From positions 15,149 to 79,148 of the IMG/VR virus record IMGVR_UViG_3300010430_000020: 64,000 nt of DNA; one strand, written 5' to 3'. This DNA is from a virus. The notes beneath the pieces are model-generated. The model worked only from the letters and a program-made list of their open reading frames with translations. It searched no databases and was not told the DNA's origin. The translations under genes and the position numbers were made by a program. Below, piece by piece: positions 1 to 64,000 of the stretch. Numbering within the stretch: position 1 is the first letter of the stretch; each line of letters opens with the position of its first letter.

Positions 1-99
1 TACTACTGTTTTCGATTTAGTTCCGGTGACGCCGAGTAGTGTAAGAAATAATGCAACAAATATTGTTAGTATTGTTATTGTTAGTTGCTTTAGTGACAT
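1..99 (-). CDS. 5' part of a gene with an N-terminal signal/TM segment (runs off the window)
   Basis: ATG at 97-99 overlaps the upstream TAA (TAATG); reads MSLKQLTITILTIFVALFLTLLGVTGTKSKTVV... Confidence 0.55.
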   Translation of the reverse strand, partial: MSLKQLTITILTIFVALFLTLLGVTGTKSKTVV

Positions 100-1157
100 T
101 AGGGAATGAGTCCAATCTTAATTTTTTTTGTTTGATCTATATTAGAGTGTATCTCATTGAATGCATCAGTTAACGTGTATTTCTTATCTATATGAAACGG
201 CTCTTTACCAATATTCTCCCGGATAATATTGACCTCTGGTAGAGTCAGCTGCCGGAAATTCAGAACGCCATAGCAGCGACCGGGGCGGATCAGAGCAGGA
301 TCGATACGATCTACATTACTTAGGTTGGTGGTAAAGATCATCTTCTTGCCCTGGTGGGAGATCAGGCCATCGCTGATGTTCAGGAACTTGGCCATTTGCC
401 TGTTATTATCCTCAGAACGCGAGGAGATCAGGACATCGGCATCTTCCATAACCAATAGGTCAGCGGATTTGTCCGTCATGAACTTGACAAAGAAATCATC
501 CAGCTGAATGACTGCCTCATCAAATGTCATAAAAGTTTTGAGCTTATTGCGGAAGGCAAAGTCACGGACCAGGGAGGTCTTGCCGGTGCCGGGTGTTCCA
601 ATCATGACCAGGATAGAAGCATCAGATTTGAGAAAACCCTTCATGTATTTGGTGACGCCACCATTCACGAATGGGTAATAGATATCCTTCACCCGGTTTG
701 GATTCTTATCGAACCTGATTGTCTTGGCAGATAGCCCGCCACTGCCATCACGGAAGAACCAATCAATGGTGCTCTCACGCTTTTTGAATTTCCATTCTTT
801 GTGCTTCAGGAAATCGAATATCTCCTGAAAGCGAGCTTTGTCTCCGGTGATCTCGACCTGATAGACGCTGGTGTTCTCCTCATCCCCATAGCCGCAATTG
901 AAAAAGATGTCCTCACTGACACCAAATACTGTGCGGGAGAATGCAAAGAACTTAATCTGTTTCTCTTCACAGTATTGTTTAATCAGGGCGGTAATAGACT
1001 GTACCGTAGAATTATCCTTCTGGAAATTCATATAGGCAAAGTCGGCATTACGTCCGGTCTTGTAATAGTTTTGGAGAAATTCGTAGAAGGCGACATACTT
1101 GATACCAGATGGCCCATCAGTTACATCAAAAACAGCGGGCGTCTCAAGCTTAAACAT
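99..1157 (-). CDS. AAA+ family ATPase
   Basis: Walker A GTPGTGKT, Walker B LLVMEDAD, sensor/SRH motif FTTN...IDPALIRPGR. Confidence 0.85.
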   Translation of the reverse strand: MFKLETPAVFDVTDGPSGIKYVAFYEFLQNYYKTGRNADFAYMNFQKDNSTVQSITALIKQYCEEKQIKFFAFSRTVFGVSEDIFFNCGYGDEENTSVYQVEITGDKARFQEIFDFLKHKEWKFKKRESTIDWFFRDGSGGLSAKTIRFDKNPNRVKDIYYPFVNGGVTKYMKGFLKSDASILVMIGTPGTGKTSLVRDFAFRNKLKTFMTFDEAVIQLDDFFVKFMTDKSADLLVMEDADVLISSRSEDNNRQMAKFLNISDGLISHQGKKMIFTTNLSNVDRIDPALIRPGRCYGVLNFRQLTLPEVNIIRENIGKEPFHIDKKYTLTDAFNEIHSNIDQTKKIKIGLIP

Positions 1158-1401
1158 TTTGTAAAGTTTCCCTTGCTAATTTTCTGAGACGCTTTGCCCT
1201 GCGCCCATGAAGTTTTCTTGTGTGAATGCACGGATAATTACGCTCATCAGCTTCCATTATAGAACGTGAATAGCCGGGCCACATCATTGCATACTGAAGA
1301 TCGATATTTGACCAATGGTGATACCTCAGATTCTTTAATCTGTAAAAATGCTCATCTCTGTAAGTGATACTGAGATCAAACATTATAGACAAATTCACCA
1401 A
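1150..1401 (-). CDS. hypothetical protein
   Basis: ORF fills the gap between the glycosyltransferase and the ATPase, with short overlaps. Confidence 0.5.
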   Translation of the reverse strand: MVNLSIMFDLSITYRDEHFYRLKNLRYHHWSNIDLQYAMMWPGYSRSIMEADERNYPCIHTRKLHGRRAKRLRKLARETLQNV

Positions 1402-2377
1402 CCTCGAATTCTTCAGTTTCTATGATGGGACGGACATCCAGGCTCTTCAGGGATTCGAGCACCTGTGCCCAGTGGACCTTGCGCAGCTCCCAGTTATAGA
1501 ATAGGTCAGCATAGCTCTTCTGGGACAGCAGGCGGCTCTCAATAGACTGTGAGCCCTTTGTCAACTCAACTATACCCTGGTGCAAACATGATGCAAACAC
1601 CTCCACATGAGCGCGCTTATCCTCATTGAAAGGATACATATAGGTCCAATTTGCAGAGGTCTCAGGCAGCGCAGCCAAATCGCTATGGACACACAGGCAT
1701 TTACCCGACATGGCCTCCATGAGGCTTATACAGGACGTTTCAGGCCATGTAGAAGGGTAGGCAAAGATATGGGCCTGTTCGACCGCCTTACGCACATCCT
1801 TGTTACTAACCGTACCGTGATAATTCATATTCGGATGATCAGCAATCGCCTTGTACAGATCGGAAAACTCGTTGTCTCTCTGATCCCACCCATAAATCTT
1901 AAAGGATGAGTACACATTAAACTCGATGTCGGGGTGATCTTTGGTGAGGCGGTCGATGGCATAGTAGGCTACATCCAGACCCCGGTGGGGTGTGGTGTGA
2001 TAAATCAGTCGTATCTTCTGAAAGTTTTTTTCGATCTTGTCTGGGAGAGGATCGATTGCATTCTGCAGGACCATGCATTTTTCATAGGGTATATTGTAGG
2101 CAGTTATGTACTGATCTTTCTGCCAGTGAGACACAAAGATGATCTTCTCGAAGCGGCTCCAACCATTGTTTTCAAATGCGGTCTTGGATTCTGGGTCTTG
2201 GGGAAGGTCATGGCACCAGAATATTCTGTGTCGATCTGGGTCTAACTCGCGAGGGCGCGAGGGAATAATCTGTACGTGCTCTAATTCCTCGGTGGTAAAC
2301 TCTTTATCCAGGCGGCGGGCCATGTTCTCAGTACCGCCATTGGCATTTTCATTCACTTCATTCCATGAGATAGGCAT
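1376..2377 (-). CDS. glycosyltransferase, GT-B fold (GT4 / group 1-like)
   Basis: IFVSHWQ, TPHRGL and YPSTWPETSCISLMEAMS (E-x7-E) motifs. Confidence 0.85.
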   Translation of the reverse strand: MPISWNEVNENANGGTENMARRLDKEFTTEELEHVQIIPSRPRELDPDRHRIFWCHDLPQDPESKTAFENNGWSRFEKIIFVSHWQKDQYITAYNIPYEKCMVLQNAIDPLPDKIEKNFQKIRLIYHTTPHRGLDVAYYAIDRLTKDHPDIEFNVYSSFKIYGWDQRDNEFSDLYKAIADHPNMNYHGTVSNKDVRKAVEQAHIFAYPSTWPETSCISLMEAMSGKCLCVHSDLAALPETSANWTYMYPFNEDKRAHVEVFASCLHQGIVELTKGSQSIESRLLSQKSYADLFYNWELRKVHWAQVLESLKSLDVRPIIETEEFEVGEFVYNV

Positions 2378-2395
2378 AGTGTATCATCCTCTACT

Positions 2396-2899
2396 TTATT
2401 CTCCAGTAACAGTAATGGATTTAATGGATGTCACACTAAACCCCCGCCACGAATCTGTATCCAAATTATAGACTGTGAAAAACGATGTATTAGTGAAGGA
2501 GGTGCCTTCACCATACTCCTCTGGTAACCTATCTTCTCTTAAAGTGCAACGCCTTAGCTGAACAGTCTCCCCATTGAGCCGCTGGAAGACGACACTGCAA
2601 ACATTGTTTTTGAGGAGAGAAAATATTTGATCGGGGTTCCAGGAATCAGAGACCAGTGCTTGATGGTCTCTAATCAAATTCTCATGGTCTCCCAAGTACT
2701 CACGATCCTTGAATACTATGGGCAACCTTACTTTTCCGTCGCGAATTTCTTCGGGAAGAAAACTCTTTAGGTGGGTAATATCTTCAGCCGTGTGGAGTAC
2801 TACTTCTTTATATTCCACACTATGTTCTTTCATATACCGCTTGGCGGTTGTGCAGAAGGGGCAATTGTTGTTGCGCGTATAGATCGTATAGGTCATCAT
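2396..2899 (-). CDS. glutaredoxin fused to a C-terminal SH3/WYL-like (DUF2693-type) domain
   Basis: N-terminal CPFC and cis-Pro motif RLPIVF; C-terminal LKNNVCSVVFQRLNGE...CTL...VYNLDTDSWRGF. Confidence 0.7.
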   Translation of the reverse strand: MMTYTIYTRNNNCPFCTTAKRYMKEHSVEYKEVVLHTAEDITHLKSFLPEEIRDGKVRLPIVFKDREYLGDHENLIRDHQALVSDSWNPDQIFSLLKNNVCSVVFQRLNGETVQLRRCTLREDRLPEEYGEGTSFTNTSFFTVYNLDTDSWRGFSVTSIKSITVTGE

Positions 2900-3057
2900 A
2901 GGTACTTCCTCAAGAAATATGGTAAGTCCTTGCGCAGTTCCCTTCGGTTGACTGTGTATTCATATAGATTGTAGAGAATTAAGACAGCGATTCCTAACCA
3001 CACAATGCTGCTTATAAACATTATGATGGTCCACATAAATGTGAGATAGACCATAGA

Positions 3058-3267
3058 TCATCCTAATAGGAGATTTCTCTTAGATTCAATCTCTTCCTTG
3101 ATATACAGGTCAACTAGCCGGTTTGTGCGTGTTTCATCCAAATTAGGGAATCGCTTCTGCAATTCCTCATGGCAATTAGAGGGGTAGGCAATGCCTGCTC
3201 GCTCCAATTCTTTGATGTACATAAAATAATCAGCTTTAGTTTCTATTTCCATTATAGCACCCCGCAA
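3058..3267 (-). CDS. hypothetical protein
   Basis: ORF in the gene-dense minus-strand run. Confidence 0.55.
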   Translation of the reverse strand: MRGAIMEIETKADYFMYIKELERAGIAYPSNCHEELQKRFPNLDETRTNRLVDLYIKEEIESKRNLLLG

Positions 3268-3280
3268 AGTGATCCTAGTT

Positions 3281-3316
3281 AAAAAGAGAAGCGCGACTGG
3301 TGCCGTGCTCCTCTTA
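3281..3316 (-). terminator. probable rho-independent terminator
   Basis: minus strand AAGAGGAGCACG-gcaccagt-CGCGCTTCTCTT followed by a T run. Confidence 0.55.
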
Positions 3317-3332
3317 CTTATTGTACTCTATT

Positions 3333-3554
3333 TTAGACCTTTGGTTTGGAACCAGTGTCCTTCCAGCTCTCAAACTCTTCATCATCATGTGTCTCTTCAT
3401 ATTTCGATAGTTTCACCCGTGAGTCGAATCCGTTTGCGTGCAGTACATCAAGGATAAAATTCTTCAAAACGGCGTGCTGATTAGCATAGTCTAGTGTTTG
3501 GAAGAATTCATCTTCATTCTCGACGACTTCTAAATGTAGTAGCCATTTTTTCAT
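3333..3554 (-). CDS. hypothetical protein
   Basis: ORF with AGGAG RBS. Confidence 0.6.
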   Translation of the reverse strand: MKKWLLHLEVVENEDEFFQTLDYANQHAVLKNFILDVLHANGFDSRVKLSKYEETHDDEEFESWKDTGSKPKV

Positions 3555-3577
3555 CTCTGAAGCTCCTGTTTAATATC

Positions 3578-4060
3578 TTACCACCACAGCGATCTGTAGT
3601 AACGTGCAAATAGTTTTAGTCCCTCATCAATTTTTTCATAGTAATCATTCAACCCATTATTATCAATATCATACCGACTTTCCAAATCCATCACATCAGC
3701 ATCAGTATCTTTGATCTTGAAGAAAGATTCCTCGCCAGCATAATCACCTTTGACCTCGCCAAAGGACCAAATCATTTGATCTATGATTCCTTCCCATTTC
3801 AGGAGGGCTTCATTGTACATTTTCTCGTGTAGTGCCTGTGCCTCTTCTTCTGTCATAGCCGATACATCCACAGGATCAAGAAAATCAGAAGGCACTGCTC
3901 CCTTCTCTTTTACGTCTTCTTTAAATGCTACCAACACTGGATGAATAACCAGAGCTAGCGTATTATCGGCACTGTATGTATCCCAAGGATGCACAGCAAC
4001 CTTTTCTATCCTGGGCTTCTTGGCCCGCTCTGATTTATAATTTCCGATGCGTACTTTCAT
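3578..4060 (-). CDS. conserved phage hypothetical protein
   Basis: MKVRIG...WDTYSADNTLALVIHP...GLKLFARYYRSLWW pattern recalled from T4-like phages; AGGAG RBS. Confidence 0.7.
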   Translation of the reverse strand: MKVRIGNYKSERAKKPRIEKVAVHPWDTYSADNTLALVIHPVLVAFKEDVKEKGAVPSDFLDPVDVSAMTEEEAQALHEKMYNEALLKWEGIIDQMIWSFGEVKGDYAGEESFFKIKDTDADVMDLESRYDIDNNGLNDYYEKIDEGLKLFARYYRSLWW

Positions 4061-4072
4061 TCGGTTTTCTCC

Positions 4073-4357
4073 TTAGTCGCCGCTGCGTTTGAAAAGATCG
4101 TCTGCCCAGTTGCTATAGATCATCGTTTTACCTTCTTTGGTACGACAAGCCCAGCGCCCATCATGGGTCTTATAAACACGCATGGCACCTTTGGCAGTGC
4201 ATCCATAATAAAAGTTCCAGGGAGGCGTATCGCCATTTCCGACAATGTAGGGATAATCAGGTTTGAAGAATGCGGCCAGGAAAAATAGAAAGGCCGCAAT
4301 TCCAAATCCCCATAAGAATATCTTTTTGTTAGTCATCTTGTGTCCAGACTCTGCCAT
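4073..4357 (-). CDS. small membrane-anchored protein (paralogue of 4329-4580)
   Basis: N-terminal TM helix; C-x2-K-x-A-x-R-x-Y...RWAC motif. Confidence 0.6.
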   Translation of the reverse strand: MAESGHKMTNKKIFLWGFGIAAFLFFLAAFFKPDYPYIVGNGDTPPWNFYYGCTAKGAMRVYKTHDGRWACRTKEGKTMIYSNWADDLFKRSGD

Positions 4358-4580
4358 CTTCGAGCTTGCAGGCCCAGCGCCGATTGTGGTCGCGATAGAT
4401 GCGGAATGCCTTGGCTAGCTCGCATTTTTCTTTGAAGTATTTGGTAGGGTATTCGCTGCGTTGTTCCCAAGGCATTCTCCAGTCACGCTGCTCATTATCA
4501 AAACTTCTGAATGCCATTAACAACAAGAACAAACCAACAATCCCAACCAAGCCGTAGGTTAGTAATTTTTTATAGTCCAT
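4329..4580 (-). CDS. small membrane-anchored protein (paralogue of 4073-4357)
   Basis: N-terminal TM helix; KCELAKAFRIYRDHNRRWAC. Confidence 0.6.
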   Translation of the reverse strand: MDYKKLLTYGLVGIVGLFLLLMAFRSFDNEQRDWRMPWEQRSEYPTKYFKEKCELAKAFRIYRDHNRRWACKLEDGRVWTQDD

Positions 4581-4791
4581 CGGTATTGCTGCTTTCTGTG
4601 TTCGACTTAATCACTATGGTTGTGCCATCATCTGTTGTTCTGCGAAGTTCTCGGCGCTCATCGGTGGTCATACCAATGCCAGTCTTCTCAGCCAGCCAGT
4701 CATTGATCCATCGCAGGTTCTTGAACGCCCAGACACTTCCGAAAAAGAAAACGGCCAGAGTAGATACGATTTTGAAAAAATCTGCTTCCAT
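4570..4791 (-). CDS. small membrane protein
   Basis: N-terminal hydrophobic helix; GGAGG RBS. Confidence 0.55.
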   Translation of the reverse strand: MEADFFKIVSTLAVFFFGSVWAFKNLRWINDWLAEKTGIGMTTDERRELRRTTDDGTTIVIKSNTESSNTDGL

Positions 4792-4800
4792 GGGTCCCTC

Positions 4801-4938
4801 CTATAGGCCGATAAATTTGTCTAGGAGCACATCAGAATACTTCCACCAAACGGCGGCGAGTCCCAAACCAATACCGATTGCAGCCGCCAAGCGCATTGTA
4901 AGGCGCACGGGCTTAGGTTTTCTGGTAGATTCGGTCAT
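4801..4938 (-). CDS. small membrane protein, 45 aa (not in ORF track)
   Basis: MTESTRKPKPVRLTMRLAAAIGIGLGLAAVWWKYSDVLLDKFIGL; GAGGAG RBS; late promoter upstream. Confidence 0.55.
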   Translation of the reverse strand: MTESTRKPKPVRLTMRLAAAIGIGLGLAAVWWKYSDVLLDKFIGL

Positions 4939-4970
4939 GCTATTCTCCTCGATAAAATATGGTTCACACC

Positions 4971-4978
4971 TATTTATG
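4971..4978 (-). promoter_or_regulatory. gp55-dependent late promoter (CATAAATA)
   Basis: intergenic variant of the T4 late consensus TATAAATA. Confidence 0.55.
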
Positions 4979-4982
4979 GAAA

Positions 4983-5198
4983 TCAGTGCTTTGTGAACTC
5001 ATTATCGGGGATTACATAGTGTACACTATAGACGTATTTTCTATTATAGTCTGTTATTCGCCCTTTGAGTTCTTCCAGCCGATCATAAACATCATCATCG
5101 ACCCCCGAACCCATCTCATATAACTCATTGACCTCATCTCTTAGGTCTAGGTACTCCTCCAACAAGGCTTGGTATTCCAGAGCTTTTTGATTGCTCAT
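4983..5198 (-). CDS. hypothetical protein
   Basis: ORF in the minus-strand run. Confidence 0.55.
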   Translation of the reverse strand: MSNQKALEYQALLEEYLDLRDEVNELYEMGSGVDDDVYDRLEELKGRITDYNRKYVYSVHYVIPDNEFTKH

Positions 5199-5495
5199 TT
5201 CTTATTTCTTTTTCTCCTCCATCGTGCCAACCGCTTTTTGCTTCCAACTTTCCTGCGCCCGGATCGGGGTCTATTTTTATGGGGGTGTGGCGATGTACTA
5301 TCCTCCAATTACAAAGCTGCCATGCAACTTTTTTGCTTCACTCAAATATGCAGGGGCATTATTCAACATCACTCCCTTGCTCTAGATATACTTTATCCAT
5401 TTTTTTCTCCAGGTCTTCGATGCGGTTCTCAAGCACGAAACCCAATACAAATATTACCAACAGCGTTCCGAAAAACGCTGCCCAACCTGTTCTAG

Positions 5496-5906
5496 TCATA
5501 GCATTTCATACCCTTCATTATCTAGCGTGTAGAACACATTCTCGATTCCGAATGTGCAAATGGCCCGCTGACACCCCTCACAGGGCCGGGCTAGTCCTGA
5601 TATCTTCCTGGCTCGTCCTCCATCCTCCCACTTCATCCTGGCGACATACAGCTCTGCCTTGCGCAGTAAAACTATGTCTGTGTATTTAAGGGCGTTTTTA
5701 ATGGCATCGATCTCAGCATGAAGGTATATACAGTCTCTGTGTTTGCCGAATCGTGCCTGGAATGGGTGGGTTTTATAGCTATTGTGCCCGAGAGCTATCA
5801 GACTGTGACGTAGATATATCGCCGCCGCAATTTGCGTTCTGTATACCGGCGGTGAGTGACTTGCTACGTCACATAGGTCTGACAATCTCTGGTCTATCAA
5901 GTCCAT
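5496..5906 (-). CDS. cytidine/deoxycytidylate deaminase family protein
   Basis: zinc-binding motifs HAE and PCEGC. Confidence 0.8.
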   Translation of the reverse strand: MDLIDQRLSDLCDVASHSPPVYRTQIAAAIYLRHSLIALGHNSYKTHPFQARFGKHRDCIYLHAEIDAIKNALKYTDIVLLRKAELYVARMKWEDGGRARKISGLARPCEGCQRAICTFGIENVFYTLDNEGYEML

Positions 5907-6011
5907 GAACTTTGTTTTTTGCCTCTGTGGCCCGCTCGATAATTGATGCCATTAGCACCGCATATGCAAACAGACCAAAAACTAAGCCGATCATGAATAT
6001 AGCTTCTTTCA

Positions 6012-6212
6012 TCACAAGGAAATCCCAAAATGCAGCATGGCTGCTAGCAGTCCACCTATAGCCAACAAGATAAAAGTGAGCGTTATCGTAACCCCGATAT
6101 CTTCCTTATCTCGTATGTATCTATTATATTTCTTATAGGCTTCAAACTCCTTGTGGAGTTTTGATACTTGCTGTTCTAGCTCATGTTCCCGTTGTGTCTT
6201 CTTTGTGTCCAT
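6012..6212 (-). CDS. small coiled-coil protein with C-terminal TM helix
   Basis: hydrophobic C-terminus; GGGGAG RBS. Confidence 0.55.
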   Translation of the reverse strand: MDTKKTQREHELEQQVSKLHKEFEAYKKYNRYIRDKEDIGVTITLTFILLAIGGLLAAMLHFGISL

Positions 6213-6600
6213 TTTTAAATAACTCCCCTAAATCTGGGGGCCGGTAATTGGCCGACTTTTGGACTTTACCATAACTATTGTAGATGGGTTTACCATCATC
6301 ATCAAGTTTGCTCATATTACTCTCATGAATTAATTCAAATGCGCGATCTAAATCGACGCCCATAGTAACCCCAGTGCCGTACACAACATACAGCAGATCA
6401 GTTAATTCTTTCGCGATCTGATCAGGATCGCCGCGTTCCATAGCTTCCATAACTTCGTGATACTCTTCATGAATAAGCCGCAGACGAAGAGGAAAATCAC
6501 CGCTATAAGGATTACTAGCATCAAAACTATCTCGATGGCTAAGTCCAAAAGCTTCATGAAACTCCCGTACCTTCTCGTAGTTACTTTTTCTTTTTTCCAT
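6181..6600 (-). CDS. MazG-like all-alpha NTP pyrophosphohydrolase (PRA-PH / DR2231 type)
   Basis: VREFHEAFG, LIHEEYHE, KELTDLLYVVYG, HESNMSKL...GKVQK; start placed at MEKRK. Confidence 0.8.
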   Translation of the reverse strand: MEKRKSNYEKVREFHEAFGLSHRDSFDASNPYSGDFPLRLRLIHEEYHEVMEAMERGDPDQIAKELTDLLYVVYGTGVTMGVDLDRAFELIHESNMSKLDDDGKPIYNSYGKVQKSANYRPPDLGELFKNGHKEDTTGT

Positions 6601-6811
6601 TCTGTCGCGCTTCCCAATGTTCGCATCTGAAGAACTCATTTACTACTTTTGGATACCAATGTCCCTTGACCTGTTCTTGATTATGGCACAGGCCAGTTTC
6701 TTGTAGTTCTGAGAAGAATGAGTATTTGCAATTTAAGCAATACTCTTCATCTTTTGCATCTGTTTTGGATGTCTCAATAAGATCATCCACAATGTCTTTT
6801 GTTGCCATCAA
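6581..6811 (-). CDS. small Cys-rich hypothetical protein
   Basis: CLNC...C...C pattern. Confidence 0.5.
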   Translation of the reverse strand: MMATKDIVDDLIETSKTDAKDEEYCLNCKYSFFSELQETGLCHNQEQVKGHWYPKVVNEFFRCEHWEARQNGKKKK

Positions 6812-7149
6812 ACCTGATGTGTTACTTCGTGTCCATTATTTAGACACCGAACGCTCTGAGTAACAGAAACAGGATTATCAAGCACACAAAAAGCAATACA
6901 TGATTGTGGAAGTCTCGCGGGCCTTCTGGGCGTTTGAACTGATCCCAGAAGTTTTTCTGATTACGTAACATTCTTTACCCTCTTATATCAGGCGGGCCGC
7001 ATATATACACATACCCCAGAATATCACTGCAAAGTACAATACCACCAGGGTTATGCCTATTTTAGTCAGTAGCCATAGCAAATTGCCTAATTTTTGCCAG
7101 CCGGTCCAATCACTCGCCATCTCACTCCTCCATAATATACGGACCCATT

Positions 7150-7178
7150 TGTCTACCCTAAAATTTTGGCCTTGTCAA
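7150..7178 (-). promoter_or_regulatory. host sigma70-type early promoter
   Basis: TTGACA-N17-TAGACA in the divergent intergenic region. Confidence 0.5.
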
Positions 7179-7201
7179 TACCACTCACCGGCCTCCTAAC
7201 A

Positions 7202-7208
7202 CTAAATA
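7202..7208 (+). promoter_or_regulatory. late promoter (CTAAATA) for the lipoprotein gene
   Basis: late-type motif about 35 nt upstream of the AGGAG RBS and ATG at 7242. Confidence 0.5.
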
Positions 7209-7241
7209 TAGTATATATTTCATATAGTTAGGAGAGAATTC

Positions 7242-7919
7242 ATGAAAAAACTTCTACTAGTTCTAGCTGCCACCGCTACACTAGTGGGTTGTAGTGATTG
7301 GACCGAACGCGGCTACTGGGACTGGAATCGAGAACGCGACAAAACACGCTGGGAACTCGAAAAAGATTCGTACCTACGCAACAAATCCGACAAACCCACT
7401 GTTGCGCTGCGGGATATTGCCAGTGTTTACGAGGACTTCAATCTCGTCATGCCAAATGGTAACCGTATTCGGGTGTGTTCTGCCTATGGGTGTACACACA
7501 AACAGGTATACAGAATATCCGCTGATACGCTCAGGAAGGCCAAAAGCTACTTCTCCGGTAGTTGGACAGCCAGCGGCGAGAGAAGCGGCCTGGAGAAGGC
7601 TCTACAGCACATTGAGACGGTCATGGGACCAGCTACTAACACTGCCGAAGACGCTCAGGGCGGTCCTCTCTTTGGTAATGGGAATTCTGGTCAGATGAAT
7701 CATAGAGATGAGGCACTGAACACCACATCCATCCTGATGGTTATGTTCCGGTACGGACTAATCCGTTACCACGACCTCGAAGCTCCAATGTGGGTTGGCG
7801 GGACATTCTATCCGATCCTGCGTGATCGTAGCAATGGTAAGAGATATGGAATTGATACTGGCTATCGCTCCAGCGGTGGCGAGGTCAAGATTTTTGCCGT
7901 GGAAGATGGCGCGCCGTAA
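7242..7919 (+). CDS. lipoprotein resembling a proteobacterial uncharacterised family
   Basis: signal II MKKLLLVLAATATLVG|C; VCSAYGC and GQMNxxDEAxNTT motifs. Confidence 0.75.
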   Translation: MKKLLLVLAATATLVGCSDWTERGYWDWNRERDKTRWELEKDSYLRNKSDKPTVALRDIASVYEDFNLVMPNGNRIRVCSAYGCTHKQVYRISADTLRKAKSYFSGSWTASGERSGLEKALQHIETVMGPATNTAEDAQGGPLFGNGNSGQMNHRDEALNTTSILMVMFRYGLIRYHDLEAPMWVGGTFYPILRDRSNGKRYGIDTGYRSSGGEVKIFAVEDGAP

Positions 7920-8298
7920 CTTTCACAGCAATCCAGGAATTATACCACTCTTCACTTAACAACACATCGTTTTCAAATTGGAACTTCGCCTCATAATAAG
8001 ATGCCTCCCCAAGGGTCTTACAGAGGCGGAGTATTTCCCGTTTGAAATTACCTGCGCCTTGGCGCTCCACATCTTCACAAAGGAGGTTGTTTGAACCATA
8101 ATAGGTTTCCCAGTCCGATGGACTTTGGACTTTTCTTTTTCGGGATTTACCTTTTAATGGTGGCTTGGTTCTTAATTTTGTAAAGCGTTTTTTACCAATA
8201 TATTTGCGTCCATCATCTAGATTCGTGATCAGGTACACAAATGCCTTGTGGTCACCGATGTCGCTCGCCTGAAATTCCTTGCCTTGATATAGCCACAT
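7885..8298 (-). CDS. GIY-YIG nuclease family protein
   Basis: FVYLITN...KYIGKK, YYGS, FKREIL, terminal YN motifs. Confidence 0.75.
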   Translation of the reverse strand: MWLYQGKEFQASDIGDHKAFVYLITNLDDGRKYIGKKRFTKLRTKPPLKGKSRKRKVQSPSDWETYYGSNNLLCEDVERQGAGNFKREILRLCKTLGEASYYEAKFQFENDVLLSEEWYNSWIAVKVTARHLPRQKS

Positions 8299-8302
8299 AG
8301 TA

Positions 8303-8338
8303 AAATACCCCTAGAATGAACGCCTAGAGGTATTTATA
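8303..8338 (-). promoter_or_regulatory. late promoter TATAAATA overlapping an RBS-sequestering hairpin
   Basis: TATAAATA at 8331-8338; 12-bp stem 8335-8324 / 8314-8303 covers the AGGGGT RBS. Confidence 0.7.
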
Positions 8339-8404
8339 CGTATTACTACTATTTTGCTGACTTGGTTAAAAATAGTAGTAACGCGATTGGAGCGGGGTTT
8401 ACTG

Positions 8405-8692
8405 TCAACAGGCTATCTCCATAGTTGTATGAACCATATTCACCGGATCATCCATCGGAAAATGGATATTGTGGGTCTCCTTATCCGTCCTGATATAAAT
8501 CCTCACCATCCTATTCGTCATATCATAGTAGTGCAAGGTCTTGATCACCTCTGCATCATTATTACTCAGGTTCTTCAGATATCTCATTATGAAGGTTTCG
8601 AAGCGGCGGGCATCAAATCCACCATCAAGCTGCTTCTCGAAATCCTTCTTGATCTTCTGGATATTCATTTTGGTGTGTCTCCATATATTCAA
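8405..8692 (-). CDS. hypothetical protein
   Basis: ORF; true start is probably the internal MNIQK. Confidence 0.55.
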   Translation of the reverse strand: MNIWRHTKMNIQKIKKDFEKQLDGGFDARRFETFIMRYLKNLSNNDAEVIKTLHYYDMTNRMVRIYIRTDKETHNIHFPMDDPVNMVHTTMEIAC

Positions 8693-8906
8693 GTAGTTGT
8701 TTGCTAAACATCCAGTTTACGGTAATACCTAATGGCCACCCATAGGCCGCAAACAATAGTAACATATATGCCAGCAGACGTGATGACATACTAAAGCTCA
8801 TTAGGATGCGCAAAGTTTTGTTCTGTAGATGTTCAAATATATTGAGCAGTCTAATGAATATAACTGTAGAAACTATGATGTAAAGCGTCACTAAAACTGA
8901 GATCAT
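8625..8906 (-). CDS. membrane protein
   Basis: two hydrophobic segments; ATGA overlap with the upstream gene. Confidence 0.5.
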   Translation of the reverse strand: MISVLVTLYIIVSTVIFIRLLNIFEHLQNKTLRILMSFSMSSRLLAYMLLLFAAYGWPLGITVNWMFSKQLLEYMETHQNEYPEDQEGFREAA

Positions 8907-9157
8907 TCTTCCCCGAAATCTTCATCCTCAACAATGTCATCATAGAGTTCGTCGCTGTAGTAGCGCTTGTCTATGATGTTATCAAGCGCTTCGGATTCGC
9001 CATAGCAGTCATCAACATAGATATCGATATCGTAGTCCTCAAAGACATTCAGTAGATCATCATATAATAATTCTCGATTTTCAGCGGGCACATTCTTTTC
9101 CACGGCTTGAATAATTTCGTGGAATATGCCGCTCTCTCCAGTAGGTTCTTTCTCCAT
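8903..9157 (-). CDS. acidic hypothetical protein
   Basis: AAGGAG RBS, directly downstream of nrdJ. Confidence 0.65.
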   Translation of the reverse strand: MEKEPTGESGIFHEIIQAVEKNVPAENRELLYDDLLNVFEDYDIDIYVDDCYGESEALDNIIDKRYYSDELYDDIVEDEDFGEE

Positions 9158-9167
9158 TGGTTACTCC

Positions 9168-11060
9168 TTATGCTTCGCATCCCGTTGCAGCTGTACATGC
9201 CAAAGTTTGAGCGCCCTCCACATTATCTTCGTTCTCGATCAGTGCTCCCCAATCGACATCACTGGGCATATCTTTCATCATTGCATCATACTCTTTCTTA
9301 TCAATCTCCTCGTATGGTGCCTGCCTATATGTCCCGCCATCATAGGGAAGGAATGCGACACCAGATAGCTCATCAAAATGTTTCCAGACCCAGGCCCCAA
9401 CCATTGGCCATTCGTGCTCATGTACGGAAACCGTAACACTTGGTTTGTGTTCACACCAATTTCTTTGATATACAAGCCACAAATTCAGGTGATCGATAGC
9501 ATCGATCTGTTTCCTGGTAGTTGCAACCTCCGGTGCCTTCTGAGGGAATGAAAAAACAACATTCTGTGGGTTCATCACATCAGGTTCAAATGGTACACCG
9601 GCATCAATCATGTGCTGTGTCAGCGGGTCTTTAATGTCATTGCGAACTCTACGTATATAGTATTTGGCGTATCGTGGGTGGATGCCCGATGCAGCATTAA
9701 CTAGCTGTGATACGGTCCCGGATGGCTTCACACAGGTAATTGCCGCCGATGCAGGAATATCTAATTCATCTGCCCATTTGATATTGGTCTTGATCGCAAA
9801 GTCGCGTAGATTACTAAGGTTCTCTGGTAGTTCTTTACTTCTGTGATTGTTCAGTTGTTTGTTGTCATAGATACCCGTCAGGGACACACCCAGCAGGCGT
9901 TCTTCCTCGGTGTTACGCTTCCAGATTTTCCGAAGATATGGGAAATTGGTTAATGTGCTCTGGAATGTTCCAAGGATAGTTGCCAATTCGACCTTCTCCA
10001 TCAGGTCTTTCCAGTCATCTTCGGCACGCACCACAACTTCCGTCAAATTACAGAATTGTTGTGGACGGAGTATTATTTCAGAGCATGGGTTGGTTCCGAA
10101 TTCGTGGTTGGGATCGCGGCGGCCCAGCTTCTCGCAAATATTGATAGATGCTTCTCGATTGAATAGCCCGCGCTCGCCGCTCTTAGAATTATAGAGGGCT
10201 AGCCACTCCTCCATAAAAATACCAACATCAGGCTTTTCTGTATAACAGGCGCTGTTGTTGGATAGTGATCGCTGTGGATTTTGTTCCCACCATGCCCCGC
10301 TCTTGGCGTGCCTCATACGATCATCAGACAGATTGCTGAGGCTGATCATGGCCGATCTACGCACTCCCCCCACCACAATGGTCTCGCCCACCTTACACAT
10401 CAAATCATGAGCTTCCAGAGAGGTTAGCTTACGCCCGGCGGCTTCTTTGAAGATATGTACCGTGAACTTGAATAACTCATCCAGAGGACCAGGACCGGAT
10501 GATCTACCACCAAATGTTTTGAGTCTGGCACCAGCAGGGCGCAACCGGCTCAAGTCCCACTGAGGTATCTCACCCGAGTAAAGGAGCGCAATTAACATCC
10601 GCAAAGATTTTGACCAACCTTCTTTCGAGTCCTTGACAACAATGGTTGTCTCGCACGGGAATAGCTGATCAGGAACTTCTGGCAATTTGTTGACATACGG
10701 ACGCTCAACGGAAAAGCCGACACCGGAGCCATTCATCAGGATGTGCATGGCCTCATCAAAAGCCTTGACATCATCAACCGGAAGGTAAGAACAATTATAA
10801 CCAGCTGTGTTATCGCGCGCCAGGGCCTTACCAGCAGTCATTAGAGACCGCATCGAGGGCATCACATCAAAATTAGTAATGGCAGCATGGAGTTTGGTAT
10901 AGAGATTATCGGGGAGTTTGTAGCCAAAATTCGCTTCGAGGTGCAACCGCATAAACTGCATGTATCGCTCGGTAGTTTCATTCCAGTGTTCTCGTCGTTT
11001 CTCTTCATCCACAAATCGCGCATACCGAGATTTATGAATAAATTGGCTATACAAATCCAT
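9168..11060 (-). CDS. nrdJ: class II (adenosylcobalamin-dependent) ribonucleotide reductase
   Basis: PSMR, YNC, GxGVGFS, VGGVRRSA, TNPCSEI, VKPSGTVS, C-terminal ACTAATGCE; no beta-subunit gene nearby. Confidence 0.92.
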   Translation of the reverse strand: MDLYSQFIHKSRYARFVDEEKRREHWNETTERYMQFMRLHLEANFGYKLPDNLYTKLHAAITNFDVMPSMRSLMTAGKALARDNTAGYNCSYLPVDDVKAFDEAMHILMNGSGVGFSVERPYVNKLPEVPDQLFPCETTIVVKDSKEGWSKSLRMLIALLYSGEIPQWDLSRLRPAGARLKTFGGRSSGPGPLDELFKFTVHIFKEAAGRKLTSLEAHDLMCKVGETIVVGGVRRSAMISLSNLSDDRMRHAKSGAWWEQNPQRSLSNNSACYTEKPDVGIFMEEWLALYNSKSGERGLFNREASINICEKLGRRDPNHEFGTNPCSEIILRPQQFCNLTEVVVRAEDDWKDLMEKVELATILGTFQSTLTNFPYLRKIWKRNTEEERLLGVSLTGIYDNKQLNNHRSKELPENLSNLRDFAIKTNIKWADELDIPASAAITCVKPSGTVSQLVNAASGIHPRYAKYYIRRVRNDIKDPLTQHMIDAGVPFEPDVMNPQNVVFSFPQKAPEVATTRKQIDAIDHLNLWLVYQRNWCEHKPSVTVSVHEHEWPMVGAWVWKHFDELSGVAFLPYDGGTYRQAPYEEIDKKEYDAMMKDMPSDVDWGALIENEDNVEGAQTLACTAATGCEA

Positions 11061-11071
11061 TGAGCTACCTC

Positions 11072-11404
11072 TTATTTTTCGAAATTGTTTTCTTTGAGTA
11101 TCTTACTCAGGTGCCTGTTACCATCCAACCAAACATCTGCCAGATATCTCCCGTATTTTCCTTTTTTGTCCTTCTGTGTTCTGAGCACAACTTCGGTACC
11201 TTCGGGCAGCAATTCTTGTACAAATGCCTTTGCCTCCTGTGCTCTCTTTCGTTCGTTTAAATCTTTGGAACGCAACTCTGGGGTATCAATATCCAGTAGG
11301 CGCACTTTTTCCTTATGAAGAACCGTGCTGAACCCCATATCAATATCAACTTCCAGAGTATCACCATCGATAACCCTGCGCACGACCGCTCGGTACTCAT
11401 ACAT
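11072..11404 (-). CDS. thermonuclease (SNase-like) family protein
   Basis: RVIDGDT, VRLLDIDTPE, GKYGRYLA. Confidence 0.85.
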   Translation of the reverse strand: MYEYRAVVRRVIDGDTLEVDIDMGFSTVLHKEKVRLLDIDTPELRSKDLNERKRAQEAKAFVQELLPEGTEVVLRTQKDKKGKYGRYLADVWLDGNRHLSKILKENNFEK

Positions 11405-11975
11405 CTGATCGATAATCCTCAGAGATGTTTGTTATTTCTTGAATGATTTCAGTAGTGGTACCATTACAAATGTAATGGTTTGGATCATATACTAGCAGGA
11501 GGTCCAGTATGGCCTTGTCTATTTCTTGTGATTCCTCAAGGGTATGAACTCTGCCGTTTGATGTGTGGTATTTATTGTTGCGCTGGATGTAATAGTTGAT
11601 ATTGTTGAATTGTGCGAAGGTTTCTAGGAAAAACTGTTCCTGCAAATAGATATAATCCTCATCGAAAAACTTTTTTTCTGTGCGTTTGAGGAAAAATTTT
11701 AGGTATACTGCATTGAGCAACAGCGGGCTATCGCAGATAACAAAATCTACCTTGTCCAATAATCTGTAGATGCGCCGATACTGCTCGGCAAACAATTTGA
11801 TCTGGTTGTGCAGTAGGGAGACATTGCCTTCCCAGGTCACATCCTTGGCATACTCTGATGCCAACTCACAATTAATACCATCCTGCTTCATCAATGAATA
11901 GATGCCGGTTGCAATCGTGGATTTGCCGGTTCCTGGGCCTCCTATGATGTTGATGACTTGAGTCTTAGTGTCCAT
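11397..11975 (-). CDS. P-loop nucleotide kinase (NadR / AAA_28-like)
   Basis: GGPGTGKST, EYAKD, ICDSPLL. Confidence 0.7.
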   Translation of the reverse strand: MDTKTQVINIIGGPGTGKSTIATGIYSLMKQDGINCELASEYAKDVTWEGNVSLLHNQIKLFAEQYRRIYRLLDKVDFVICDSPLLLNAVYLKFFLKRTEKKFFDEDYIYLQEQFFLETFAQFNNINYYIQRNNKYHTSNGRVHTLEESQEIDKAILDLLLVYDPNHYICNGTTTEIIQEITNISEDYRSDV

Positions 11976-12153
11976 TGTAATAACCCTTCATATGTCTTGT
12001 AGTTTGGTCTACCATCTGCCGTTGGGCCGTAATCCCAATCGGTTCAAATACTTGCTTCCAAATATCAAAAGTGACCTTACCCTCGACATCGTAGTTTATT
12101 TTCGTTGCGATGCTATTCCATACATCTAGTTTAAATTTATGTGGATTATTCAT
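11965..12153 (-). CDS. hypothetical protein
   Basis: start placed at MNNPHKFK to avoid a long overlap. Confidence 0.45.
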   Translation of the reverse strand: MNNPHKFKLDVWNSIATKINYDVEGKVTFDIWKQVFEPIGITAQRQMVDQTTRHMKGYYNGH

Positions 12154-12361
12154 TCCGTTTCCTTGCGGTCTTACACACCACTTCTCCTTCATGGATAGAA
12201 TAATCCACCATACCGTCTTCGCCCATACAGACCGAGATAATATAGGTATCATCACCCAAAGATGATGATCCTTTTATGCAGCCGATCATAGGCATTCTTT
12301 CCCCGTTAATGAACAAAACTTCATCGTTACTTTTATATTTCATGTACCTTTCTCCACTCAT
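12146..12361 (-). CDS. hypothetical protein
   Basis: ORF downstream of the primase. Confidence 0.45.
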   Translation of the reverse strand: MSGERYMKYKSNDEVLFINGERMPMIGCIKGSSSLGDDTYIISVCMGEDGMVDYSIHEGEVVCKTARKRNE

Positions 12362-13325
12362 TCAGTTTTACCTTGGCTGATAATCCTCGATACAAGTTCT
12401 CCCATATGATCTCTTCTGGATTCAGTCCGACCAACACCATATCATTGATGTCCTTCTGTTCGATATAATCCGGCCAGATACAGACTCGATAGTACTCATC
12501 GATCTTCTTTTCATACTTCTTGATAATCTCTACATTTCTGGGCTCATTATCATACACAATGATCGCATTATCAGCATCCATCGAATGGAAATCCGCGCCT
12601 GCCATCGCGCAGGCATTCGACAAGAACATTGCATCGAATGGCCCCTCGGTGATGAAATACGGTTTGTTGAAGTCGCACTTATCCCAATTCCAAAGCTTGG
12701 GTTGATCCTCATCGAGCATGATCGTGATGTAACGCAGCTCTGTAGTATATAGAGCGCGGCCCTGGAAGCCGAATAGAGTCCCCCCAGGCTTGAAGAATGG
12801 GATCACAACCCGCGCATCTGACTTGCCAACGTACTCAAACTTTCCTGGGAAAACTGAATTAGTGAAGCCCCGGAAGTTGTCTGTGTATCTCAGATCGTTA
12901 TACCACTTCGATGGTATCTTGCGCCGGTCTAGCCACTGGCGGGCATGGTGGTGCTGATCCAGGGAATTGATGGTAGGGAGGGTATCCAGAGCATTCAGAT
13001 TGGTATGTACCGGCTCCGGCTCAAGAATATCTGCAGTAATCTTGATGTTATCATGATCAACCAGAGACTCTTTTACATACTCCTGGTACATGCCATAGTC
13101 GAGGTCTTTCAGGAAATACTTGAGAGTCGTGGATTTGCCACAGTTGTGGCAGTAGTAGAAGAACTTGCCCTTGTTCTCAATCAGGTAGCCGCGCGCCTTG
13201 CGCGTATTCGTTTCCGAATCGCCACAGTACCAGCACGAGAAGTTGAAGAGTCTGGCAGATTTTTTCTTGAAATTGCGGAGATATGTACGGGTAAGTTCAG
13301 CGTACTTAGAGTCTATATATGACAT
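12333..13325 (-). CDS. gp61: DNA primase
   Basis: CxxCGDS...YCHNCG zinc finger, GFQGR, TEGPFD, DNEPRN, KDINDM. Confidence 0.95.
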   Translation of the reverse strand: MSYIDSKYAELTRTYLRNFKKKSARLFNFSCWYCGDSETNTRKARGYLIENKGKFFYYCHNCGKSTTLKYFLKDLDYGMYQEYVKESLVDHDNIKITADILEPEPVHTNLNALDTLPTINSLDQHHHARQWLDRRKIPSKWYNDLRYTDNFRGFTNSVFPGKFEYVGKSDARVVIPFFKPGGTLFGFQGRALYTTELRYITIMLDEDQPKLWNWDKCDFNKPYFITEGPFDAMFLSNACAMAGADFHSMDADNAIIVYDNEPRNVEIIKKYEKKIDEYYRVCIWPDYIEQKDINDMVLVGLNPEEIIWENLYRGLSAKVKLNEWRKVHEI

Positions 13326-13332
13326 AACAAAC

Positions 13333-13361
13333 TGGGTAGCACTAAAGCATTATGGAGTCAA
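13333..13361 (-). promoter_or_regulatory. host-type promoter for the primase
   Basis: TTGACT-N17-TACCCA, ending 7 nt before the ATG. Confidence 0.45.
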
Positions 13362-13697
13362 CTGGCTCTTCAATTTCTTGTTCTTATCTAGCTGTGACAT
13401 CAAGCGCTTCAGTGTACGTGTCTTTTTTTCCTTCTTGTCCTTCAACCCGAGTAGGGGAGGAGCATAATCAACCTCACCACCGCCGCCATTACCATCCGTT
13501 CCAGAAGACCCCATTTGGTTAGCCGGGCCAGTGCCTTCATCTTCCCTGACGTACTGTTCCCTCAATTTCTTGTTCTTTTCCTTCCAGGCGGCGGCATATA
13601 GCACCTTCTCCCAGCGATCACCATACTGCTCTTTAAAGCCCGACTTGCGGTCTCTGATCCAATCTTCCATTCCTGGCGGGGCGGTCTCTTTGATCAT
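13350..13697 (-). CDS. probable head-associated small protein
   Basis: FKEQYGDRWEKVLYAAAWK module plus a segment resembling the mature gp23 N-arm. Confidence 0.6.
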   Translation of the reverse strand: MIKETAPPGMEDWIRDRKSGFKEQYGDRWEKVLYAAAWKEKNKKLREQYVREDEGTGPANQMGSSGTDGNGGGGEVDYAPPLLGLKDKKEKKTRTLKRLMSQLDKNKKLKSQLTP

Positions 13698-14086
13698 ATC
13701 TGTCGAAGCCTCTGTGCTATAGTATTATCGATAGGCCATTCATCTGTGTAAATAATCTCCTCCTCATCAACATTGTACAGCATATCTGGCATGGAATTCA
13801 ACAAGATCAAGAATGGAGTGATGTATTTAATTTGAGGACGCATCTTCAGGTATAGTATTCGTGGTAGGTGGCGGGGACCGAATACATTGTATAACGTCAT
13901 GACATGGTTAAGGATCAACTGTTCTCGTAACTCACCTCTTTGTTCATAACGAGTAATCAATTTTTTAATATACTTAATTCTGTTCAAGTCTTCCCTGAAC
14001 TCCTCAATATCAATACATTGTGGATTGTCATAGTGTTTAGCGCAGTACAGGAAGTAGTTCTTGTGAGTAAGAGGTTCCAGTATCAT
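13694..14086 (-). CDS. conserved T4-like hypothetical protein
   Basis: AKHYDNPQC...EFREDLNRIKYIKKL...LILNH motif recalled from T4-like phages. Confidence 0.75.
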   Translation of the reverse strand: MILEPLTHKNYFLYCAKHYDNPQCIDIEEFREDLNRIKYIKKLITRYEQRGELREQLILNHVMTLYNVFGPRHLPRILYLKMRPQIKYITPFLILLNSMPDMLYNVDEEEIIYTDEWPIDNTIAQRLRQI

Positions 14087-14089
14087 CCA

Positions 14090-14395
14090 TTAAAAGGTTT
14101 CTAAAGTAATCCGTCTAATAGTATCATCTGCAATTGCAATATAGAGATAGTTACCATCATACCAGATACGTCCTTTCGGCACAGTATCAGTAGATGTAGA
14201 TGGTGTATTACTATTAACAGCAAATATCTGATTAGCACGAGCAACATTAACAGTTACGTTAGCAGCCGAGTTGTTAAAGAAATTTTGAATTGTACACTTT
14301 TCAGTATTCGACCCTGAGTTGGCCACGAGTACCACGAAATCGTTTGATGAAGGTGCAGTACACGCAACCAGCTCAGATATTTTTCTACTAGCCAT
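14090..14395 (-). CDS. virion structural protein (fibre-associated type)
   Basis: MASRKISEL start; GRIWYDGNYLYIA...IRRITL motif typical of fibre proteins. Confidence 0.6.
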   Translation of the reverse strand: MASRKISELVACTAPSSNDFVVLVANSGSNTEKCTIQNFFNNSAANVTVNVARANQIFAVNSNTPSTSTDTVPKGRIWYDGNYLYIAIADDTIRRITLETF

Positions 14396-14405
14396 TAGTT
14401 ACCTA

Positions 14406-15245
14406 TTATGTATTAGGGAATGCTACGTCTTCATCATCACCACTGATTCCACAAGCCACCAGAACCTCTGCCTGAACGCGACCTGCGCGACCACCAGTGC
14501 CTTTAGTGACGAGTACATGGCCGCTGTGAGCAACAGACTGGGCATCATTGAATTTAGATGTAGTGATATTCACCAGAACATTAGCGCCCGTCTGATCACC
14601 CTCTGGGGTCAGCAAGAAGTTGCTGCTGCCTGGGCTTGCGGTATAACTTCCTTCGGTAGCCACCGAAAGTACTTGCGCACCCAACTCAACATTCAGAACC
14701 AAACTGGTACCAGTGCCCGTGACATTAGTTGTTGCTGGGTTAGCACTCGGCACATCAGCAGAGTTAGCATATGAGCCCGGTTTGATGAGGACAATAGATT
14801 CAACATTGCCGGTAGCGTTTGCAGTCACCTGGAATGTTGCAGCGATACCTTCGCCTTCATCTAATGCAACAATATCACCGGTCGTATAATCCTGACCAGC
14901 GGCTGTGTTGACAGCATAGGTTGAGACTTGAACCGTTTCGACATTGATTACTGCATTGGTAGATGATGCGAGATTTGCCGTAAACTGGGTAGTTCCGTTT
15001 GATGTAATCAAAACACCAATACCCGCATTAGCGCCTGGAACAGCGCCAATAATTTTGTATAGGTCGTATGTTGTTTCGTTATCGGCTACACCATAGGTAC
15101 CAACTGTTGCACCAGTAACGAATGCGTCACCAGTATTGTTACCAAATAGCGCATCACGGTTAGCACTATTGGCAGGCAGTTTTACACTAGTCGGTCCCCA
15201 CAATACACTATTAGCAGCCGAGTCGTCGTTTTGCCATTGTGCCAT
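14406..15245 (-). CDS. virion structural protein
   Basis: A/T/G/N-rich; C-terminal AHSGHVL...GTGGRAGRVQAEVLVA motif recalled from T4-like virion proteins. Confidence 0.65.
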   Translation of the reverse strand: MAQWQNDDSAANSVLWGPTSVKLPANSANRDALFGNNTGDAFVTGATVGTYGVADNETTYDLYKIIGAVPGANAGIGVLITSNGTTQFTANLASSTNAVINVETVQVSTYAVNTAAGQDYTTGDIVALDEGEGIAATFQVTANATGNVESIVLIKPGSYANSADVPSANPATTNVTGTGTSLVLNVELGAQVLSVATEGSYTASPGSSNFLLTPEGDQTGANVLVNITTSKFNDAQSVAHSGHVLVTKGTGGRAGRVQAEVLVACGISGDDEDVAFPNT

Positions 15246-15247
15246 TT

Positions 15248-15829
15248 TTATTTTTCCTTGTCTTCTGTATCTTTAAGCAACATATCTAACATGTATTTAG
15301 ATGTTTCGGAAAGTTCTTTCTTCTCTCCATCAATGGTTACTTCTAGACCTTTCCTACGTTCAACACGGCGATCTCTCGCAGTTCGTTTTACTCGTTTTGG
15401 TGCCATTGAAATTCTAGACCCCACAGTAATTCCGTCGATATGATCAATCGACGTGAGTTGTCTCTGTTTTGCCAGACGCTCTTCTTTGCGCTGGCGCTTG
15501 CGATCTTCATGTTCCTGTTTGCTAACCCGCTCGTGGTGTTTAGGACGAAGAGGTGCATCCTTTTTAACATCCAGATCAGGTTTCTTGAACAGTACTCTCT
15601 CATCCTTCTTTTTTGGCGTCTCTTTCAGGACCGGCTCCTCAATTTTGGGGGCGGCCTTGCGAGGCTTAGGAGAAGGAACATTCACTGTTTCATCTGTTGC
15701 AACAGGATCAGGCTCGATCACAGGTAGATCGCCAACCACTGCTTCTGCTGTCGTATTGATAGCCTGAAGTTCATCCGGGGTTGGTATCTTGAACAGAACC
15801 TTCTTACTTGTCGTGTTCGACTCGCTCAT
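15248..15829 (-). CDS. Lys/Arg/Pro-rich hypothetical protein
   Basis: ORF within the late operon. Confidence 0.55.
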   Translation of the reverse strand: MSESNTTSKKVLFKIPTPDELQAINTTAEAVVGDLPVIEPDPVATDETVNVPSPKPRKAAPKIEEPVLKETPKKKDERVLFKKPDLDVKKDAPLRPKHHERVSKQEHEDRKRQRKEERLAKQRQLTSIDHIDGITVGSRISMAPKRVKRTARDRRVERRKGLEVTIDGEKKELSETSKYMLDMLLKDTEDKEK

Positions 15830-16253
15830 CAGCTACTTCCTCTTCTGCTTCTGCTTCTTCTTCGGCCAGCATTTCCAAAATCAAATGCTCAACTTCATCC
15901 TCAGAAAAACCTTCACTCAGAAGATGCTCGATGTGCGGAGACAGCTCTTCTTCGAGGGCAGAAATAATTTCTTCCTCAGTAAGTTCAACTTCTGTCTCTT
16001 CAACTTCTTCACTCTCACCAGTCAGCTTCTTCTTGTACTTGTCCACAGTGGACTTAGGAGCTGACTTTGTTCCATCCTTGCTGTAAACCATCTTATCTCC
16101 ATCCTTGTTAGGATCAATGGCATTTGGCTTCCCATCAGCCATTTCTTGAACTTCCTCTTCCTTTTCAGGGATCAAAACTTTAGCAAGAGCTGCTTTGAAA
16201 GAAGGAGTCACAAATTTCTTATCGTAATGCATCTTAGTCCTCTTATGTTTCAA
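15804..16253 (-). CDS. acidic, probable internal head protein
   Basis: Glu-rich C-terminus with (L/V)-x-E motifs. Confidence 0.55.
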   Translation of the reverse strand: MKHKRTKMHYDKKFVTPSFKAALAKVLIPEKEEEVQEMADGKPNAIDPNKDGDKMVYSKDGTKSAPKSTVDKYKKKLTGESEEVEETEVELTEEEIISALEEELSPHIEHLLSEGFSEDEVEHLILEMLAEEEAEAEEEVADERVEHDK

Positions 16254-16572
16254 TGATTTTTCTAAATCGTTGGTTTGTTCTATTTCTTTTAAGATGTCTG
16301 AGAGTTTCTATGTTCTTATTTATAGTATTGCGAAGGCTATCGATGGGGTTACCAACGACCTGATCAGCCCCCTTCTTAACAAGCTCATGCGCCCTAGCAA
16401 CATCAGGGTTGGGAGATGTTCCCTTATTACGAATATTGCGAAGAACGGCCACCATCATTTCTCTGGGCGTTGCTTTGTGACCCAACATGATTGGGTCGCG
16501 CGGCACCATTGTATTATCTCGCATTCTTGAATAAGGTTTAGATTTCATGTTCTTGTTTTTCTTTTGGTACAC
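16243..16572 (-). CDS. basic hypothetical protein
   Basis: ORF within the late operon. Confidence 0.55.
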   Translation of the reverse strand: MYQKKNKNMKSKPYSRMRDNTMVPRDPIMLGHKATPREMMVAVLRNIRNKGTSPNPDVARAHELVKKGADQVVGNPIDSLRNTINKNIETLRHLKRNRTNQRFRKIIET

Positions 16573-16756
16573 ACTTGAATCGTGCTATTTTATATCTTGG
16601 GTGTGTTGATTTCCATTTTGCTAATTCTACAGCACCGTAATGCTGACATTGCCAGGGAGTTACCCATTTTTTATTCTCTAAAAAAGTTACAGTATAGTCG
16701 TTACAAATTTGTGGGTTGGTCCCTATAACGCAAGCTGTAAAGGCAAGAATGATCAT
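16538..16756 (-). CDS. small four-Cys protein resembling an alphaproteobacterial family
   Basis: C...C...TPWQCQ...ELAKW...HP.YKIARFKC. Confidence 0.55.
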   Translation of the reverse strand: MIILAFTACVIGTNPQICNDYTVTFLENKKWVTPWQCQHYGAVELAKWKSTHPRYKIARFKCVPKEKQEHEI

Positions 16757-16983
16757 GTATCATTTCCTTTTGTAGTTTCTTTCCATTTGGTGGTAGCAGA
16801 CATTGTGCGTTTTTGTTGTTTTGCACGATTGCGTCTGGCTTCCTCCTCACGTTTCCTCTTTTCCATATCTGTAGTGGTGCGCTGCTGTTCACCCGAACGG
16901 GCAGCATTTCTCTGGCGGCGAGCGCCTCCGGGTCCAAGTCTATTCATAATCATTTCGTGGAGTTTCTCTACAATATTAGCCAC
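16753..16983 (-). CDS. small basic protein
   Basis: Arg/Lys-rich; overlaps both neighbours by a few bases. Confidence 0.5.
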   Translation of the reverse strand: MANIVEKLHEMIMNRLGPGGARRQRNAARSGEQQRTTTDMEKRKREEEARRNRAKQQKRTMSATTKWKETTKGNDT

Positions 16984-17665
16984 GGCCTAGTTTCCCCATC
17001 ATGCGCTGTAATAGCGATTTCTTGGCTGCGGGCGGCTCTTCTGTCTTGGACACTGATGATCTAGGAGCAGAACGCGGTTCCATACCACGCGGCCTCTTGA
17101 ATGCTCTGTCATTAACCCTCTTGGCTTCCTGTGGGGAGACCTCTAGGTTACGTTTAAAGTTGTCACTAGCCTCTTTTTTCCACTTATTTTTGATGCGGCC
17201 CATTGCAGCCGTGGCCACAACCTTTTCCTGTGGAGACTTGGCATTATCACGCATTTTCTTGATGTGATGATGCCCATCATCGGCTTCGTGTTTTTTTATG
17301 CTGTCCCGAAACTCGGGGCGAACATTCTCATCCAAGTTTTCTTTCAGTGCTTTTCTTTTCATCGATCTGTATGTCCCGTATCTACGCAGCACATGCTGTC
17401 TAACTTTTTCGTAAATGGCATCATTGGTCAGTACTGTATCTACAATCTTTTCTAGGACACCAAAAATTCTTTCTCTATAATCCTGAAACCGTGCATTCCT
17501 ATTTACATCCTGGAAAGCAATCAGGGTTCGCTGAAGTCGTTCTCGTTTCTCCAACCCAATTCTTAGCAGGTGGATAAATCGTGATCTGGCCCTTCTATTT
17601 GTGGTAATGACTGATTTACTAAGATCAGCCCCCAGGCGCTTACCTGGGACATCCCTATCACTCAT
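16976..17665 (-). CDS. basic, probable internal head protein
   Basis: basic ORF with LKE/LDE motifs. Confidence 0.55.
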   Translation of the reverse strand: MSDRDVPGKRLGADLSKSVITTNRRARSRFIHLLRIGLEKRERLQRTLIAFQDVNRNARFQDYRERIFGVLEKIVDTVLTNDAIYEKVRQHVLRRYGTYRSMKRKALKENLDENVRPEFRDSIKKHEADDGHHHIKKMRDNAKSPQEKVVATAAMGRIKNKWKKEASDNFKRNLEVSPQEAKRVNDRAFKRPRGMEPRSAPRSSVSKTEEPPAAKKSLLQRMMGKLGRG

Positions 17666-18174
17666 CGTTGTTTACGACCATGTAATTTCTTCTTGTGACG
17701 TGGATCATTCTTACCATCCTTGACACCAACCAGCTCTCCACGCAGACGATCAGCTTCAGCCCGCTTCACAGCAGGTCTCAGAATTCTTGTGAGTTTCTTG
17801 GTGATTGCTTTACCAGCGCCCTTCTCGATCATCTTATCGATGGCGACCTTATCAGCCATCCCCAGCTTTCTATATTGCTGGCCCCGCTTACCGGCAGAGC
17901 GTTTACGCATGATCGATCTGGCAAGTCGTTGAGCGCGAATCTTCAGGTTCTTATCGGGAGCAAACTTAACGCGAGCTTTCTTGCGAGCAACAGCCAGCTT
18001 ACGTGCTGTCCGTATCATACGCTGTGCAAGCTTCCTACGATTGGCGACAGATAGTGCCTCCATCATAGACTGTGTTTTTTTATTGGTTATCTCAGGCCGA
18101 AAGTCCAGAAAAGGATTAAAGTTCCGCTTCTTCTGTTCTTTTTCTTCTTCTTTTTTATCGGTTTTTTTAGCCAT
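17662..18174 (-). CDS. basic prohead core-like protein (gp68-like)
   Basis: MEALSVANRRKLAQRM...RAQRLARSIMRKR; late promoter upstream. Confidence 0.5.
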   Translation of the reverse strand: MAKKTDKKEEEKEQKKRNFNPFLDFRPEITNKKTQSMMEALSVANRRKLAQRMIRTARKLAVARKKARVKFAPDKNLKIRAQRLARSIMRKRSAGKRGQQYRKLGMADKVAIDKMIEKGAGKAITKKLTRILRPAVKRAEADRLRGELVGVKDGKNDPRHKKKLHGRKQR

Positions 18175-18202
18175 AATGTGCCCATTTATTATTTTTCTTG
18201 TT

Positions 18203-18209
18203 TATTTAG
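18203..18209 (-). promoter_or_regulatory. late promoter (CTAAATA)
   Basis: intergenic, at the head of the 18174-13350 late operon. Confidence 0.6.
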
Positions 18210-18222
18210 GCAATTTCTGAGC

Positions 18223-18867
18223 TTAATTGGGGAGCCAGATATAGTCGGACATTGAGGCATGTTTCATCTTATACCCCAGGCTTTGCATTAGCTGGCCCAA
18301 TTCCTTATTCTTATTCTCGACAATAACAACTGGTTTGAACTTCTTGATTGTCTCGATGCCACCCCTGATGGCTTCTAGTTCATAACCTTCAATATCCAGT
18401 TGAATCATATCACACTTACGAACGCACAATGAATCGATTGTAAACATCGGCACGCGCCCGGCCACTTCATTGTATACGGTAGTGAAAACACCTCGATTGG
18501 TCTTGACATGCTGATCATTGACAACACAGGTACCAACCTTTGGTCCGAGTGCTGCATGAAAATGATAGACATGTTTGCAGGGGGTGTTATAGGACATGCA
18601 ATAGAAGTTTAACCAGTCAGGCTCAAATGCATATACATTCTTGAAGCGTTTGGCATATGCCCTGACATATACACCCATATTGGCACCGGCAGTGATGATA
18701 AGATCACTACCCTTCAGGTCTTCGAAATATTTGTGTCTGTGTGAATTCTTCCAGTCCGAGAACGGGCCTTTCCAGGCTCCTTGTTCGCCATGCGGCCACA
18801 TCCATTGATCACCAAGTCCAGGCTCTAATTCTTGTTCGCGCATCTCGACCAGACTAGCTACATTCAT
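18223..18867 (-). CDS. FkbM-family SAM-dependent methyltransferase
   Basis: AGANMG, YAFEP, IQLDIEGYE, FKPVVIVE; start placed at MNVAS. Confidence 0.85.
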   Translation of the reverse strand: MNVASLVEMREQELEPGLGDQWMWPHGEQGAWKGPFSDWKNSHRHKYFEDLKGSDLIITAGANMGVYVRAYAKRFKNVYAFEPDWLNFYCMSYNTPCKHVYHFHAALGPKVGTCVVNDQHVKTNRGVFTTVYNEVAGRVPMFTIDSLCVRKCDMIQLDIEGYELEAIRGGIETIKKFKPVVIVENKNKELGQLMQSLGYKMKHASMSDYIWLPN

Positions 18868-18871
18868 CGTG

Positions 18872-19222
18872 TTAGCTATTCTTGGCACGGATAGCTTCTT
18901 TGAGGACTTCTTTATTTTTCTCGACCACCGATTCTTTCCGCGACCTGATACGACTCGCAGTGGTCTGGACACCCCAGTTTTCTTCGGCTTTTGCGTTAAA
19001 TTCACCGGGCTTGTAAACCTTGTTTCCATCCGCAGATTTTACTTTCCCTGTGCCCTGCTCATAGTTACGAATGCCGTGTTGTCTGGCCAGCTCGCGGGAT
19101 TGATATTCACCATAGTGCCTAGTGCCACTACCCTCTGGCTTCAGTTGTACCTCATGATAGGTTACGCGCTTTGGCTTTCCCATAATGCCGCGATGTACTA
19201 CTTTGTAGATATGCTTTTCCAT
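18872..19222 (-). CDS. hypothetical basic protein
   Basis: AAGGAG RBS; CATAAATA at 19244-19251. Confidence 0.6.
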   Translation of the reverse strand: MEKHIYKVVHRGIMGKPKRVTYHEVQLKPEGSGTRHYGEYQSRELARQHGIRNYEQGTGKVKSADGNKVYKPGEFNAKAEENWGVQTTASRIRSRKESVVEKNKEVLKEAIRAKNS

Positions 19223-19418
19223 ATGAACGCTCCTTTTTGCTAATATTTATGCGTTGAATGGATTTGTCAAGAAAAAACCACGGGGTAAACCCATTGAATG
19301 CGCCACCTGCATTGAGCCAATTGATCATGCTAACTGAGGATTTCTTGTTGGATTGAGCAATCACATGACCTGTGTGTTCCTCGATTATTTTACCTCTATT
19401 GAACTTATATTTTCCCAT
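19152..19418 (-). CDS. hypothetical protein
   Basis: LNAGGAFNGFTPWFF motif recalled from T4-like phages near gp41. Confidence 0.55.
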   Translation of the reverse strand: MGKYKFNRGKIIEEHTGHVIAQSNKKSSVSMINWLNAGGAFNGFTPWFFLDKSIQRINISKKERSYGKAYLQSSTSRHYGKAKARNLS

Positions 19419-19609
19419 TGTTGATTAGCAGCCTCCTCTTTCTACCAAATTCTGCTGTATAAACTCTATCCTTATAGCCAATAGCAGAATGTGTACAGAA
19501 CTGTACTTCTTTAAACATATCCGGGTAACCCTCCAAATAACTCATTGTGTACTTTGGGTCTTTTATTCCTGGCGCATGATGTTTGGTTCGATGTTTGTCG
19601 CAATTCATG
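19405..19609 (-). CDS. hypothetical protein
   Basis: 3' part of track ORF 19405-19740, probable start near MNCDK (boundary approximate). Confidence 0.4.
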
Positions 19610-19627
19610 GTTTTCTGATAGTGCTGA

Positions 19628-21013
19628 CTAGAAAAAGCCATTGAACTTTGCTCTATCAATTTCGGACCTTCCCCCCATAGGTGTCTGGTCTGCAACTGGG
19701 CCATCGAGCACATCTTCCTGAGCTTCTTGGTCAACATCATAATACCTCATCTTAGGTTTATCTATTCCAATCACAAACCGGGTGTCGTGCGTCGGATCGC
19801 CCAGGCGATTCTTCAGTTGCTTGACCATTTGCTGATCCAGTTCATTCAGCTCATCTGTTGAGATAAGGGCAAACATTAGGTCCGTCGTGGCAGGCAGTCC
19901 GAACGACTCCGCTGTGTCTTCTAAACCGGGGTCTGAGGAGGAAAATCCTGCTCTATTTGTTTGGGTAGCAGTGATTATAGGTATTGAGCACTCAACTGCG
20001 AGGCCCCTTAATTCCTCGGCAATTGCTTTGATGTACTCATATGATGACGACATGCCACGACGAAGCCTAGATGAAGCACAGATATTGATGTAGTCTACAT
20101 ACATCACATCCGGCTTGAAATGTTTCTTGAGTTTCAGTTCATTTAGTAGGTGTTTGAAATTCAGTGAGGAGGCACTGGTTGTTGGATATTCCTTGATGAT
20201 CAGCTTGCCTATTGTCTTGACCAGATTGATCCGGCGTTGATACTCATCCTTCTCAATCCTGGCTAGCTCGGCTATGGGTGTATCCAGGATATTTGCATCG
20301 ATGCGCTCGGCAATACGCCAGTCCGCCATCTCTAGCGTGATATACAGCACATTCCTGCCGCTCTGAAGGTCATGGGCGGCCTCTGAGCACATCCAGCGGG
20401 ACTTACCCACCCCGGTACCTGCCAGGGCCACAGTGAGCGTCTTATCAGGTAATCCGCCTCCTGATATTTTATTGAACATCTGTAGGGAGAATGGTTTGCG
20501 TACCTCAACACTGGTATAGTGGTGCCAGCGAGCCTCCCAGTCTTCCAGGAGGTTGTGTCCGATATTCGTATCGAATGAGACCGAAAGTGCCTTGGTCAGT
20601 ATCTCGGGTATACTGCCTTTGGTGTCTGGTTTGTTTTCGGCAATATCAATCGATGACAGCAGGGCAATATGAATCGCCCGCTCCTGACAGAAATGCTCAG
20701 TCTTGTCGATGATCCAGTCGAGATCGAAACTCTTCTCGGATCGGAGACCATCTATTGTGCTTTTTGTACTCTGAAATAGTTCTTGACTGAGATTGTCGGT
20801 ATTTGACAGCTCTATCTGTAGGGCTTCTTTACTCGGGAGGGTATTGTATTTGGCGAGGTATTTGCCGATCAGTTTAAATAGAAGCTTCTCGGCCTTACCG
20901 TGGAAGTATTCCTCTCGAAGATAGGGCAGACACTTACGAACATAATCATCATTCTCAATCAAATTCAGAAGGACGACTGTTTCTAATTTCAACGCTGATC
21001 CTTCTTGAGCCAC
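19628..21013 (-). CDS. gp41: replicative DNA helicase
   Basis: AGTGVGKS, LYITLEM, IKEYPT, DYINIC, TATQTNR, ESFGLPAT, QLKNR. Confidence 0.95.
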   Translation of the reverse strand: MAQEGSALKLETVVLLNLIENDDYVRKCLPYLREEYFHGKAEKLLFKLIGKYLAKYNTLPSKEALQIELSNTDNLSQELFQSTKSTIDGLRSEKSFDLDWIIDKTEHFCQERAIHIALLSSIDIAENKPDTKGSIPEILTKALSVSFDTNIGHNLLEDWEARWHHYTSVEVRKPFSLQMFNKISGGGLPDKTLTVALAGTGVGKSRWMCSEAAHDLQSGRNVLYITLEMADWRIAERIDANILDTPIAELARIEKDEYQRRINLVKTIGKLIIKEYPTTSASSLNFKHLLNELKLKKHFKPDVMYVDYINICASSRLRRGMSSSYEYIKAIAEELRGLAVECSIPIITATQTNRAGFSSSDPGLEDTAESFGLPATTDLMFALISTDELNELDQQMVKQLKNRLGDPTHDTRFVIGIDKPKMRYYDVDQEAQEDVLDGPVADQTPMGGRSEIDRAKFNGFF

Positions 21014-21267
21014 CGTTCAATTCTGGCATCATTTTTCATTGCATCGCGCATCATATCCAGCACCACATGTATGGCGACCTCTTCCGCCACGCGCGCAGTG
21101 ATTCGCTCAACATCAATACCATCATATATGCTATGCACTGTGTTGACAATAACCACTTGATTATTCAGGTTGAATACGACCTTGACATGATAATCCTTGA
21201 GGTCTTGCTCAATGATCATGGAGCCCTTGAAGAAGTTACCCCCCAGGTTGAGTTTGGTAATAACCAC
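20989..21267 (-). CDS. hypothetical protein
   Basis: probable GTG start at 21267 within track ORF 20989-21417. Confidence 0.45.
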   Translation of the reverse strand: MVITKLNLGGNFFKGSMIIEQDLKDYHVKVVFNLNNQVVIVNTVHSIYDGIDVERITARVAEEVAIHVVLDMMRDAMKNDARIERWLKKDQR

Positions 21268-21274
21268 CCCCTGA

Positions 21275-21511
21275 TCACGTCTTTCCTTCTTTCTCAGAAA
21301 CTCCTCGGTCGCCACTACATTGTTTGCCACGTTCTTTAAGCACCTTTTTCGCCATCTTCTTGAAGCTTTTGCTGAGTACCTTATTGCAGGTATCAGGATT
21401 ATTCTTGATCCAGCCAATGATCATCTTATAGGTATTTACCTTTTGCTCCAGGCGACGAATGCGTTGCTCTTGATGATCCAATACTTCTCTGTAGAAACTA
21501 TCTTCCATCAC
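21275..21511 (-). CDS. hypothetical protein
   Basis: ORF with AGGGG RBS. Confidence 0.5.
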   Translation of the reverse strand: MMEDSFYREVLDHQEQRIRRLEQKVNTYKMIIGWIKNNPDTCNKVLSKSFKKMAKKVLKERGKQCSGDRGVSEKEGKT

Positions 21512-21609
21512 ATTCCCCTAGTGATAGGCTAGCTGCATGTATATTATAACAATAATGAAAAGCCAAACCGGAATTAATTGGACAATGACTCGGTGCCAGT
21601 CATCACTAT

Positions 21610-21849
21610 TCATAGATTACTCTTTAATACTGCTTGCTCTGCAATATCCTTGATATCAATAACAGCATCTATACTTTTCAGCGCGAGTCTATTTGCGGGT
21701 TTGTCATCCAGGCGATCCAAAATATCAAGCACCGCATTTCTAAACAGGTCGCGCTCGTGCTCCACCTCTGAGATTTTTATATCCAGGCGGGCAATGTAGT
21801 CATCATAGAATTTTTGATCGCGTTCTTTCATACTTTCCTCATCCATCAC
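21610..21849 (-). CDS. hypothetical coiled-coil protein
   Basis: overlaps the uvsX stop codon. Confidence 0.55.
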   Translation of the reverse strand: MMDEESMKERDQKFYDDYIARLDIKISEVEHERDLFRNAVLDILDRLDDKPANRLALKSIDAVIDIKDIAEQAVLKSNL

Positions 21850-22871
21850 TGTCCGTATAGATATTCTTTCTGCGCGGCCTCTTCTAACTGTTCCATGACT
21901 TCTTCGGTATAAACTTCTTCTGGGTGCTCATTTATGTATTTGCCGTAGACTTTTCGACCATCTGACAATTGATATTGGGTTGAGACTTTTTTGATGATGC
22001 CGTACTTTTCTCCGAGAGATAGCAAACCAAAATACTTGTCCAGGCCGTGTTCATACGTGAGGAGAAGCTGCGTTTCCGCATTCTCTCTTGATATCCGTGA
22101 CTTTTGGGTCTTAACCGCGATAATATTACCAAGTATCTCATTCGTATCTTTCGTGCGCGTGACCGCCTTGTCTTGCTTCTTTGTCAGGAACAGAATAGTG
22201 GACGCCGCATATTTCAGACCTGCGCCGCCACCCATCTCTTTGGTCGGAACATATGCCCCCACCACATCATAAATATGATTGGTAAGTATCAGAGGTACTT
22301 GTACCTTAGCCAGATGTAATGTCAACACCCTGAATGTGGCTCGCACCAACTGCGCACGGGTCATGTCGCGGGTGTCCTTACCAGCCTCGCTATCTTCCAT
22401 TTCCTTACTGGTTGACAACATCCCAAGACTATCCAGCACAATGAGCATCTGTGGCCGATCTTCTTTGGCCTCATATGCTCTGAGTATCTTGATCACATGT
22501 GTTCTGAATTGCTGCAGGGTAGCCACCTCACAGATAATTACCCGGTTAGCATCGATACCCCTGGCATCCATCATGCTCCGGGTCACAGCAGCCTCGGTGT
22601 CGTAAAACACCACCAAATTTTCGGGGTTGGTATCCAGAAAGTTCTTGATCACCGACAGCGCAAAGAATGTCTTACCAGTTGCAGATGCACCTGCCAACGC
22701 AACAATCTTATTGTTGGGGACGCCGCCATACAGGCTACCAGATAGAATTGCATTGAGCATATAGCAGCCAGTATCAATAAATCCCGAGAACTCGGCAGAA
22801 CCCTTTTCATCGGCTGCTATTGTAGTGAAATCATCCTTCATTTCCTCAACGAGGTCTTTCACAAAGTTCAT
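21846..22871 (-). CDS. uvsX: RecA-like recombinase
   Basis: GASATGKT, YDTEAA, LDSLGML, DMTRAQ, MGGGAGLKYAAS. Confidence 0.95.
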   Translation of the reverse strand: MNFVKDLVEEMKDDFTTIAADEKGSAEFSGFIDTGCYMLNAILSGSLYGGVPNNKIVALAGASATGKTFFALSVIKNFLDTNPENLVVFYDTEAAVTRSMMDARGIDANRVIICEVATLQQFRTHVIKILRAYEAKEDRPQMLIVLDSLGMLSTSKEMEDSEAGKDTRDMTRAQLVRATFRVLTLHLAKVQVPLILTNHIYDVVGAYVPTKEMGGGAGLKYAASTILFLTKKQDKAVTRTKDTNEILGNIIAVKTQKSRISRENAETQLLLTYEHGLDKYFGLLSLGEKYGIIKKVSTQYQLSDGRKVYGKYINEHPEEVYTEEVMEQLEEAAQKEYLYGQ

Positions 22872-23344
22872 TGTCTTCCTGATTCCTCTAATATTTTCCT
22901 ATTGGACTCTTCGATAATTTCATCGATGTTAGGACATCTCCAGCCACGATTCAATCGCTGTGCCTTCCTACAGAAACCGATCATATCTCGGGAGCGCCAG
23001 CGGTGGTAGATGCTCCTCTTTTTGGCCAAGATTTCCTCGACCACATCCAATTCCTTATCGAGCTTTTCAACCTCTTTCGTTGTCTCGATCACATCTTCTT
23101 TGATAATTTCTCTCGTTTCCTGAAGGTTTTTATTAGACAATTTCAAGATGCTGAGTTCTTCTAAAACATCAATCTTTAGCTGGTCTCTTGCTATCTCTTC
23201 ATAAACCCAGTGGCCTGCCGCCAGGAAAAGACCGCTCCAAACCACAAGAACCAGAATAAGAAAGGCCAAGTTATTACTGAACAGCTTCTCTACCATCCTA
23301 TTTCCCATTATATACAGGGTCCTGACCGTGTGTTTTGATATCAT
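22868..23344 (-). CDS. membrane-anchored coiled-coil protein (paralogue of 23298-23636)
   Basis: TM helix, coiled coil, C...GWRCP. Confidence 0.6.
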   Translation of the reverse strand: MISKHTVRTLYIMGNRMVEKLFSNNLAFLILVLVVWSGLFLAAGHWVYEEIARDQLKIDVLEELSILKLSNKNLQETREIIKEDVIETTKEVEKLDKELDVVEEILAKKRSIYHRWRSRDMIGFCRKAQRLNRGWRCPNIDEIIEESNRKILEESGRQ

Positions 23345-23636
23345 TAATTTTCGGGCATTTCCAGCCAGGATTCACTTTCTCCATATCCTTACAAACCCGC
23401 TTAACATCCTCCATTGTGATATGAAGATGATCATTCTTATCAATGGTTTGCAAAAACTGCTGTTGATTCACAACAGCAGAGTCCAGGTTTTCCAGATTCT
23501 GTAATACATTCTGTTTTAGTTGTTGTTGTTCTCGCTCTATATTCAGCCACTGATTTAGTACTACGAGCATTCCAGTCCATATCATAAACACCAAAATATA
23601 AAAGGCTATTTTATTTGAGAATATCTTTTCTATCAT
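23298..23636 (-). CDS. membrane-anchored coiled-coil protein (paralogue of 22868-23344)
   Basis: TM helix, coiled coil, C...GWKCP. Confidence 0.6.
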   Translation of the reverse strand: MIEKIFSNKIAFYILVFMIWTGMLVVLNQWLNIEREQQQLKQNVLQNLENLDSAVVNQQQFLQTIDKNDHLHITMEDVKRVCKDMEKVNPGWKCPKINDIKTHGQDPVYNGK

Positions 23637-24477
23637 TCTTGGGTATTGATCTCTTTATTGTTGTTACCGGTTTCGTTACAGCGACCGGCTTTCTTTGAAT
23701 TGGATTATCTATATAGCGCAGTATATATCCAGTACCAATTAGTAGAGCAATTGCCAGCGGGTCAAACACAGCAACCAGGATAATGATCAATCCTCGTACT
23801 GCGGTGTTCAATTCTTCTGGATTTGCATCGCCATAAATGAGATTTACAACATATTTGAGAGGGCCAACTTTTGACTCAGAATATCTTTTCTTGGTCTCCA
23901 GGAGAATCTTCTCCTCTTGCAAGTCCAAGATTTCACGACGGATTTCCCCCTTCTGATCAATCAGTTCGCGCTTGTCCTTCGTGTACTTTCTATTTAGTTG
24001 TAAGCTTTTGGTGACATACCCCTTGCGGGCTGCCTCTGCTATGACGTTATCGATCACATTGATCTGGTTGTCAATAGTCTCAATCTGTTGATTCTTCGAA
24101 TCAATTTGCACATCATAGGATTTCAGCTTGCCATCATACGTAGTCGAAATTTCTGTCTTCTGAACAATGTGCGCCTTGGCCAGGAAACCGTAGATGCCCA
24201 GAGAGGTAATGCCCATCAGCACGAGCACCGCACAGACCAGATAGGATTTGACACTGATTGGCAGTAAGCGCCAGTTGAGGTGTGCCCAGTAGGCTGTAGA
24301 AACTTTGGCGGACTCCAGTACAATGGCCATAACCATGATCGCCTGGGGGCTGGCTGAGAATATTTCCATGAGCCCCAGAACCGAAAAGAAGGCCGCCACC
24401 ATAGACAAACAAATAGCGATACCCAGGGTAATATACGTCGTAATCCTAATCATTGATTTCCATTCCTGCGACCTCAA
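23611..24477 (-). CDS. multi-pass membrane protein with a coiled coil, conserved in T4-like phages
   Basis: AAFFSVLGL, LESAK, ITSLGIYGFLAKAH, VGPLKY, VFDPLAIALL. Confidence 0.75.
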   Translation of the reverse strand: MRSQEWKSMIRITTYITLGIAICLSMVAAFFSVLGLMEIFSASPQAIMVMAIVLESAKVSTAYWAHLNWRLLPISVKSYLVCAVLVLMGITSLGIYGFLAKAHIVQKTEISTTYDGKLKSYDVQIDSKNQQIETIDNQINVIDNVIAEAARKGYVTKSLQLNRKYTKDKRELIDQKGEIRREILDLQEEKILLETKKRYSESKVGPLKYVVNLIYGDANPEELNTAVRGLIIILVAVFDPLAIALLIGTGYILRYIDNPIQRKPVAVTKPVTTIKRSIPKNDRKDILK

Positions 24478-24694
24478 GAAGTGCCAGCTTGAAGGCCGTT
24501 ACTTTTTCTACCCGATTGGGCCAGTAAATAGTTGGCTTCTCAGGTGATTTCATCAAATTATTGAGTAGCGGGAGCACCATATTGACCACCTCTTCAAGCT
24601 TCTTCTGATCGGCCTCGATCTTTTCTGCTTTAGCTGGCGGAACAAAATCCTCATCTTCCAGAGAAAAACCAAAATCCCATACACGTTCACTCAT
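24446..24694 (-). CDS. conserved hypothetical protein
   Basis: DFGFS...PLLNNLMKSPEKPTIYWPNR. Confidence 0.7.
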   Translation of the reverse strand: MSERVWDFGFSLEDEDFVPPAKAEKIEADQKKLEEVVNMVLPLLNNLMKSPEKPTIYWPNRVEKVTAFKLALLEVAGMEIND

Positions 24695-24787
24695 CTAATA
24701 GCTCCTTGACATCATCAATAGCCTCTTTACTTACCGGAAAATATGATAATGAACATACTGATCAAGATGGTAGCCACTTCTATACTA

Positions 24788-25129
24788 TCAAACATCAGCC
24801 TTGCCTTGCGTCGCCAGTGATTCTTCTTCCATCCAACGATCTCGATATCGCTCGGATAGTCTATTCATTTCACTAAGACGTTCAGCAGCCAAATGTTCTG
24901 CATCGATTACCTTCTGTTCCAGCTCCTCGATGCGCCTGTTCGCGAACCTAAGTTCAGTCTTCATTTTGGAGTTGAGCTTTTCGTGGCGTTCAATAATGGC
25001 ATTACGAACAACCGGGCGGTTTTCAATGACACGGTTCCGCTCCTCAAGCTCCTCGATGCGCTTCTCTGCAATCACACGCTTACCAGCTTCAATTTTGTAC
25101 AGGTCTTCGAAGTCTTGATAATCACTCAT
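24788..25129 (-). CDS. coiled-coil hypothetical protein
   Basis: repeated RIEELE heptads. Confidence 0.55.
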   Translation of the reverse strand: MSDYQDFEDLYKIEAGKRVIAEKRIEELEERNRVIENRPVVRNAIIERHEKLNSKMKTELRFANRRIEELEQKVIDAEHLAAERLSEMNRLSERYRDRWMEEESLATQGKADV

Positions 25130-25338
25130 TGCTTCACTCCAAAATAACGGGTAAGTTCCCGAAAAGCGGCACGAGTCTTCTTCGCATCCTCCAGATCAAT
25201 TCGTTGACAATTTTTTCCTCCGGCTTTATATCGACGCTTACATGTCTTATACTCAATTTCGATATCTTCCAAATAATCAGCCAAGAGTTGTTTCATCAAT
25301 GCTTCTTTTGAGTCCCATGATAGTTTCATTGTCATCAT
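25126..25338 (-). CDS. hypothetical protein
   Basis: overlaps the gp43 stop codon. Confidence 0.55.
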   Translation of the reverse strand: MMTMKLSWDSKEALMKQLLADYLEDIEIEYKTCKRRYKAGGKNCQRIDLEDAKKTRAAFRELTRYFGVKQ

Positions 25339-27821
25339 CCAAAAAAATCCTCAATGGTGTACATCTCTTCAGTCTTCCAACCAATAACATCCGTAATCGA
25401 GCGCAGTGGCTGCAGGTATGCCTTTTCAAACTGCATATTGCGGTCGATATACTCATACGCACCGAATTCCTTGGGCAGGTACCCAGGGGATGCAATAACG
25501 GTCTGATGGAGGGGATTTGGGACTTTGAGGTAAGCGAATTTGATCTTGTCCCCATCATATATCGGTGTCATATTCAATTTGTGCTTCTTTAGCAGATTGT
25601 TATATATCAGACTCCCTTTGGTGTGGATGGGTGTCCCTTTGGCATAGATTGTCTGGTGGTCTGTGTATTTAGTAAGCCCGTTAACCCCGCGCGGAAAGGC
25701 AATATCAGAGAAGGGCATCTCATCGAACCTCTTGCGAAAGTCCTCGACATATTTGATGAGGGTTTCGTTGTCTTCTGTCAGGATAATTTTCAGGGATTCT
25801 TTCAGAGCGCGGCGGCAACACTCAGGTACTGAAGATCGAATGGCTTCGATCCCCATCATTTTTAATTCTGGCTCCTTATAACGTATGCCCTCTGAATCGA
25901 GAACATACAACACATACATTTTTTTGGCTTTCCAAATACCCTTAGATGCGATGACTTCTCTTTTCATCACCATCGCATTCTTTTTGGCATTCATAATTTC
26001 GGCGAGTTGTCGGTATGCTCTGTCAATTTCTGGTTGGATAACCTTCTCGGAAAAAGAAGACAGTGTATCAACTGTATCAATACAATCATCCCCACTATGA
26101 AGATAGCGATGTACAATAGGAGCGAGATTGAGATAGATAGAGTCTGTGTCCATAGCGACCACAAAGTCTTCATTCTCTGTTCCCAGCTTGTTGTTGATAA
26201 AACTATTTATGTGTTTCTCAACCCAACGGATGGAAAGCTGGCCAGACAATGTAATGGCCTCGGCATTGTCGGAATCATAGAACATGAACCACTGATTTCC
26301 AACAGCGCCGTAGGCCGAATTTAGGAAGATTTTCATCGCCATCTGAGCAGTCTGAAATTGATCGATCTTGTCGCCGACCTCTTCACCTGCTGCTTTGCGC
26401 TTCTCCCAGGCTACTTTTTGCAGACGATACTCGGTTCGCTTGCTAAAATATTTTTGCATAAGGGCTGGTAGAAAACCGATACGTACACGATCATAAAGAC
26501 AGCCATTAGCAGCCATAGAATATTCGCTATCATTCGTAATCTTTCCTCCAAGGAGTTTCTCGACCGAAACATTTTCATTCCTCCCACGAAATGTTTCTGG
26601 ACTGATATTATATTGTATTATAAGGTGTGGATACAACGACGTAAGGTCAAATGACACCACCCATTCGTGCAATCCAGAAATAGGCTCCTTTACATATGCT
26701 CCTTCATATGCCACTGTTTTGTGATGCTTCTCCTTTAGTGGCACCACGGTCTTGAAAGACATCAAATAGTTGTGAATCACGATCTCCCAGGGTAGAACAG
26801 ACCCCAGACTATCATTGAAATTCACCTTGTTATCGTATGCCATCACGAAAATCAGATCAAGTAGCTTCTTCTTCTCGTTTAGGCGGTGTACCAAGTTCAC
26901 ATCTTTGATGTTGTATTCCAGGTACTTACGATAATCATTCTCATACAGATCATCAAGATTTTCATATTCAGAAAAATCTATCTTTTTCTCACCCAGCTCC
27001 ACATAAGCGATGTGATTTAGTGCATAACTCTCCTGCTGAGTGTATGTGAATTTCTTGTAGAGCTGCATACAGTCCAGGATACTTATGCCGAGAGGGACAT
27101 ATGTCTGCTGTTCCCGACCCATAACAAAGAGAGTCTTCTCGAATAGCTGCTCCCAGGGGCTAAGTTTGCGGGCCTGATGCTGCCCCAGAACCTTGGTGAT
27201 CCTGTTGACGAGATATGGAATATCGAAGAACTCCACGTTCCATCCAGTCACCACATCAGGTTGCCACCCATCGCTGTTCCAGGCTTGTATGAACCGCGCT
27301 AGCAGATCATGCTCATCCTTACAGAACACATAATGGACATTCTTGTCTGTGGGTTTGTATGGCTCCTTATAACCGAACACCAGGATACGGTCTCCCCGGC
27401 GCATGGTGAGCGCAGTAACAGGCTCCTTGGCATCCTCGATAAAGCGATCAAAGCCCGACTTGGGCAACTTGACCTCGATGTCAATCGTTACCACACTGAT
27501 CTGTTCTACATCATATGGGACTTCGGCGGGGAACAGATCGTTGAGGAACAAGTACTTCCAATTGGTCAGTCCATAGATTTTGAAGCCGGTGACATCCTCA
27601 TACCGCGCCAGGAATTCCTTGGCTTCCTTGATGGTATTAAAGGGCATCCTATCGACTGGCTGATCATCCAGAGTACGATATTCGGCATCTGCCTGCCTCG
27701 ATGGGACAAACAGGTATGGATGATATGGGATTTTGGTCTGTATACGCTTGCCGTTATTATACCCCCTAAACAATATGTTATTGCCATATTGGGCGACATG
27801 AGTATAGAATTTGCTCATCAT
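25335..27821 (-). CDS. gp43: DNA polymerase family B
   Basis: ExoI DIEV, ExoII GWNVEFFD, YNIKD, SFDLTSLYP, KIFLNSAYG, DTDS; uninterrupted. Confidence 0.97.
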   Translation of the reverse strand: MMSKFYTHVAQYGNNILFRGYNNGKRIQTKIPYHPYLFVPSRQADAEYRTLDDQPVDRMPFNTIKEAKEFLARYEDVTGFKIYGLTNWKYLFLNDLFPAEVPYDVEQISVVTIDIEVKLPKSGFDRFIEDAKEPVTALTMRRGDRILVFGYKEPYKPTDKNVHYVFCKDEHDLLARFIQAWNSDGWQPDVVTGWNVEFFDIPYLVNRITKVLGQHQARKLSPWEQLFEKTLFVMGREQQTYVPLGISILDCMQLYKKFTYTQQESYALNHIAYVELGEKKIDFSEYENLDDLYENDYRKYLEYNIKDVNLVHRLNEKKKLLDLIFVMAYDNKVNFNDSLGSVLPWEIVIHNYLMSFKTVVPLKEKHHKTVAYEGAYVKEPISGLHEWVVSFDLTSLYPHLIIQYNISPETFRGRNENVSVEKLLGGKITNDSEYSMAANGCLYDRVRIGFLPALMQKYFSKRTEYRLQKVAWEKRKAAGEEVGDKIDQFQTAQMAMKIFLNSAYGAVGNQWFMFYDSDNAEAITLSGQLSIRWVEKHINSFINNKLGTENEDFVVAMDTDSIYLNLAPIVHRYLHSGDDCIDTVDTLSSFSEKVIQPEIDRAYRQLAEIMNAKKNAMVMKREVIASKGIWKAKKMYVLYVLDSEGIRYKEPELKMMGIEAIRSSVPECCRRALKESLKIILTEDNETLIKYVEDFRKRFDEMPFSDIAFPRGVNGLTKYTDHQTIYAKGTPIHTKGSLIYNNLLKKHKLNMTPIYDGDKIKFAYLKVPNPLHQTVIASPGYLPKEFGAYEYIDRNMQFEKAYLQPLRSITDVIGWKTEEMYTIEDFFG

Positions 27822-27836
27822 ACCTCCAAACGACTG

Positions 27837-27865
27837 TTGGTAGCATACTTAGGTCACTGTGTCAA
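27837..27865 (-). promoter_or_regulatory. host-type promoter for gp43
   Basis: TTGACA-N17-TACCAA. Confidence 0.5.
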
Positions 27866-27898
27866 AATAAAAAAGTGCAGGTCGCGTGAAGAAACTTA

Positions 27899-27926
27899 TT
27901 GACTACCACAGCCAGTATAGTAGGAT
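27899..27926 (+). promoter_or_regulatory. host-type early promoter for the plus-strand island
   Basis: TTGACT-N16-TAGGAT upstream of a GAGGAG RBS. Confidence 0.45.
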
Positions 27927-27958
27927 GCAAATCAACAGCAACGAGGAGTGAGACCCCA

Positions 27959-28171
27959 ATGACCAAGATCAAATATCTTAGCATGTTGCAGCAGATTTAC
28001 TACACCGCCAACATGTCTGATAGCGATAATCCAGATAAGGCCGATTGGTTGGATGCAGATGCCTGTGCTCACCAGTGCCGCTCCATCGATCAGATGCTTT
28101 TGAATCTCGTTGATGGCGGCAGCATCACAGCAGAAGAATTCCAGACCTTTTATGACACATTGGGAGAGTGA
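27959..28171 (+). CDS. hypothetical protein
   Basis: MTKIKYL start after GAGGAG RBS. Confidence 0.6.
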   Translation: MTKIKYLSMLQQIYYTANMSDSDNPDKADWLDADACAHQCRSIDQMLLNLVDGGSITAEEFQTFYDTLGE

Positions 28172-28172
28172 A

Positions 28173-28373
28173 ATGAATGACTTTAAAATCACACTAGAAG
28201 AAGCACTATCACACTGGGCAAAAACTGCAACAGATGATGAACTCTACAGTATGTTCAATTCAATAGGCGATCAGTTAGCTGATGGTCCTAATCTCAAGGA
28301 ACTCCAGACGATACTGGAAATTCGTTCCGCCATCAGACCCGAAATTGAAAAACGTATGGGGAGGAAAGTATGA
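28173..28373 (+). CDS. hypothetical protein
   Basis: MNDFKIT start after GGGAG RBS. Confidence 0.6.
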   Translation: MNDFKITLEEALSHWAKTATDDELYSMFNSIGDQLADGPNLKELQTILEIRSAIRPEIEKRMGRKV

Positions 28374-28582
28374 AGTTTGTACAGAAGCGTTTATCTATTG
28401 ACGATCTGAAAAAAATGGTCAAGGATATGGACTTCATGCTAGAACGCTCAGAACTTCATGCTGAATTGTCCGACAGAGCACGATATAATAGTTGCATAAG
28501 GACAGTTAGACACATGGCCATGCGCATGAACAGAGGCTATGATTGGGAGGATTCTGAAAGCTGTGGCCAAAAAGAGAAATAG
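28370..28582 (+). CDS. hypothetical protein
   Basis: ATGA overlap; GGAGG RBS. Confidence 0.6.
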   Translation: MKFVQKRLSIDDLKKMVKDMDFMLERSELHAELSDRARYNSCIRTVRHMAMRMNRGYDWEDSESCGQKEK

Positions 28583-28805
28583 TTCAGTTCACGGGTATCG
28601 TATCAGAACATCTCCAAATGATGTTGGCTCGCGTACATGCTTAACCTGCTCTTCAACATTTAATAGTTGGGGAGCGGGTAACAGAATTTGTCCCCGGTGT
28701 AAAAATAGTGATGCATACAAAGTAGCTCGGGAGGATGATGGAGTTTTGGGAGTTGCAGGATTTGCATTATACGAAATAGAGAAAGATAAGATGCCAGATG
28801 AGTGA
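28539..28805 (+). CDS. zinc-ribbon protein
   Basis: RTCLTCSSTFNSWGAGNRICPRCK. Confidence 0.65.
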   Translation: MIGRILKAVAKKRNSSVHGYRIRTSPNDVGSRTCLTCSSTFNSWGAGNRICPRCKNSDAYKVAREDDGVLGVAGFALYEIEKDKMPDE

Positions 28806-28998
28806 TAGTTGTAATCTAATACAAAATTGTATATTCAACCCATACGATGGAGAAGGATTAGAACTTGTGTGTAAGACACATGGTCACAAATTCAAAATTA
28901 TGGGGGAGTCAGGAAGTTTTGCGATAGAAATTCCTAAGAAATGTCCGGTGGCCGATCAGGTCAATGTTGTTCCGTTTCCTTGGAGAAAGGTTTCGTAA
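28798..28998 (+). CDS. hypothetical protein
   Basis: last ORF before the terminator. Confidence 0.5.
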   Translation: MSDSCNLIQNCIFNPYDGEGLELVCKTHGHKFKIMGESGSFAIEIPKKCPVADQVNVVPFPWRKVS

Positions 28999-29022
28999 AA
29001 AAGGGGGGCCGAAGCCCCCCTT
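28997..29022 (-). terminator. rho-independent terminator with a C(UUCG)G loop, possibly bidirectional
   Basis: minus strand AAGGGGGGC-TTCG-GCCCCCCTT-TTTT between convergent genes. Confidence 0.85.
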
Positions 29023-29037
29023 ATGCCTTGTTAATAA

Positions 29038-32000
29038 CTAGGCTCCAGGTTTTTTGACCACTACGATAGGCTTGTCACCAACAGGCTCTGGTTCTGGCAA
29101 ATCAGCCTCGACCACAGTCTCTACAGTTGGTTTTACCTTATCGATGGCTTTCTCGACAAGCTTGACTGGATCGAGACCCTTGGCCTTCACAGCTTCCACC
29201 ACATCGGCTTCTACTGCCATAACGATATCGGCCTCGCCTGCTGGTGTCTCAACCACTTCCAGCTTGGCCTCGGGAAGAATGTCTTCACTGGTATCCGTTA
29301 GGACCAGCTTATCACCTTCTTTCTCTAGCTCGACCAGCTGCGGTAAGACTTCCGGCATTTCTACCGTAACATCATCAACCACAACCTTTTCGAGAGGTGC
29401 TGTTACCGTTGCTTCCGGTAGCACTGGAACCGAGTCATTCGTCTCTAGGGCGGCCTTGACGACCTCCTCCAGGACAACACCCTTATCTTCCAATTCTGCC
29501 TTCACAGCAGGCTCTACAGCCAGCACAACGTCACTCATACCCTCATCCGTCTTGACCGGAATCAGCTCGACCTCATCGGCCTTCACTTCAACCGTGGCGT
29601 CTTCCAGGATAATGGCAGGGGCATCAGATGATGGCTTCTCATCTAGCTTAACTTCTAGAAGCTGAGGAGCTTCCTCCGCCGCCAGGGTCACTTCGACCGT
29701 TGGTTTATCAGATGTCTCATCGATCAATAGAGTAGCTGGCTCCTTAGCGATTTCGTCTAGCTTTTCTACGACCTCCTCGACCTCCATAGCTTCAGCCATG
29801 TCTTCATCCTTGACTGTGGTGCTATCTGTTGGGACAACTTCCACATCAGCGATGTTAACCGCCTTTTCTAAGACTTCGACTACATCTTCAACCGCAGCTT
29901 CTACTTCCTTATCAACCGCCACAATCAAGTCTGGCTGGCCTTCAGGAGTAACAACTGCCACCAGCTCGGCATCCTCTGGAATGTCTTCTTTGACATCCAC
30001 AAGATCGACACTGACGATTTCATTATTTGCAGGATCAGGATCGAGGACCGCTTCCACCACTTGAGGTAGGACTTCAGGAGTCGTGACCTCAACAGTATCC
30101 TTGGTCTCATCCATCTTATCAACCATTACCGTTACCGGCTCAACCTCTTCCTCTACTGCAGGAACTTCAGGGAGGGCATCATTGGTTTCGAGAGCGTCTT
30201 TTACAACTTCCTCGATGACCACACCTTCCGTCTCAAGCGCCTCTTTCTCAATTGGGTCAATTGCGATAACAACGTCTGCCTTATCCTCATCGGTTTTGAT
30301 GACCAGCAATTCCTTATTGTCTCCCACCTCAATTGTGGCATCCTCTACGACAATAGATGGAATTTCCTTATTTGCCGGATTATCATCTAGCTTAACCGCT
30401 ACCACCTGTGGGGACTCTTCTGCCGCCAGGGTCACTTCGACCGTTGGCTTATCTGAATCCTTGTCCACAACAATAGTTGCAGGCTCCTTGGCGATTTCGT
30501 CTAGCTTTTCTACGACTGCCTCGACCTTAGAAGCTTCTTCAACCTTGGCTTCATCGAGTACAGGGGCATCTACCAGGACATCTGCCTGATTGATTGCCTT
30601 CTCAACGACTTCGGCCAAATCTTTGACACCATCCTTTTTAAGCTCCTCGACAACCTCTGGTTTGGCCACGACAACCATGTCTGGCTGGCCATCAGGGGTT
30701 ACCACAGGCATCAACGCGCCATCAGCGGGGATATCCTCTGCAACAGGCTTTAACTCCACTGCAGGCTCTTCCACGACGATTTCAGGGGCATCCTTTAGAA
30801 CGACTTCCATAATAGGCTCAACGACATCTGGTAGAGTCATCTCAACCGTTGGTTTTTCGTCATCCGTTTTATCCACCAGGACTGTTACATCCTCGGGATG
30901 GATTTCGATTTCTTCCTTGGTCTCTTCATCGATAACAACCTTGGGCTCATCAACCAGCTCAGGGGCATCAACGATTTCCTTGGCAACCTCTAGAAGATCA
31001 GTCTTGGCCTTTTCCAGGACTTCAACGACTTCTGGTGCTGCTGCGACCACAACGTCTGATTTGCCTTCTTCAGTTTTGACCACCACCAGCTCGGCATCGT
31101 CTGACACCTCTACCATAGCATCCTCAACCTTTAGAGGAGGCATATCAGTTACGGCATCTTTGTTCTCTTCATCAATCTTCAATTCGACAACAGGAACATC
31201 CTCTACGAGGTCTTTCTTGACTTCGAGAGTTTCTTTCTTGTCATCTTCTTTATTAACGAGAACAATATCAGCCTTTTTCTCTTCGACTTCAGCAACTACT
31301 TCGGCCTTATCGGCTTCTTCTAGTTTGACTTCATCGACTGGCTCGGATGTTTTGACTTCTTCAACCACCTCTGCGGCGGCACTCTCTACAACACCCTTGA
31401 CATCAATATCTTTGGCTTCAAGTTCGTCCTTCAGGACAGGATCAACAGCCACGACCACATCTGGCTTGCCTTCCGGCATGACCACTGGTAGCAGTACTGC
31501 ATCTTCCTTGATATCCTCAACCGTATCTTCAAGCTTTACTGCAGGAATATCAGCCTTTGTGGGCTTGTCATCCTTTTTCAATTCAACAACAGAAGGAATT
31601 TCCTTTGGTAGAGTCACCTCTACTGTGGGCTTATCGGCTTTTTCCTTATCAACCAAGACAGTTTTCTTTTCTTCAGCCTTCTCGGTCTTTTCAGGGAGTT
31701 TGGGTGCGGCATCCAGAGCGTCAACGACTTCTTTAACTGTGTCAACAATATCTACTTTTGCCTCATCCAGGAGCTTCTTATCATCTTCCTTCAGCGCAAC
31801 GACCACATCTGCTTTCCCAGCTTCCGTTTTCACGGGCAGGAGAACCACATCATCTGAAACCTCGATGGTGGCATCTTTCAGCTCAACATCGATCTTGGAG
31901 TCGCCTTTTTTATCGACCTTGGCTTCAATGATCTGAGGCTTATTGTCGGGAGCGCTTACTTCAACAGTGACTTCTTTCTTGTCAGCCTTTTTCTCGGCTT

Positions 32001-32835
32001 TCTTTTCAGCAATCTCTGCTTTCTTCTCTTCTTTCTTTTCGGCTTTCTCTTCTTTCTCTAGAAGTTTCTCTTCGATCTTCTTGGACTTTTCCGCGATCTT
32101 TTCTTCGACCTTGGCCAGTTTATCCTCAATCTTGAGATCGGCTTCTTTGAGTTTTTTGACGTGCTCCTTGGCCGCTTCTTTTTTGTGGCCTAGAGTTTTC
32201 ATCAGAGCTTCTGTTTCTGCCTCATCGATCTTTTCTGGATCATCGAGGTCCATAACACCAACTGGCTTGCCAGCTGAGTTATACATATAGCGACGGAAGC
32301 CCATACGCTGCTTACGCAACTTGGCGCGGCCACCACTATCAAACTTGACCTTACCAGAATCCGGCAGAACCTTAAACAGCTCATCTTCTTTGACTGTCAG
32401 TGCATCCTTGACTTCAACAACGCCACTTTCCAGCATTGGTTCGCCAGCTTTGCGAAGCTTGTAGGTTACATACAACACGCCACCATCAAAAACAGAACCC
32501 TCTAATCTCAATGTAGATGAGATTGGGAACTTAACATAGACGTTGCCATCGGCGATTCCCTTATGGAAATACACATCATCTGCTTCTGCTGGCTCTTTTG
32601 TTTCGGTAGCTTTAATTACTAGCAGGCCGCCTTCATGAGAGGCACCTACATCGGTCACATTGTATCCGACCATTGATACCTGAACAACAAATGTTTCGGC
32701 GTCGGTTTGTACAATATTGTAAGGGGGATAGTCTTCTGAAAAGTATTCTGAACCTAGTCCGTCCACCACTTTGAATAGGTGATCGAATCCTACGCCCAGT
32801 TTCTTTAGAAACTCGTAGCGATTGTCTACAGACAT
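29038..32835 (-). CDS. giant Hsp20-domain protein (1265 aa) with eight acidic C-terminal repeats
   Basis: start MSVDNRY after AAGGAG; N-terminal GVGFDHLF...YPPYNIV...YFHKGIA...GVLYV alpha-crystallin motifs; then a K/E coiled coil and repeats. Confidence 0.8.
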   Translation of the reverse strand: MSVDNRYEFLKKLGVGFDHLFKVVDGLGSEYFSEDYPPYNIVQTDAETFVVQVSMVGYNVTDVGASHEGGLLVIKATETKEPAEADDVYFHKGIADGNVYVKFPISSTLRLEGSVFDGGVLYVTYKLRKAGEPMLESGVVEVKDALTVKEDELFKVLPDSGKVKFDSGGRAKLRKQRMGFRRYMYNSAGKPVGVMDLDDPEKIDEAETEALMKTLGHKKEAAKEHVKKLKEADLKIEDKLAKVEEKIAEKSKKIEEKLLEKEEKAEKKEEKKAEIAEKKAEKKADKKEVTVEVSAPDNKPQIIEAKVDKKGDSKIDVELKDATIEVSDDVVLLPVKTEAGKADVVVALKEDDKKLLDEAKVDIVDTVKEVVDALDAAPKLPEKTEKAEEKKTVLVDKEKADKPTVEVTLPKEIPSVVELKKDDKPTKADIPAVKLEDTVEDIKEDAVLLPVVMPEGKPDVVVAVDPVLKDELEAKDIDVKGVVESAAAEVVEEVKTSEPVDEVKLEEADKAEVVAEVEEKKADIVLVNKEDDKKETLEVKKDLVEDVPVVELKIDEENKDAVTDMPPLKVEDAMVEVSDDAELVVVKTEEGKSDVVVAAAPEVVEVLEKAKTDLLEVAKEIVDAPELVDEPKVVIDEETKEEIEIHPEDVTVLVDKTDDEKPTVEMTLPDVVEPIMEVVLKDAPEIVVEEPAVELKPVAEDIPADGALMPVVTPDGQPDMVVVAKPEVVEELKKDGVKDLAEVVEKAINQADVLVDAPVLDEAKVEEASKVEAVVEKLDEIAKEPATIVVDKDSDKPTVEVTLAAEESPQVVAVKLDDNPANKEIPSIVVEDATIEVGDNKELLVIKTDEDKADVVIAIDPIEKEALETEGVVIEEVVKDALETNDALPEVPAVEEEVEPVTVMVDKMDETKDTVEVTTPEVLPQVVEAVLDPDPANNEIVSVDLVDVKEDIPEDAELVAVVTPEGQPDLIVAVDKEVEAAVEDVVEVLEKAVNIADVEVVPTDSTTVKDEDMAEAMEVEEVVEKLDEIAKEPATLLIDETSDKPTVEVTLAAEEAPQLLEVKLDEKPSSDAPAIILEDATVEVKADEVELIPVKTDEGMSDVVLAVEPAVKAELEDKGVVLEEVVKAALETNDSVPVLPEATVTAPLEKVVVDDVTVEMPEVLPQLVELEKEGDKLVLTDTSEDILPEAKLEVVETPAGEADIVMAVEADVVEAVKAKGLDPVKLVEKAIDKVKPTVETVVEADLPEPEPVGDKPIVVVKKPGA
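29060..31985 (-). repeat. eight degenerate ~115-135-aa protein repeats in alternating A/B types (boundaries approximate)
   Basis: each unit has TVEV...PQVVE...(DATIEV | EDIP)...V(K/V)TxxGxxDVVVA; near-identical DNA stretches such as GCCAGGGTCACTTCGACCGTTGG near 29681 and 30425. Confidence 0.8.
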
Positions 32836-32841
32836 ATGAGG

Positions 32842-32897
32842 TCTCCTTTTTACGCGCGTAAACGAGATGTGATGGTGTAAATTTACCATATATTTAG
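32842..32897 (-). promoter_or_regulatory. late promoter CTAAATA plus structured leader occluding the RBS
   Basis: CTAAATA at 32891-32897; TCTC-G-TTTAC...GTAAA-AAG-GAGA hairpin at 32842-32867. Confidence 0.55.
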
Positions 32898-32899
32898 TA

Positions 32900-32921
32900 G
32901 GGGGTGGATTTCTCCACCCCC
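32900..32921 (-). terminator. GC-rich hairpin after hsp20 (terminator or mRNA stabiliser)
   Basis: perfect 9-bp stem GGGGGTGGA / TCCACCCCC; no U-tract. Confidence 0.5.
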
Positions 32922-32930
32922 GGTCATGCG

Positions 32931-33386
32931 TCACCGCTCCTCTTGCAGGAGTAATTTTTCATCATTGACATCGGTATCTGCCTCAAGATGTTTACCTATT
33001 GGTATCTGTCTTGGTTTTTTATGCTCGGGTATCTCTCTATCGAGCAAAATTTTCAATATTCCATCCTCTAAAGATACACCTATTATCTTCACATCCGGCG
33101 ACAGGACAAATTGTCTCCTAAAAGAGCGCATTCCTATGCCTTTGTGCATATATTGCTCGTTGTTCTCTGGATTATCCTTTTTACCGGATATCTTGAGTAC
33201 ATCCTCAGCAAATTCAACTGATAGATCAGACTCCTTGAAACCGGCGACCGCCAGCTCTAGTAATGTCTGATGTCCATCAAGTTTTAATATGTTGTATGGT
33301 GGGTAATTGGACTGGTTCGTGATGTTCTCGCGGTTCATTTCCGCAAATAGGCGATCTAATCCAACACTGTATGGTGTGTGCATCAT
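32931..33386 (-). CDS. hsp20: small heat shock protein (IbpA-like)
   Basis: SVGLDRLF, NYPPYNI, ELAVAGF, HKGIGMRSF, DGILKI, PRQIPI; start MMHTP after AAGGAGG. Confidence 0.93.
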   Translation of the reverse strand: MMHTPYSVGLDRLFAEMNRENITNQSNYPPYNILKLDGHQTLLELAVAGFKESDLSVEFAEDVLKISGKKDNPENNEQYMHKGIGMRSFRRQFVLSPDVKIIGVSLEDGILKILLDREIPEHKKPRQIPIGKHLEADTDVNDEKLLLQEER

Positions 33387-33456
33387 TTCTTCCTCCTTCC
33401 AAAGCAAGGTTACATTATTGTTGCAGCCGCTATTGCGCACTGCACTCTTATTTATA
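33387..33456 (-). promoter_or_regulatory. late promoter TATAAATA plus ROSE-like RNA thermometer leader
   Basis: TATAAATA at 33449-33456; first stem TGCAG...CTGCA; CCUU-G-CUU / AAGGAGG hairpin with a bulged G. Confidence 0.65.
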
Positions 33457-33463
33457 TGCTTTG

Positions 33464-33736
33464 TCATTTTCTCAGGAAGGTAAAGTTCAGCACCGCCATT
33501 ATCACCGCCGTGACAATGGTTGATACAGCCAAATACATGCCTCGTTGAACAGGTACAAATGTGTCACGGTTTATATAGTACTCCCTCAGTTTCTTTTCTA
33601 GTTGGAAGTTATCATCATTGATTTCGGATTTGAGAGCTATCAAATCACGCTCTAGATGTAGTATCTGTTTCTCGATATTTTTTGTTCGTTCGTCAATACG
33701 GGCCAATAGTACAGAGTTATCGTTAGGTTCTGCCAT
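33464..33736 (-). CDS. small coiled-coil protein with C-terminal TM helix (holin/XhlA-like candidate)
   Basis: LARIDERTKNIE...; CTAAATA at 33771-33777. Confidence 0.5.
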   Translation of the reverse strand: MAEPNDNSVLLARIDERTKNIEKQILHLERDLIALKSEINDDNFQLEKKLREYYINRDTFVPVQRGMYLAVSTIVTAVIMAVLNFTFLRK

Positions 33737-33773
33737 AGGCTCTTTCTTTGGAATGAGTGGTCATCTCCAATAT

Positions 33774-34016
33774 TTAGGATAGAAGCTCGTTAATCTTTTC
33801 CCAATCATCATAAGAAAGAATTATGTCAAATTCCAACGGGTCTAATAGACATCCATATGATGCCGTTAGAACAGTCATGATCTCATTCACTCGGTTCATG
33901 GCAATCTGTTTTTCTCTCGTTACCTTGCTGTCTCGACAGGCCATTCTGAAATTTTCATCACACTGCCGAAGAACCGTCTTCAGAGAAGAATGACTCTTTG
34001 GTTTGAGTAACATCAT
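33774..34016 (-). CDS. hypothetical protein
   Basis: ORF in operon. Confidence 0.5.
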   Translation of the reverse strand: MMLLKPKSHSSLKTVLRQCDENFRMACRDSKVTREKQIAMNRVNEIMTVLTASYGCLLDPLEFDIILSYDDWEKINELLS

Positions 34017-34246
34017 CTGTGGCCTTTCTTTTTCTTCTTATCAAATAAGAAATCGACCCTTTCTTCTGGAGTTGTGCCGCTCAAGAGAAATTCCCTATCA
34101 TCTGCTGATAGATCATGAAAAACCTCCTGTATGGGCTTCCCTGGCTTTCCTTTGGGCCTCCATTCATCCAGGCGCTCCTGTGTCACCGCAGGCATATCCC
34201 TGATATGAATTTCTTTGGTAAGGATCGAGCGTCTAGTAATTTTCAT
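34013..34246 (-). CDS. conserved phage hypothetical protein
   Basis: MKITRRSILT...IQEVFHDLSADDREFLLSGTTPEE. Confidence 0.6.
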   Translation of the reverse strand: MKITRRSILTKEIHIRDMPAVTQERLDEWRPKGKPGKPIQEVFHDLSADDREFLLSGTTPEERVDFLFDKKKKKGHR

Positions 34247-34973
34247 AATCAAACAACTCTTTCTGTGCTGGCATAAATGTATCGATGGATTTGGGGATAT
34301 AATCTTCATGGAGATCAACAATGATCTCTGGCCGCATCGCGACTACCAGAACTGGACATCTACCCGCTGCATTCGCATCCAAATGTTTAAGCAATTTGCT
34401 AACAATTGTCACACTCTTATTGTTTGGTTTTCTGGTTTGTTCAGGTAGGTTATAGACCGCATCGAAAAATTCATCGCTTCGAGTTATTATGATCCCAACA
34501 CTACACTGACTTAACTCCCGGTGATCCGCAAAACATTTCAGGTCTCTCTGGTATGAGGTATCATTGGTGCTATATTCCAATTCGCAGTATATTCTGTATT
34601 TCATATAATCGACATGATGAGATTTCTTGACTATTTCTTTTTTGTCGGCATTCAACTTTGCTATTATCTCAGGATCAACATCATTGGTGCGAAAATCCAT
34701 ACCGGGTATGTAAGTCATTTTAGGTCTGCCCTCAAACCACCCATATAGTTTCATCAGCTCATCCAGTTGCTTTGCAGCTGGCGATTTTCCTTTTGCGGGG
34801 CGCACGACATCATACCGGGTCAGATTGAATTTACCCAGAACTGTCATGAGTTCATTATGGTCTTTAGAAAAGTCGTTTGCTAGGATACAGCTTGCATGAT
34901 CAAAACTGTACATATCATATTTTCGGAATAACTCATGGGGTATCCATTTTTTAAAGTTCTCGGAGTCTTTCAT
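34233..34973 (-). CDS. BglII/BstYI-family type II restriction endonuclease
   Basis: HASCILANDF, GKSP...YGW, SHHVDYMKYRIYCELEY (D...ExE core), YQRDL, SVGIIITRSDE, AGRCPVLV. Confidence 0.75.
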   Translation of the reverse strand: MKDSENFKKWIPHELFRKYDMYSFDHASCILANDFSKDHNELMTVLGKFNLTRYDVVRPAKGKSPAAKQLDELMKLYGWFEGRPKMTYIPGMDFRTNDVDPEIIAKLNADKKEIVKKSHHVDYMKYRIYCELEYSTNDTSYQRDLKCFADHRELSQCSVGIIITRSDEFFDAVYNLPEQTRKPNNKSVTIVSKLLKHLDANAAGRCPVLVVAMRPEIIVDLHEDYIPKSIDTFMPAQKELFDYENY

Positions 34974-34980
34974 GTTGTAC

Positions 34981-35388
34981 TCACTGTGTGTGTTTTCTTT
35001 TACTTCCTATGCTGTATTTTTGTTCCAGGGTCCATTCGGACTTCTCTTTGTAAGGGATGACCTTAATCTGGTTCATCGGCGTGCGGGGGGATTCGATCTT
35101 CTCCTTATCAACAATATCAAGGAGGTTCCATTCCTCTAGGAGTGATGTGATCGTATTCCGCCGCCCCTTATCTTCCTCGGAGAAATCAGTGCTTTTACCA
35201 TCCAGAGCGAATAACTCCTTGAAGTGAACAATGTAATACTTGCCCTTCTTGTGTAGGATATGACAGGATTGAAAAAGCTTTTTGTCTTTGCGGGAAATGA
35301 CGCCAATACGAGTGAGGGTTTCTTTGATCTTCAAAAAATCATTATCGTCTTTGAGCTTAATCTCCACTAGTGTCTCTACCAAATTCAT
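34981..35388 (-). CDS. regA: translational repressor
   Basis: DFLKIKETLTRIG, QSCHILHKKGKYYIVHFKELF, KYSIG. Confidence 0.95.
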   Translation of the reverse strand: MNLVETLVEIKLKDDNDFLKIKETLTRIGVISRKDKKLFQSCHILHKKGKYYIVHFKELFALDGKSTDFSEEDKGRRNTITSLLEEWNLLDIVDKEKIESPRTPMNQIKVIPYKEKSEWTLEQKYSIGSKRKHTQ

Positions 35389-35759
35389 TTTGTGCCACCT
35401 TGTTCAAATTTTTTTCTTATCGTTGCAAGTTGTTCTTTTGTTAGTATCGCTAGCGCCTCTCGGGCCTTGTGGAGATTGCACTTATAGTAATCACGAAGCA
35501 TCATCAAATCTGAATCATCAAACTTCTTAATCCATTTAGCGCCCCGACTCTTCGGTAGCAGATGGAAATAATAGTCATACTGTAGTTTATGATCTAAGTT
35601 ACTCATCAAGTTCATCTCATTGGCGTGCATGAGGGTATTAATACTCAGCGATAATGATCTATTTATCAAATGAGGAACGTAAGCTTTTTCTGTAACCTGA
35701 TCAATTATGAGATATTCTTTCGTTTTGATGAGAGATTTCACATAATCGAAGGGGCTCAT
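35385..35759 (-). CDS. gp62: clamp loader small subunit
   Basis: MSPFDYVKS, INRSLS, ANEMN, LQYDYY; position between gp44 and regA. Confidence 0.85.
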   Translation of the reverse strand: MSPFDYVKSLIKTKEYLIIDQVTEKAYVPHLINRSLSLSINTLMHANEMNLMSNLDHKLQYDYYFHLLPKSRGAKWIKKFDDSDLMMLRDYYKCNLHKAREALAILTKEQLATIRKKFEQGGTK

Positions 35760-35950
35760 TCTTCTATACCCCGCGCGGCATTAACATGCATCCCGACAGC
35801 ACTCAGAAGCAGGCCCAGAATCAGTAGAACTACAGCAGTGAAGAAATTATTGGATACGGCAGGGACCAATTCGGCAGAGACTAACAACTCATACGTTGCT
35901 ATTGCCATCAGACACGTCCCTATTTTGTACAGGAAGCTTATCTTTTTCAT
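35756..35950 (-). CDS. small membrane protein
   Basis: two hydrophobic helices. Confidence 0.5.
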   Translation of the reverse strand: MKKISFLYKIGTCLMAIATYELLVSAELVPAVSNNFFTAVVLLILGLLLSAVGMHVNAARGIEE

Positions 35951-36137
35951 CGTTAACCCTATCCTCTAACATCTGCGACAAGGCATCAGCATAACTCTCG
36001 CACACTTTTTCACAATGCTTACATATGGGGGCGTTCTTTTTGCCCTCCTTGCAATACATTTGGATATCGGCATACGACTTCCACGGCCAATGAATCAGGA
36101 GAGCGCGGCAGAATAAACATCTAGAATACAGCTTCAT
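35889..36137 (-). CDS. small Cys-containing hypothetical protein
   Basis: CxxC...CxxC. Confidence 0.45.
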   Translation of the reverse strand: MKLYSRCLFCRALLIHWPWKSYADIQMYCKEGKKNAPICKHCEKVCESYADALSQMLEDRVNDEKDKLPVQNRDVSDGNSNV

Positions 36138-37072
36138 TTGAACTCACAATTGGCCATTACTTCGGTCAGGAATGCAGCAAGATTGATCTCTTTGTCTGCG
36201 GCGAGAACATCTTGATACGAGTACTTAGCAATAAGTACCACAAGATAGGGCAGATCATTTGGTTTAATATACTCATTCATATGATCATAGAACTTGCGGT
36301 AGAACTGTCCTGTATCCATCTGAGAATTGTCGGCGACCCACTGCCTGACTGAGGTAAAATTCTTGCTTTTCATATACCCCATGAGCTTATTCAGCGATAC
36401 ATCACGGAAAACATTCAGGATACCATTGTCGATGTGCCCCCGCGCAGAATAGTACTGGAGTTCATTCAACACTCGCCGGAAGTCTGGATAGTGCTTTTTA
36501 ATCACCGCTGCCAGCACATCAGCGACGAAGGGTATTCCCTCTTCCCTGAGTATATGAATGCAATTTTGCATGAAGTGTTTGCATAACGTAACGGCCTCAT
36601 CATGAGAGATTTTGAAATCCACTGATGAACACCGGGACTGAATAGCTGGAATGATCCGATTGCGGTAATTGGCTGTCAGTATAAACCCACAGTTACTACT
36701 GAATTCCTCCATGAAATTGCGAAGCGCTGGCTGCATATGCGGGGTCAGATAATCCGCCTCATCCAGAATGACGTATTTACGCCCGCCCATCAGAGATGTT
36801 GATGTGGCGAATTGTTGGATATGCGTGCGGAGGGTTTCAATCCCTCCTTCCAGAGACCCATTAATAACGATATAATCTGCGCCCAACTCTTCGAGTATAG
36901 CCTTGGCGGCAGTGGTCTTACCAACACCAGACGGACCCACGAGAAGTAGGTTGGGCACATTTTTGTCATCAACGAATTTCTGTAAGGTGTCTTGGATATC
37001 CCTCGGTAGGATGATATCACCCACTTTGCGTGGACGATATTTCTCAACCCACAAAAATTCTTCTTTCATCAT
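36134..37072 (-). CDS. gp44: clamp loader large subunit
   Basis: LWVEKYRP, GPSGVGKTT, ILDEAD, SRC, PDFRR. Confidence 0.95.
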   Translation of the reverse strand: MMKEEFLWVEKYRPRKVGDIILPRDIQDTLQKFVDDKNVPNLLLVGPSGVGKTTAAKAILEELGADYIVINGSLEGGIETLRTHIQQFATSTSLMGGRKYVILDEADYLTPHMQPALRNFMEEFSSNCGFILTANYRNRIIPAIQSRCSSVDFKISHDEAVTLCKHFMQNCIHILREEGIPFVADVLAAVIKKHYPDFRRVLNELQYYSARGHIDNGILNVFRDVSLNKLMGYMKSKNFTSVRQWVADNSQMDTGQFYRKFYDHMNEYIKPNDLPYLVVLIAKYSYQDVLAADKEINLAAFLTEVMANCEFK

Positions 37073-37077
37073 ATATC

Positions 37078-37734
37078 CTAAAATTCAGAGTGTTTAGAGT
37101 TGAGTGTAATCCAGTACTCTATACTATCTCCTTTCCAATGTGTAACGCCTCTCCGATCAATCTCAACGTCATAAGCCTGTTGGATCAGGTTAAGATTTTC
37201 TGACTGGATCACAGCTCTAAACTTGCGGTCGCTGGTACCCAATTCGATGGCAAACTCATCACGGGTCACGCCAGAGGCATCCAGGGCCTTGATCCAGAGC
37301 TTTTCTCCATCACCCTCTATAGATACCTGTTCGAGGTTCAACGTCCTCCTGGCCTTGTCTACGGCCCGTATAACATCAGATGAGATGTGGACCGTATCAA
37401 ACGGCTCGATCTCAACCTCATTATCGGATGCGATATGCAACACATCTGGGTTGGCATAGACATAACGCATCGTGGATGGCCCGGATCGGATTGTCAGATA
37501 GGTATCTGTGAAATAGATATCCGGGTCTGAGAATAGGCCGATGGCATTGAGTAGTTTTTTTAGTTCATAGATTCCGACATCAACAGGAAACTCATCATCG
37601 ATATTGGCCTGTCCCAGCACAGTTTTGTTCTGGGATACAGTACGGATGCGGTGCCCCTTACGAATCAGAATGTTATTGTTGATGTCGGAGAAGTTTTTCA
37701 AAACAGATAACGTGTTATCTGACAATTTCATCAT
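37078..37734 (-). CDS. gp45: sliding clamp
   Basis: MKLSDNTLSVLKNFSDIN, GIYEL, EYWI; position. Confidence 0.9.
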   Translation of the reverse strand: MMKLSDNTLSVLKNFSDINNNILIRKGHRIRTVSQNKTVLGQANIDDEFPVDVGIYELKKLLNAIGLFSDPDIYFTDTYLTIRSGPSTMRYVYANPDVLHIASDNEVEIEPFDTVHISSDVIRAVDKARRTLNLEQVSIEGDGEKLWIKALDASGVTRDEFAIELGTSDRKFRAVIQSENLNLIQQAYDVEIDRRGVTHWKGDSIEYWITLNSKHSEF

Positions 37735-37748
37735 TTCAGCTCCAATTT

Positions 37749-37970
37749 CTATGAATTGAATGGTTGTATGATTCTCAAAATTCTATCATATTCTGCATCA
37801 CGAACCTTCACGTTATCAAATGACCATGCATAGCGGGCATCTCGTGCGGTCGAAAATTCGATCAGGTACAAATTAGGCATATCCTGCTTTGGTTTGTGGA
37901 AATACAAAATATGGTCTAGATTGAGTGGAACATTCCCAAGTTCCAGGTCTTCCGGGAAAAGCCATTTCAT
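37749..37970 (-). CDS. hypothetical protein
   Basis: AAGGA RBS. Confidence 0.55.
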   Translation of the reverse strand: MKWLFPEDLELGNVPLNLDHILYFHKPKQDMPNLYLIEFSTARDARYAWSFDNVKVRDAEYDRILRIIQPFNS

Positions 37971-37973
37971 AAT

Positions 37974-39011
37974 TTATCCTTTCTTCGCCGGGGCCTTTTT
38001 TGGAGTCTTCACGGGGATCGGGCGCGGCTTTGGTTTCTTACTCTCTTCTGGCTTCTTCAGCTGGCGCACATCGGCTGTGGCAGCGGCTCCAATCGAGGCA
38101 ATATCTGCCAGAGAACCTCCGAACACGTATGATCCGACGTGGGACAGTTTCATCCAGGGACAGAACCAGACCTTGCCACCTGCCCGTCGTATTAGATAGC
38201 AGAAGTTATAATCCTCTGACAAGTACCTCCTACTAGCATGGGCCTCATTGCTAAGGTAATGATCTGCCATCTTTTTTATTTCTTCGATTGTATCAGCATC
38301 CTTGCTGTCAGCATCAATCAGACGAGACATCAATTTATGTGCATCGGTAAATGTATAGCCCCTGTCAATGATGCAATCAAAGTAGGCCATAATCGACCGC
38401 GTGCCATCGAAATGCTCAGTACGAACATGGTCTGGGCGATAGCTCTGTTGGGGATAGTGACCATCAAAAAGCTCGAAAGTATTGCGCCTGATCAACATGA
38501 ACCCAGTGCCCGCTTCTGACACCTCAACTGGCTGATTGATCGGGATTTCCTGCTGCCCGCTCACCGGATTGAAAACATAGTCTCCAACAAACTTATCCAG
38601 GTTGTTGGGATTCTCATCGGCTGCGCCCTTATCAACGGCTTGTTTGATCTTCTCCCAGGATATACATTTCTTGGGGTAGGGACCGGCAATCACATCATAT
38701 TCGGTGTCATCATTTGACAGTGCGAGCAGAGCAATGACATCATTAGGATCGAACCCAATATCAGAGTCGATAAACATCAGGTGGGTAGAACCCGACCGCA
38801 TGAATTCATCACAGCAGTAATTGCGCGCCCGAGTAATCAGACTTTCATTGAAGAGGTAATAGATTTTCAGTTCGATTCCATAACGCAGGCATAAGCCAGC
38901 TAGGTCTGACATGCTCTTACAGAACATCCCAGAACATTGACCCCCATACATCGGCGTCGCAAGAAATAGCTTCTTCTTAGCCAATTCCTCTTTTGAGCAT
39001 TTGATTTGCAT
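37974..39011 (-). CDS. glycosyltransferase-like protein (GT-A fold)
   Basis: LATPMYGG, ESLITRARN, FIDSD (DxD), GTGFMLI, YLSEDYNFC. Confidence 0.7.
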   Translation of the reverse strand: MQIKCSKEELAKKKLFLATPMYGGQCSGMFCKSMSDLAGLCLRYGIELKIYYLFNESLITRARNYCCDEFMRSGSTHLMFIDSDIGFDPNDVIALLALSNDDTEYDVIAGPYPKKCISWEKIKQAVDKGAADENPNNLDKFVGDYVFNPVSGQQEIPINQPVEVSEAGTGFMLIRRNTFELFDGHYPQQSYRPDHVRTEHFDGTRSIMAYFDCIIDRGYTFTDAHKLMSRLIDADSKDADTIEEIKKMADHYLSNEAHASRRYLSEDYNFCYLIRRAGGKVWFCPWMKLSHVGSYVFGGSLADIASIGAAATADVRQLKKPEESKKPKPRPIPVKTPKKAPAKKG

Positions 39012-39306
39012 CCGTGTGTTCCTTTTTATGTACGTATAATTGTATCAATGCATAATGTAAAATTTTCATTAGATCGGCCTCATTATATCCGTCTTTTTTA
39101 CCATATCGCTTGGCGTACTTGATGACATTCCCGATACAGAAACCTGTACCGTGACCAGCATCAATAATCAGGTCAGTCGCTTGATAGCGCTCACCGGAAT
39201 AGTGGGAGTTGTAAGTTGCTGCTACATAGTCGAGCAGACGTTCCAGATTTGTGTCTTCATCGAATTTGAAGTCAGGTAGGTTGCTTGTTTGCTTGCTCAA
39301 TTTCAT
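38977..39306 (-). CDS. DUF3310-like conserved protein
   Basis: HY...GFCIGNVIKYAKRYGKK...DLMKILHY. Confidence 0.7.
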   Translation of the reverse strand: MKLSKQTSNLPDFKFDEDTNLERLLDYVAATYNSHYSGERYQATDLIIDAGHGTGFCIGNVIKYAKRYGKKDGYNEADLMKILHYALIQLYVHKKEHTDANQMLKRGIG

Positions 39307-39847
39307 TCTTTACTGCATCCCAATCTATTTCACTCGGTTTATATTCCATCACGTATTTCTGCGACTTCTTCAGAGCCATATCCAGCTTGAGCTTACTTAT
39401 GCGATCAATGAACAACACACCCTCTATATGGTCATATTCATGCTGTACCACGCGCGCAGTCATACCAGTGTAAGTTCGTGTCACGATCTCACTGTTGGGG
39501 AGCTGATAGCGGATTTTAATGGATCGGGGGCGGCGGACCTTGAAGCATAGATTTGGGAATGTCAGGCACCCCTCATCCATCTCAATTTGATCATTCTCTG
39601 ATGCATCCACCATGACAGGATTGTAGCAGACGAGTACTGGGTCCGACCGGATAGCAAATACTCTGTAAGGTTTGCCCAACTGTGGTGCTGCCAGTCCAAT
39701 CCCGCCATAGTGAAGCATGTGCTCGGTCAAATCGCGAGCAAACTGTACCGGGTCTTCCGGGGGCTCCATGAAGCTGAATATTTCTGTTTCTTCTCTGAGA
39801 ATCGGGTCGCTGGAATCTACCAGCGGATACTTAGGCGTGAATTCCAT
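39272..39847 (-). CDS. def: peptide deformylase
   Basis: GIGLAAPQ, EGCLT, QHEYDH. Confidence 0.93.
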   Translation of the reverse strand: MEFTPKYPLVDSSDPILREETEIFSFMEPPEDPVQFARDLTEHMLHYGGIGLAAPQLGKPYRVFAIRSDPVLVCYNPVMVDASENDQIEMDEGCLTFPNLCFKVRRPRSIKIRYQLPNSEIVTRTYTGMTARVVQHEYDHIEGVLFIDRISKLKLDMALKKSQKYVMEYKPSEIDWDAVKNEIEQANKQPT

Positions 39848-40040
39848 TTTCTGCTTCTAACAACTCATCCTCTGTACGATATGTCCTCTCAAGGGCGTTC
39901 TGTATGGTATACAGGGTCTGACTTGAGAACCCATCGCTGGTTTTCAATTTTTCAACTCGAATACCGGTAATTACTGTGCGTCTCTTCAGTAACAAATCCC
40001 AGACTCGATCTCCTATGCTGTACTTAGTCTCGATAATCAT
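39831..40040 (-). CDS. hypothetical protein
   Basis: IETKYSIGDRVW. Confidence 0.55.
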   Translation of the reverse strand: MIIETKYSIGDRVWDLLLKRRTVITGIRVEKLKTSDGFSSQTLYTIQNALERTYRTEDELLEAENGIHA

Positions 40041-40222
40041 GTCGCCTTACGCTTTACATTTATTGTTTGGTGTACTGAAATGGTTTGCGGTGGGATTTCA
40101 TCCTCAATGACTTTATTCGGAGTGGTCATTGCAAACTCTTTGTTCTCACCCATGTATCCATAGAAATAGGCATTGTATTCATCACCCTTTCTGGTTACCT
40201 TGACTTTATCTCCGCGCTTCAT
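40037..40222 (-). CDS. hypothetical protein
   Basis: ORF in operon. Confidence 0.5.
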   Translation of the reverse strand: MKRGDKVKVTRKGDEYNAYFYGYMGENKEFAMTTPNKVIEDEIPPQTISVHQTINVKRKAT

Positions 40223-40223
40223 T

Positions 40224-40454
40224 TCAAACTCCGTTGTAATCCATCAAGTTAGAATTGTAGTCAATCTCCGCCAACTTCAATTCCTTCCAACACTTCTGTC
40301 CGCCCGTGGTATTTATACTCACACAATGATACCAATTCTCGCCACCATTCCCAAATTTCCCATGTTTATATTGCACGCCTATGACCTGTATGGTCTCATG
40401 GGTCACTAAATCTTCAACATAATCACCTACGCTAAAGGGAATGGATACCTGCAT
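40224..40454 (-). CDS. hypothetical protein
   Basis: ORF in operon. Confidence 0.5.
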   Translation of the reverse strand: MQVSIPFSVGDYVEDLVTHETIQVIGVQYKHGKFGNGGENWYHCVSINTTGGQKCWKELKLAEIDYNSNLMDYNGV

Positions 40455-42186
40455 CTACGCCTCCCGTAACCTCGGTAAAGTTAGTAATCTTGTTAAACTT
40501 GATAACTCTTTCAAATCTATCAGACATTACCTGATGGCTATGGCTGATCATGAACACATTGGTGTCCTCACTCAGTGCATAAATGATCTTCAAAAACTCC
40601 TCGGTGCCAGCGGCATCCAGAGAACCATCAAAAACTTCATCCAGGATCAAGAGGTTACAGTGTGCTCGGTTGCGCAACTTGGCGATAGCGCGCCATGTAA
40701 ACAGCAAGGCAATATCAATACGGAACTTTTCGCCCTCAGAGAAACTTTCATATGAGAACTCATCGCGGTGACGTGAGAGTATCTTCTCAATGAAATTTTC
40801 ATCCAACTCGAACTGGACAAAAAAGTCCATCGCTGCCAAATATTTACTGATCAATTTATTCATCACCGGCACATACTGCTTGATGATCTTGGTTTTAATT
40901 CCTCCGTCTTTCAGGAGCGTGGCGGCTGTTGTCAGTAGCTCCTTATCATCCATTAATTCCTGACGGACCAGTTCTAGGGACTCCTTCTCCCCAAGATACT
41001 CTTGTTCATCCGTTGCATCTGATTCCCTCTGTATCGTTTTAGCCCGTATATTTTCAATCTCATCTTCGATAGTTTGGCTACGCTCATCGCATTGTCTGAT
41101 ACATACGCCCATTTCATCGATTTTATCTTGGGACGTGCGAATGGCTTCTTGAATTCGCTCAACCTTTTGGATGTAACCACCGATCTTGTCATACGTCGCA
41201 TTTAATTTCTCTAACTGTTCTTGACACCTATCGCGGTGCTTTTGTTTTTTCTGAATAGCCTCGCGCGCGAAGGTCTCGTCAATAGATTGTTTACATTGGG
41301 GGCACCTATTATGTTCAGCGAAGAATCCCAGCTGAAGCTCCAGGTGTTTGATTTCATCGACCAATCTGATTCTTGTGTCGTGTAACTGAGCGGATTTATC
41401 GTATAGTTTAGATCGCTGTAGTTCAGGTAAGAGGTTTCCGAGAAATTTGTCTCGGCGCACATTCTCACCATCGATCCGTCCCTGTATATCTTGTTTTGTT
41501 CTGGATAGGGTATCTTTCTGTTGCAGTTTTTCTTTAATGAAAACATTGTTGTTGTCCTTGATTGCCTCAATATGCTTGCGAACCATCTCAAGCTTGGAAT
41601 CGACAATCGTTGTGTTCATACTATTTGTAGCCAGATCATCCTTGTTTTTCTGAACACGTTCTTTAAGTAAGGTATTCATAACACTAAAGATTTGGATGTC
41701 AAGTAGGTCTTCTACGACTTCTCTACGGCCCTGTGCTGGCAGCTGCATGAATGGGATATGATTAGCGCTTCCTAGCACCACGATCTGGGTAAACGATCTG
41801 TACCCGATCTTCAGGATGTTCTGCTCGAAATTCTCTTGGTAATCTTTGGAGGAGGAGTCTTGATCTAGGAGGGCTTCATCGAGGTATATCTCGAAGATAT
41901 TGGGCTTGATGCCCCGGCGCACCCTATACTCCCTGGGGCCGATCTGAAACTCGACCTCGACCATCAGGTTCTTGTTGTTTATGGAGTTGACCAACTGGGG
42001 TTTGTTGATCTTGCGGTAGGCTTTACCATATAGAGCAAACACCAGGGCATCGATGAATGAGGATTTACCCGAACCGTTCGCACCTACCACAAGATTTGTT
42101 TTGTGGGTAGTAAAGTCGAATTCCAGAAATTCGTTTCCTACTGAGAGGAAATTCTTGTATCTGAGTTTCTTGAAGTATAAGCTCAA
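40432..42186 (-). CDS. gp46: recombination endonuclease subunit (Rad50/SbcC-like)
   Basis: KNFLS, GANGSGKS, CPQC hook, FSEGEK, LILDE, ISH. Confidence 0.95.
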   Translation of the reverse strand: MSLYFKKLRYKNFLSVGNEFLEFDFTTHKTNLVVGANGSGKSSFIDALVFALYGKAYRKINKPQLVNSINNKNLMVEVEFQIGPREYRVRRGIKPNIFEIYLDEALLDQDSSSKDYQENFEQNILKIGYRSFTQIVVLGSANHIPFMQLPAQGRREVVEDLLDIQIFSVMNTLLKERVQKNKDDLATNSMNTTIVDSKLEMVRKHIEAIKDNNNVFIKEKLQQKDTLSRTKQDIQGRIDGENVRRDKFLGNLLPELQRSKLYDKSAQLHDTRIRLVDEIKHLELQLGFFAEHNRCPQCKQSIDETFAREAIQKKQKHRDRCQEQLEKLNATYDKIGGYIQKVERIQEAIRTSQDKIDEMGVCIRQCDERSQTIEDEIENIRAKTIQRESDATDEQEYLGEKESLELVRQELMDDKELLTTAATLLKDGGIKTKIIKQYVPVMNKLISKYLAAMDFFVQFELDENFIEKILSRHRDEFSYESFSEGEKFRIDIALLFTWRAIAKLRNRAHCNLLILDEVFDGSLDAAGTEEFLKIIYALSEDTNVFMISHSHQVMSDRFERVIKFNKITNFTEVTGGVDAGIHSL

Positions 42187-42282
42187 TTAGCTAGTCCACA
42201 TCGTTCGATTGGGTTAGCGCTGCAATAACAAATATAGCAGCAATCAATGCCGCATAATATATGATTAACGCTGTTTCCATCG

Positions 42283-42600
42283 TCATTCTACAGCCTTATT
42301 CATTTTGTCTACGATCTGGTTGGCCCTGGCCACCCTCCTCAAGTGTGCTAGTTCTTCTCGCATAAAACCAATACAATCATGGGCGGCGATATTATACTCC
42401 TTTTTGTAGACCAAAAACGTCTTGTCCGCCAGTACCATAGCCCCCTTCAACTCATTATAGATAGCCACTTTTTCTGCGTATCCATCTGCATGACAGAATG
42501 GATTCCAGAACCTATTATTGATGCTTTCTGTGAATACCTCTATCACATCAGCATCAACACCCATGATACGCCACCACAGTCTTTTAAAGAAACGAGTCAT
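42283..42600 (-). CDS. hypothetical protein
   Basis: GGAG RBS. Confidence 0.55.
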   Translation of the reverse strand: MTRFFKRLWWRIMGVDADVIEVFTESINNRFWNPFCHADGYAEKVAIYNELKGAMVLADKTFLVYKKEYNIAAHDCIGFMREELAHLRRVARANQIVDKMNKAVE

Positions 42601-42690
42601 ATAATTTCTCCACCACTAGTGCTATCACCACGATCACATAATAAACTGCCAGAAACACCATCAGACCGCCAATTATGATTTCAACACCTA

Positions 42691-43755
42691 TCATACTCTC
42701 AATACCTCGGCCTCATCATAGAGGCTTTTCAGTAGATACTCCAACTTCGCCACCTCAACATGACATTCCATGCCCTCGATGTAATTGTTCAGGATCGTGA
42801 GGGTATCCTCAGCCTGCTCAACAATCGTATCATCCGAGAGCAAATCAATATTGCGGTGGTCCTCAACAATCTGTAGGTCCGCCACACCTACACTGTTAAT
42901 CCGATCAATGAACGAATCGAAAGCAAACTCATTGGTTTTATGTCGAACTATAACCTTAACAAATGTGTCACTGATCTGCAACTTCTCCTCGATTTCCTCC
43001 AGTAGCTGGGTGACATTGCGCTCGGTGTCATCATAGATGAACTTATGGAACAGCGCATACGGATTTTCTATGTACTCTAGTTCTCCCGTATCTATATCAA
43101 ATATGTGAAAACCCTTGGCATCCTTGTAGTCGGTCCAGGTCATCTGATAGGGCGCACCCATGAAGTGGATGTTGTTGTAACTCGACTTGTGGTGAAAATG
43201 GCCCGACAGAACGGCGTCAAAGCCTCTGTAGTCCTCTTTGTCATCTCCGGTGTGGGAGAACCTACCCCGATCCATTTCCCAGTCACGCAGCTCCAGGTGG
43301 CCCAGACAGAACCGTGTGCTGGCCCCAGAGATTAGCTGGCGGGCTTTCTTTTCAGTCTCTTCGCATATCCAGGGAATGACTGTGATACCATCCACGATGG
43401 ATGGCTCTGTATGGACTGAGAACGGATAGCCACTCAGCAGCTCATCCAGGGCATTGGGGCCAACCCTGTTCTTGTAATACATGTCATGATTGCCCAGGAT
43501 AAAGCTTGTATGATATACATCCGCATCCAGTGCCAGTGGGTCCAAGAACACACGCTTCATGGTCGCCAGGGTGTGAAAGGATATCCCCTTGCGTTTATCG
43601 ACTAAATCTCCCAGATGCCACACTTCCGCTACATTTTTCTCCTTTAGCGTGGGGAAGAAGACCTGATCATAAAATACTTCCATATGATCCAGAAGCGCCT
43701 GCTTATCGCCCCTGGCTCCAAAATGTGTATCGGCAATGATGGCAATCTTAGTCAT
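42691..43755 (-). CDS. gp47: recombination endonuclease subunit (Mre11/SbcD-like)
   Basis: DTHFG, LGD, GNHD, GHLE, SGHFH. Confidence 0.95.
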   Translation of the reverse strand: MTKIAIIADTHFGARGDKQALLDHMEVFYDQVFFPTLKEKNVAEVWHLGDLVDKRKGISFHTLATMKRVFLDPLALDADVYHTSFILGNHDMYYKNRVGPNALDELLSGYPFSVHTEPSIVDGITVIPWICEETEKKARQLISGASTRFCLGHLELRDWEMDRGRFSHTGDDKEDYRGFDAVLSGHFHHKSSYNNIHFMGAPYQMTWTDYKDAKGFHIFDIDTGELEYIENPYALFHKFIYDDTERNVTQLLEEIEEKLQISDTFVKVIVRHKTNEFAFDSFIDRINSVGVADLQIVEDHRNIDLLSDDTIVEQAEDTLTILNNYIEGMECHVEVAKLEYLLKSLYDEAEVLRV

Positions 43756-43919
43756 TTACTAGCTCTATATTGATCCAGGGCCTTGCCGATCATTCGGTGG
43801 CAGTACTCCAGCATCATATACCTATTTTGTCGCGTATTCTTGTTCTGCTTGGTATCGAGCATATCCTCCATCCAACTACGAACCATAGCTGGCAGAACAG
43901 GATTCTTAACTTCGTTCAT
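43752..43919 (-). CDS. small hypothetical protein, 55 aa (not in ORF track)
   Basis: MNEVKNPVLP...; ATGA overlaps with gp55 and gp47. Confidence 0.5.
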   Translation of the reverse strand: MNEVKNPVLPAMVRSWMEDMLDTKQNKNTRQNRYMMLEYCHRMIGKALDQYRASK

Positions 43920-44443
43920 GTCTTCCCCTTAATGAATTTGTCTATACCCTGACGCTCTTTCTCGCGCTTGGATTCCTTTTTCTTCCGTATAGACTCTTCA
44001 TAACTTCTTATGACTTCATCCATCACATCATCCGTGGGAGAACCTGGGTAGTAATTAATGTTTTTGCTCATATTGAGCAGTTCTTCCTCAGCCATGTGCT
44101 TGCGATAGTTCTTATACTTCAGATAATTTTGTCTCTTCTCCCGGTCTATCCTTCTGATGAATGCATACCATGCAATGCGACTGAAATACCCAAAGGGGTT
44201 GTTGAATTTTGATGGGTCGTAATTGTCTACAGCGGCCAGACAGTTTTCTATCCCATCACTGACCATCTCGTCCTTATAGCTGTAGTTGTTGAAATTCCCT
44301 CGTGATGCAAGCTTTTGTGTTATCAGGAGAATACACTCTCCTATGTACTCCGGTACGCGAAGATCGTCAACTTGCTGCTTGGCTTTCTTATACTCTACAA
44401 GGGCCTCGTAGAGTTGCTTGTTGTTGACGTAATGTTGGGTCAT
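43916..44443 (-). CDS. gp55: late-transcription sigma factor
   Basis: HYVNNK, YIGEC, NFNNYSYKDEMVSDGIENC, NPFGYF...AFIRRI. Confidence 0.95.
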   Translation of the reverse strand: MTQHYVNNKQLYEALVEYKKAKQQVDDLRVPEYIGECILLITQKLASRGNFNNYSYKDEMVSDGIENCLAAVDNYDPSKFNNPFGYFSRIAWYAFIRRIDREKRQNYLKYKNYRKHMAEEELLNMSKNINYYPGSPTDDVMDEVIRSYEESIRKKKESKREKERQGIDKFIKGKT

Positions 44444-44485
44444 GTCTCATTTCTCACTCCGTTGGTTTTGTTACTATTCTGTAAC

Positions 44486-44513
44486 TTGACAGGCTGAAAT
44501 TCATCTGTATAAT
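44486..44513 (+). promoter_or_regulatory. near-consensus sigma70 promoter facing a non-coding region
   Basis: TTGACA-N16-TATAAT with no plus-strand gene downstream. Confidence 0.55.
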
Positions 44514-44519
44514 CGGAAT

Positions 44520-44669
44520 GTCCGATAAATGATGTATATAGATACTTAATTAGTTATAGATACATTATATAGTATCTTTAATGGATAGTTGCGTCTGTAG
44601 TGTAAAGAATTGGATATACAGTGAGGTATCGAAGATACCGAACTTATCCCGAAGGGATACCAGATACTG
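44520..44669. other. AT-rich non-coding region with GATAC repeats and two hairpins (candidate origin or ncRNA)
   Basis: GGTATC-GAA-GATACC (44625-44639) and TATCCC-GAA-GGGATA (44645-44659). Confidence 0.4.
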
Positions 44670-45143
44670 CTAGTGGATAGTTGTGTTTGCTGATGTAATT
44701 GATTCATAGGTCTCTTCATCCAAATCCTCTTCTGAGACTTCATCAAACAGATCGCTAAACGGATCATCAGAAGAATCTATCTTACCTTCTATCTGTTGTT
44801 TAATATACAGTTTAAGATATTCAGTTGCTGCCTTGACCTTATCATCTGTATCCTGGATACCGAACAATACAGAATACTCCAGAGAAGCTTTGTAGTAGTT
44901 AACCATCTCACCCTCCACGCGAGAGATAGCTATCACCTGATTCTTAGACAGTTCGATTGTAGTTTTATTGGATGCGAATGGAGCATAGGAATGTAGAACG
45001 CAGCTCGTTTTTCCGCTTGTCGGGTCTACCACATTATTCATCTCAAGTGGATTTAACAGGAAATATTTTTCTGGGTCGGTGGCGGCCTGCGTTTGGGAGA
45101 TAATCTCATCTCCATTGACTAGTTTGATGTGGTATAGGTTCAT
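44670..45143 (-). CDS. conserved T4-like hypothetical protein (Sm-like N-terminus)
   Basis: IKLVNGDEII; usual position between uvsW and gp55. Confidence 0.7.
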   Translation of the reverse strand: MNLYHIKLVNGDEIISQTQAATDPEKYFLLNPLEMNNVVDPTSGKTSCVLHSYAPFASNKTTIELSKNQVIAISRVEGEMVNYYKASLEYSVLFGIQDTDDKVKAATEYLKLYIKQQIEGKIDSSDDPFSDLFDEVSEEDLDEETYESITSANTTIH

Positions 45144-46600
45144 AGCTTTACCTTATACAACTTGTAGTTAAACTTTTGTTGGCTATAAATCTCCACTCGT
45201 TTCATAAAATGTTTCATGGTGTGATTGACCTTGGACTTCCACTGTAGGTTGTCCGAGACATCGAAGAAGTTACAGACCTCTTTTCTATCTGTTTTCCTTA
45301 GACCCCGCCCGATGGACTGCAAGAGGAGTATCTGAGATTTCGTCGGCGCGGCGGTGATGATGTTATCAATGTTGGGAATATTGGTTCCAGTAGAGAATAC
45401 CCCTGTGGAAGCCACTATTATCGAATTCTCATGATCATTCGCCAACTTCCTGATATATTCCCTCTCCGAACCTTTGATCTTACCCGATACATAGTAGACT
45501 GGTACTGAAGCCTTTGATTTAATTGTATTATACAGGATATCCCCATGAGTTTCAATACGTCTAAAAAGTAATAAGGTGTTGCCTTCAAGAGACATGGCGA
45601 GCTTACACAAGAAATTGTTGCGTCTTTTATTTGCAAATAGGAACTCTAGCTCGTCATTATATCTGGCTTTACAGTATTCCTTCTTCTCCTCCTTGGTGTA
45701 ATCTAGTGTAATGCATTTTATATTTAGCTGCGCCAGGGTTCCTTGCTCCTGCAGCTGTTTGGTGGTAACAATCTGCCGGTAGGGGCCGAAAAGGCCCTGC
45801 AGGACTAGCTTGTTAGTATGTGTACCATCCAAACTACCAGTAAAACCAAACCGTAGCTGACAATCAGTAAGACTCTCCATGATTTTAGCCAGCTCTTTCG
45901 CCTTGAACTTATGAGCTTCATCGCCGATCACCAGTTGGAATTGTTCGAACCATTTTTTGTCTTGACGCGCAGCGGACTGCCATGTACAGACCGAGATGGG
46001 CTTGTCAGTCCACTTATCCTTACCAGCAGAAATGGTGTGTACATGACTATCGGAATCGAATCCATAATCGGCAAAGTCCGAGAACATCTGCAAAAGAAGA
46101 TTGAGAGAATCAACGATTATGAGAGTCTTACAGCTGTAGTATCTCAACAGCATGTAGATCATCAAAGACTTGCCGCTGCCTGTAGGCGAAACGAACAAGG
46201 CGCGCCTGTTCCGAACACAGTGCGCGAACGACTCTATCTGGAAATCACGCTCTTCAAATTGCTCTGGAAGATTTAGAGAATCGTAAAACTCGCGGGCTTC
46301 TTGTAGGGAGAATGGCTCAGATTTACCAAGGTCGCCTTCATATGTGACCTGATATCCCCGGTCGATGGCGAACTTCTCTATTTCCTTGGTCAAGCCTTTG
46401 TAGATCGTGCTGTTCCTGGAGTTGAACAGTCGAATTTTGCCATCCCACATCTTGTTCTTGTAAGATGGTATGTACTGATACCCAGGTACGAGAAAAGTAA
46501 AGTGCTCGCGCAGCTCCTGGCGAATATGCTCTGGACAATCAATGCGGATATAGACCTCATTGACTGCCCGGAGACTTACAATATCACTCGTTTGCTCCAA
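45140..46600 (-). CDS. uvsW: RNA-DNA / DNA helicase
   Basis: WDGKIRLF, SPTGSGKS, DEAH, GFTGS, FSTG, QSIGRGLR; probable TTG start at 46600. Confidence 0.93.
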   Translation of the reverse strand: MEQTSDIVSLRAVNEVYIRIDCPEHIRQELREHFTFLVPGYQYIPSYKNKMWDGKIRLFNSRNSTIYKGLTKEIEKFAIDRGYQVTYEGDLGKSEPFSLQEAREFYDSLNLPEQFEERDFQIESFAHCVRNRRALFVSPTGSGKSLMIYMLLRYYSCKTLIIVDSLNLLLQMFSDFADYGFDSDSHVHTISAGKDKWTDKPISVCTWQSAARQDKKWFEQFQLVIGDEAHKFKAKELAKIMESLTDCQLRFGFTGSLDGTHTNKLVLQGLFGPYRQIVTTKQLQEQGTLAQLNIKCITLDYTKEEKKEYCKARYNDELEFLFANKRRNNFLCKLAMSLEGNTLLLFRRIETHGDILYNTIKSKASVPVYYVSGKIKGSEREYIRKLANDHENSIIVASTGVFSTGTNIPNIDNIITAAPTKSQILLLQSIGRGLRKTDRKEVCNFFDVSDNLQWKSKVNHTMKHFMKRVEIYSQQKFNYKLYKVKL

Positions 46601-47372
46601 GATTTCCCCATTGGAATGTCTTAGCCTGCCGCCGATCAGGGTTTTTTTCACAGATGAAATAGAGCTTGCGGTCTTCTAGGATCACCATATCCTTCAGCTG
46701 GCGCTCCCACTCGGTATCATCCAGTTCATCTAACCATGCCGCTTCGGTATACTCCCTGAACCTCGGGTTTAACCAATTATCGGCAATCTCAGATTCAGAA
46801 TGATCATGCTTATCCCATATTGGACTGGGATTTTTGATGAAATACTTTCTGACATCATAAACATCCATACCATTTTCTAGGAAGAACTTGTTTAGCTCGC
46901 GCTGCCCGCGCCTGCCATCACCATCAAAGTAAACCATACCCTTGAAGATACCGGCCACTTTTGTCATGTCCCAGATTTTATTGAGGACAGTCGGGACATC
47001 TTCGCAGTGATGAACAACACCTGTTGCAACCACTAGATCAAAGAAGTCCTTGTAATCCAAATCCTCGATGGACGTTAGCTCATAGGTCACATTCTGGACA
47101 GAATATTGATCGATCAGAGATTTGGTATAGGCCATACTGGACTCTGATACATCACACAGTACGAAACGGTTCTGGGGGTTGTGATAGGCCGCCAGGAAGC
47201 CCTGGATGGTCCCGCACCCGGCAATCAGAATATCCATATCACTGAAGCTTGGATCGGGTGGAACCATCTTATCAAACTTGTTGACAATATCAGGCCCTTG
47301 TGCATTCCATCGGGTTACATCTGGGTAGGGATAGCGGTCATAGTGTTTGGCAATAGGATCAGATTTGTTCAT
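46584..47372 (-). CDS. class I SAM-dependent methyltransferase
   Basis: YDRYPYP, ILIAGCGT, FDLVVATGVVHH. Confidence 0.8.
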   Translation of the reverse strand: MNKSDPIAKHYDRYPYPDVTRWNAQGPDIVNKFDKMVPPDPSFSDMDILIAGCGTIQGFLAAYHNPQNRFVLCDVSESSMAYTKSLIDQYSVQNVTYELTSIEDLDYKDFFDLVVATGVVHHCEDVPTVLNKIWDMTKVAGIFKGMVYFDGDGRRGQRELNKFFLENGMDVYDVRKYFIKNPSPIWDKHDHSESEIADNWLNPRFREYTEAAWLDELDDTEWERQLKDMVILEDRKLYFICEKNPDRRQAKTFQWGNLGANE

Positions 47373-47424
47373 GGTGAGAAATCTCCAAAATATTTTAACT
47401 CAGCTCTCAATTTAGATTGTGTAA

Positions 47425-47856
47425 TCATATTTCACCATTAGTCCAACGAAGGAAATCGATTGCATTCTTAATCTGAAACCCTCTGTTGTTCAGGTTTCGT
47501 ATGATATTCTCTAGCGCCGAGATGCGCTCTTCTAGGTATCCGACCTGCAGGTTCATATCGATAATGTCTGTATCGGCATCCATATACAACCCAATATCAC
47601 TCTTGAGAATTTTACCCTTGGGGTAACGCCAGCCTTTGGCGCGGGTCTCTTCACTTGGTCCTTGTATGTAGAATTCATACTTGGCGAGTTTTAGCTTCGA
47701 TAGATCGGCGCGCAGAATCTTGAGTTTGTTGCGCTCGGAATGATACATCCGCATATATTTAGCGTGTATCCTGGGGGTTGCCAGCGATTCTACATCAAGT
47801 TGAGTCCGATCTATTCTGCAGTCCTTCTCCCATTCATCAAAGATGTCATCATTCAT
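47425..47856 (-). CDS. uvsY: recombination mediator
   Basis: WEKDCRID, P..HAKY, RGFQIKNAIDF. Confidence 0.9.
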   Translation of the reverse strand: MNDDIFDEWEKDCRIDRTQLDVESLATPRIHAKYMRMYHSERNKLKILRADLSKLKLAKYEFYIQGPSEETRAKGWRYPKGKILKSDIGLYMDADTDIIDMNLQVGYLEERISALENIIRNLNNRGFQIKNAIDFLRWTNGEI

Positions 47857-48382
47857 TTAATACCTCTACATCAAAATATCCGTATCTGAAACTTACTTCA
47901 GCTGTGGCATACATAACATCTTCTATAGTATTTGTCATCTCCCAGCCGGATATTGATGTGGGCCATGCATCTCTGAAATTAAACTGAATGTTGGGGTTTT
48001 TCAAGGAGGTAAGTAGTGTCAGACTCATATCAGAGAATACGCCCTCGCGCCGGTAGACATCTCTGTCAGCATCCGTCAATTCCTTATACTGAGAGAAGTC
48101 CTTGGGAAAGGCCAGTCCTGTGAGCCAATTGTGTAACTCCTGGTATCCATTCAGGTTTTCATCCATAATGATCGTCATATCCAGGGACGCATAGGTCATG
48201 TGATCGCCCGCGAATGGTAGTGTCACAAACTGGTTCCCGACATCAACCGCTGGCAGATCGAGACCGGGGATATTGGCTTCCTGGATGAACCACTCAACAT
48301 TGGGTGCCCGATGTAGGATCAGGTGGAAGCCAATGACCGAGAGATAATTGAGGTTCTGTGGATTTCTATCTAATGCTACCAT
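47849..48382 (-). CDS. gp3: tail completion / tube terminator protein
   Basis: NYLSVIGF, ANIPG, DENL..YQELHNW, FRDAWPTSISG; position upstream of uvsY. Confidence 0.8.
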   Translation of the reverse strand: MVALDRNPQNLNYLSVIGFHLILHRAPNVEWFIQEANIPGLDLPAVDVGNQFVTLPFAGDHMTYASLDMTIIMDENLNGYQELHNWLTGLAFPKDFSQYKELTDADRDVYRREGVFSDMSLTLLTSLKNPNIQFNFRDAWPTSISGWEMTNTIEDVMYATAEVSFRYGYFDVEVLNE

Positions 48383-49037
48383 TAGTGCCGTGCCTGTTTG
48401 TTATTAGGTAATGAGAATCATACTGAAACTCTTTGGGCTCTCTGACCTTACTATCGAAAATTCTGTACTTGTGATATTTGAATAACTGGAATAATCGGGG
48501 GTAGTTAACCTGTTTGTGTACTTCCAGAACAATATCTAACTGGAAGTTATTCAGTGTATTAACTGCTCCTTTCCAGGCAAAGTCTTCTGCTCCCTCAATA
48601 TCCATCTTAATAAATCGCAACTTCTTGATCTTCTTTTCCTTGATGAAGGAATCCAGGGTAAGACCATGTACGCCCACGAAATTATCGATGTCATGTCCCC
48701 ACTGTTTGGTCCTGGCAACATGGAATGCCAGTGTGTTGCCTCCTGCACATGCCCCGTCCTTACCCACGGTATAGAGCTTTACATCCTGATCTACATCGCA
48801 AATTGCGCAGTTCACCACCTCCACATTCTTGATATCCGCGCCCTTGATATTTTCCTTGAGGCTCTCACAGGTATATGGGTTGGCCTCGATGGCATAGACC
48901 TTCTTGAATTTCTTGGACAATGGTACAGTATACTTACCAACATTCGCACCAATATCGAGCGCCACCATATCATCCTTCTTGGGGTAGTTATCTATTATGT
49001 GTTGTACAAACCCTTCATCAAATGCCATTGTTATCAA
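48366..49037 (-). CDS. FkbM-family methyltransferase
   Basis: LDIGANVG, IEANP, IKMDIEGAE. Confidence 0.88.
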   Translation of the reverse strand: MITMAFDEGFVQHIIDNYPKKDDMVALDIGANVGKYTVPLSKKFKKVYAIEANPYTCESLKENIKGADIKNVEVVNCAICDVDQDVKLYTVGKDGACAGGNTLAFHVARTKQWGHDIDNFVGVHGLTLDSFIKEKKIKKLRFIKMDIEGAEDFAWKGAVNTLNNFQLDIVLEVHKQVNYPRLFQLFKYHKYRIFDSKVREPKEFQYDSHYLITNRHGTNGSIR

Positions 49038-49641
49038 AATCCTCTGGTGATGCTTTTCCGTAGGGCAGGCGCGTCCTCTCTACTTTAGCAAAGTTGCGAA
49101 CCTCACAATCATATTTAGCGGCTATTCGACGAAAGCGCATATAGAGATTGTTTAAGAAATTGGGGTCTTTTTTGATGTTGTGCTCGCGCACCATCTTATC
49201 TGGATCGGGTTCGCCCAATTCAACATCTCGACCTATACCATAGAAATGGGTATGGCCATTGGCATCCGGGGTATAGTCCATATCTGCACCCAGATAACCT
49301 ATGATCTTCGGTTTGAGGGCTATGAGCGACCAGTATGAGGTCACCATAGTCATCGAGAATCCAACCGCCATATGCCCGCCGAAATAGCTAATGATTGTCC
49401 TGCTATCCAGGATGACCTTCTGACCGCGCCCTGCTGTCGGTTGGTCCTTCACCATCTCATCCGCGATGGCATACTTCCAGAATGGGGTAGCTTTCCATGC
49501 ATTGTTGACTGTTACAATACACCAACCTTTTTTCTGATAAGGATAATCCTCGATCTGTTTTGCCGACATCCCACTGGCAACTACCAGAACCTTCTTCTCT
49601 TTCTCATAAGGCGACTTATAGCGTTCAGGCATAATGTTCAA
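49018..49641 (-). CDS. Maf/MptE- or sialyltransferase-like Rossmann-fold protein
   Basis: VLVVASGMS, IVTVNNAW, IGYLGADMDY, HFYG. Confidence 0.55.
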   Translation of the reverse strand: MNIMPERYKSPYEKEKKVLVVASGMSAKQIEDYPYQKKGWCIVTVNNAWKATPFWKYAIADEMVKDQPTAGRGQKVILDSRTIISYFGGHMAVGFSMTMVTSYWSLIALKPKIIGYLGADMDYTPDANGHTHFYGIGRDVELGEPDPDKMVREHNIKKDPNFLNNLYMRFRRIAAKYDCEVRNFAKVERTRLPYGKASPEDFDNNGI

Positions 49642-50194
49642 ACTCCCTATAAAATTTCTCTTTGATTAGTGTTTTATCGTCATCAGAAAATGCCCAGCGC
49701 CTGCCGCCACTAGAATTCAGATGTTTGGGTACACATTCAAAGGTATTTAACAGAATGGTATTTAAGTCTTCGGTGCGATAGATGGTATCGATCAATAGAC
49801 TACCATCTATATCAGTAAACCAGTGGTATGGGGTGATCTTTAGATTTCGGATGAATGTGTGGATAGGGACAGAATTATCTTCGCCAATGGAATTTTTGAG
49901 GCCCCCTTTGTTGTACAGACAGTTGATCCAGTCATAGGGGTGACGCACAAAGGCAATCTTCTTATAATGATTCCAGTGAGGGGGCTCGATCATTATTCTG
50001 GCTTGACGTGATGTGAAGTGGGCAGGGTTGGATATTTGCATATCCATACCCCAGGCTGGATGGCTTAGGGCGACCCGCACCCGCTCCCAGTTCTTGTATC
50101 GCACCTTGAGCGATTCATGAAACGAATTTGAGCCTGTGCCAGGAACAATGATGTAGATGAGCTTCAGATCATGAAACAGGTACATAGTGTTCAA
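49625..50194 (-). CDS. sulfotransferase family 2-like protein
   Basis: IYIIVPGTGSNS (5'-PSB-like), AFVRHPYDW (3'-PB), IYRTEDL. Confidence 0.7.
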   Translation of the reverse strand: MNTMYLFHDLKLIYIIVPGTGSNSFHESLKVRYKNWERVRVALSHPAWGMDMQISNPAHFTSRQARIMIEPPHWNHYKKIAFVRHPYDWINCLYNKGGLKNSIGEDNSVPIHTFIRNLKITPYHWFTDIDGSLLIDTIYRTEDLNTILLNTFECVPKHLNSSGGRRWAFSDDDKTLIKEKFYREFEHYA

Positions 50195-50735
50195 ATTCCC
50201 TCCAGAACCGTTCTTGCATGATCTTTTTCAGTTCAGGCGTATACACCTGCGGTTCTTTACCATGTGAAGTCTGATTGTTGTGTATGGGCGGCTGGCCAAA
50301 CCGGGGGAAGAATACCGTATCCAATTCCTCTGTCTTATATAGGGTATCTATTAGCATGGTGTCATTCCAATCCAGATACCAATAGTATGGTGTCTTCTTA
50401 TTGAAGACCACGAAGTTATTGAAAGTCACCTCAACTAATTCTTCCTTGATCATTCCAACATTCTTTAGCTGGAAGTGATTCCACATACTGTTCATCCATG
50501 TATAGGGGTTGCGTATGAATGCAATCTTCTCATAACTGTCCCAGCAGTTTTTTTCAATATAGGATTTTGTTACCCGCGCCGGGTAATGCAAAGGCATAGT
50601 AATATCGGTTTTTCTGCTTTTGTCCACCTTCAGGTGTTCAAAGTGGTGGTGGCTTATTGCAATTCGCTCGAATGATCTAGTTCCAGTTCCTGGTACACAT
50701 ACCCAGATGATTTTATGTTTATGCGATATCAGCAA
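50169..50735 (-). CDS. sulfotransferase family 2-like protein
   Basis: ISHKHKIIWVCVPGTGTRS, AFIRNPYTW, LYKTEEL. Confidence 0.7.
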   Translation of the reverse strand: MLISHKHKIIWVCVPGTGTRSFERIAISHHHFEHLKVDKSRKTDITMPLHYPARVTKSYIEKNCWDSYEKIAFIRNPYTWMNSMWNHFQLKNVGMIKEELVEVTFNNFVVFNKKTPYYWYLDWNDTMLIDTLYKTEELDTVFFPRFGQPPIHNNQTSHGKEPQVYTPELKKIMQERFWREFEHYVPVS

Positions 50736-50978
50736 TTAATGACCATACCTTTTGTGGCGGCCCCATGAACGATCACGAGGGATACAATGAGAATGGCCAT
50801 GATTACCATGCCAGTGTCTCTTGCATTTTAGGCGAGGGCGGTAATACTTGTTAGAGCCCTTCTTTTTCCAAAATTGGAAATATCCACTTTCATCTCCAAA
50901 ACCAAATCCGAAGTCGATGGCAGCCGCAGGCGTAACCAAAAATCCAGTTAAAACAAGGGCTAAGAGTAGTTTCTTCAT
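50736..50978 (-). CDS. small exported His/Lys-rich protein
   Basis: signal peptide MKKLLLALVLTGFLVTPAAA; GGAG RBS. Confidence 0.6.
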   Translation of the reverse strand: MKKLLLALVLTGFLVTPAAAIDFGFGFGDESGYFQFWKKKGSNKYYRPRLKCKRHWHGNHGHSHCIPRDRSWGRHKRYGH

Positions 50979-50988
50979 CGTTGTCTCC

Positions 50989-51028
50989 AAAAAAAAGAGG
51001 TAGGGATTTTACTCCTACCTCTATTTAG
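50989..51028 (-). terminator. gp23 terminator with an overlapping late promoter
   Basis: stem AGAGGTAGG / CCTACCTCT plus T8 on the minus strand; CTAAATA at 51022-51028. Confidence 0.75.
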
Positions 51029-51049
51029 TTTATGGCTTTTTATTAAGTA

Positions 51050-52426
51050 TTACATTAGGTTCTTAACTAGGACACGACGATAGTAGACGTTCGAGTCTTT
51101 GGTAAGAGCGCCAGAACCCGCCGTAAGCCCTTCGGCAAATGGGTTGGCAATCATTCCATATCGGGTCTTAAAGCCGATTTTTGGCTGGAATGAATCATGA
51201 TCCACTGCACGGACCATCTGTAGGGGAACGTAAGGACAGTAGAATAAACCGGCGTCCATTGAACTTGAACCCTTGTAACCGACAGTCATGTAATTCAGGC
51301 CATTAAAGCCATCAAGAATAGCATCGGCATAGGGGTCGATATAAACGCGCAGACGACCATTGAGAACACCAGCAAATGTATTGCCTGTGTCATCAACTTG
51401 GAGGTTATTGCTGTTAAGTGCCGGAGCGTAATCTAGAACACCAGCCATTTGCAATGCGGATGCTACATCCGAAGAACAAATAACGATGTTGCCTTTACCC
51501 CGACGAGTCTCTTTGGCAATTCGGTTACATTCACGCTCCAGGTGGAACATCATGCCCTTGAATTTTTCAACTGCCCAACGACCGTTGGAGTCAGTATCTA
51601 GATCAAAGAAGCCTGCTGTCGTAGTATTTTCCTGTGCGCCTTGCTTGGCCGTGAGGTTAATCGTGCGAACAACTTCGCGGTTAATTTCAGCAAGAATTTC
51701 TGAGCTAAGGATATTAGAAAGCTCGGTCTCAGCATCCAGACCATGAACCGCCTTCAAATCCTGAGCAAGTTCCATCGAGTATTCAGCTTTGAGAGCGCGT
51801 GACTTAGCAGTAACGGCTAGTTTCTCGATGCTGAATGCCATTTCTGGCCATGCGACGTTACCTGATGCACCCAAGGCTTCGGCTTGACCCGTTGCCATTG
51901 CGTCACCATAGTTATAAATGCCGCTCTCTGCGAGGTTAGCACCAACGGTGTTGTTACCAGGAAGATGACCAACGTGCTTGTCACCAAGTGTATTAGCGCC
52001 GCCTGTGACAGAACTAAACTCGGTGTTGACTTCGTTGTAGAAGGTCTCATCACCAGCTTGGTTGCTATAGCGCGCACGCATAGCGAAAATCAGGCCCGTA
52101 GGACCAGACATTGGCTGAACGCCGCAGATATCATATGCAAGCAGATTTGGCATTGCACGACGAACCAGCGAGATTAGCACTGGGTCAAAGATATCGACAG
52201 AACCGTCACCGGCTGTTGAAGAAGAAGCGCCCATTTGGTTTGTTGGACCGTCTTCTGCGAGTAGGGTGGAACCCATTCCCATTTGACGAGATTGTTCTTG
52301 CAGAGAATGTGCGGTATTCTCAAGGATCATTGCCGTAACATTCCTACGATGGGGGTCTTTAATAGCGCCCAAATCCTCGTGTTCCAGAATAGGTGCCCAC
52401 TTTTTTTGAAGATGTTCATTTAGCAT
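51050..52426 (-). CDS. gp23: major capsid protein
   Basis: DPVLISLVRR, GVQPMSGPTGLIFAMR, SRALKAEYS, EINRE, YCPYVPL, IGFKTRYG. Confidence 0.98.
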   Translation of the reverse strand: MLNEHLQKKWAPILEHEDLGAIKDPHRRNVTAMILENTAHSLQEQSRQMGMGSTLLAEDGPTNQMGASSSTAGDGSVDIFDPVLISLVRRAMPNLLAYDICGVQPMSGPTGLIFAMRARYSNQAGDETFYNEVNTEFSSVTGGANTLGDKHVGHLPGNNTVGANLAESGIYNYGDAMATGQAEALGASGNVAWPEMAFSIEKLAVTAKSRALKAEYSMELAQDLKAVHGLDAETELSNILSSEILAEINREVVRTINLTAKQGAQENTTTAGFFDLDTDSNGRWAVEKFKGMMFHLERECNRIAKETRRGKGNIVICSSDVASALQMAGVLDYAPALNSNNLQVDDTGNTFAGVLNGRLRVYIDPYADAILDGFNGLNYMTVGYKGSSSMDAGLFYCPYVPLQMVRAVDHDSFQPKIGFKTRYGMIANPFAEGLTAGSGALTKDSNVYYRRVLVKNLM

Positions 52427-52457
52427 TTTAGGTTTTACTCCATTTCTTGGTTTTTTT

Positions 52458-52465
52458 TATTTATA
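52458..52465 (-). promoter_or_regulatory. late promoter TATAAATA
   Basis: perfect consensus upstream of gp23. Confidence 0.85.
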
Positions 52466-52469
52466 TAAA

Positions 52470-53579
52470 TTAGCGTTTAGCTGTTCTAGAAATAGCATTG
52501 TAAACGGCTCGCACCGATGCATCTTCGAATTGTTGTTGATCGGCATCCTCTGCATCTTCTGCTATTTGTTCATTGATTAATTGTGTTGATGGTGGCGCAG
52601 ATGGTTTCCCAGAGAAGAATCCTTCCCTAATATAACCAAGTTTCTTTTCGAATTTTTCATTATCACCATCGTACTCGATATTTTCAGCTAAGGTCTTGAA
52701 TTTACTATAATTAATTGGAGACAACTCATCAGCCATTTGTTCGATGAGAGCGTCTTTTCTCATTGCCTTTACTTCTTCATGCATTTCAATGTTCTTGGAT
52801 TCGGATGCATTAAGCTCCTCTTCCAAGCCATCGACCTTAGTTACGAGTTGTTCAATAACATCGTCCTCACCTTCTGGGAGTTCCAGGCGGTAGGTTTTGC
52901 ATAATTCACCAAGGTCATTAATGAAGCTTTCAGTCAATTCGCTCTTCAGGCTGTGCTCAACGGCAACTTCATTTTCTTTCAGCCAATTATCAGCCACATA
53001 ATCCAAATAGTTATCGACGTTTTCATTAAGTTCACTGGTCAGGCTTTCGATCTCTGATTTGAGCTGACCATCAAATTCTTCTTGCAAATCCGCGCGTTCA
53101 ATTGCTACGCGAGTTTCAACTGCAGCCTCGAAGAGTGTTGTCATTTTTTCTTTTAGGTCTTCTGACAACTCTTCTCCATCGCCACCAAAAATTGTTTCCA
53201 ATTCTTCGGAGTAAGCAGCCTTACCAGGGGTTGGTTTACCCTTGGCGTTAATTGATGCTGCATTCTTCGCTGCAGCCCCATCAGGAATCTTCTGTGGGAA
53301 TTCTTTGTATGCAGCCATCGCCAGATCAAAGAATTTAACCATATCACCGCCGCTCATGCCGCTCATTGCGTTCATGAGAGTCTTCATCATCTCTGAATTT
53401 TTTGTCTTTGGTTTCAGCGTTGCTGCCGCTTCAGTACCGTTATCTTTGGTATCCATTTCATCAAGGCTCTCTTCCTCAGATGCCTCTTCAACTTCTTCCT
53501 CAACGGCCTCTAGCTCCTGCTCGATTTCTTCGTCGTGCAGAACCTCATCCTCTAGTCGTTCTTGTTCTTGTTTCGCCAT
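52470..53579 (-). CDS. gp22: prohead core scaffold protein
   Basis: LSEDLKEKMTTLFEAAV, VDNYLDYVADNWLKENEVAVE; start MAKQE; ATAAATA at 53615-53621. Confidence 0.92.
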   Translation of the reverse strand: MAKQEQERLEDEVLHDEEIEQELEAVEEEVEEASEEESLDEMDTKDNGTEAAATLKPKTKNSEMMKTLMNAMSGMSGGDMVKFFDLAMAAYKEFPQKIPDGAAAKNAASINAKGKPTPGKAAYSEELETIFGGDGEELSEDLKEKMTTLFEAAVETRVAIERADLQEEFDGQLKSEIESLTSELNENVDNYLDYVADNWLKENEVAVEHSLKSELTESFINDLGELCKTYRLELPEGEDDVIEQLVTKVDGLEEELNASESKNIEMHEEVKAMRKDALIEQMADELSPINYSKFKTLAENIEYDGDNEKFEKKLGYIREGFFSGKPSAPPSTQLINEQIAEDAEDADQQQFEDASVRAVYNAISRTAKR

Positions 53580-53624
53580 CTTAGTAAAGTCCTTTTTTAG
53601 GGATATTTTGCATTTATTTATCAA

Positions 53625-54281
53625 TTACTTCTTTTTAGATACCTCATTAAGGAAATGCTTAAAGATAGCGAGTTTTTGCTCCTCTAGTTTCCTCTTGGAC
53701 ATCTTCTTGACCGATTCTTTGATTACTTCAGCTTTCTTTGCGACCCATTCACCATTTTCAAATAGCCACTCGACACCTTCCATGATGCCATTAACAAAGG
53801 CATCTGGTGCGCTCGGGTCGCTCACAATGTCTGCAGCCGTAACTAACTTGAAATCGTTCTGCACTTCCAGCAGGCCGTTATCGAGCTTTTTAAGTGAGCC
53901 CAACCCTCTGGATGACATACCTAGTTGACCACCAGATTCCACAATGCCCTTGGCGATATTACCCATTGGCGTATCCATAATCTTGGCGCGACCAATGATG
54001 TCATTTCCTTCGGGGCGTAAACTTTCGATGAGGTGGGAGATGCGGTCCAGATTAATCTGCGGGCCATTAGGGTGACCTAATTCACCATAGGCGCGATTGT
54101 TGCTGACCTTTTCTTTGATGTAGCGATTAGTTTCTTTAATCAGAGTTTCCATAGGGTAGACACGGCCATTCTTATTGGGCTTAGATTGCATAAAAATGCC
54201 TTCCAAGAACATGTACTTCTTGCCATCCCTCTCCTCGGTAACAAACCGCGCTTCCTGTATGTCTTCTCTAATTAGTTTCAT
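53625..54281 (-). CDS. gp21: prohead protease
   Basis: GIFMQ, NGRVYP, GELGHP, GMSSRGLGS, DIVSDPSAPDA. Confidence 0.96.
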   Translation of the reverse strand: MKLIREDIQEARFVTEERDGKKYMFLEGIFMQSKPNKNGRVYPMETLIKETNRYIKEKVSNNRAYGELGHPNGPQINLDRISHLIESLRPEGNDIIGRAKIMDTPMGNIAKGIVESGGQLGMSSRGLGSLKKLDNGLLEVQNDFKLVTAADIVSDPSAPDAFVNGIMEGVEWLFENGEWVAKKAEVIKESVKKMSKRKLEEQKLAIFKHFLNEVSKKK

Positions 54282-54649
54282 CCGATTTCTTTCTTAAACT
54301 CTAGCATTAGGTATGAATCTCCAGCCCCTACTAGTGTGAACCAAACATTTTCTCCATCATCATGTAGAGTTAGCGCCGCGCCGTTGCCTGCGTAGTCAAT
54401 CCATGCTGATGAGTCATATACACCAACAACCGTATTAACCGTGTCATTACCCCGTTCAACTACCCAGTAATCGCCTGTGCCGGATGATGATCCACACCAA
54501 ACCTGTTTGATAGGTGCTCTGGATACAACCTCACCGGAGGAAGCCAAATTACTGGTGACATCATCCCCAGTACAAACGAGTGTGTTGCTGCCGCTGACAT
54601 GCACAAGTACTGAATTGTTTGCTGCATTCTTAATGTAGTTAATTGTCAC
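54278..54649 (-). CDS. head-region protein (tandem paralogue 1)
   Basis: strong similarity to 54649-55026. Confidence 0.7.
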   Translation of the reverse strand: MTINYIKNAANNSVLVHVSGSNTLVCTGDDVTSNLASSGEVVSRAPIKQVWCGSSSGTGDYWVVERGNDTVNTVVGVYDSSAWIDYAGNGAALTLHDDGENVWFTLVGAGDSYLMLEFKKEIG

Positions 54650-55026
54650 TAGCCAATTTCCTTCTTGATTTCCATCATCAGATACGATGATGCAGCATCA
54701 CAAGCAGTAGCAGTGCAATAAATGAATTCACCTGCGCTTTCTAGAGAAAGACTTGCGCCGCTACCGGCAAAATCCATCCATGCAGTAGAATCAAAAACAC
54801 CAACAACAGAGTTGGCACCCGCATCACCTCGTGTTACAGTCCAATATGCGGAGTTTCCTGATGGAGACCCAAAAAAGACTTGTTTGATAGTGGCTCTAGT
54901 AACAATCTCACCATTAGAAGCCAGATCACTAACAGAATCATTTCCTGTACAGTTGATCTGTCCTGTACCAGTGAAATGGACAATCACTGAATTGTTTGGT
55001 GATTTTCGTATAATATTGACTGCCAT
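54649..55026 (-). CDS. head-region protein (tandem paralogue 2)
   Basis: strong similarity to 54278-54649. Confidence 0.7.
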   Translation of the reverse strand: MAVNIIRKSPNNSVIVHFTGTGQINCTGNDSVSDLASNGEIVTRATIKQVFFGSPSGNSAYWTVTRGDAGANSVVGVFDSTAWMDFAGSGASLSLESAGEFIYCTATACDAASSYLMMEIKKEIG

Positions 55027-56606
55027 TATTTTTTCCCGTTAAATGCTGTTCCGTGCTGACCAGCCTCGGTCTTATGGAATGTTTTTAAATCCTTTACCAA
55101 CTCTGGTCCGTATTGCAGTTTGATATCCTTATAGGCGCGTCTCTGTGCAGATCGGATATCCTTGGCTGTTTTGGCGTGCTTCATATATGTCTTGGCGTAT
55201 TTTACGCGCACGGTATTCAGGTCTTTTTCTTCTAGAGGTTCGTCCTCGATCTCTACGGAGTTATGTAATTTGTTCCAGTTATTCTGACGTTTTAGTTTAT
55301 CGGCATTACTAAGCTCAGGAGTACCAACGGTGTTGTGTAGTCTGCGAGCATGTTGAATAGCTAGTTGAGTATCAAAGTTACCGGCCTTGCCACTTCTGAT
55401 ATGATCGATGGTCCGTTGTAAGTGATCTATAAGAATATCATGATCTTGGGATTCCCAATTCTTATAGTCACTCGCCAATTTTCCCAGGCTTACTTCTCCT
55501 AAAACCTCCTTTAGACTCTTCTTTTTCTTCTTGGTGTCACCACACTTCTCTTCTAGTGGTGCGCCTTCTGGAGCTTGTGTGGAGTTAACTTCAACCCCGC
55601 GCCGCCGGGCGCGTTCCAGAGCATTACCGTGGTTCTTGACCTTACGTTGGGCTTTATCCATCCGCTTATCATCAAACTCGTTTTTGCCTTCCATATCCCT
55701 GCGATGCTTCAGCATCGTAATCATGGCATCTTGTTTGTTCTTGTCCTTCTTGGCGGACTTAACAACATCAGCTAGTTTGGATAGAGAGACTTCAAGCTGT
55801 AATTCTTCTGCCTTATAATCAGCGAATTCTTGTTTGTTCTTATTCCAGCGCAGCCCTAATTTTCTTTCTCTAGCGGCAACTAAACCTTTTGTTCTCTTAC
55901 TCCATGTCTTGTCAGCATCCTTGGTGTTCTTACCAAGGGTCTTTCCCCGGCTATCTAATGCCTTATCGGTGTAGGAATCGAGAGTTTTAGTTTTAAGCTC
56001 ATCAATCTGCTCTTCATCACCATTCATTAATACCCCACCCGAACGAACCCCACGGACAGGCCGCCGTGCGCTGCTCGGCTTTTTATCAGCAGTAGTATGT
56101 ATTTTGGGGGCCTTATTTTCTTTGGCCTTTGCATCAATTTCTGCTTGTTTTTTACGCTGGTCTTCATCCCGCTTGTCATACATATCATCTATACTATCGA
56201 TGCGCCCCGGAGTTTTATAACGTATACTCTCATTGGTTGGCGCACCACTTATTTCGCGTTCAAGCTTTTCTATTTTTCTATTGATAGCTACACGTTTCAT
56301 TTTTACATGAGATGAATTGCCACCAAAGCTTTTTTGATACGCCTTTAGAGAATCAATCTGTTTTTGTTTTTTCTCATCCTCATCAATCTGTTCTGCACTC
56401 TCATACACGCCGCGATCCTCACCAGGGTTATACCCATGATTGGATTTCTTACGGTTATAGAATTTAATGTTGGAGGCATTAAATAGTTTGTCATCCTTAG
56501 CCGGATCGGACTTCCTTACTTTCTGAATGAGGTGCTTCAGATAGAATCGAAGTTCATCTTCCGATTTGGGATACCAGCCTGTTTCGGAGGTCTTCCCCTG
56601 GTCCAT
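55026..56606 (-). CDS. probable internal head (poly)protein
   Basis: basic modules separated by acidic (I/L)-x-E linkers; located between gp67-like and gp21. Confidence 0.6.
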   Translation of the reverse strand: MDQGKTSETGWYPKSEDELRFYLKHLIQKVRKSDPAKDDKLFNASNIKFYNRKKSNHGYNPGEDRGVYESAEQIDEDEKKQKQIDSLKAYQKSFGGNSSHVKMKRVAINRKIEKLEREISGAPTNESIRYKTPGRIDSIDDMYDKRDEDQRKKQAEIDAKAKENKAPKIHTTADKKPSSARRPVRGVRSGGVLMNGDEEQIDELKTKTLDSYTDKALDSRGKTLGKNTKDADKTWSKRTKGLVAARERKLGLRWNKNKQEFADYKAEELQLEVSLSKLADVVKSAKKDKNKQDAMITMLKHRRDMEGKNEFDDKRMDKAQRKVKNHGNALERARRRGVEVNSTQAPEGAPLEEKCGDTKKKKKSLKEVLGEVSLGKLASDYKNWESQDHDILIDHLQRTIDHIRSGKAGNFDTQLAIQHARRLHNTVGTPELSNADKLKRQNNWNKLHNSVEIEDEPLEEKDLNTVRVKYAKTYMKHAKTAKDIRSAQRRAYKDIKLQYGPELVKDLKTFHKTEAGQHGTAFNGKK

Positions 56607-56711
56607 TATTGCTTACCTTTTATTTTTAGAGCAGGTTTCTTATCCTTCTCTTTTTCTTCTCTTATGGCGCGCTTTTCTATTCTCTTACCCGGAGGCAAAT
56701 TGTAGTAAGAA

Positions 56712-57290
56712 CTAGGCATGGCGTCTGTTCCGTGCGAATCTCCGTTGCTCTTCCTTCTCTTTCCAGTCGGCGGTATCACCATCGCCTCTCTGGCGGCCCT
56801 TTAGAAGGGAATGGATTTTCTTGGACTCGCCTTTACCAACACGATCTTTCTTGATCTGCTTATCCACGGCATCTTTGTTGTAACCAGCCTCGGCTAGTTG
56901 CTCTTCTTCTTTGGATAGGCGATCAACGGCTTTGTCAAAACCCTTTTGTCGTTTCTTTAGAGCATGAGAAGCTTTTTTAGCCGCGTCTTTATTAGGTTTT
57001 TCTCCAGAAATTGGGTCATATTTATTCCATGCTGCCTTAGCGTTATGTTGGGCATCAACATTTTTACGCACATATCGTCCGAGTTTCTTCTTGGAAATCT
57101 CGTCTAGTTGCTCATCTTCCTCATCATCGGACTCCTCTTCGGTATCAAAGAGTTTCCCGGACACAACTTCTTCATGAGCTTTGAGCTTTTCGCGCAATTT
57201 CTCAACCATCAGTTCGTCAAAGATTTCACGGAATTCGGCAGGCTTCTGATCAATGACCGCCTCCAATAGATTTTCTAAATTCTTGGACAT
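56712..57290 (-). CDS. prohead core protein gp67-like, with a C-terminal basic extension
   Basis: LLEAVIDQKPAEFREIFDELMVEKL...; ATAAATA at 57326-57332. Confidence 0.6.
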   Translation of the reverse strand: MSKNLENLLEAVIDQKPAEFREIFDELMVEKLREKLKAHEEVVSGKLFDTEEESDDEEDEQLDEISKKKLGRYVRKNVDAQHNAKAAWNKYDPISGEKPNKDAAKKASHALKKRQKGFDKAVDRLSKEEEQLAEAGYNKDAVDKQIKKDRVGKGESKKIHSLLKGRQRGDGDTADWKEKEEQRRFARNRRHA

Positions 57291-57336
57291 TCTAATATCC
57301 TTATTTTAATTGTTGTATTACGTCGTATTTATCAAA

Positions 57337-58062
57337 CTAGTCATTTAATGCTAGGAAATCATTCTTCTTGAGTAGTTTGTCCTTGACCTGCTCGCCAACA
57401 GAACCAGATGTATTGATGTTGGATAGCAGGACATCCCAGACAGCGGCTGCAATAGCGCTAGAATCATCCAGACCATCGATCTTGGCCAATTGGTCTTTGA
57501 CATACACCCCAATAGAACCACTGGTAATGATGTTGACCAGGAGCCGATCCCAGACAGCAGCAGAGATACCTGTGAGATCGCCCGGCCCGAGGCTCGCCTG
57601 AGCAGTCACAACGTCCACTAGGTTTGAACGGGTAGAACTAAAGGTAACCATCCATTCGCCATCAGGGGGGATGAATGGGTCTCCTCCGGGCTCTCTGGTG
57701 TAGAGGTTACCATCCACGACCAATTCGTGGTCTCCCTCCCAGGTTTTCACTCGCCAACCATTTTCCAGGAAGTAGGTGATACCAACCTTACTCGTATCGG
57801 TAATGGGGTCACCACCAATAGCAGACAGGGCCTGATCGAATTTGGAATTATCTAGCTGGAATAACCATTCTTTCCAGCCGGAATAGATGTCTTCTTGAAC
57901 GTCCAGAGAAGTCACGTCATTATTCACCTTGATCAGTTTATTGGGACCATCGAAATGTACTTTTTGTCCATTAACTGCAAACTGACCGGGTGCTAATTCA
58001 TATGCTGGGTTGTATGGTTCCCAACTCCATTGGGTTCCGTAATTAAATGTTAAATTGGGCAT
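57337..58062 (-). CDS. virion structural protein
   Basis: FDGPNKLI...DIYSGWKEW...IGGDP; two C-terminal AAVWD repeats. Confidence 0.6.
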   Translation of the reverse strand: MPNLTFNYGTQWSWEPYNPAYELAPGQFAVNGQKVHFDGPNKLIKVNNDVTSLDVQEDIYSGWKEWLFQLDNSKFDQALSAIGGDPITDTSKVGITYFLENGWRVKTWEGDHELVVDGNLYTREPGGDPFIPPDGEWMVTFSSTRSNLVDVVTAQASLGPGDLTGISAAVWDRLLVNIITSGSIGVYVKDQLAKIDGLDDSSAIAAAVWDVLLSNINTSGSVGEQVKDKLLKKNDFLALND

Positions 58063-59681
58063 TAACCGTAACCAGACTTGAATTCCTTCATTTGATAGTG
58101 AACTCTCACATCACAATTCGCCGCCACCCCATCGAGGCGCGTGGCCACAACAGTAACGACATAAGGATCGCCATTCGCATAAGATTTGTATGAGAAGTGT
58201 TGTAGAGACTGGCCCTTTATTTCATGGGCTCTGAATCCCTTGACAACAGCGAAACCAGTCAGGGTACCTGCAACAGATAATGATCCTGATGTATCATACT
58301 CAAAATTAGATGTGCCCCATTGGGTCCAGGAGGCTCCTGAGAGGGTAGAACCCAGATAGTAATCTAGTTGGATCGTGGCATCATTTGCGCCCTCGGTCGC
58401 CATATAGACCACTTCCAGGGGTAGGAATGTATCATGAGTATTTGCCGTGGTCCTGAATGAATGAACGTAAATGTCTGCCGTGGTATTCACCGAAACGCTG
58501 GACATAGGAACCAACAGGTTATTACCATACTGACTAGGACTTGATAGCAATTGTTCTGTATGAACGCCTGAGCAAACCACACGCATCTCAGATGATGAAC
58601 CGGTTGCACCACCACTGTTATCCTGACGGAAACAGATTGGAAGGTTTGCTGACTTCATGTATGGACCGGCAACCATGTTGCCATAGGTTTCCTCATGAAC
58701 AGTGATGCGTTCACCACCGGCATAGATACCCCACCGAACCGTACCGGCACCAAGCCAGGAGAAATCGATCCAGTAGAGGTTCAGGTTCGTCACATCCAGA
58801 TTGATCTGGGAGGCATTGTTGAATCCTTTGGTCCCATCAACAGTATCTATATTCCAATCTGCCTGATCGATTACATCATCAACAGCTGTGCCTGTAATAT
58901 TTGAGCGCCGAACAACGGATAGGGTTGTACCAGACAACCTAAAGAAGACACCATTTAGCTCGTTGAAATATCCCCATTCTCGAACCAAATTGTTTTTACC
59001 AGAATCGCCAGCATACATCGTTAAAAGAATTGTGGTGGCAATACCAGGGAAATATGGATGATATAGATTGGAGGTAAAATCAGCTGATGAATCAGCTGAT
59101 GTTGTTGTGGAAAGGAGCGCACACCCAGCGGTATCATCATGTGTGACCGTACCACCCGTGGCGGTTGTTGGCGTCATATACCCAGGGAGTAGATCAGAGG
59201 TGAAAATATAGTCACCAATAACATAGCTCTGTGAGGTTCTGAGTTTACCAAAGGCATCGAGTTGTGCAGGGCCTTCTGTAAAGCGCATATGCGCCGCCCC
59301 GAATCGATCCACCTTCTGACCATACTGGTCATTATCTTCGGATACAACAATGTTCTTATTGGTATAGAGATCGTGCGAGCCAGCGGCTACTGCAGTGGCA
59401 TAGGTGACTGCCGAGACCTGTATGTTTTCACCATCGGTTACAACTAAATTGGTTTCTCGTGATGTATCATCTAGTTGAATAACAATAACACCGGCTGTGC
59501 CGGTGTCTTCTCTGACGTAAGAAACATCTCCTGAAATGCCTGATGTGGTTAGATCAACGGTGTCGCCCACCGAAAAACTTGTCGTTTTGCCGTTATATTT
59601 TACTTCTAGGCATACGCCCATGTTGATGCGATCACCAGATGATTCGGGCGGTATTCTAGTAAATCTGCGTTCTCCAGCCAT
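58062..59681 (-). CDS. virion structural protein, beta-rich
   Basis: RIPPESSG, DAFGKLRTS, YWIDFSWLGAGTVRWG, ANLPI. Confidence 0.6.
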   Translation of the reverse strand: MAGERRFTRIPPESSGDRINMGVCLEVKYNGKTTSFSVGDTVDLTTSGISGDVSYVREDTGTAGVIVIQLDDTSRETNLVVTDGENIQVSAVTYATAVAAGSHDLYTNKNIVVSEDNDQYGQKVDRFGAAHMRFTEGPAQLDAFGKLRTSQSYVIGDYIFTSDLLPGYMTPTTATGGTVTHDDTAGCALLSTTTSADSSADFTSNLYHPYFPGIATTILLTMYAGDSGKNNLVREWGYFNELNGVFFRLSGTTLSVVRRSNITGTAVDDVIDQADWNIDTVDGTKGFNNASQINLDVTNLNLYWIDFSWLGAGTVRWGIYAGGERITVHEETYGNMVAGPYMKSANLPICFRQDNSGGATGSSSEMRVVCSGVHTEQLLSSPSQYGNNLLVPMSSVSVNTTADIYVHSFRTTANTHDTFLPLEVVYMATEGANDATIQLDYYLGSTLSGASWTQWGTSNFEYDTSGSLSVAGTLTGFAVVKGFRAHEIKGQSLQHFSYKSYANGDPYVVTVVATRLDGVAANCDVRVHYQMKEFKSGYG

Positions 59682-59693
59682 CGCGCGTCCTTA

Positions 59694-60227
59694 TTATTTG
59701 TTTTTCATGATCTTAAATTCATTAGACCCCGGCAGATTCTCTAAAACTTTTACCAATGCATCATTTGTTGGAATGCATACCACTCCTTGAATCTCTTCAA
59801 GATTGTCTTCTACAATTCCTACAATACTGGCCCATTCCTCGGGCGTATCGCTTGCAAATAAATCCATACCAACATACTCTTTTTTTAGCGATCTAGCTTT
59901 TTCTCTTGCCGATTTCATGCATAGCTTTACAGCTTTAGTATTTAGCGGCTTGTTGGCAGACTCTCTCACAATACAAAAACCCAGGTGTTTGTTACCACCT
60001 GATGTTGTCCAGATAACATCACCGACCTTGGCACCATATGTCTTATCATCTTTCTTATGATTAGACATTTTCAGCATTTGGATGACAGCCTCATAGGCTT
60101 TCGGGAACGATCTTTTGAAACGCTGTTGAGCAAAGCTTCTCACGCTACCATCCAATGAAACATCGGTGATTATTAATTGGGATGCAGAATTTGTCACATC
60201 TGATTCAGTATATATACATTTTGACAT
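59694..60227 (-). CDS. degenerate macrodomain-like protein
   Basis: IYTESDVT...FKRSFPKAYE...VGDV...W..IVGIVE follows the macro-fold pattern but lacks the Gly-rich loops. Confidence 0.4.
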   Translation of the reverse strand: MSKCIYTESDVTNSASQLIITDVSLDGSVRSFAQQRFKRSFPKAYEAVIQMLKMSNHKKDDKTYGAKVGDVIWTTSGGNKHLGFCIVRESANKPLNTKAVKLCMKSAREKARSLKKEYVGMDLFASDTPEEWASIVGIVEDNLEEIQGVVCIPTNDALVKVLENLPGSNEFKIMKNK

Positions 60228-60676
60228 TAATCATGCTTCTGTTCAGTGAATGCTGTAGGGTAATTCATACCTGTATCCAGATCATACCCGCCGCCTTCTT
60301 TTGCCCAATGTTCTTTGAAGACAATTTTAGTCACATTATTGGGGTGCAAGTCCCACTTGTGTGTGAAATCATGCCATTGAATTTGACGGTTGGGATCGAG
60401 TTGGGCAGTGATCATATCACGCATTTCAACCAACTCTGGTTTGTCTGAGAAATCCCAGCCAAATTTCCAGTGTTTGAGAATTGCATAGATAGCCCGCCGC
60501 GCTTGGCGACGATAAAAAACTGGGTCCATTTTATATGGTGGTGTCGCTGTCCAGAATTTTTCTGTCACATCGGAAAGGGGCTTAACCCCTTTCGCAACAT
60601 CCAACAATCCCGGATCAGCCACGGTTTCCTCTTTTGAGGAGGATCGTATTATTTTCTTAGCCATTGTATTCCTCAA
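60227..60676 (-). CDS. hypothetical protein
   Basis: GAGGA RBS before MAKKII. Confidence 0.6.
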   Translation of the reverse strand: MRNTMAKKIIRSSSKEETVADPGLLDVAKGVKPLSDVTEKFWTATPPYKMDPVFYRRQARRAIYAILKHWKFGWDFSDKPELVEMRDMITAQLDPNRQIQWHDFTHKWDLHPNNVTKIVFKEHWAKEGGGYDLDTGMNYPTAFTEQKHD

Positions 60677-60679
60677 CTA

Positions 60680-63532
60680 TTATGCTGGATCGAGATAGTT
60701 ACGTTCCAGGGCGGCAACTGCAGAGATGGTAATACCAGTCGTTCTACTGATTGTCGCTGTGGTGATAACGAACTGCGCCGTTTCCAAACCGATAGCAACC
60801 ATAGTCACCGGAGCATCAACACCTGCTGATGCATCCCCACGCTGGACATTGCCATCATAATCATAGGTAAACGCCACTGATGAACCACCTGCCTGTTGTG
60901 GAACAGCACCTGCAATCTGTAGTGGTGTTGGTGATGTGGCATCCTCAACAATAATCGCATATTCGGTACCATAATCGCGTCCGAGATTGTCGCCATCATT
61001 ATCATCCGTGAAGAACAACCAATATTTGGCATTCGTATCAGTGGAAAGGTTGCTGTTGAAAGTCAACGAACCAGCTGCAACGAACGGCGAGTTACGGTTA
61101 ACACCTGAATGGTCCTGAGACGTTGTATTGTTGATATCGTTCGTATCAAGATCATCAATATACATATTGAGTGTAGTACCGGTAGGCGATGCAAACGACA
61201 TCAGAAGGTCAGTAATATCGCCACGGAATGTTGCGTCACCCCAGTCAATATCTGTGGTTTGCCTCAACTGGTGTTGAACAAATTGATAACAATTTGAGAG
61301 TCCGGCATCGTTACCCGACAATCGCCAATTAAATCCATAATTGGTGCCACCAATATCGCGAATGAAGCCATTGAAGCACGTTACCGTACCAATGGTATCA
61401 TCTGCATTTGTAATTAGAACATCAGTTGGAACGAGCGAGATAATGGTTGATGATTCCTGCGCAAATACAGTATATCGACCATCGTTTTCGCCAGAGTTTT
61501 CTGTGCCTGTTACGACAACCATTGTGCCTGCCACAACATCCGCAGCGAATGTATCGCCGGTAAGTGTAATGGTAGGTCTGCTACCATATGAGCCATTAGA
61601 TGCATTAAAATCTAGACTGGTAGCAGAATCTGGTTGAGCCGATGAGGCATCATTCTTATACAGCAGGTACATACCGGCATTCAGAACCATGTAGTCAATG
61701 GTGCCCAATGTGGTGAATACCTGATCTGAGGTATCAACCGTGATTTCAGTATCCGAATTACGAGAAATAACCTCATAGAGACCATAGTGCGCGCCAGCTT
61801 CTGTGATTAGCAGATAGTCGCCAGCTGCAACACCAGAACCCACGGTAAATGGTGAGTTGGTTGAGTCTGTCATTGTACCGGTAGCGGTATCTACATCAGC
61901 GATAGCACCATCTGCATAAACAGCGGCAGTACCAGGAGTTGTGGTCTTATCCGCAATTCTGAAATAGCTATAGATTTCATAGACCACGGCAGCATCGGTG
62001 GATTGCCATCCCGAGAATTCAAAGTCGGTCGCAATGGTCAATGCTGTCTCAGAATCAACTGTCGCAATGGTGTAATAACCAACATCAGTACCTGATGTGA
62101 TCCTGAGTGTATCGCCATCGCAGACTTCCCAAGTTTCGAAAGTCGCATCAGCATCTGTAAAGGTCACGCCACCAGTGGTGATAGAACCATCGATAGCATC
62201 TGCAATAGAGCCGTTTTGGGTTGTTGATCTAAATGGTGCGATACCCAGAATTTGACCATCAGTACTACTAATAGCGGCGTCATCTGCGTGAGCTAGCGGG
62301 AATCGGTTAACAATGGTTTGAATAGTTGACACACCGATATCTGAGATTTGCGACTGAACATACGTTTTCGCTTTTTTACGGGCGAATAGTTTCAGATATG
62401 TCAGGAAGTTGTCATCGGGCGCGCCATCCTGGTTAGCATCATAATAGATACGAATTGCTTCGTTAATCGCACCCAGGAAGGTGAAGTTAACCGGTGTCGT
62501 CGTAGCAGAGGTCTGCTGATAATAAACCTGTGTATCAGTATCTAGAGAGCCAAGAGTAATAATCCCGGCCTGACGTTCCAGGTCATTTGTTGATGAACCA
62601 GTTTCGTTTTTCTCGGCCCATCCAGCGGTACGAACTTTCTTACGAGTATAGGTATCGAACCAACCCCAATCTTGGTGAGATGTACCGCCGCCGATTTCGA
62701 ACTGTTCCGCCGTAATAGCTTCAAACGGAAATTCGTGACGGATCAGGTCATCATTGTAGTAGGTATTGGCTGTACCGGCATCAATCGAGTCTAGACGCCA
62801 CTCTTCCTTACCGTATGAATATACGGCCTGCTTGGTAACACCATCGACCAGGGTGCCTGTGGCATCACCAGATGTATTCGCGCCAGAGAGACTTTCAACA
62901 GCTGCTGCGCCATTGGTGAAGACAGTAACACCAACACGCTCCTGGAAATTGGTATCACCAGTACCAGAGGTTGTGATTGGCTGTTCTGATGTGTTTGCCA
63001 GGGCGTTGTCATAGGTGTCTGATAACCTAAAGAAGTTGGCATCATTCACCATGATGTAGTATACATCGCCATCGGTTAGACCAGATGGTGGTGTGGCATT
63101 ATCCAGCACAAAGGCATCACCAGTCACCAGCCCATGAGTCGTAACCTCGAATGAGTTGTTGCCTGTGTGAACATTGGCGTTTTGCGCTGTAATTGTTGAA
63201 ACAGTAAGGCCGGTAGAAGTTGTAGCACCGGCATTACCATCAATGATCCTTGTCAGATCGATTGATGAGGTTGAAATGTTATTATTCACATAGTAATGGC
63301 CTGCATCTGGTCCATACAGAATGCAGACTACATCACCATTAACGACACCTGTCCAAGCTCCTGATTCACGTACAATATTTGATGTATTAGATACCCAAGC
63401 ATTATTAGCAAATATAGGAGAGGCATCGCCCCTCTGTGTCGAACCGACCGGGTAAATAGAGACTTGTTGAGTTTCGGTGCCAAATATAACAGATTCACGA
63501 GTAAGTTGATCTGGGTCTGTTATAATTGCCAT
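60680..63532 (-). CDS. large acidic virion structural / fibre protein
   Basis: T/D/G/A-rich with repeated GD.L.I...G.Y.(I/V) beta modules; late promoter upstream. Confidence 0.65.
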   Translation of the reverse strand: MAIITDPDQLTRESVIFGTETQQVSIYPVGSTQRGDASPIFANNAWVSNTSNIVRESGAWTGVVNGDVVCILYGPDAGHYYVNNNISTSSIDLTRIIDGNAGATTSTGLTVSTITAQNANVHTGNNSFEVTTHGLVTGDAFVLDNATPPSGLTDGDVYYIMVNDANFFRLSDTYDNALANTSEQPITTSGTGDTNFQERVGVTVFTNGAAAVESLSGANTSGDATGTLVDGVTKQAVYSYGKEEWRLDSIDAGTANTYYNDDLIRHEFPFEAITAEQFEIGGGTSHQDWGWFDTYTRKKVRTAGWAEKNETGSSTNDLERQAGIITLGSLDTDTQVYYQQTSATTTPVNFTFLGAINEAIRIYYDANQDGAPDDNFLTYLKLFARKKAKTYVQSQISDIGVSTIQTIVNRFPLAHADDAAISSTDGQILGIAPFRSTTQNGSIADAIDGSITTGGVTFTDADATFETWEVCDGDTLRITSGTDVGYYTIATVDSETALTIATDFEFSGWQSTDAAVVYEIYSYFRIADKTTTPGTAAVYADGAIADVDTATGTMTDSTNSPFTVGSGVAAGDYLLITEAGAHYGLYEVISRNSDTEITVDTSDQVFTTLGTIDYMVLNAGMYLLYKNDASSAQPDSATSLDFNASNGSYGSRPTITLTGDTFAADVVAGTMVVVTGTENSGENDGRYTVFAQESSTIISLVPTDVLITNADDTIGTVTCFNGFIRDIGGTNYGFNWRLSGNDAGLSNCYQFVQHQLRQTTDIDWGDATFRGDITDLLMSFASPTGTTLNMYIDDLDTNDINNTTSQDHSGVNRNSPFVAAGSLTFNSNLSTDTNAKYWLFFTDDNDGDNLGRDYGTEYAIIVEDATSPTPLQIAGAVPQQAGGSSVAFTYDYDGNVQRGDASAGVDAPVTMVAIGLETAQFVITTATISRTTGITISAVAALERNYLDPA

Positions 63533-63581
63533 TTGGTAGTGCCCCTTTTCTTATTATTATGGAGTATTAGTTTTCTTTTTG

Positions 63582-63589
63582 TATTTATA
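63582..63589 (-). promoter_or_regulatory. late promoter TATAAATA
   Basis: perfect consensus upstream of the 950-aa gene. Confidence 0.75.
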
Positions 63590-64000
63590 CTTTCTCTTCT
63601 TTTTCTTCATTTTCCATACTCTCCATCACTTCATCCACTGATGCTTGATGTAAGGACTTCTTATCGAGAAGTTCCCAACCACGGTATTCAGCAGAACGCA
63701 TGGCACAACCAGCAAAACGATCAGCACAGGCTTCGAGCCATGCCATCGTCATTTCATATGTAGGCATTTTACCCTGAGACATCATTTCCTGTTCCATCTG
63801 CAGATATCGGGAAATCTCAATCTGTGCCTGGGCACCATTGATCCCCATATCAAACATATAGATTTGGTTGCCTTCATCAATTGAACCGCCGCGAGCGCGG
63901 GCCGCAATCAGGGCCTGCTTCATGGCAGTCATGATGTGATAACGATCTTCCTCTTTTTCATAATCCTCTTCGGAGATATGATCTTTACCCATTGCTTTCA
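63585..64000 (-). CDS. 3' part of a helical hypothetical protein (starts outside the window)
   Basis: frame open to the window edge; EEDYEKEE..YHIMTAMKQAL...IDEGN. Confidence 0.6.
   Translation of the reverse strand, partial: KAMGKDHISEEDYEKEEDRYHIMTAMKQALIAARARGGSIDEGNQIYMFDMGINGAQAQIEISRYLQMEQEMMSQGKMPTYEMTMAWLEACADRFAGCAMRSAEYRGWELLDKKSLHQASVDEVMESMENEEKEEKV

Follow-up and report, generated by a model that had tools for sequence, protein, structure and literature searches.

A T4-like phage genome known from a 79,148-bp contig carries a gene for a BglII/BstYI-family restriction endonuclease with intact catalytic residues, no DNA methylase match was found on these 79 kb, and the contig does not contain a single RGATCY site. 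The same combination recurs in an unrelated giant phage. The gene product is probably, though far from certainly, an active type IIP-like enzyme of the BstYI/R.Nph3I/BglII family that works without a methylase and attacks unprotected DNA, while the phage is immune through its lack of RGATCY, a lack which is embedded in a wider purge of restriction sites. That the enzyme is active, which sequence precisely it recognizes, what DNA it attacks and that it binds a clamp are inferred.

The nuclease gene is located directly after regA in the 64,000-nt stretch of the contig that was analyzed (the window), as described in the first-pass annotation of this DNA; the distance between the two genes is 7 nt:

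34233..34973, minus strand: solo gene for a 246-aa type IIP-like endonuclease of the BglII/BstYI family (PF09195), assigned by Pfam, fold and R.Nph3I homology
34575..34610, minus strand: catalytic core D122-X8-E131-X-E133, plus K125, from the alignment to BstYI D119-X8-E128-X-Q130

The family motifs recognized there are borne out by the Pfam profile Endonuc-BglII (PF09195; E 1.9e-21, 76.9 bits at a curated cut-off of 26), and the acidic core is present as described (V121-D122...E131-L132-E133). In a profile search of the PDB, BstYI was the sole match (E 2e-5); single-sequence phmmer of the nuclease against the PDB gave nothing relevant. An AF2 model (pLDDT 87) is most similar to BstYI (Z 17.1, rmsd 3.3, 169 aligned residues), BglII (16.3), BamHI (13.7) and OkrAI (12.6), followed by an unrelated structure at 5.6, and the four structures above this gap all cut xGATCy hexamers. 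Family and fold, i.e., an alpha/beta restriction-enzyme fold of PD-(D/E)XK type IIP, are secure. The catalytic columns hold D in 50, E or D in 51, E in 51 and K in 49 of 52 homologues, and all four residues are kept in this protein. It is 30% identical to R.Nph3I of phage NrS-3 (E 4e-28) and 14–15% identical to BstYI. No homologue of more than 37% identity was found among 5.8 billion proteins, a single-protein search for related loci gave no viral relatives, and none of the NCBIfam, PHROGs or PADLOC models matched.

R.Nph3I and M.Nph3I of the Nitratiruptor phage NrS-3 are a PF09195 nuclease, for which RGATCY cleavage was shown experimentally, and an N6-adenine methylase; a cell-free expression assay has been published for the nuclease (PMC10734518). 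Like the enzyme described here, R.Nph3I is phage-encoded and belongs to the same Pfam family, and it is the nearest characterized relative; however, NrS-3 is temperate, has the methylase next door and contains 23 RGATCY sites, and R.Nph3I is devoid of the C-terminal tail discussed below. BstYI (R^GATCY; PDB 1SDO, 1VRR, 2P0J) is the best structural match and shares the D-X8-E-X-(E/Q) active site, but the phage nuclease has Asn at the K133 column as well as an extra linker and tail. In contrast to the phage enzyme, BstYI, BglII, BamHI and OkrAI are cellular and accompanied by cognate methylases. RGATCY-specific isoschizomers comprise BstYI, R.Nph3I, MflI and XhoII. The most likely target of the phage nuclease would be RGATCY or only some of its words, e.g., AGATCT; the nearest characterized homologues cut RGATCY, and precisely these words are missing from the phage genome. 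Its branch is by far the longest in the family tree (2.0 vs. a median of 0.35), and several near-invariant columns are changed (GG60-61 to AK, W134Y, N135S, K137N, D142Q, YG184-185 to NN, T188V, R197H). The K137N column, occupied by K in 51 of 52 homologues, aligns with K133 of BstYI, which contacts the outer purine, and EYSTN, AKGKS and NNKSVT stand where the family consensus for putative base contacts is EWNxK, GGxKS and YGASTT. Such substitutions may reflect a shift in specificity or impaired DNA binding.

Exact counting confirmed that AGATCT, GGATCC, AGATCC and GGATCT, reported missing in the first-pass annotation, are each present 0 times in the window, which holds 332 GATC, 104 RGATC and 131 GATCY, and RGATCY is equally 0 in the whole contig. 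The supposed depletion relative to Markov expectation was likewise found at both scales, with 41–96 RGATCY sites expected in the window (orders 4 to 1) and 86–103 in the contig, and synonymous-codon shuffles within genes gave 82.8 ± 7.2 sites with a minimum of 61 in 200 shuffles. GATC itself is at expectation on the whole contig (444 observed vs. 456 expected). Of all non-palindromic hexamer pairs, AGATCC/GGATCT shows the strongest depletion (0 vs. 51 expected), which marks a degenerate R...Y target. However, RGATCY is not alone among the palindromic hexamers, 24 of 64 of which have zero copies; several other sites are missing too, and the site counts split into two groups, with 31 sites at 0–2 copies and the rest near expectation:

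1..64000: RGATCY and about 30 other type II restriction sites absent genome-wide (exact counts, Markov expectations, codon shuffles)

Since about 30 other sites are equally purged, the nuclease is not needed to explain the loss of RGATCY, which represents one part of a general purge and is probably older than the nuclease gene. The simplest history would be a general avoidance of host restriction, after which the nuclease was captured or retained. Thus, the earlier proposal of self-protection by target removal keeps its footing in the solo intact nuclease, the zero RGATCY count and the recurrence in an unrelated phage, but not in a purge specific to, or caused by, the enzyme. Relatives without the gene do retain RGATCY (983 observed vs. 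1071 expected, about one per 800 bp), but this comparison is uninformative, as the same relatives also retain every other palindrome purged in this phage. No close relative of the phage was found, the best gp44 identity being 61%. Lo5R7ANS-like phages have zero RGATCY despite carrying a methylase, so site loss arises without solo status too. A search for literature on restriction-site avoidance in cyanophages found nothing.

As claimed initially, no methylase gene lies beside the nuclease, its neighbors being regA and a 102-aa PHROG protein. Beyond this, six-frame searches of the 79-kb contig, which is about 44% complete (CheckV), gave no match to PF01555, PF00145, PF02086, PF02384 or PF05063 (MT-A70), and 20 further contig proteins compared with Pfam contained neither a methylase nor another restriction-enzyme family. 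PADLOC on 113 contig proteins gave mostly ATPase/helicase cross-matches among 25 of 65 families listed. By the six-frame searches, the phage differs from orthodox type II restriction-modification systems in that no linked cognate methyltransferase was found on 79 kb (about 44% of the genome). Among phages, the partners of the nuclease family are MT-A70 family methylases. Only two of 75 viral contigs with the family are solo, namely this phage (G000) and the giant phage G001; 73 of the 74 contigs other than the present one have a methylase nearby, 71 recognized by motif and two (L122 and L146) counted as paired via the MT-A70 profile PF05063. In all 73 paired cases the methylase is found within two genes (about 1.6 kb) of the nuclease and is mostly directly adjacent. 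Solo status coincides with a site-free genome: RGATCY is missing from both solo contigs but, among the 63 paired loci that could be evaluated, from only 4, which belong to related phages (Fisher p ~0.007). G001, a giant phage of 112 kb that is unrelated to the present one, has 0 RGATCY sites vs. 73–90 expected, and five DNA-methylase families including MT-A70 gave no match on its 112 kb. Its nuclease is 40% identical to R.Nph3I, retains the family consensus at the putative base-contact columns and ends in QKSLFDYF. The recurrence of the solo and site-free pairing in this unrelated phage fits self-protection by absence of the target.

Solitary restriction enzymes are known from bacteria, e.g., PacI of Pseudomonas alcaligenes, whose host genome is without PacI sites (PMC3488263). 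Here as there, protection would come from a missing recognition site and not from methylation, in the present case for the 79 kb in hand. PacI, however, is an HNH enzyme of a bacterium and recognizes a rare 8-bp site made up of A and T only, whose absence from a GC-rich genome is nearly free, whereas synonymous recoding has cleared the phage genome of about 83 expected 6-bp sites. In T4, EndoII and EndoIV degrade host DNA while hydroxymethylcytosine protects the phage DNA, and chloroviruses encode restriction-modification systems. As proposed for the nuclease described here, these viral nucleases attack cellular DNA early and spare viral DNA, but their self-recognition is based on base modification, while here it would be the missing target word. 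Restriction enzymes are taught as cell defenses that depend on a methylase; this phage and the unrelated giant phage suggest that site-scrubbed phages can carry the cutting half alone, for offense. The distinction of self from non-self would then rest on an absent DNA word instead of a modification, a specific explanation of how phages that lack modified bases could break down host DNA or shut out competitors and still spare themselves. It further predicts that a solo phage nuclease reveals its own target as a word missing from the genome.

The genomic context is that of a T4-like replication operon, in which the nuclease follows a same-strand run of clamp and clamp-loader genes:

37078..37734, minus strand: gp45 sliding clamp, first in the run gp45-gp44-gp62-regA-nuclease (PF09116 gp45-slide_C, E 7.9e-11)
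36134..37072, minus strand: gp44 clamp-loader large subunit, 55–61% identical to 80 IMG/VR T4-like loci
35385..35759, minus strand: gp62 clamp-loader small subunit (phrog_225, E 1.7e-33)
34981..35388, minus strand: regA translational repressor, directly upstream of the nuclease with a 7-nt gap (phrog_242, E 1.9e-59)
34013..34246, minus strand: small downstream gene, phrog_20898, with no assigned function (E 3.1e-11, residues 26–90 of the 102-aa ORF)

The gp44 match in isolate phage records carries the annotation clamp loader. No minus-strand terminator was found between regA and the nuclease, which is probably co-transcribed with gp45-gp44-gp62-regA. Its GC and GC3 values lie within 1 SD of the genes of the contig and the likely ATG of the downstream gene overlaps its stop codon by 14 nt, both of which speak for an integrated resident gene. 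The slot between the conserved genes regA and hsp20 is variable, and the nuclease and its three small downstream ORFs occur in 0 of 70 relatives having gp44-gp62-regA. A cyanobacterial host, considered because of regA (81% nucleotide identity to P-RSM6), was dropped, as gp44 comes closest to phages of Stenotrophomonas and Methylophilales (51–54%).

In the scenario we favor, host restriction systems would have purged about 30 sites from the phage genome while the nuclease was still absent, or still accompanied by a partner methylase, and the resident nuclease would then select against any new RGATCY site. Made from the gp45-gp44-gp62-regA transcript during infection, the enzyme could cut unprotected RGATCY in the host chromosome, leading to shut-off and nucleotide salvage, and/or the RGATCY sites of co-infecting phages, leading to their exclusion, while the phage's own DNA would be spared for want of RGATCY. 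A disordered C-terminal tail ending in QKELFDYENY might tether the enzyme to a sliding clamp of the phage (gp45) or of the host (beta clamp).

Alternatively, the two features could coincide by chance: host restriction purged RGATCY together with the other sites, and the nuclease gene, in decay or turned to another target, is carried as a passenger whose product has ceased to cut RGATCY and plays no part connected with the absent sites. The generality of the purge, the longest branch in the tree with substitutions in near-invariant, probably DNA-contacting columns including K137N, and the failure of the PADLOC, PHROG and NCBIfam models to recognize the protein would all fit such a passenger. 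Nonetheless, we regard it as unlikely, given the intact catalytic residues and most core motifs, the whole reading frame embedded in an operon, and a C-terminal tail missing from all 72 methylase-paired viral homologues inspected. Moreover, G001 repeats the solo state, the site-free genome and the tail with a conventional sequence 40% identical to an RGATCY cutter. The nuclease could also be a selfish exclusion or homing-type element, which cuts RGATCY-bearing related phages in mixed infections and is copied, along with its site-free flanks, by recombinational repair. T4 seg and mob endonucleases, which cause marker exclusion, resemble it in being inserted between conserved genes and missing from relatives (0 of 70 here), and with one RGATCY per 800 bp the relatives would be well supplied with targets. 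On the other hand, seg and mob enzymes have a GIY-YIG or HNH domain and not a type IIP restriction-enzyme fold, a 6-bp target would shred the competitor genome instead of leaving a single repairable break, the composition of the gene is native-like, and there are no close relatives in which a presence/absence polymorphism could show; altogether, such an element appears improbable.

Two further possibilities start from conventional restriction biology. The enzyme might belong to an ordinary restriction-modification system, with the methylase encoded in the unsequenced 56% of the genome; the completeness of about 44% (CheckV) would allow for this, and bacterial restriction-modification genes can be separated (PMC3488263). 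We consider it very improbable, since nuclease and methylase are no more than two genes (about 1.6 kb) apart in every one of the 73 paired viral contigs, zero target sites leave nothing to protect on the 79 kb, and the 112 kb of G001 likewise gave no methylase match. The dominant-negative inhibitor brought up in the first-pass annotation would be a decoy that forms inactive heterodimers with a host restriction enzyme of RGATCY specificity or competes against it. The homology of the nuclease to cellular members of its family is in line with this, and the substituted DNA-contact columns could weaken the nuclease's own cleavage; still, a genome free of RGATCY is out of reach of such a host enzyme anyway and needs no inhibitor, the catalytic residues are kept, and an identity of at most 37% to any known homologue makes heterodimers doubtful, so that we see hardly any chance for a decoy.

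A further peculiarity of the solo enzymes is their C-terminus:

34266..34331, minus strand: low-confidence linker (by pLDDT), approximately residues 215–236, between nuclease fold and tail motif
34236..34265, minus strand: C-terminal motif QKELFDYENY, residues 237–246, resembling a sliding-clamp-binding epitope of PIP-box or beta-clamp type (motif comparison)

The pLDDT drops to 46–65 past residue 220, and the tail fits a Qxx[LIM]xx[FY][FY]-like or Qx[SDE]LF pattern at a disordered terminus. Methylase-paired homologues mostly end about 16 residues past the GGCP motif, and the ending QK[E/S]LFDY is found in both solo enzymes but in 0 of 72 methylase-paired viral homologues examined, at a background of 6 in 3032 ORFs (0.2%). 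NucS/EndoMS carries a C-terminal clamp motif, too. Ligands of the T4 clamp include gp43 (...SLDFLFG), gp33, gp55 and a loop of the T4 ligase (PMC2988020, PMC6212786). Like these ligands, the nuclease has a short motif of hydrophobic and acidic residues at its very C-terminus, preceded by a flexible linker, and its gene sits in a clamp/clamp-loader operon; clamp binding of the nuclease is suggested by the short motif and a weakly supportive model. A complex model of gp45 with residues 205–246 reached a median score of 0.37 (best of three controls 0.00), with runs agreeing in at least 0% of contacts and a partner pLDDT of at least 44; of 80 solved complexes, 58 pass the mark applied, as do 2 of 110 mismatched pairs, but with scores of up to 0.60 only 7 of those 80 pass, along with both of the passing mismatches. 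The modeling weakly supports clamp binding. The own clamps of the two solo phages differ (gp45 trimer vs. beta dimer), and their near-identical tails (QKELFDY/QKSLFDY) would consequently point to the host beta clamp as common partner.

It is conceivable, albeit doubtful, that such enzymes form a distinct class of phage weapon, in which the methylase was lost, the carrier recoded target-free and a clamp-binding tail gained, allowing loading on host DnaN or the phage clamp and processive scanning and destruction of host or rival DNA. We know of no restriction-type enzyme that uses a clamp, and a clamp-binding tail, if true, would represent a new route for delivering such an enzyme to DNA. Viral scans for further tailed family members gave nothing, and one metagenome scan retrieved only ordinary methylase-paired relatives without a tail. 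Other family members with a tail are P0021, located on a 204-kb contig, and P0136.

Exact counting bore out what the first-pass annotation had read by eye, namely that AGATCT, GGATCC, AGATCC and GGATCT are each absent from the window despite an abundance of GATC (332 GATC, 104 RGATC and 131 GATCY). Depending on the order of the Markov model (4 to 1), 41–96 RGATCY sites would be expected in the window, which spans bases 15149–79148 of a 79,148-bp IMG/VR viral contig. The full contig holds 444 GATC and likewise 0 RGATCY, vs. 86–103 expected. When synonymous codons were permuted within each gene, with proteins and codon usage held fixed, 82.8 ± 7.2 sites were expected and the minimum in 200 trials was 61. 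GATC itself occurs at expectation in the contig (444 vs. 456) and RGATCR/YGATCY, the asymmetric words, are over-represented (319 vs. 253 expected); RGATCY was therefore removed through silent changes to the bases on either side of GATC. Among non-palindromic pairs, AGATCC/GGATCT shows by far the strongest depletion in the contig (0 vs. 51 expected), and every NGATCN word other than the RGATCY set and CGATCG is present in the window.

The purge extends beyond RGATCY, which the first-pass annotation had not noticed: 24 of the 64 palindromic hexamers occur only 0 or 1 times and five further sites are purged as well.

Further purged sites, with observed and expected counts
CCTNAGG: observed 0, expected about 12–15
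GCTNAGC: observed 1, expected about 11–14
RGGWCCY: observed 2, expected about 18–26
GACNNNGTC: observed 0, expected about 10–12
GACGGC/GCCGTC: observed 0, expected about 21–22

Counts in the contig fall into two groups, with about 31 sites at 0–2 copies and all remaining sites near expectation; no depletion of four-base palindromes was seen in these counts. RGATCY is the sole degenerate hexamer that is totally absent from the contig, while asymmetric members of e.g., CYCGRG, GRCGYC, GRGCYC and CCWWGG are still present. The purged set may represent a fingerprint of the restriction repertoire in the host population; we know of no enzyme for the non-palindromic pair GACGGC/GCCGTC.

The ORF directly after regA (34233–34973, minus strand) was correctly placed in the BglII/BstYI family, matching PF09195 (Endonuc-BglII) with an E-value of 1.9e-21. 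It starts 7 nt past the stop of regA (phrog_242, E 1.9e-59), with gp62, gp44 and gp45 upstream on the same strand, and is located in the replication-gene operon. No minus-strand terminator was found between regA and the nuclease, there is a 14-nt overlap between the nuclease stop and the probable start of the small gene that follows, and GC content (0.40) and GC3 (0.41) are both less than 1 SD from those of the contig's genes. Between gp44 and gp62, overlapping the gp44 stop, lies an 82-aa Cys-rich ORF (CxxC ... CxxC; 35889–36137, minus strand), for which a search for a family gave none. Elsewhere on the contig, a 208-aa protein beside PhoH (contig bases 9355–9981, minus strand; L163:9355-9981) shows a weak PD-(D/E)XK match (PF12705, 22.6 bits) and is a possible second nuclease.

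A 52-sequence profile searched against the PDB matched BstYI alone (E 2e-5) and aligned D122-X8-E131-X-E133 of the nuclease to BstYI D119-X8-E128-X-Q130. The AlphaFold model (pLDDT 87) is closest in fold to BstYI (Z 17.1), BglII (16.3), BamHI (13.7) and OkrAI (12.6), all cutters of xGATCy hexamers, with the next match at 5.6. Among 50,697 isolate phage records, the best match was NRS3_08 of Nitratiruptor phage NrS-3 (R.Nph3I; 30% identity, E 4e-28), which as a cell-free expressed protein cleaves RGATCY and is blocked by 6mA (PMC10734518). In NrS-3, the cognate methylase adjoins the nuclease gene (PMC10734518). The GenBank entry of NrS3_08 (L082:4099-4686) is labeled ‘methyltransferase’ but is actually this PF09195 nuclease (PMC10734518). 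Searches of 5.8 billion clusters and 1.8 billion representatives gave no homologue of the window nuclease with more than 37% identity, and this singleton forms the longest branch in a 161-row tree (2.0 vs. a median of 0.35). The protein retains the catalytic residues as well as many motifs of the core (RDL, IIITR, CP). Near-invariant columns are changed at GG60-61 (to AK), W134Y, N135S, D142Q, YG184-185 (to NN), T188V and R197H, and K137N falls in a column that aligns with BstYI K133 and carries K in 51 of 52 homologues. As judged from these altered columns, the enzyme may have changed its specificity inside the xGATCy set. The phage contains every other NGATCN word, so the only palindromic xGATCy specificities tolerable to it would be subsets of {AGATCT, GGATCC, AGATCC/GGATCT, CGATCG}.

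No methylase gene lies beside the nuclease, as had been noted, and six-frame searches of the 79-kb contig gave no match to PF01555, PF00145, PF02086 or PF02384. MT-A70 (PF05063), the methylase family that accompanies such nucleases in phages (e.g., Mesorhizobium phage Lo5R7ANS and the loci L146 and L147), was likewise without a match there; with the contig about 44% complete, a distant methylase could still lie elsewhere in the genome. A profile scan of IMG/VR found BglII-family genes in 74 viral loci, 71 of which have an ORF with the methylase motif [DSN]PP[YFWH] at most 1.5 kb away, mostly abutting the nuclease. In L122 and L146, MT-A70 is encoded at a distance of one or two genes from the nuclease, and for L136 the five methylase families were unmatched across the whole 112,111-bp contig G001.

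G001 shares no more than four weak protein matches with the window phage and is a large phage of another kind, encoding a Pol III alpha, a beta clamp, a DnaX-like loader, RecA, RecJ and IF3 of its own. A sigma factor is also present, and the contig appears to be a portion of a giant phage whose replisome is of bacterial type (L157–L162). Its nuclease (PF09195 E 7e-32; 40% identity to R.Nph3I) keeps the family consensus motifs; the gene (L136:9977-10585) belongs to a gene run that also encodes a Fic-domain protein, a PD-(D/E)XK nuclease and a protein weakly matching dual-specificity phosphatases. G001 holds 346 GATC and 0 RGATCY vs. 44–90 expected, depending on Markov order; AGATCC/GGATCT is again the most depleted word, and many other palindromes are purged too. 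The purged sets partly differ, as CAGCTG, TGGCCA, CTGCAG and TCGCGA, all present in the window phage, are missing from G001. An active RGATCY cutter needs a site-free genome to persist without a methylase, which predicts that solo nucleases occur in site-free genomes. Both solo contigs are indeed free of RGATCY, vs. 4 of the 63 paired loci for which 5 or more sites are expected; the Fisher estimate of about 0.007 refers to two independent solo cases, and the four paired site-free loci are all related Lo5R7ANS-like phages. In Lo5R7ANS (L081/L151), L148, L149 and L152, nuclease and MT-A70 occur together and yet only 0–2 RGATCY are found vs. 8–41 expected; Lo5R7ANS broadly avoids palindromes and GANTC-related words. 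GATC is wholly absent from two loci with a nuclease–methylase pair, L100 and L150 (12.5 and 20.4 kb, GC about 0.6).

Relatives lacking the gene keep their sites. In 80 IMG/VR loci with gp44 55–61% identical to that of the window phage, pooled RGATCY counts were near expectation (983 vs. 1071; about one site per 800 bp), the 24 purged palindromes occur at normal numbers, and the nuclease was found in none of the 70 relatives that have gp44-gp62-regA. The purge is consequently specific to the lineage of the window phage. As all sites were purged together, these relatives do not separate a loss of RGATCY driven by the nuclease from one driven by host restriction. The nearest cultured phages by gp44 (49–54% identity) infect Stenotrophomonas, Methylophilales and Synechococcus. 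One relative of the 80, L059, has 0 RGATCY (4.8 expected) in a short stretch of 13.4 kb, in which no BglII-family gene was found.

Since an active solo RGATCY nuclease would be lethal to a phage with about 200 sites, the site-free state must precede the gene. It would have arisen within the wide purge, with host restriction systems as the most plausible driver. A role of the nuclease as a decoy, or as the inhibitor raised as an alternative in the first-pass annotation, is unlikely, as either would be superfluous in a genome without sites. Another order of events could be the loss of a partner methylase once the sites had already gone. Following a prior purge, the genome could carry the nuclease alone, which would then penalise each new site. 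The enzyme would attack unprotected RGATCY sites of the host chromosome or of co-infecting phages, and would be ineffective against hosts with methylated RGATCY; R.Nph3I-type enzymes are blocked by 6mA in GATC, too (PMC10734518). PacI provides a bacterial precedent for protection through a lack of sites (PMC3488263), and virulent phages almost entirely lack R-M systems (PMC4176335).

Both solo enzymes run past the usual end of the family and close on a near-identical motif (...PAQKELFDYENY in the window, ...EKQKSLFDYF in G001). Such an ending was found in none of 72 methylase-paired viral homologues examined and in only two others among 161 family representatives, P0021 (QVTMADFYA, 204-kb contig) and P0136 (QLSLFDKLME); of 3032 control ORFs, 6 show this motif class within their last 12 residues. 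In the tree, the G001 enzyme and P0021 form one group (SH-aLRT 97), beside which the window protein is placed without support, and P0136 lies elsewhere; the tail is thus in part inherited and in part convergent. The motif is compatible with the PIP box (Qxx[LIM]xx[FY][FY]) as well as with the bacterial beta-clamp motif (Qx[SD]LF). Similar hydrophobic and acidic C-terminal clamp-binding epitopes behind flexible linkers are described for T4 gp43 (SLDFLFG), gp33 and gp55 (PMC2988020, PMC6212786). The window phage's own polymerase ends in ...TIEDFFG, and the confidence of the nuclease model drops sharply past residue 220, as would be the case if the linker is disordered. For gp45 (35-row alignment) and nuclease residues 205–246, the predicted complex was classed as ‘weak support’ (median 0.37; runs 0.21, 0.37 and 0.44; best of three controls 0.00), with contact agreement between runs of at least 0% and partner pLDDT of at least 44. 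Of 80 solved complexes, 58 passed the mark, as did 2 of 110 mismatched pairs; at scores of 0.60 or under, it was passed by only 7 of the 80 along with both passing mismatches. Clamp binding by the tail is a lead, not a finding, and as the two phages have different clamp types with almost the same tail, the host beta clamp would be an equally good candidate partner. The UvsX/RecA homologue of the phage (21846–22871, minus strand) ends in ...EEAAQKEYLYGQ, which resembles the nuclease tail in that AQKE is followed by aromatic residues in both, and the two proteins might share one binding partner.
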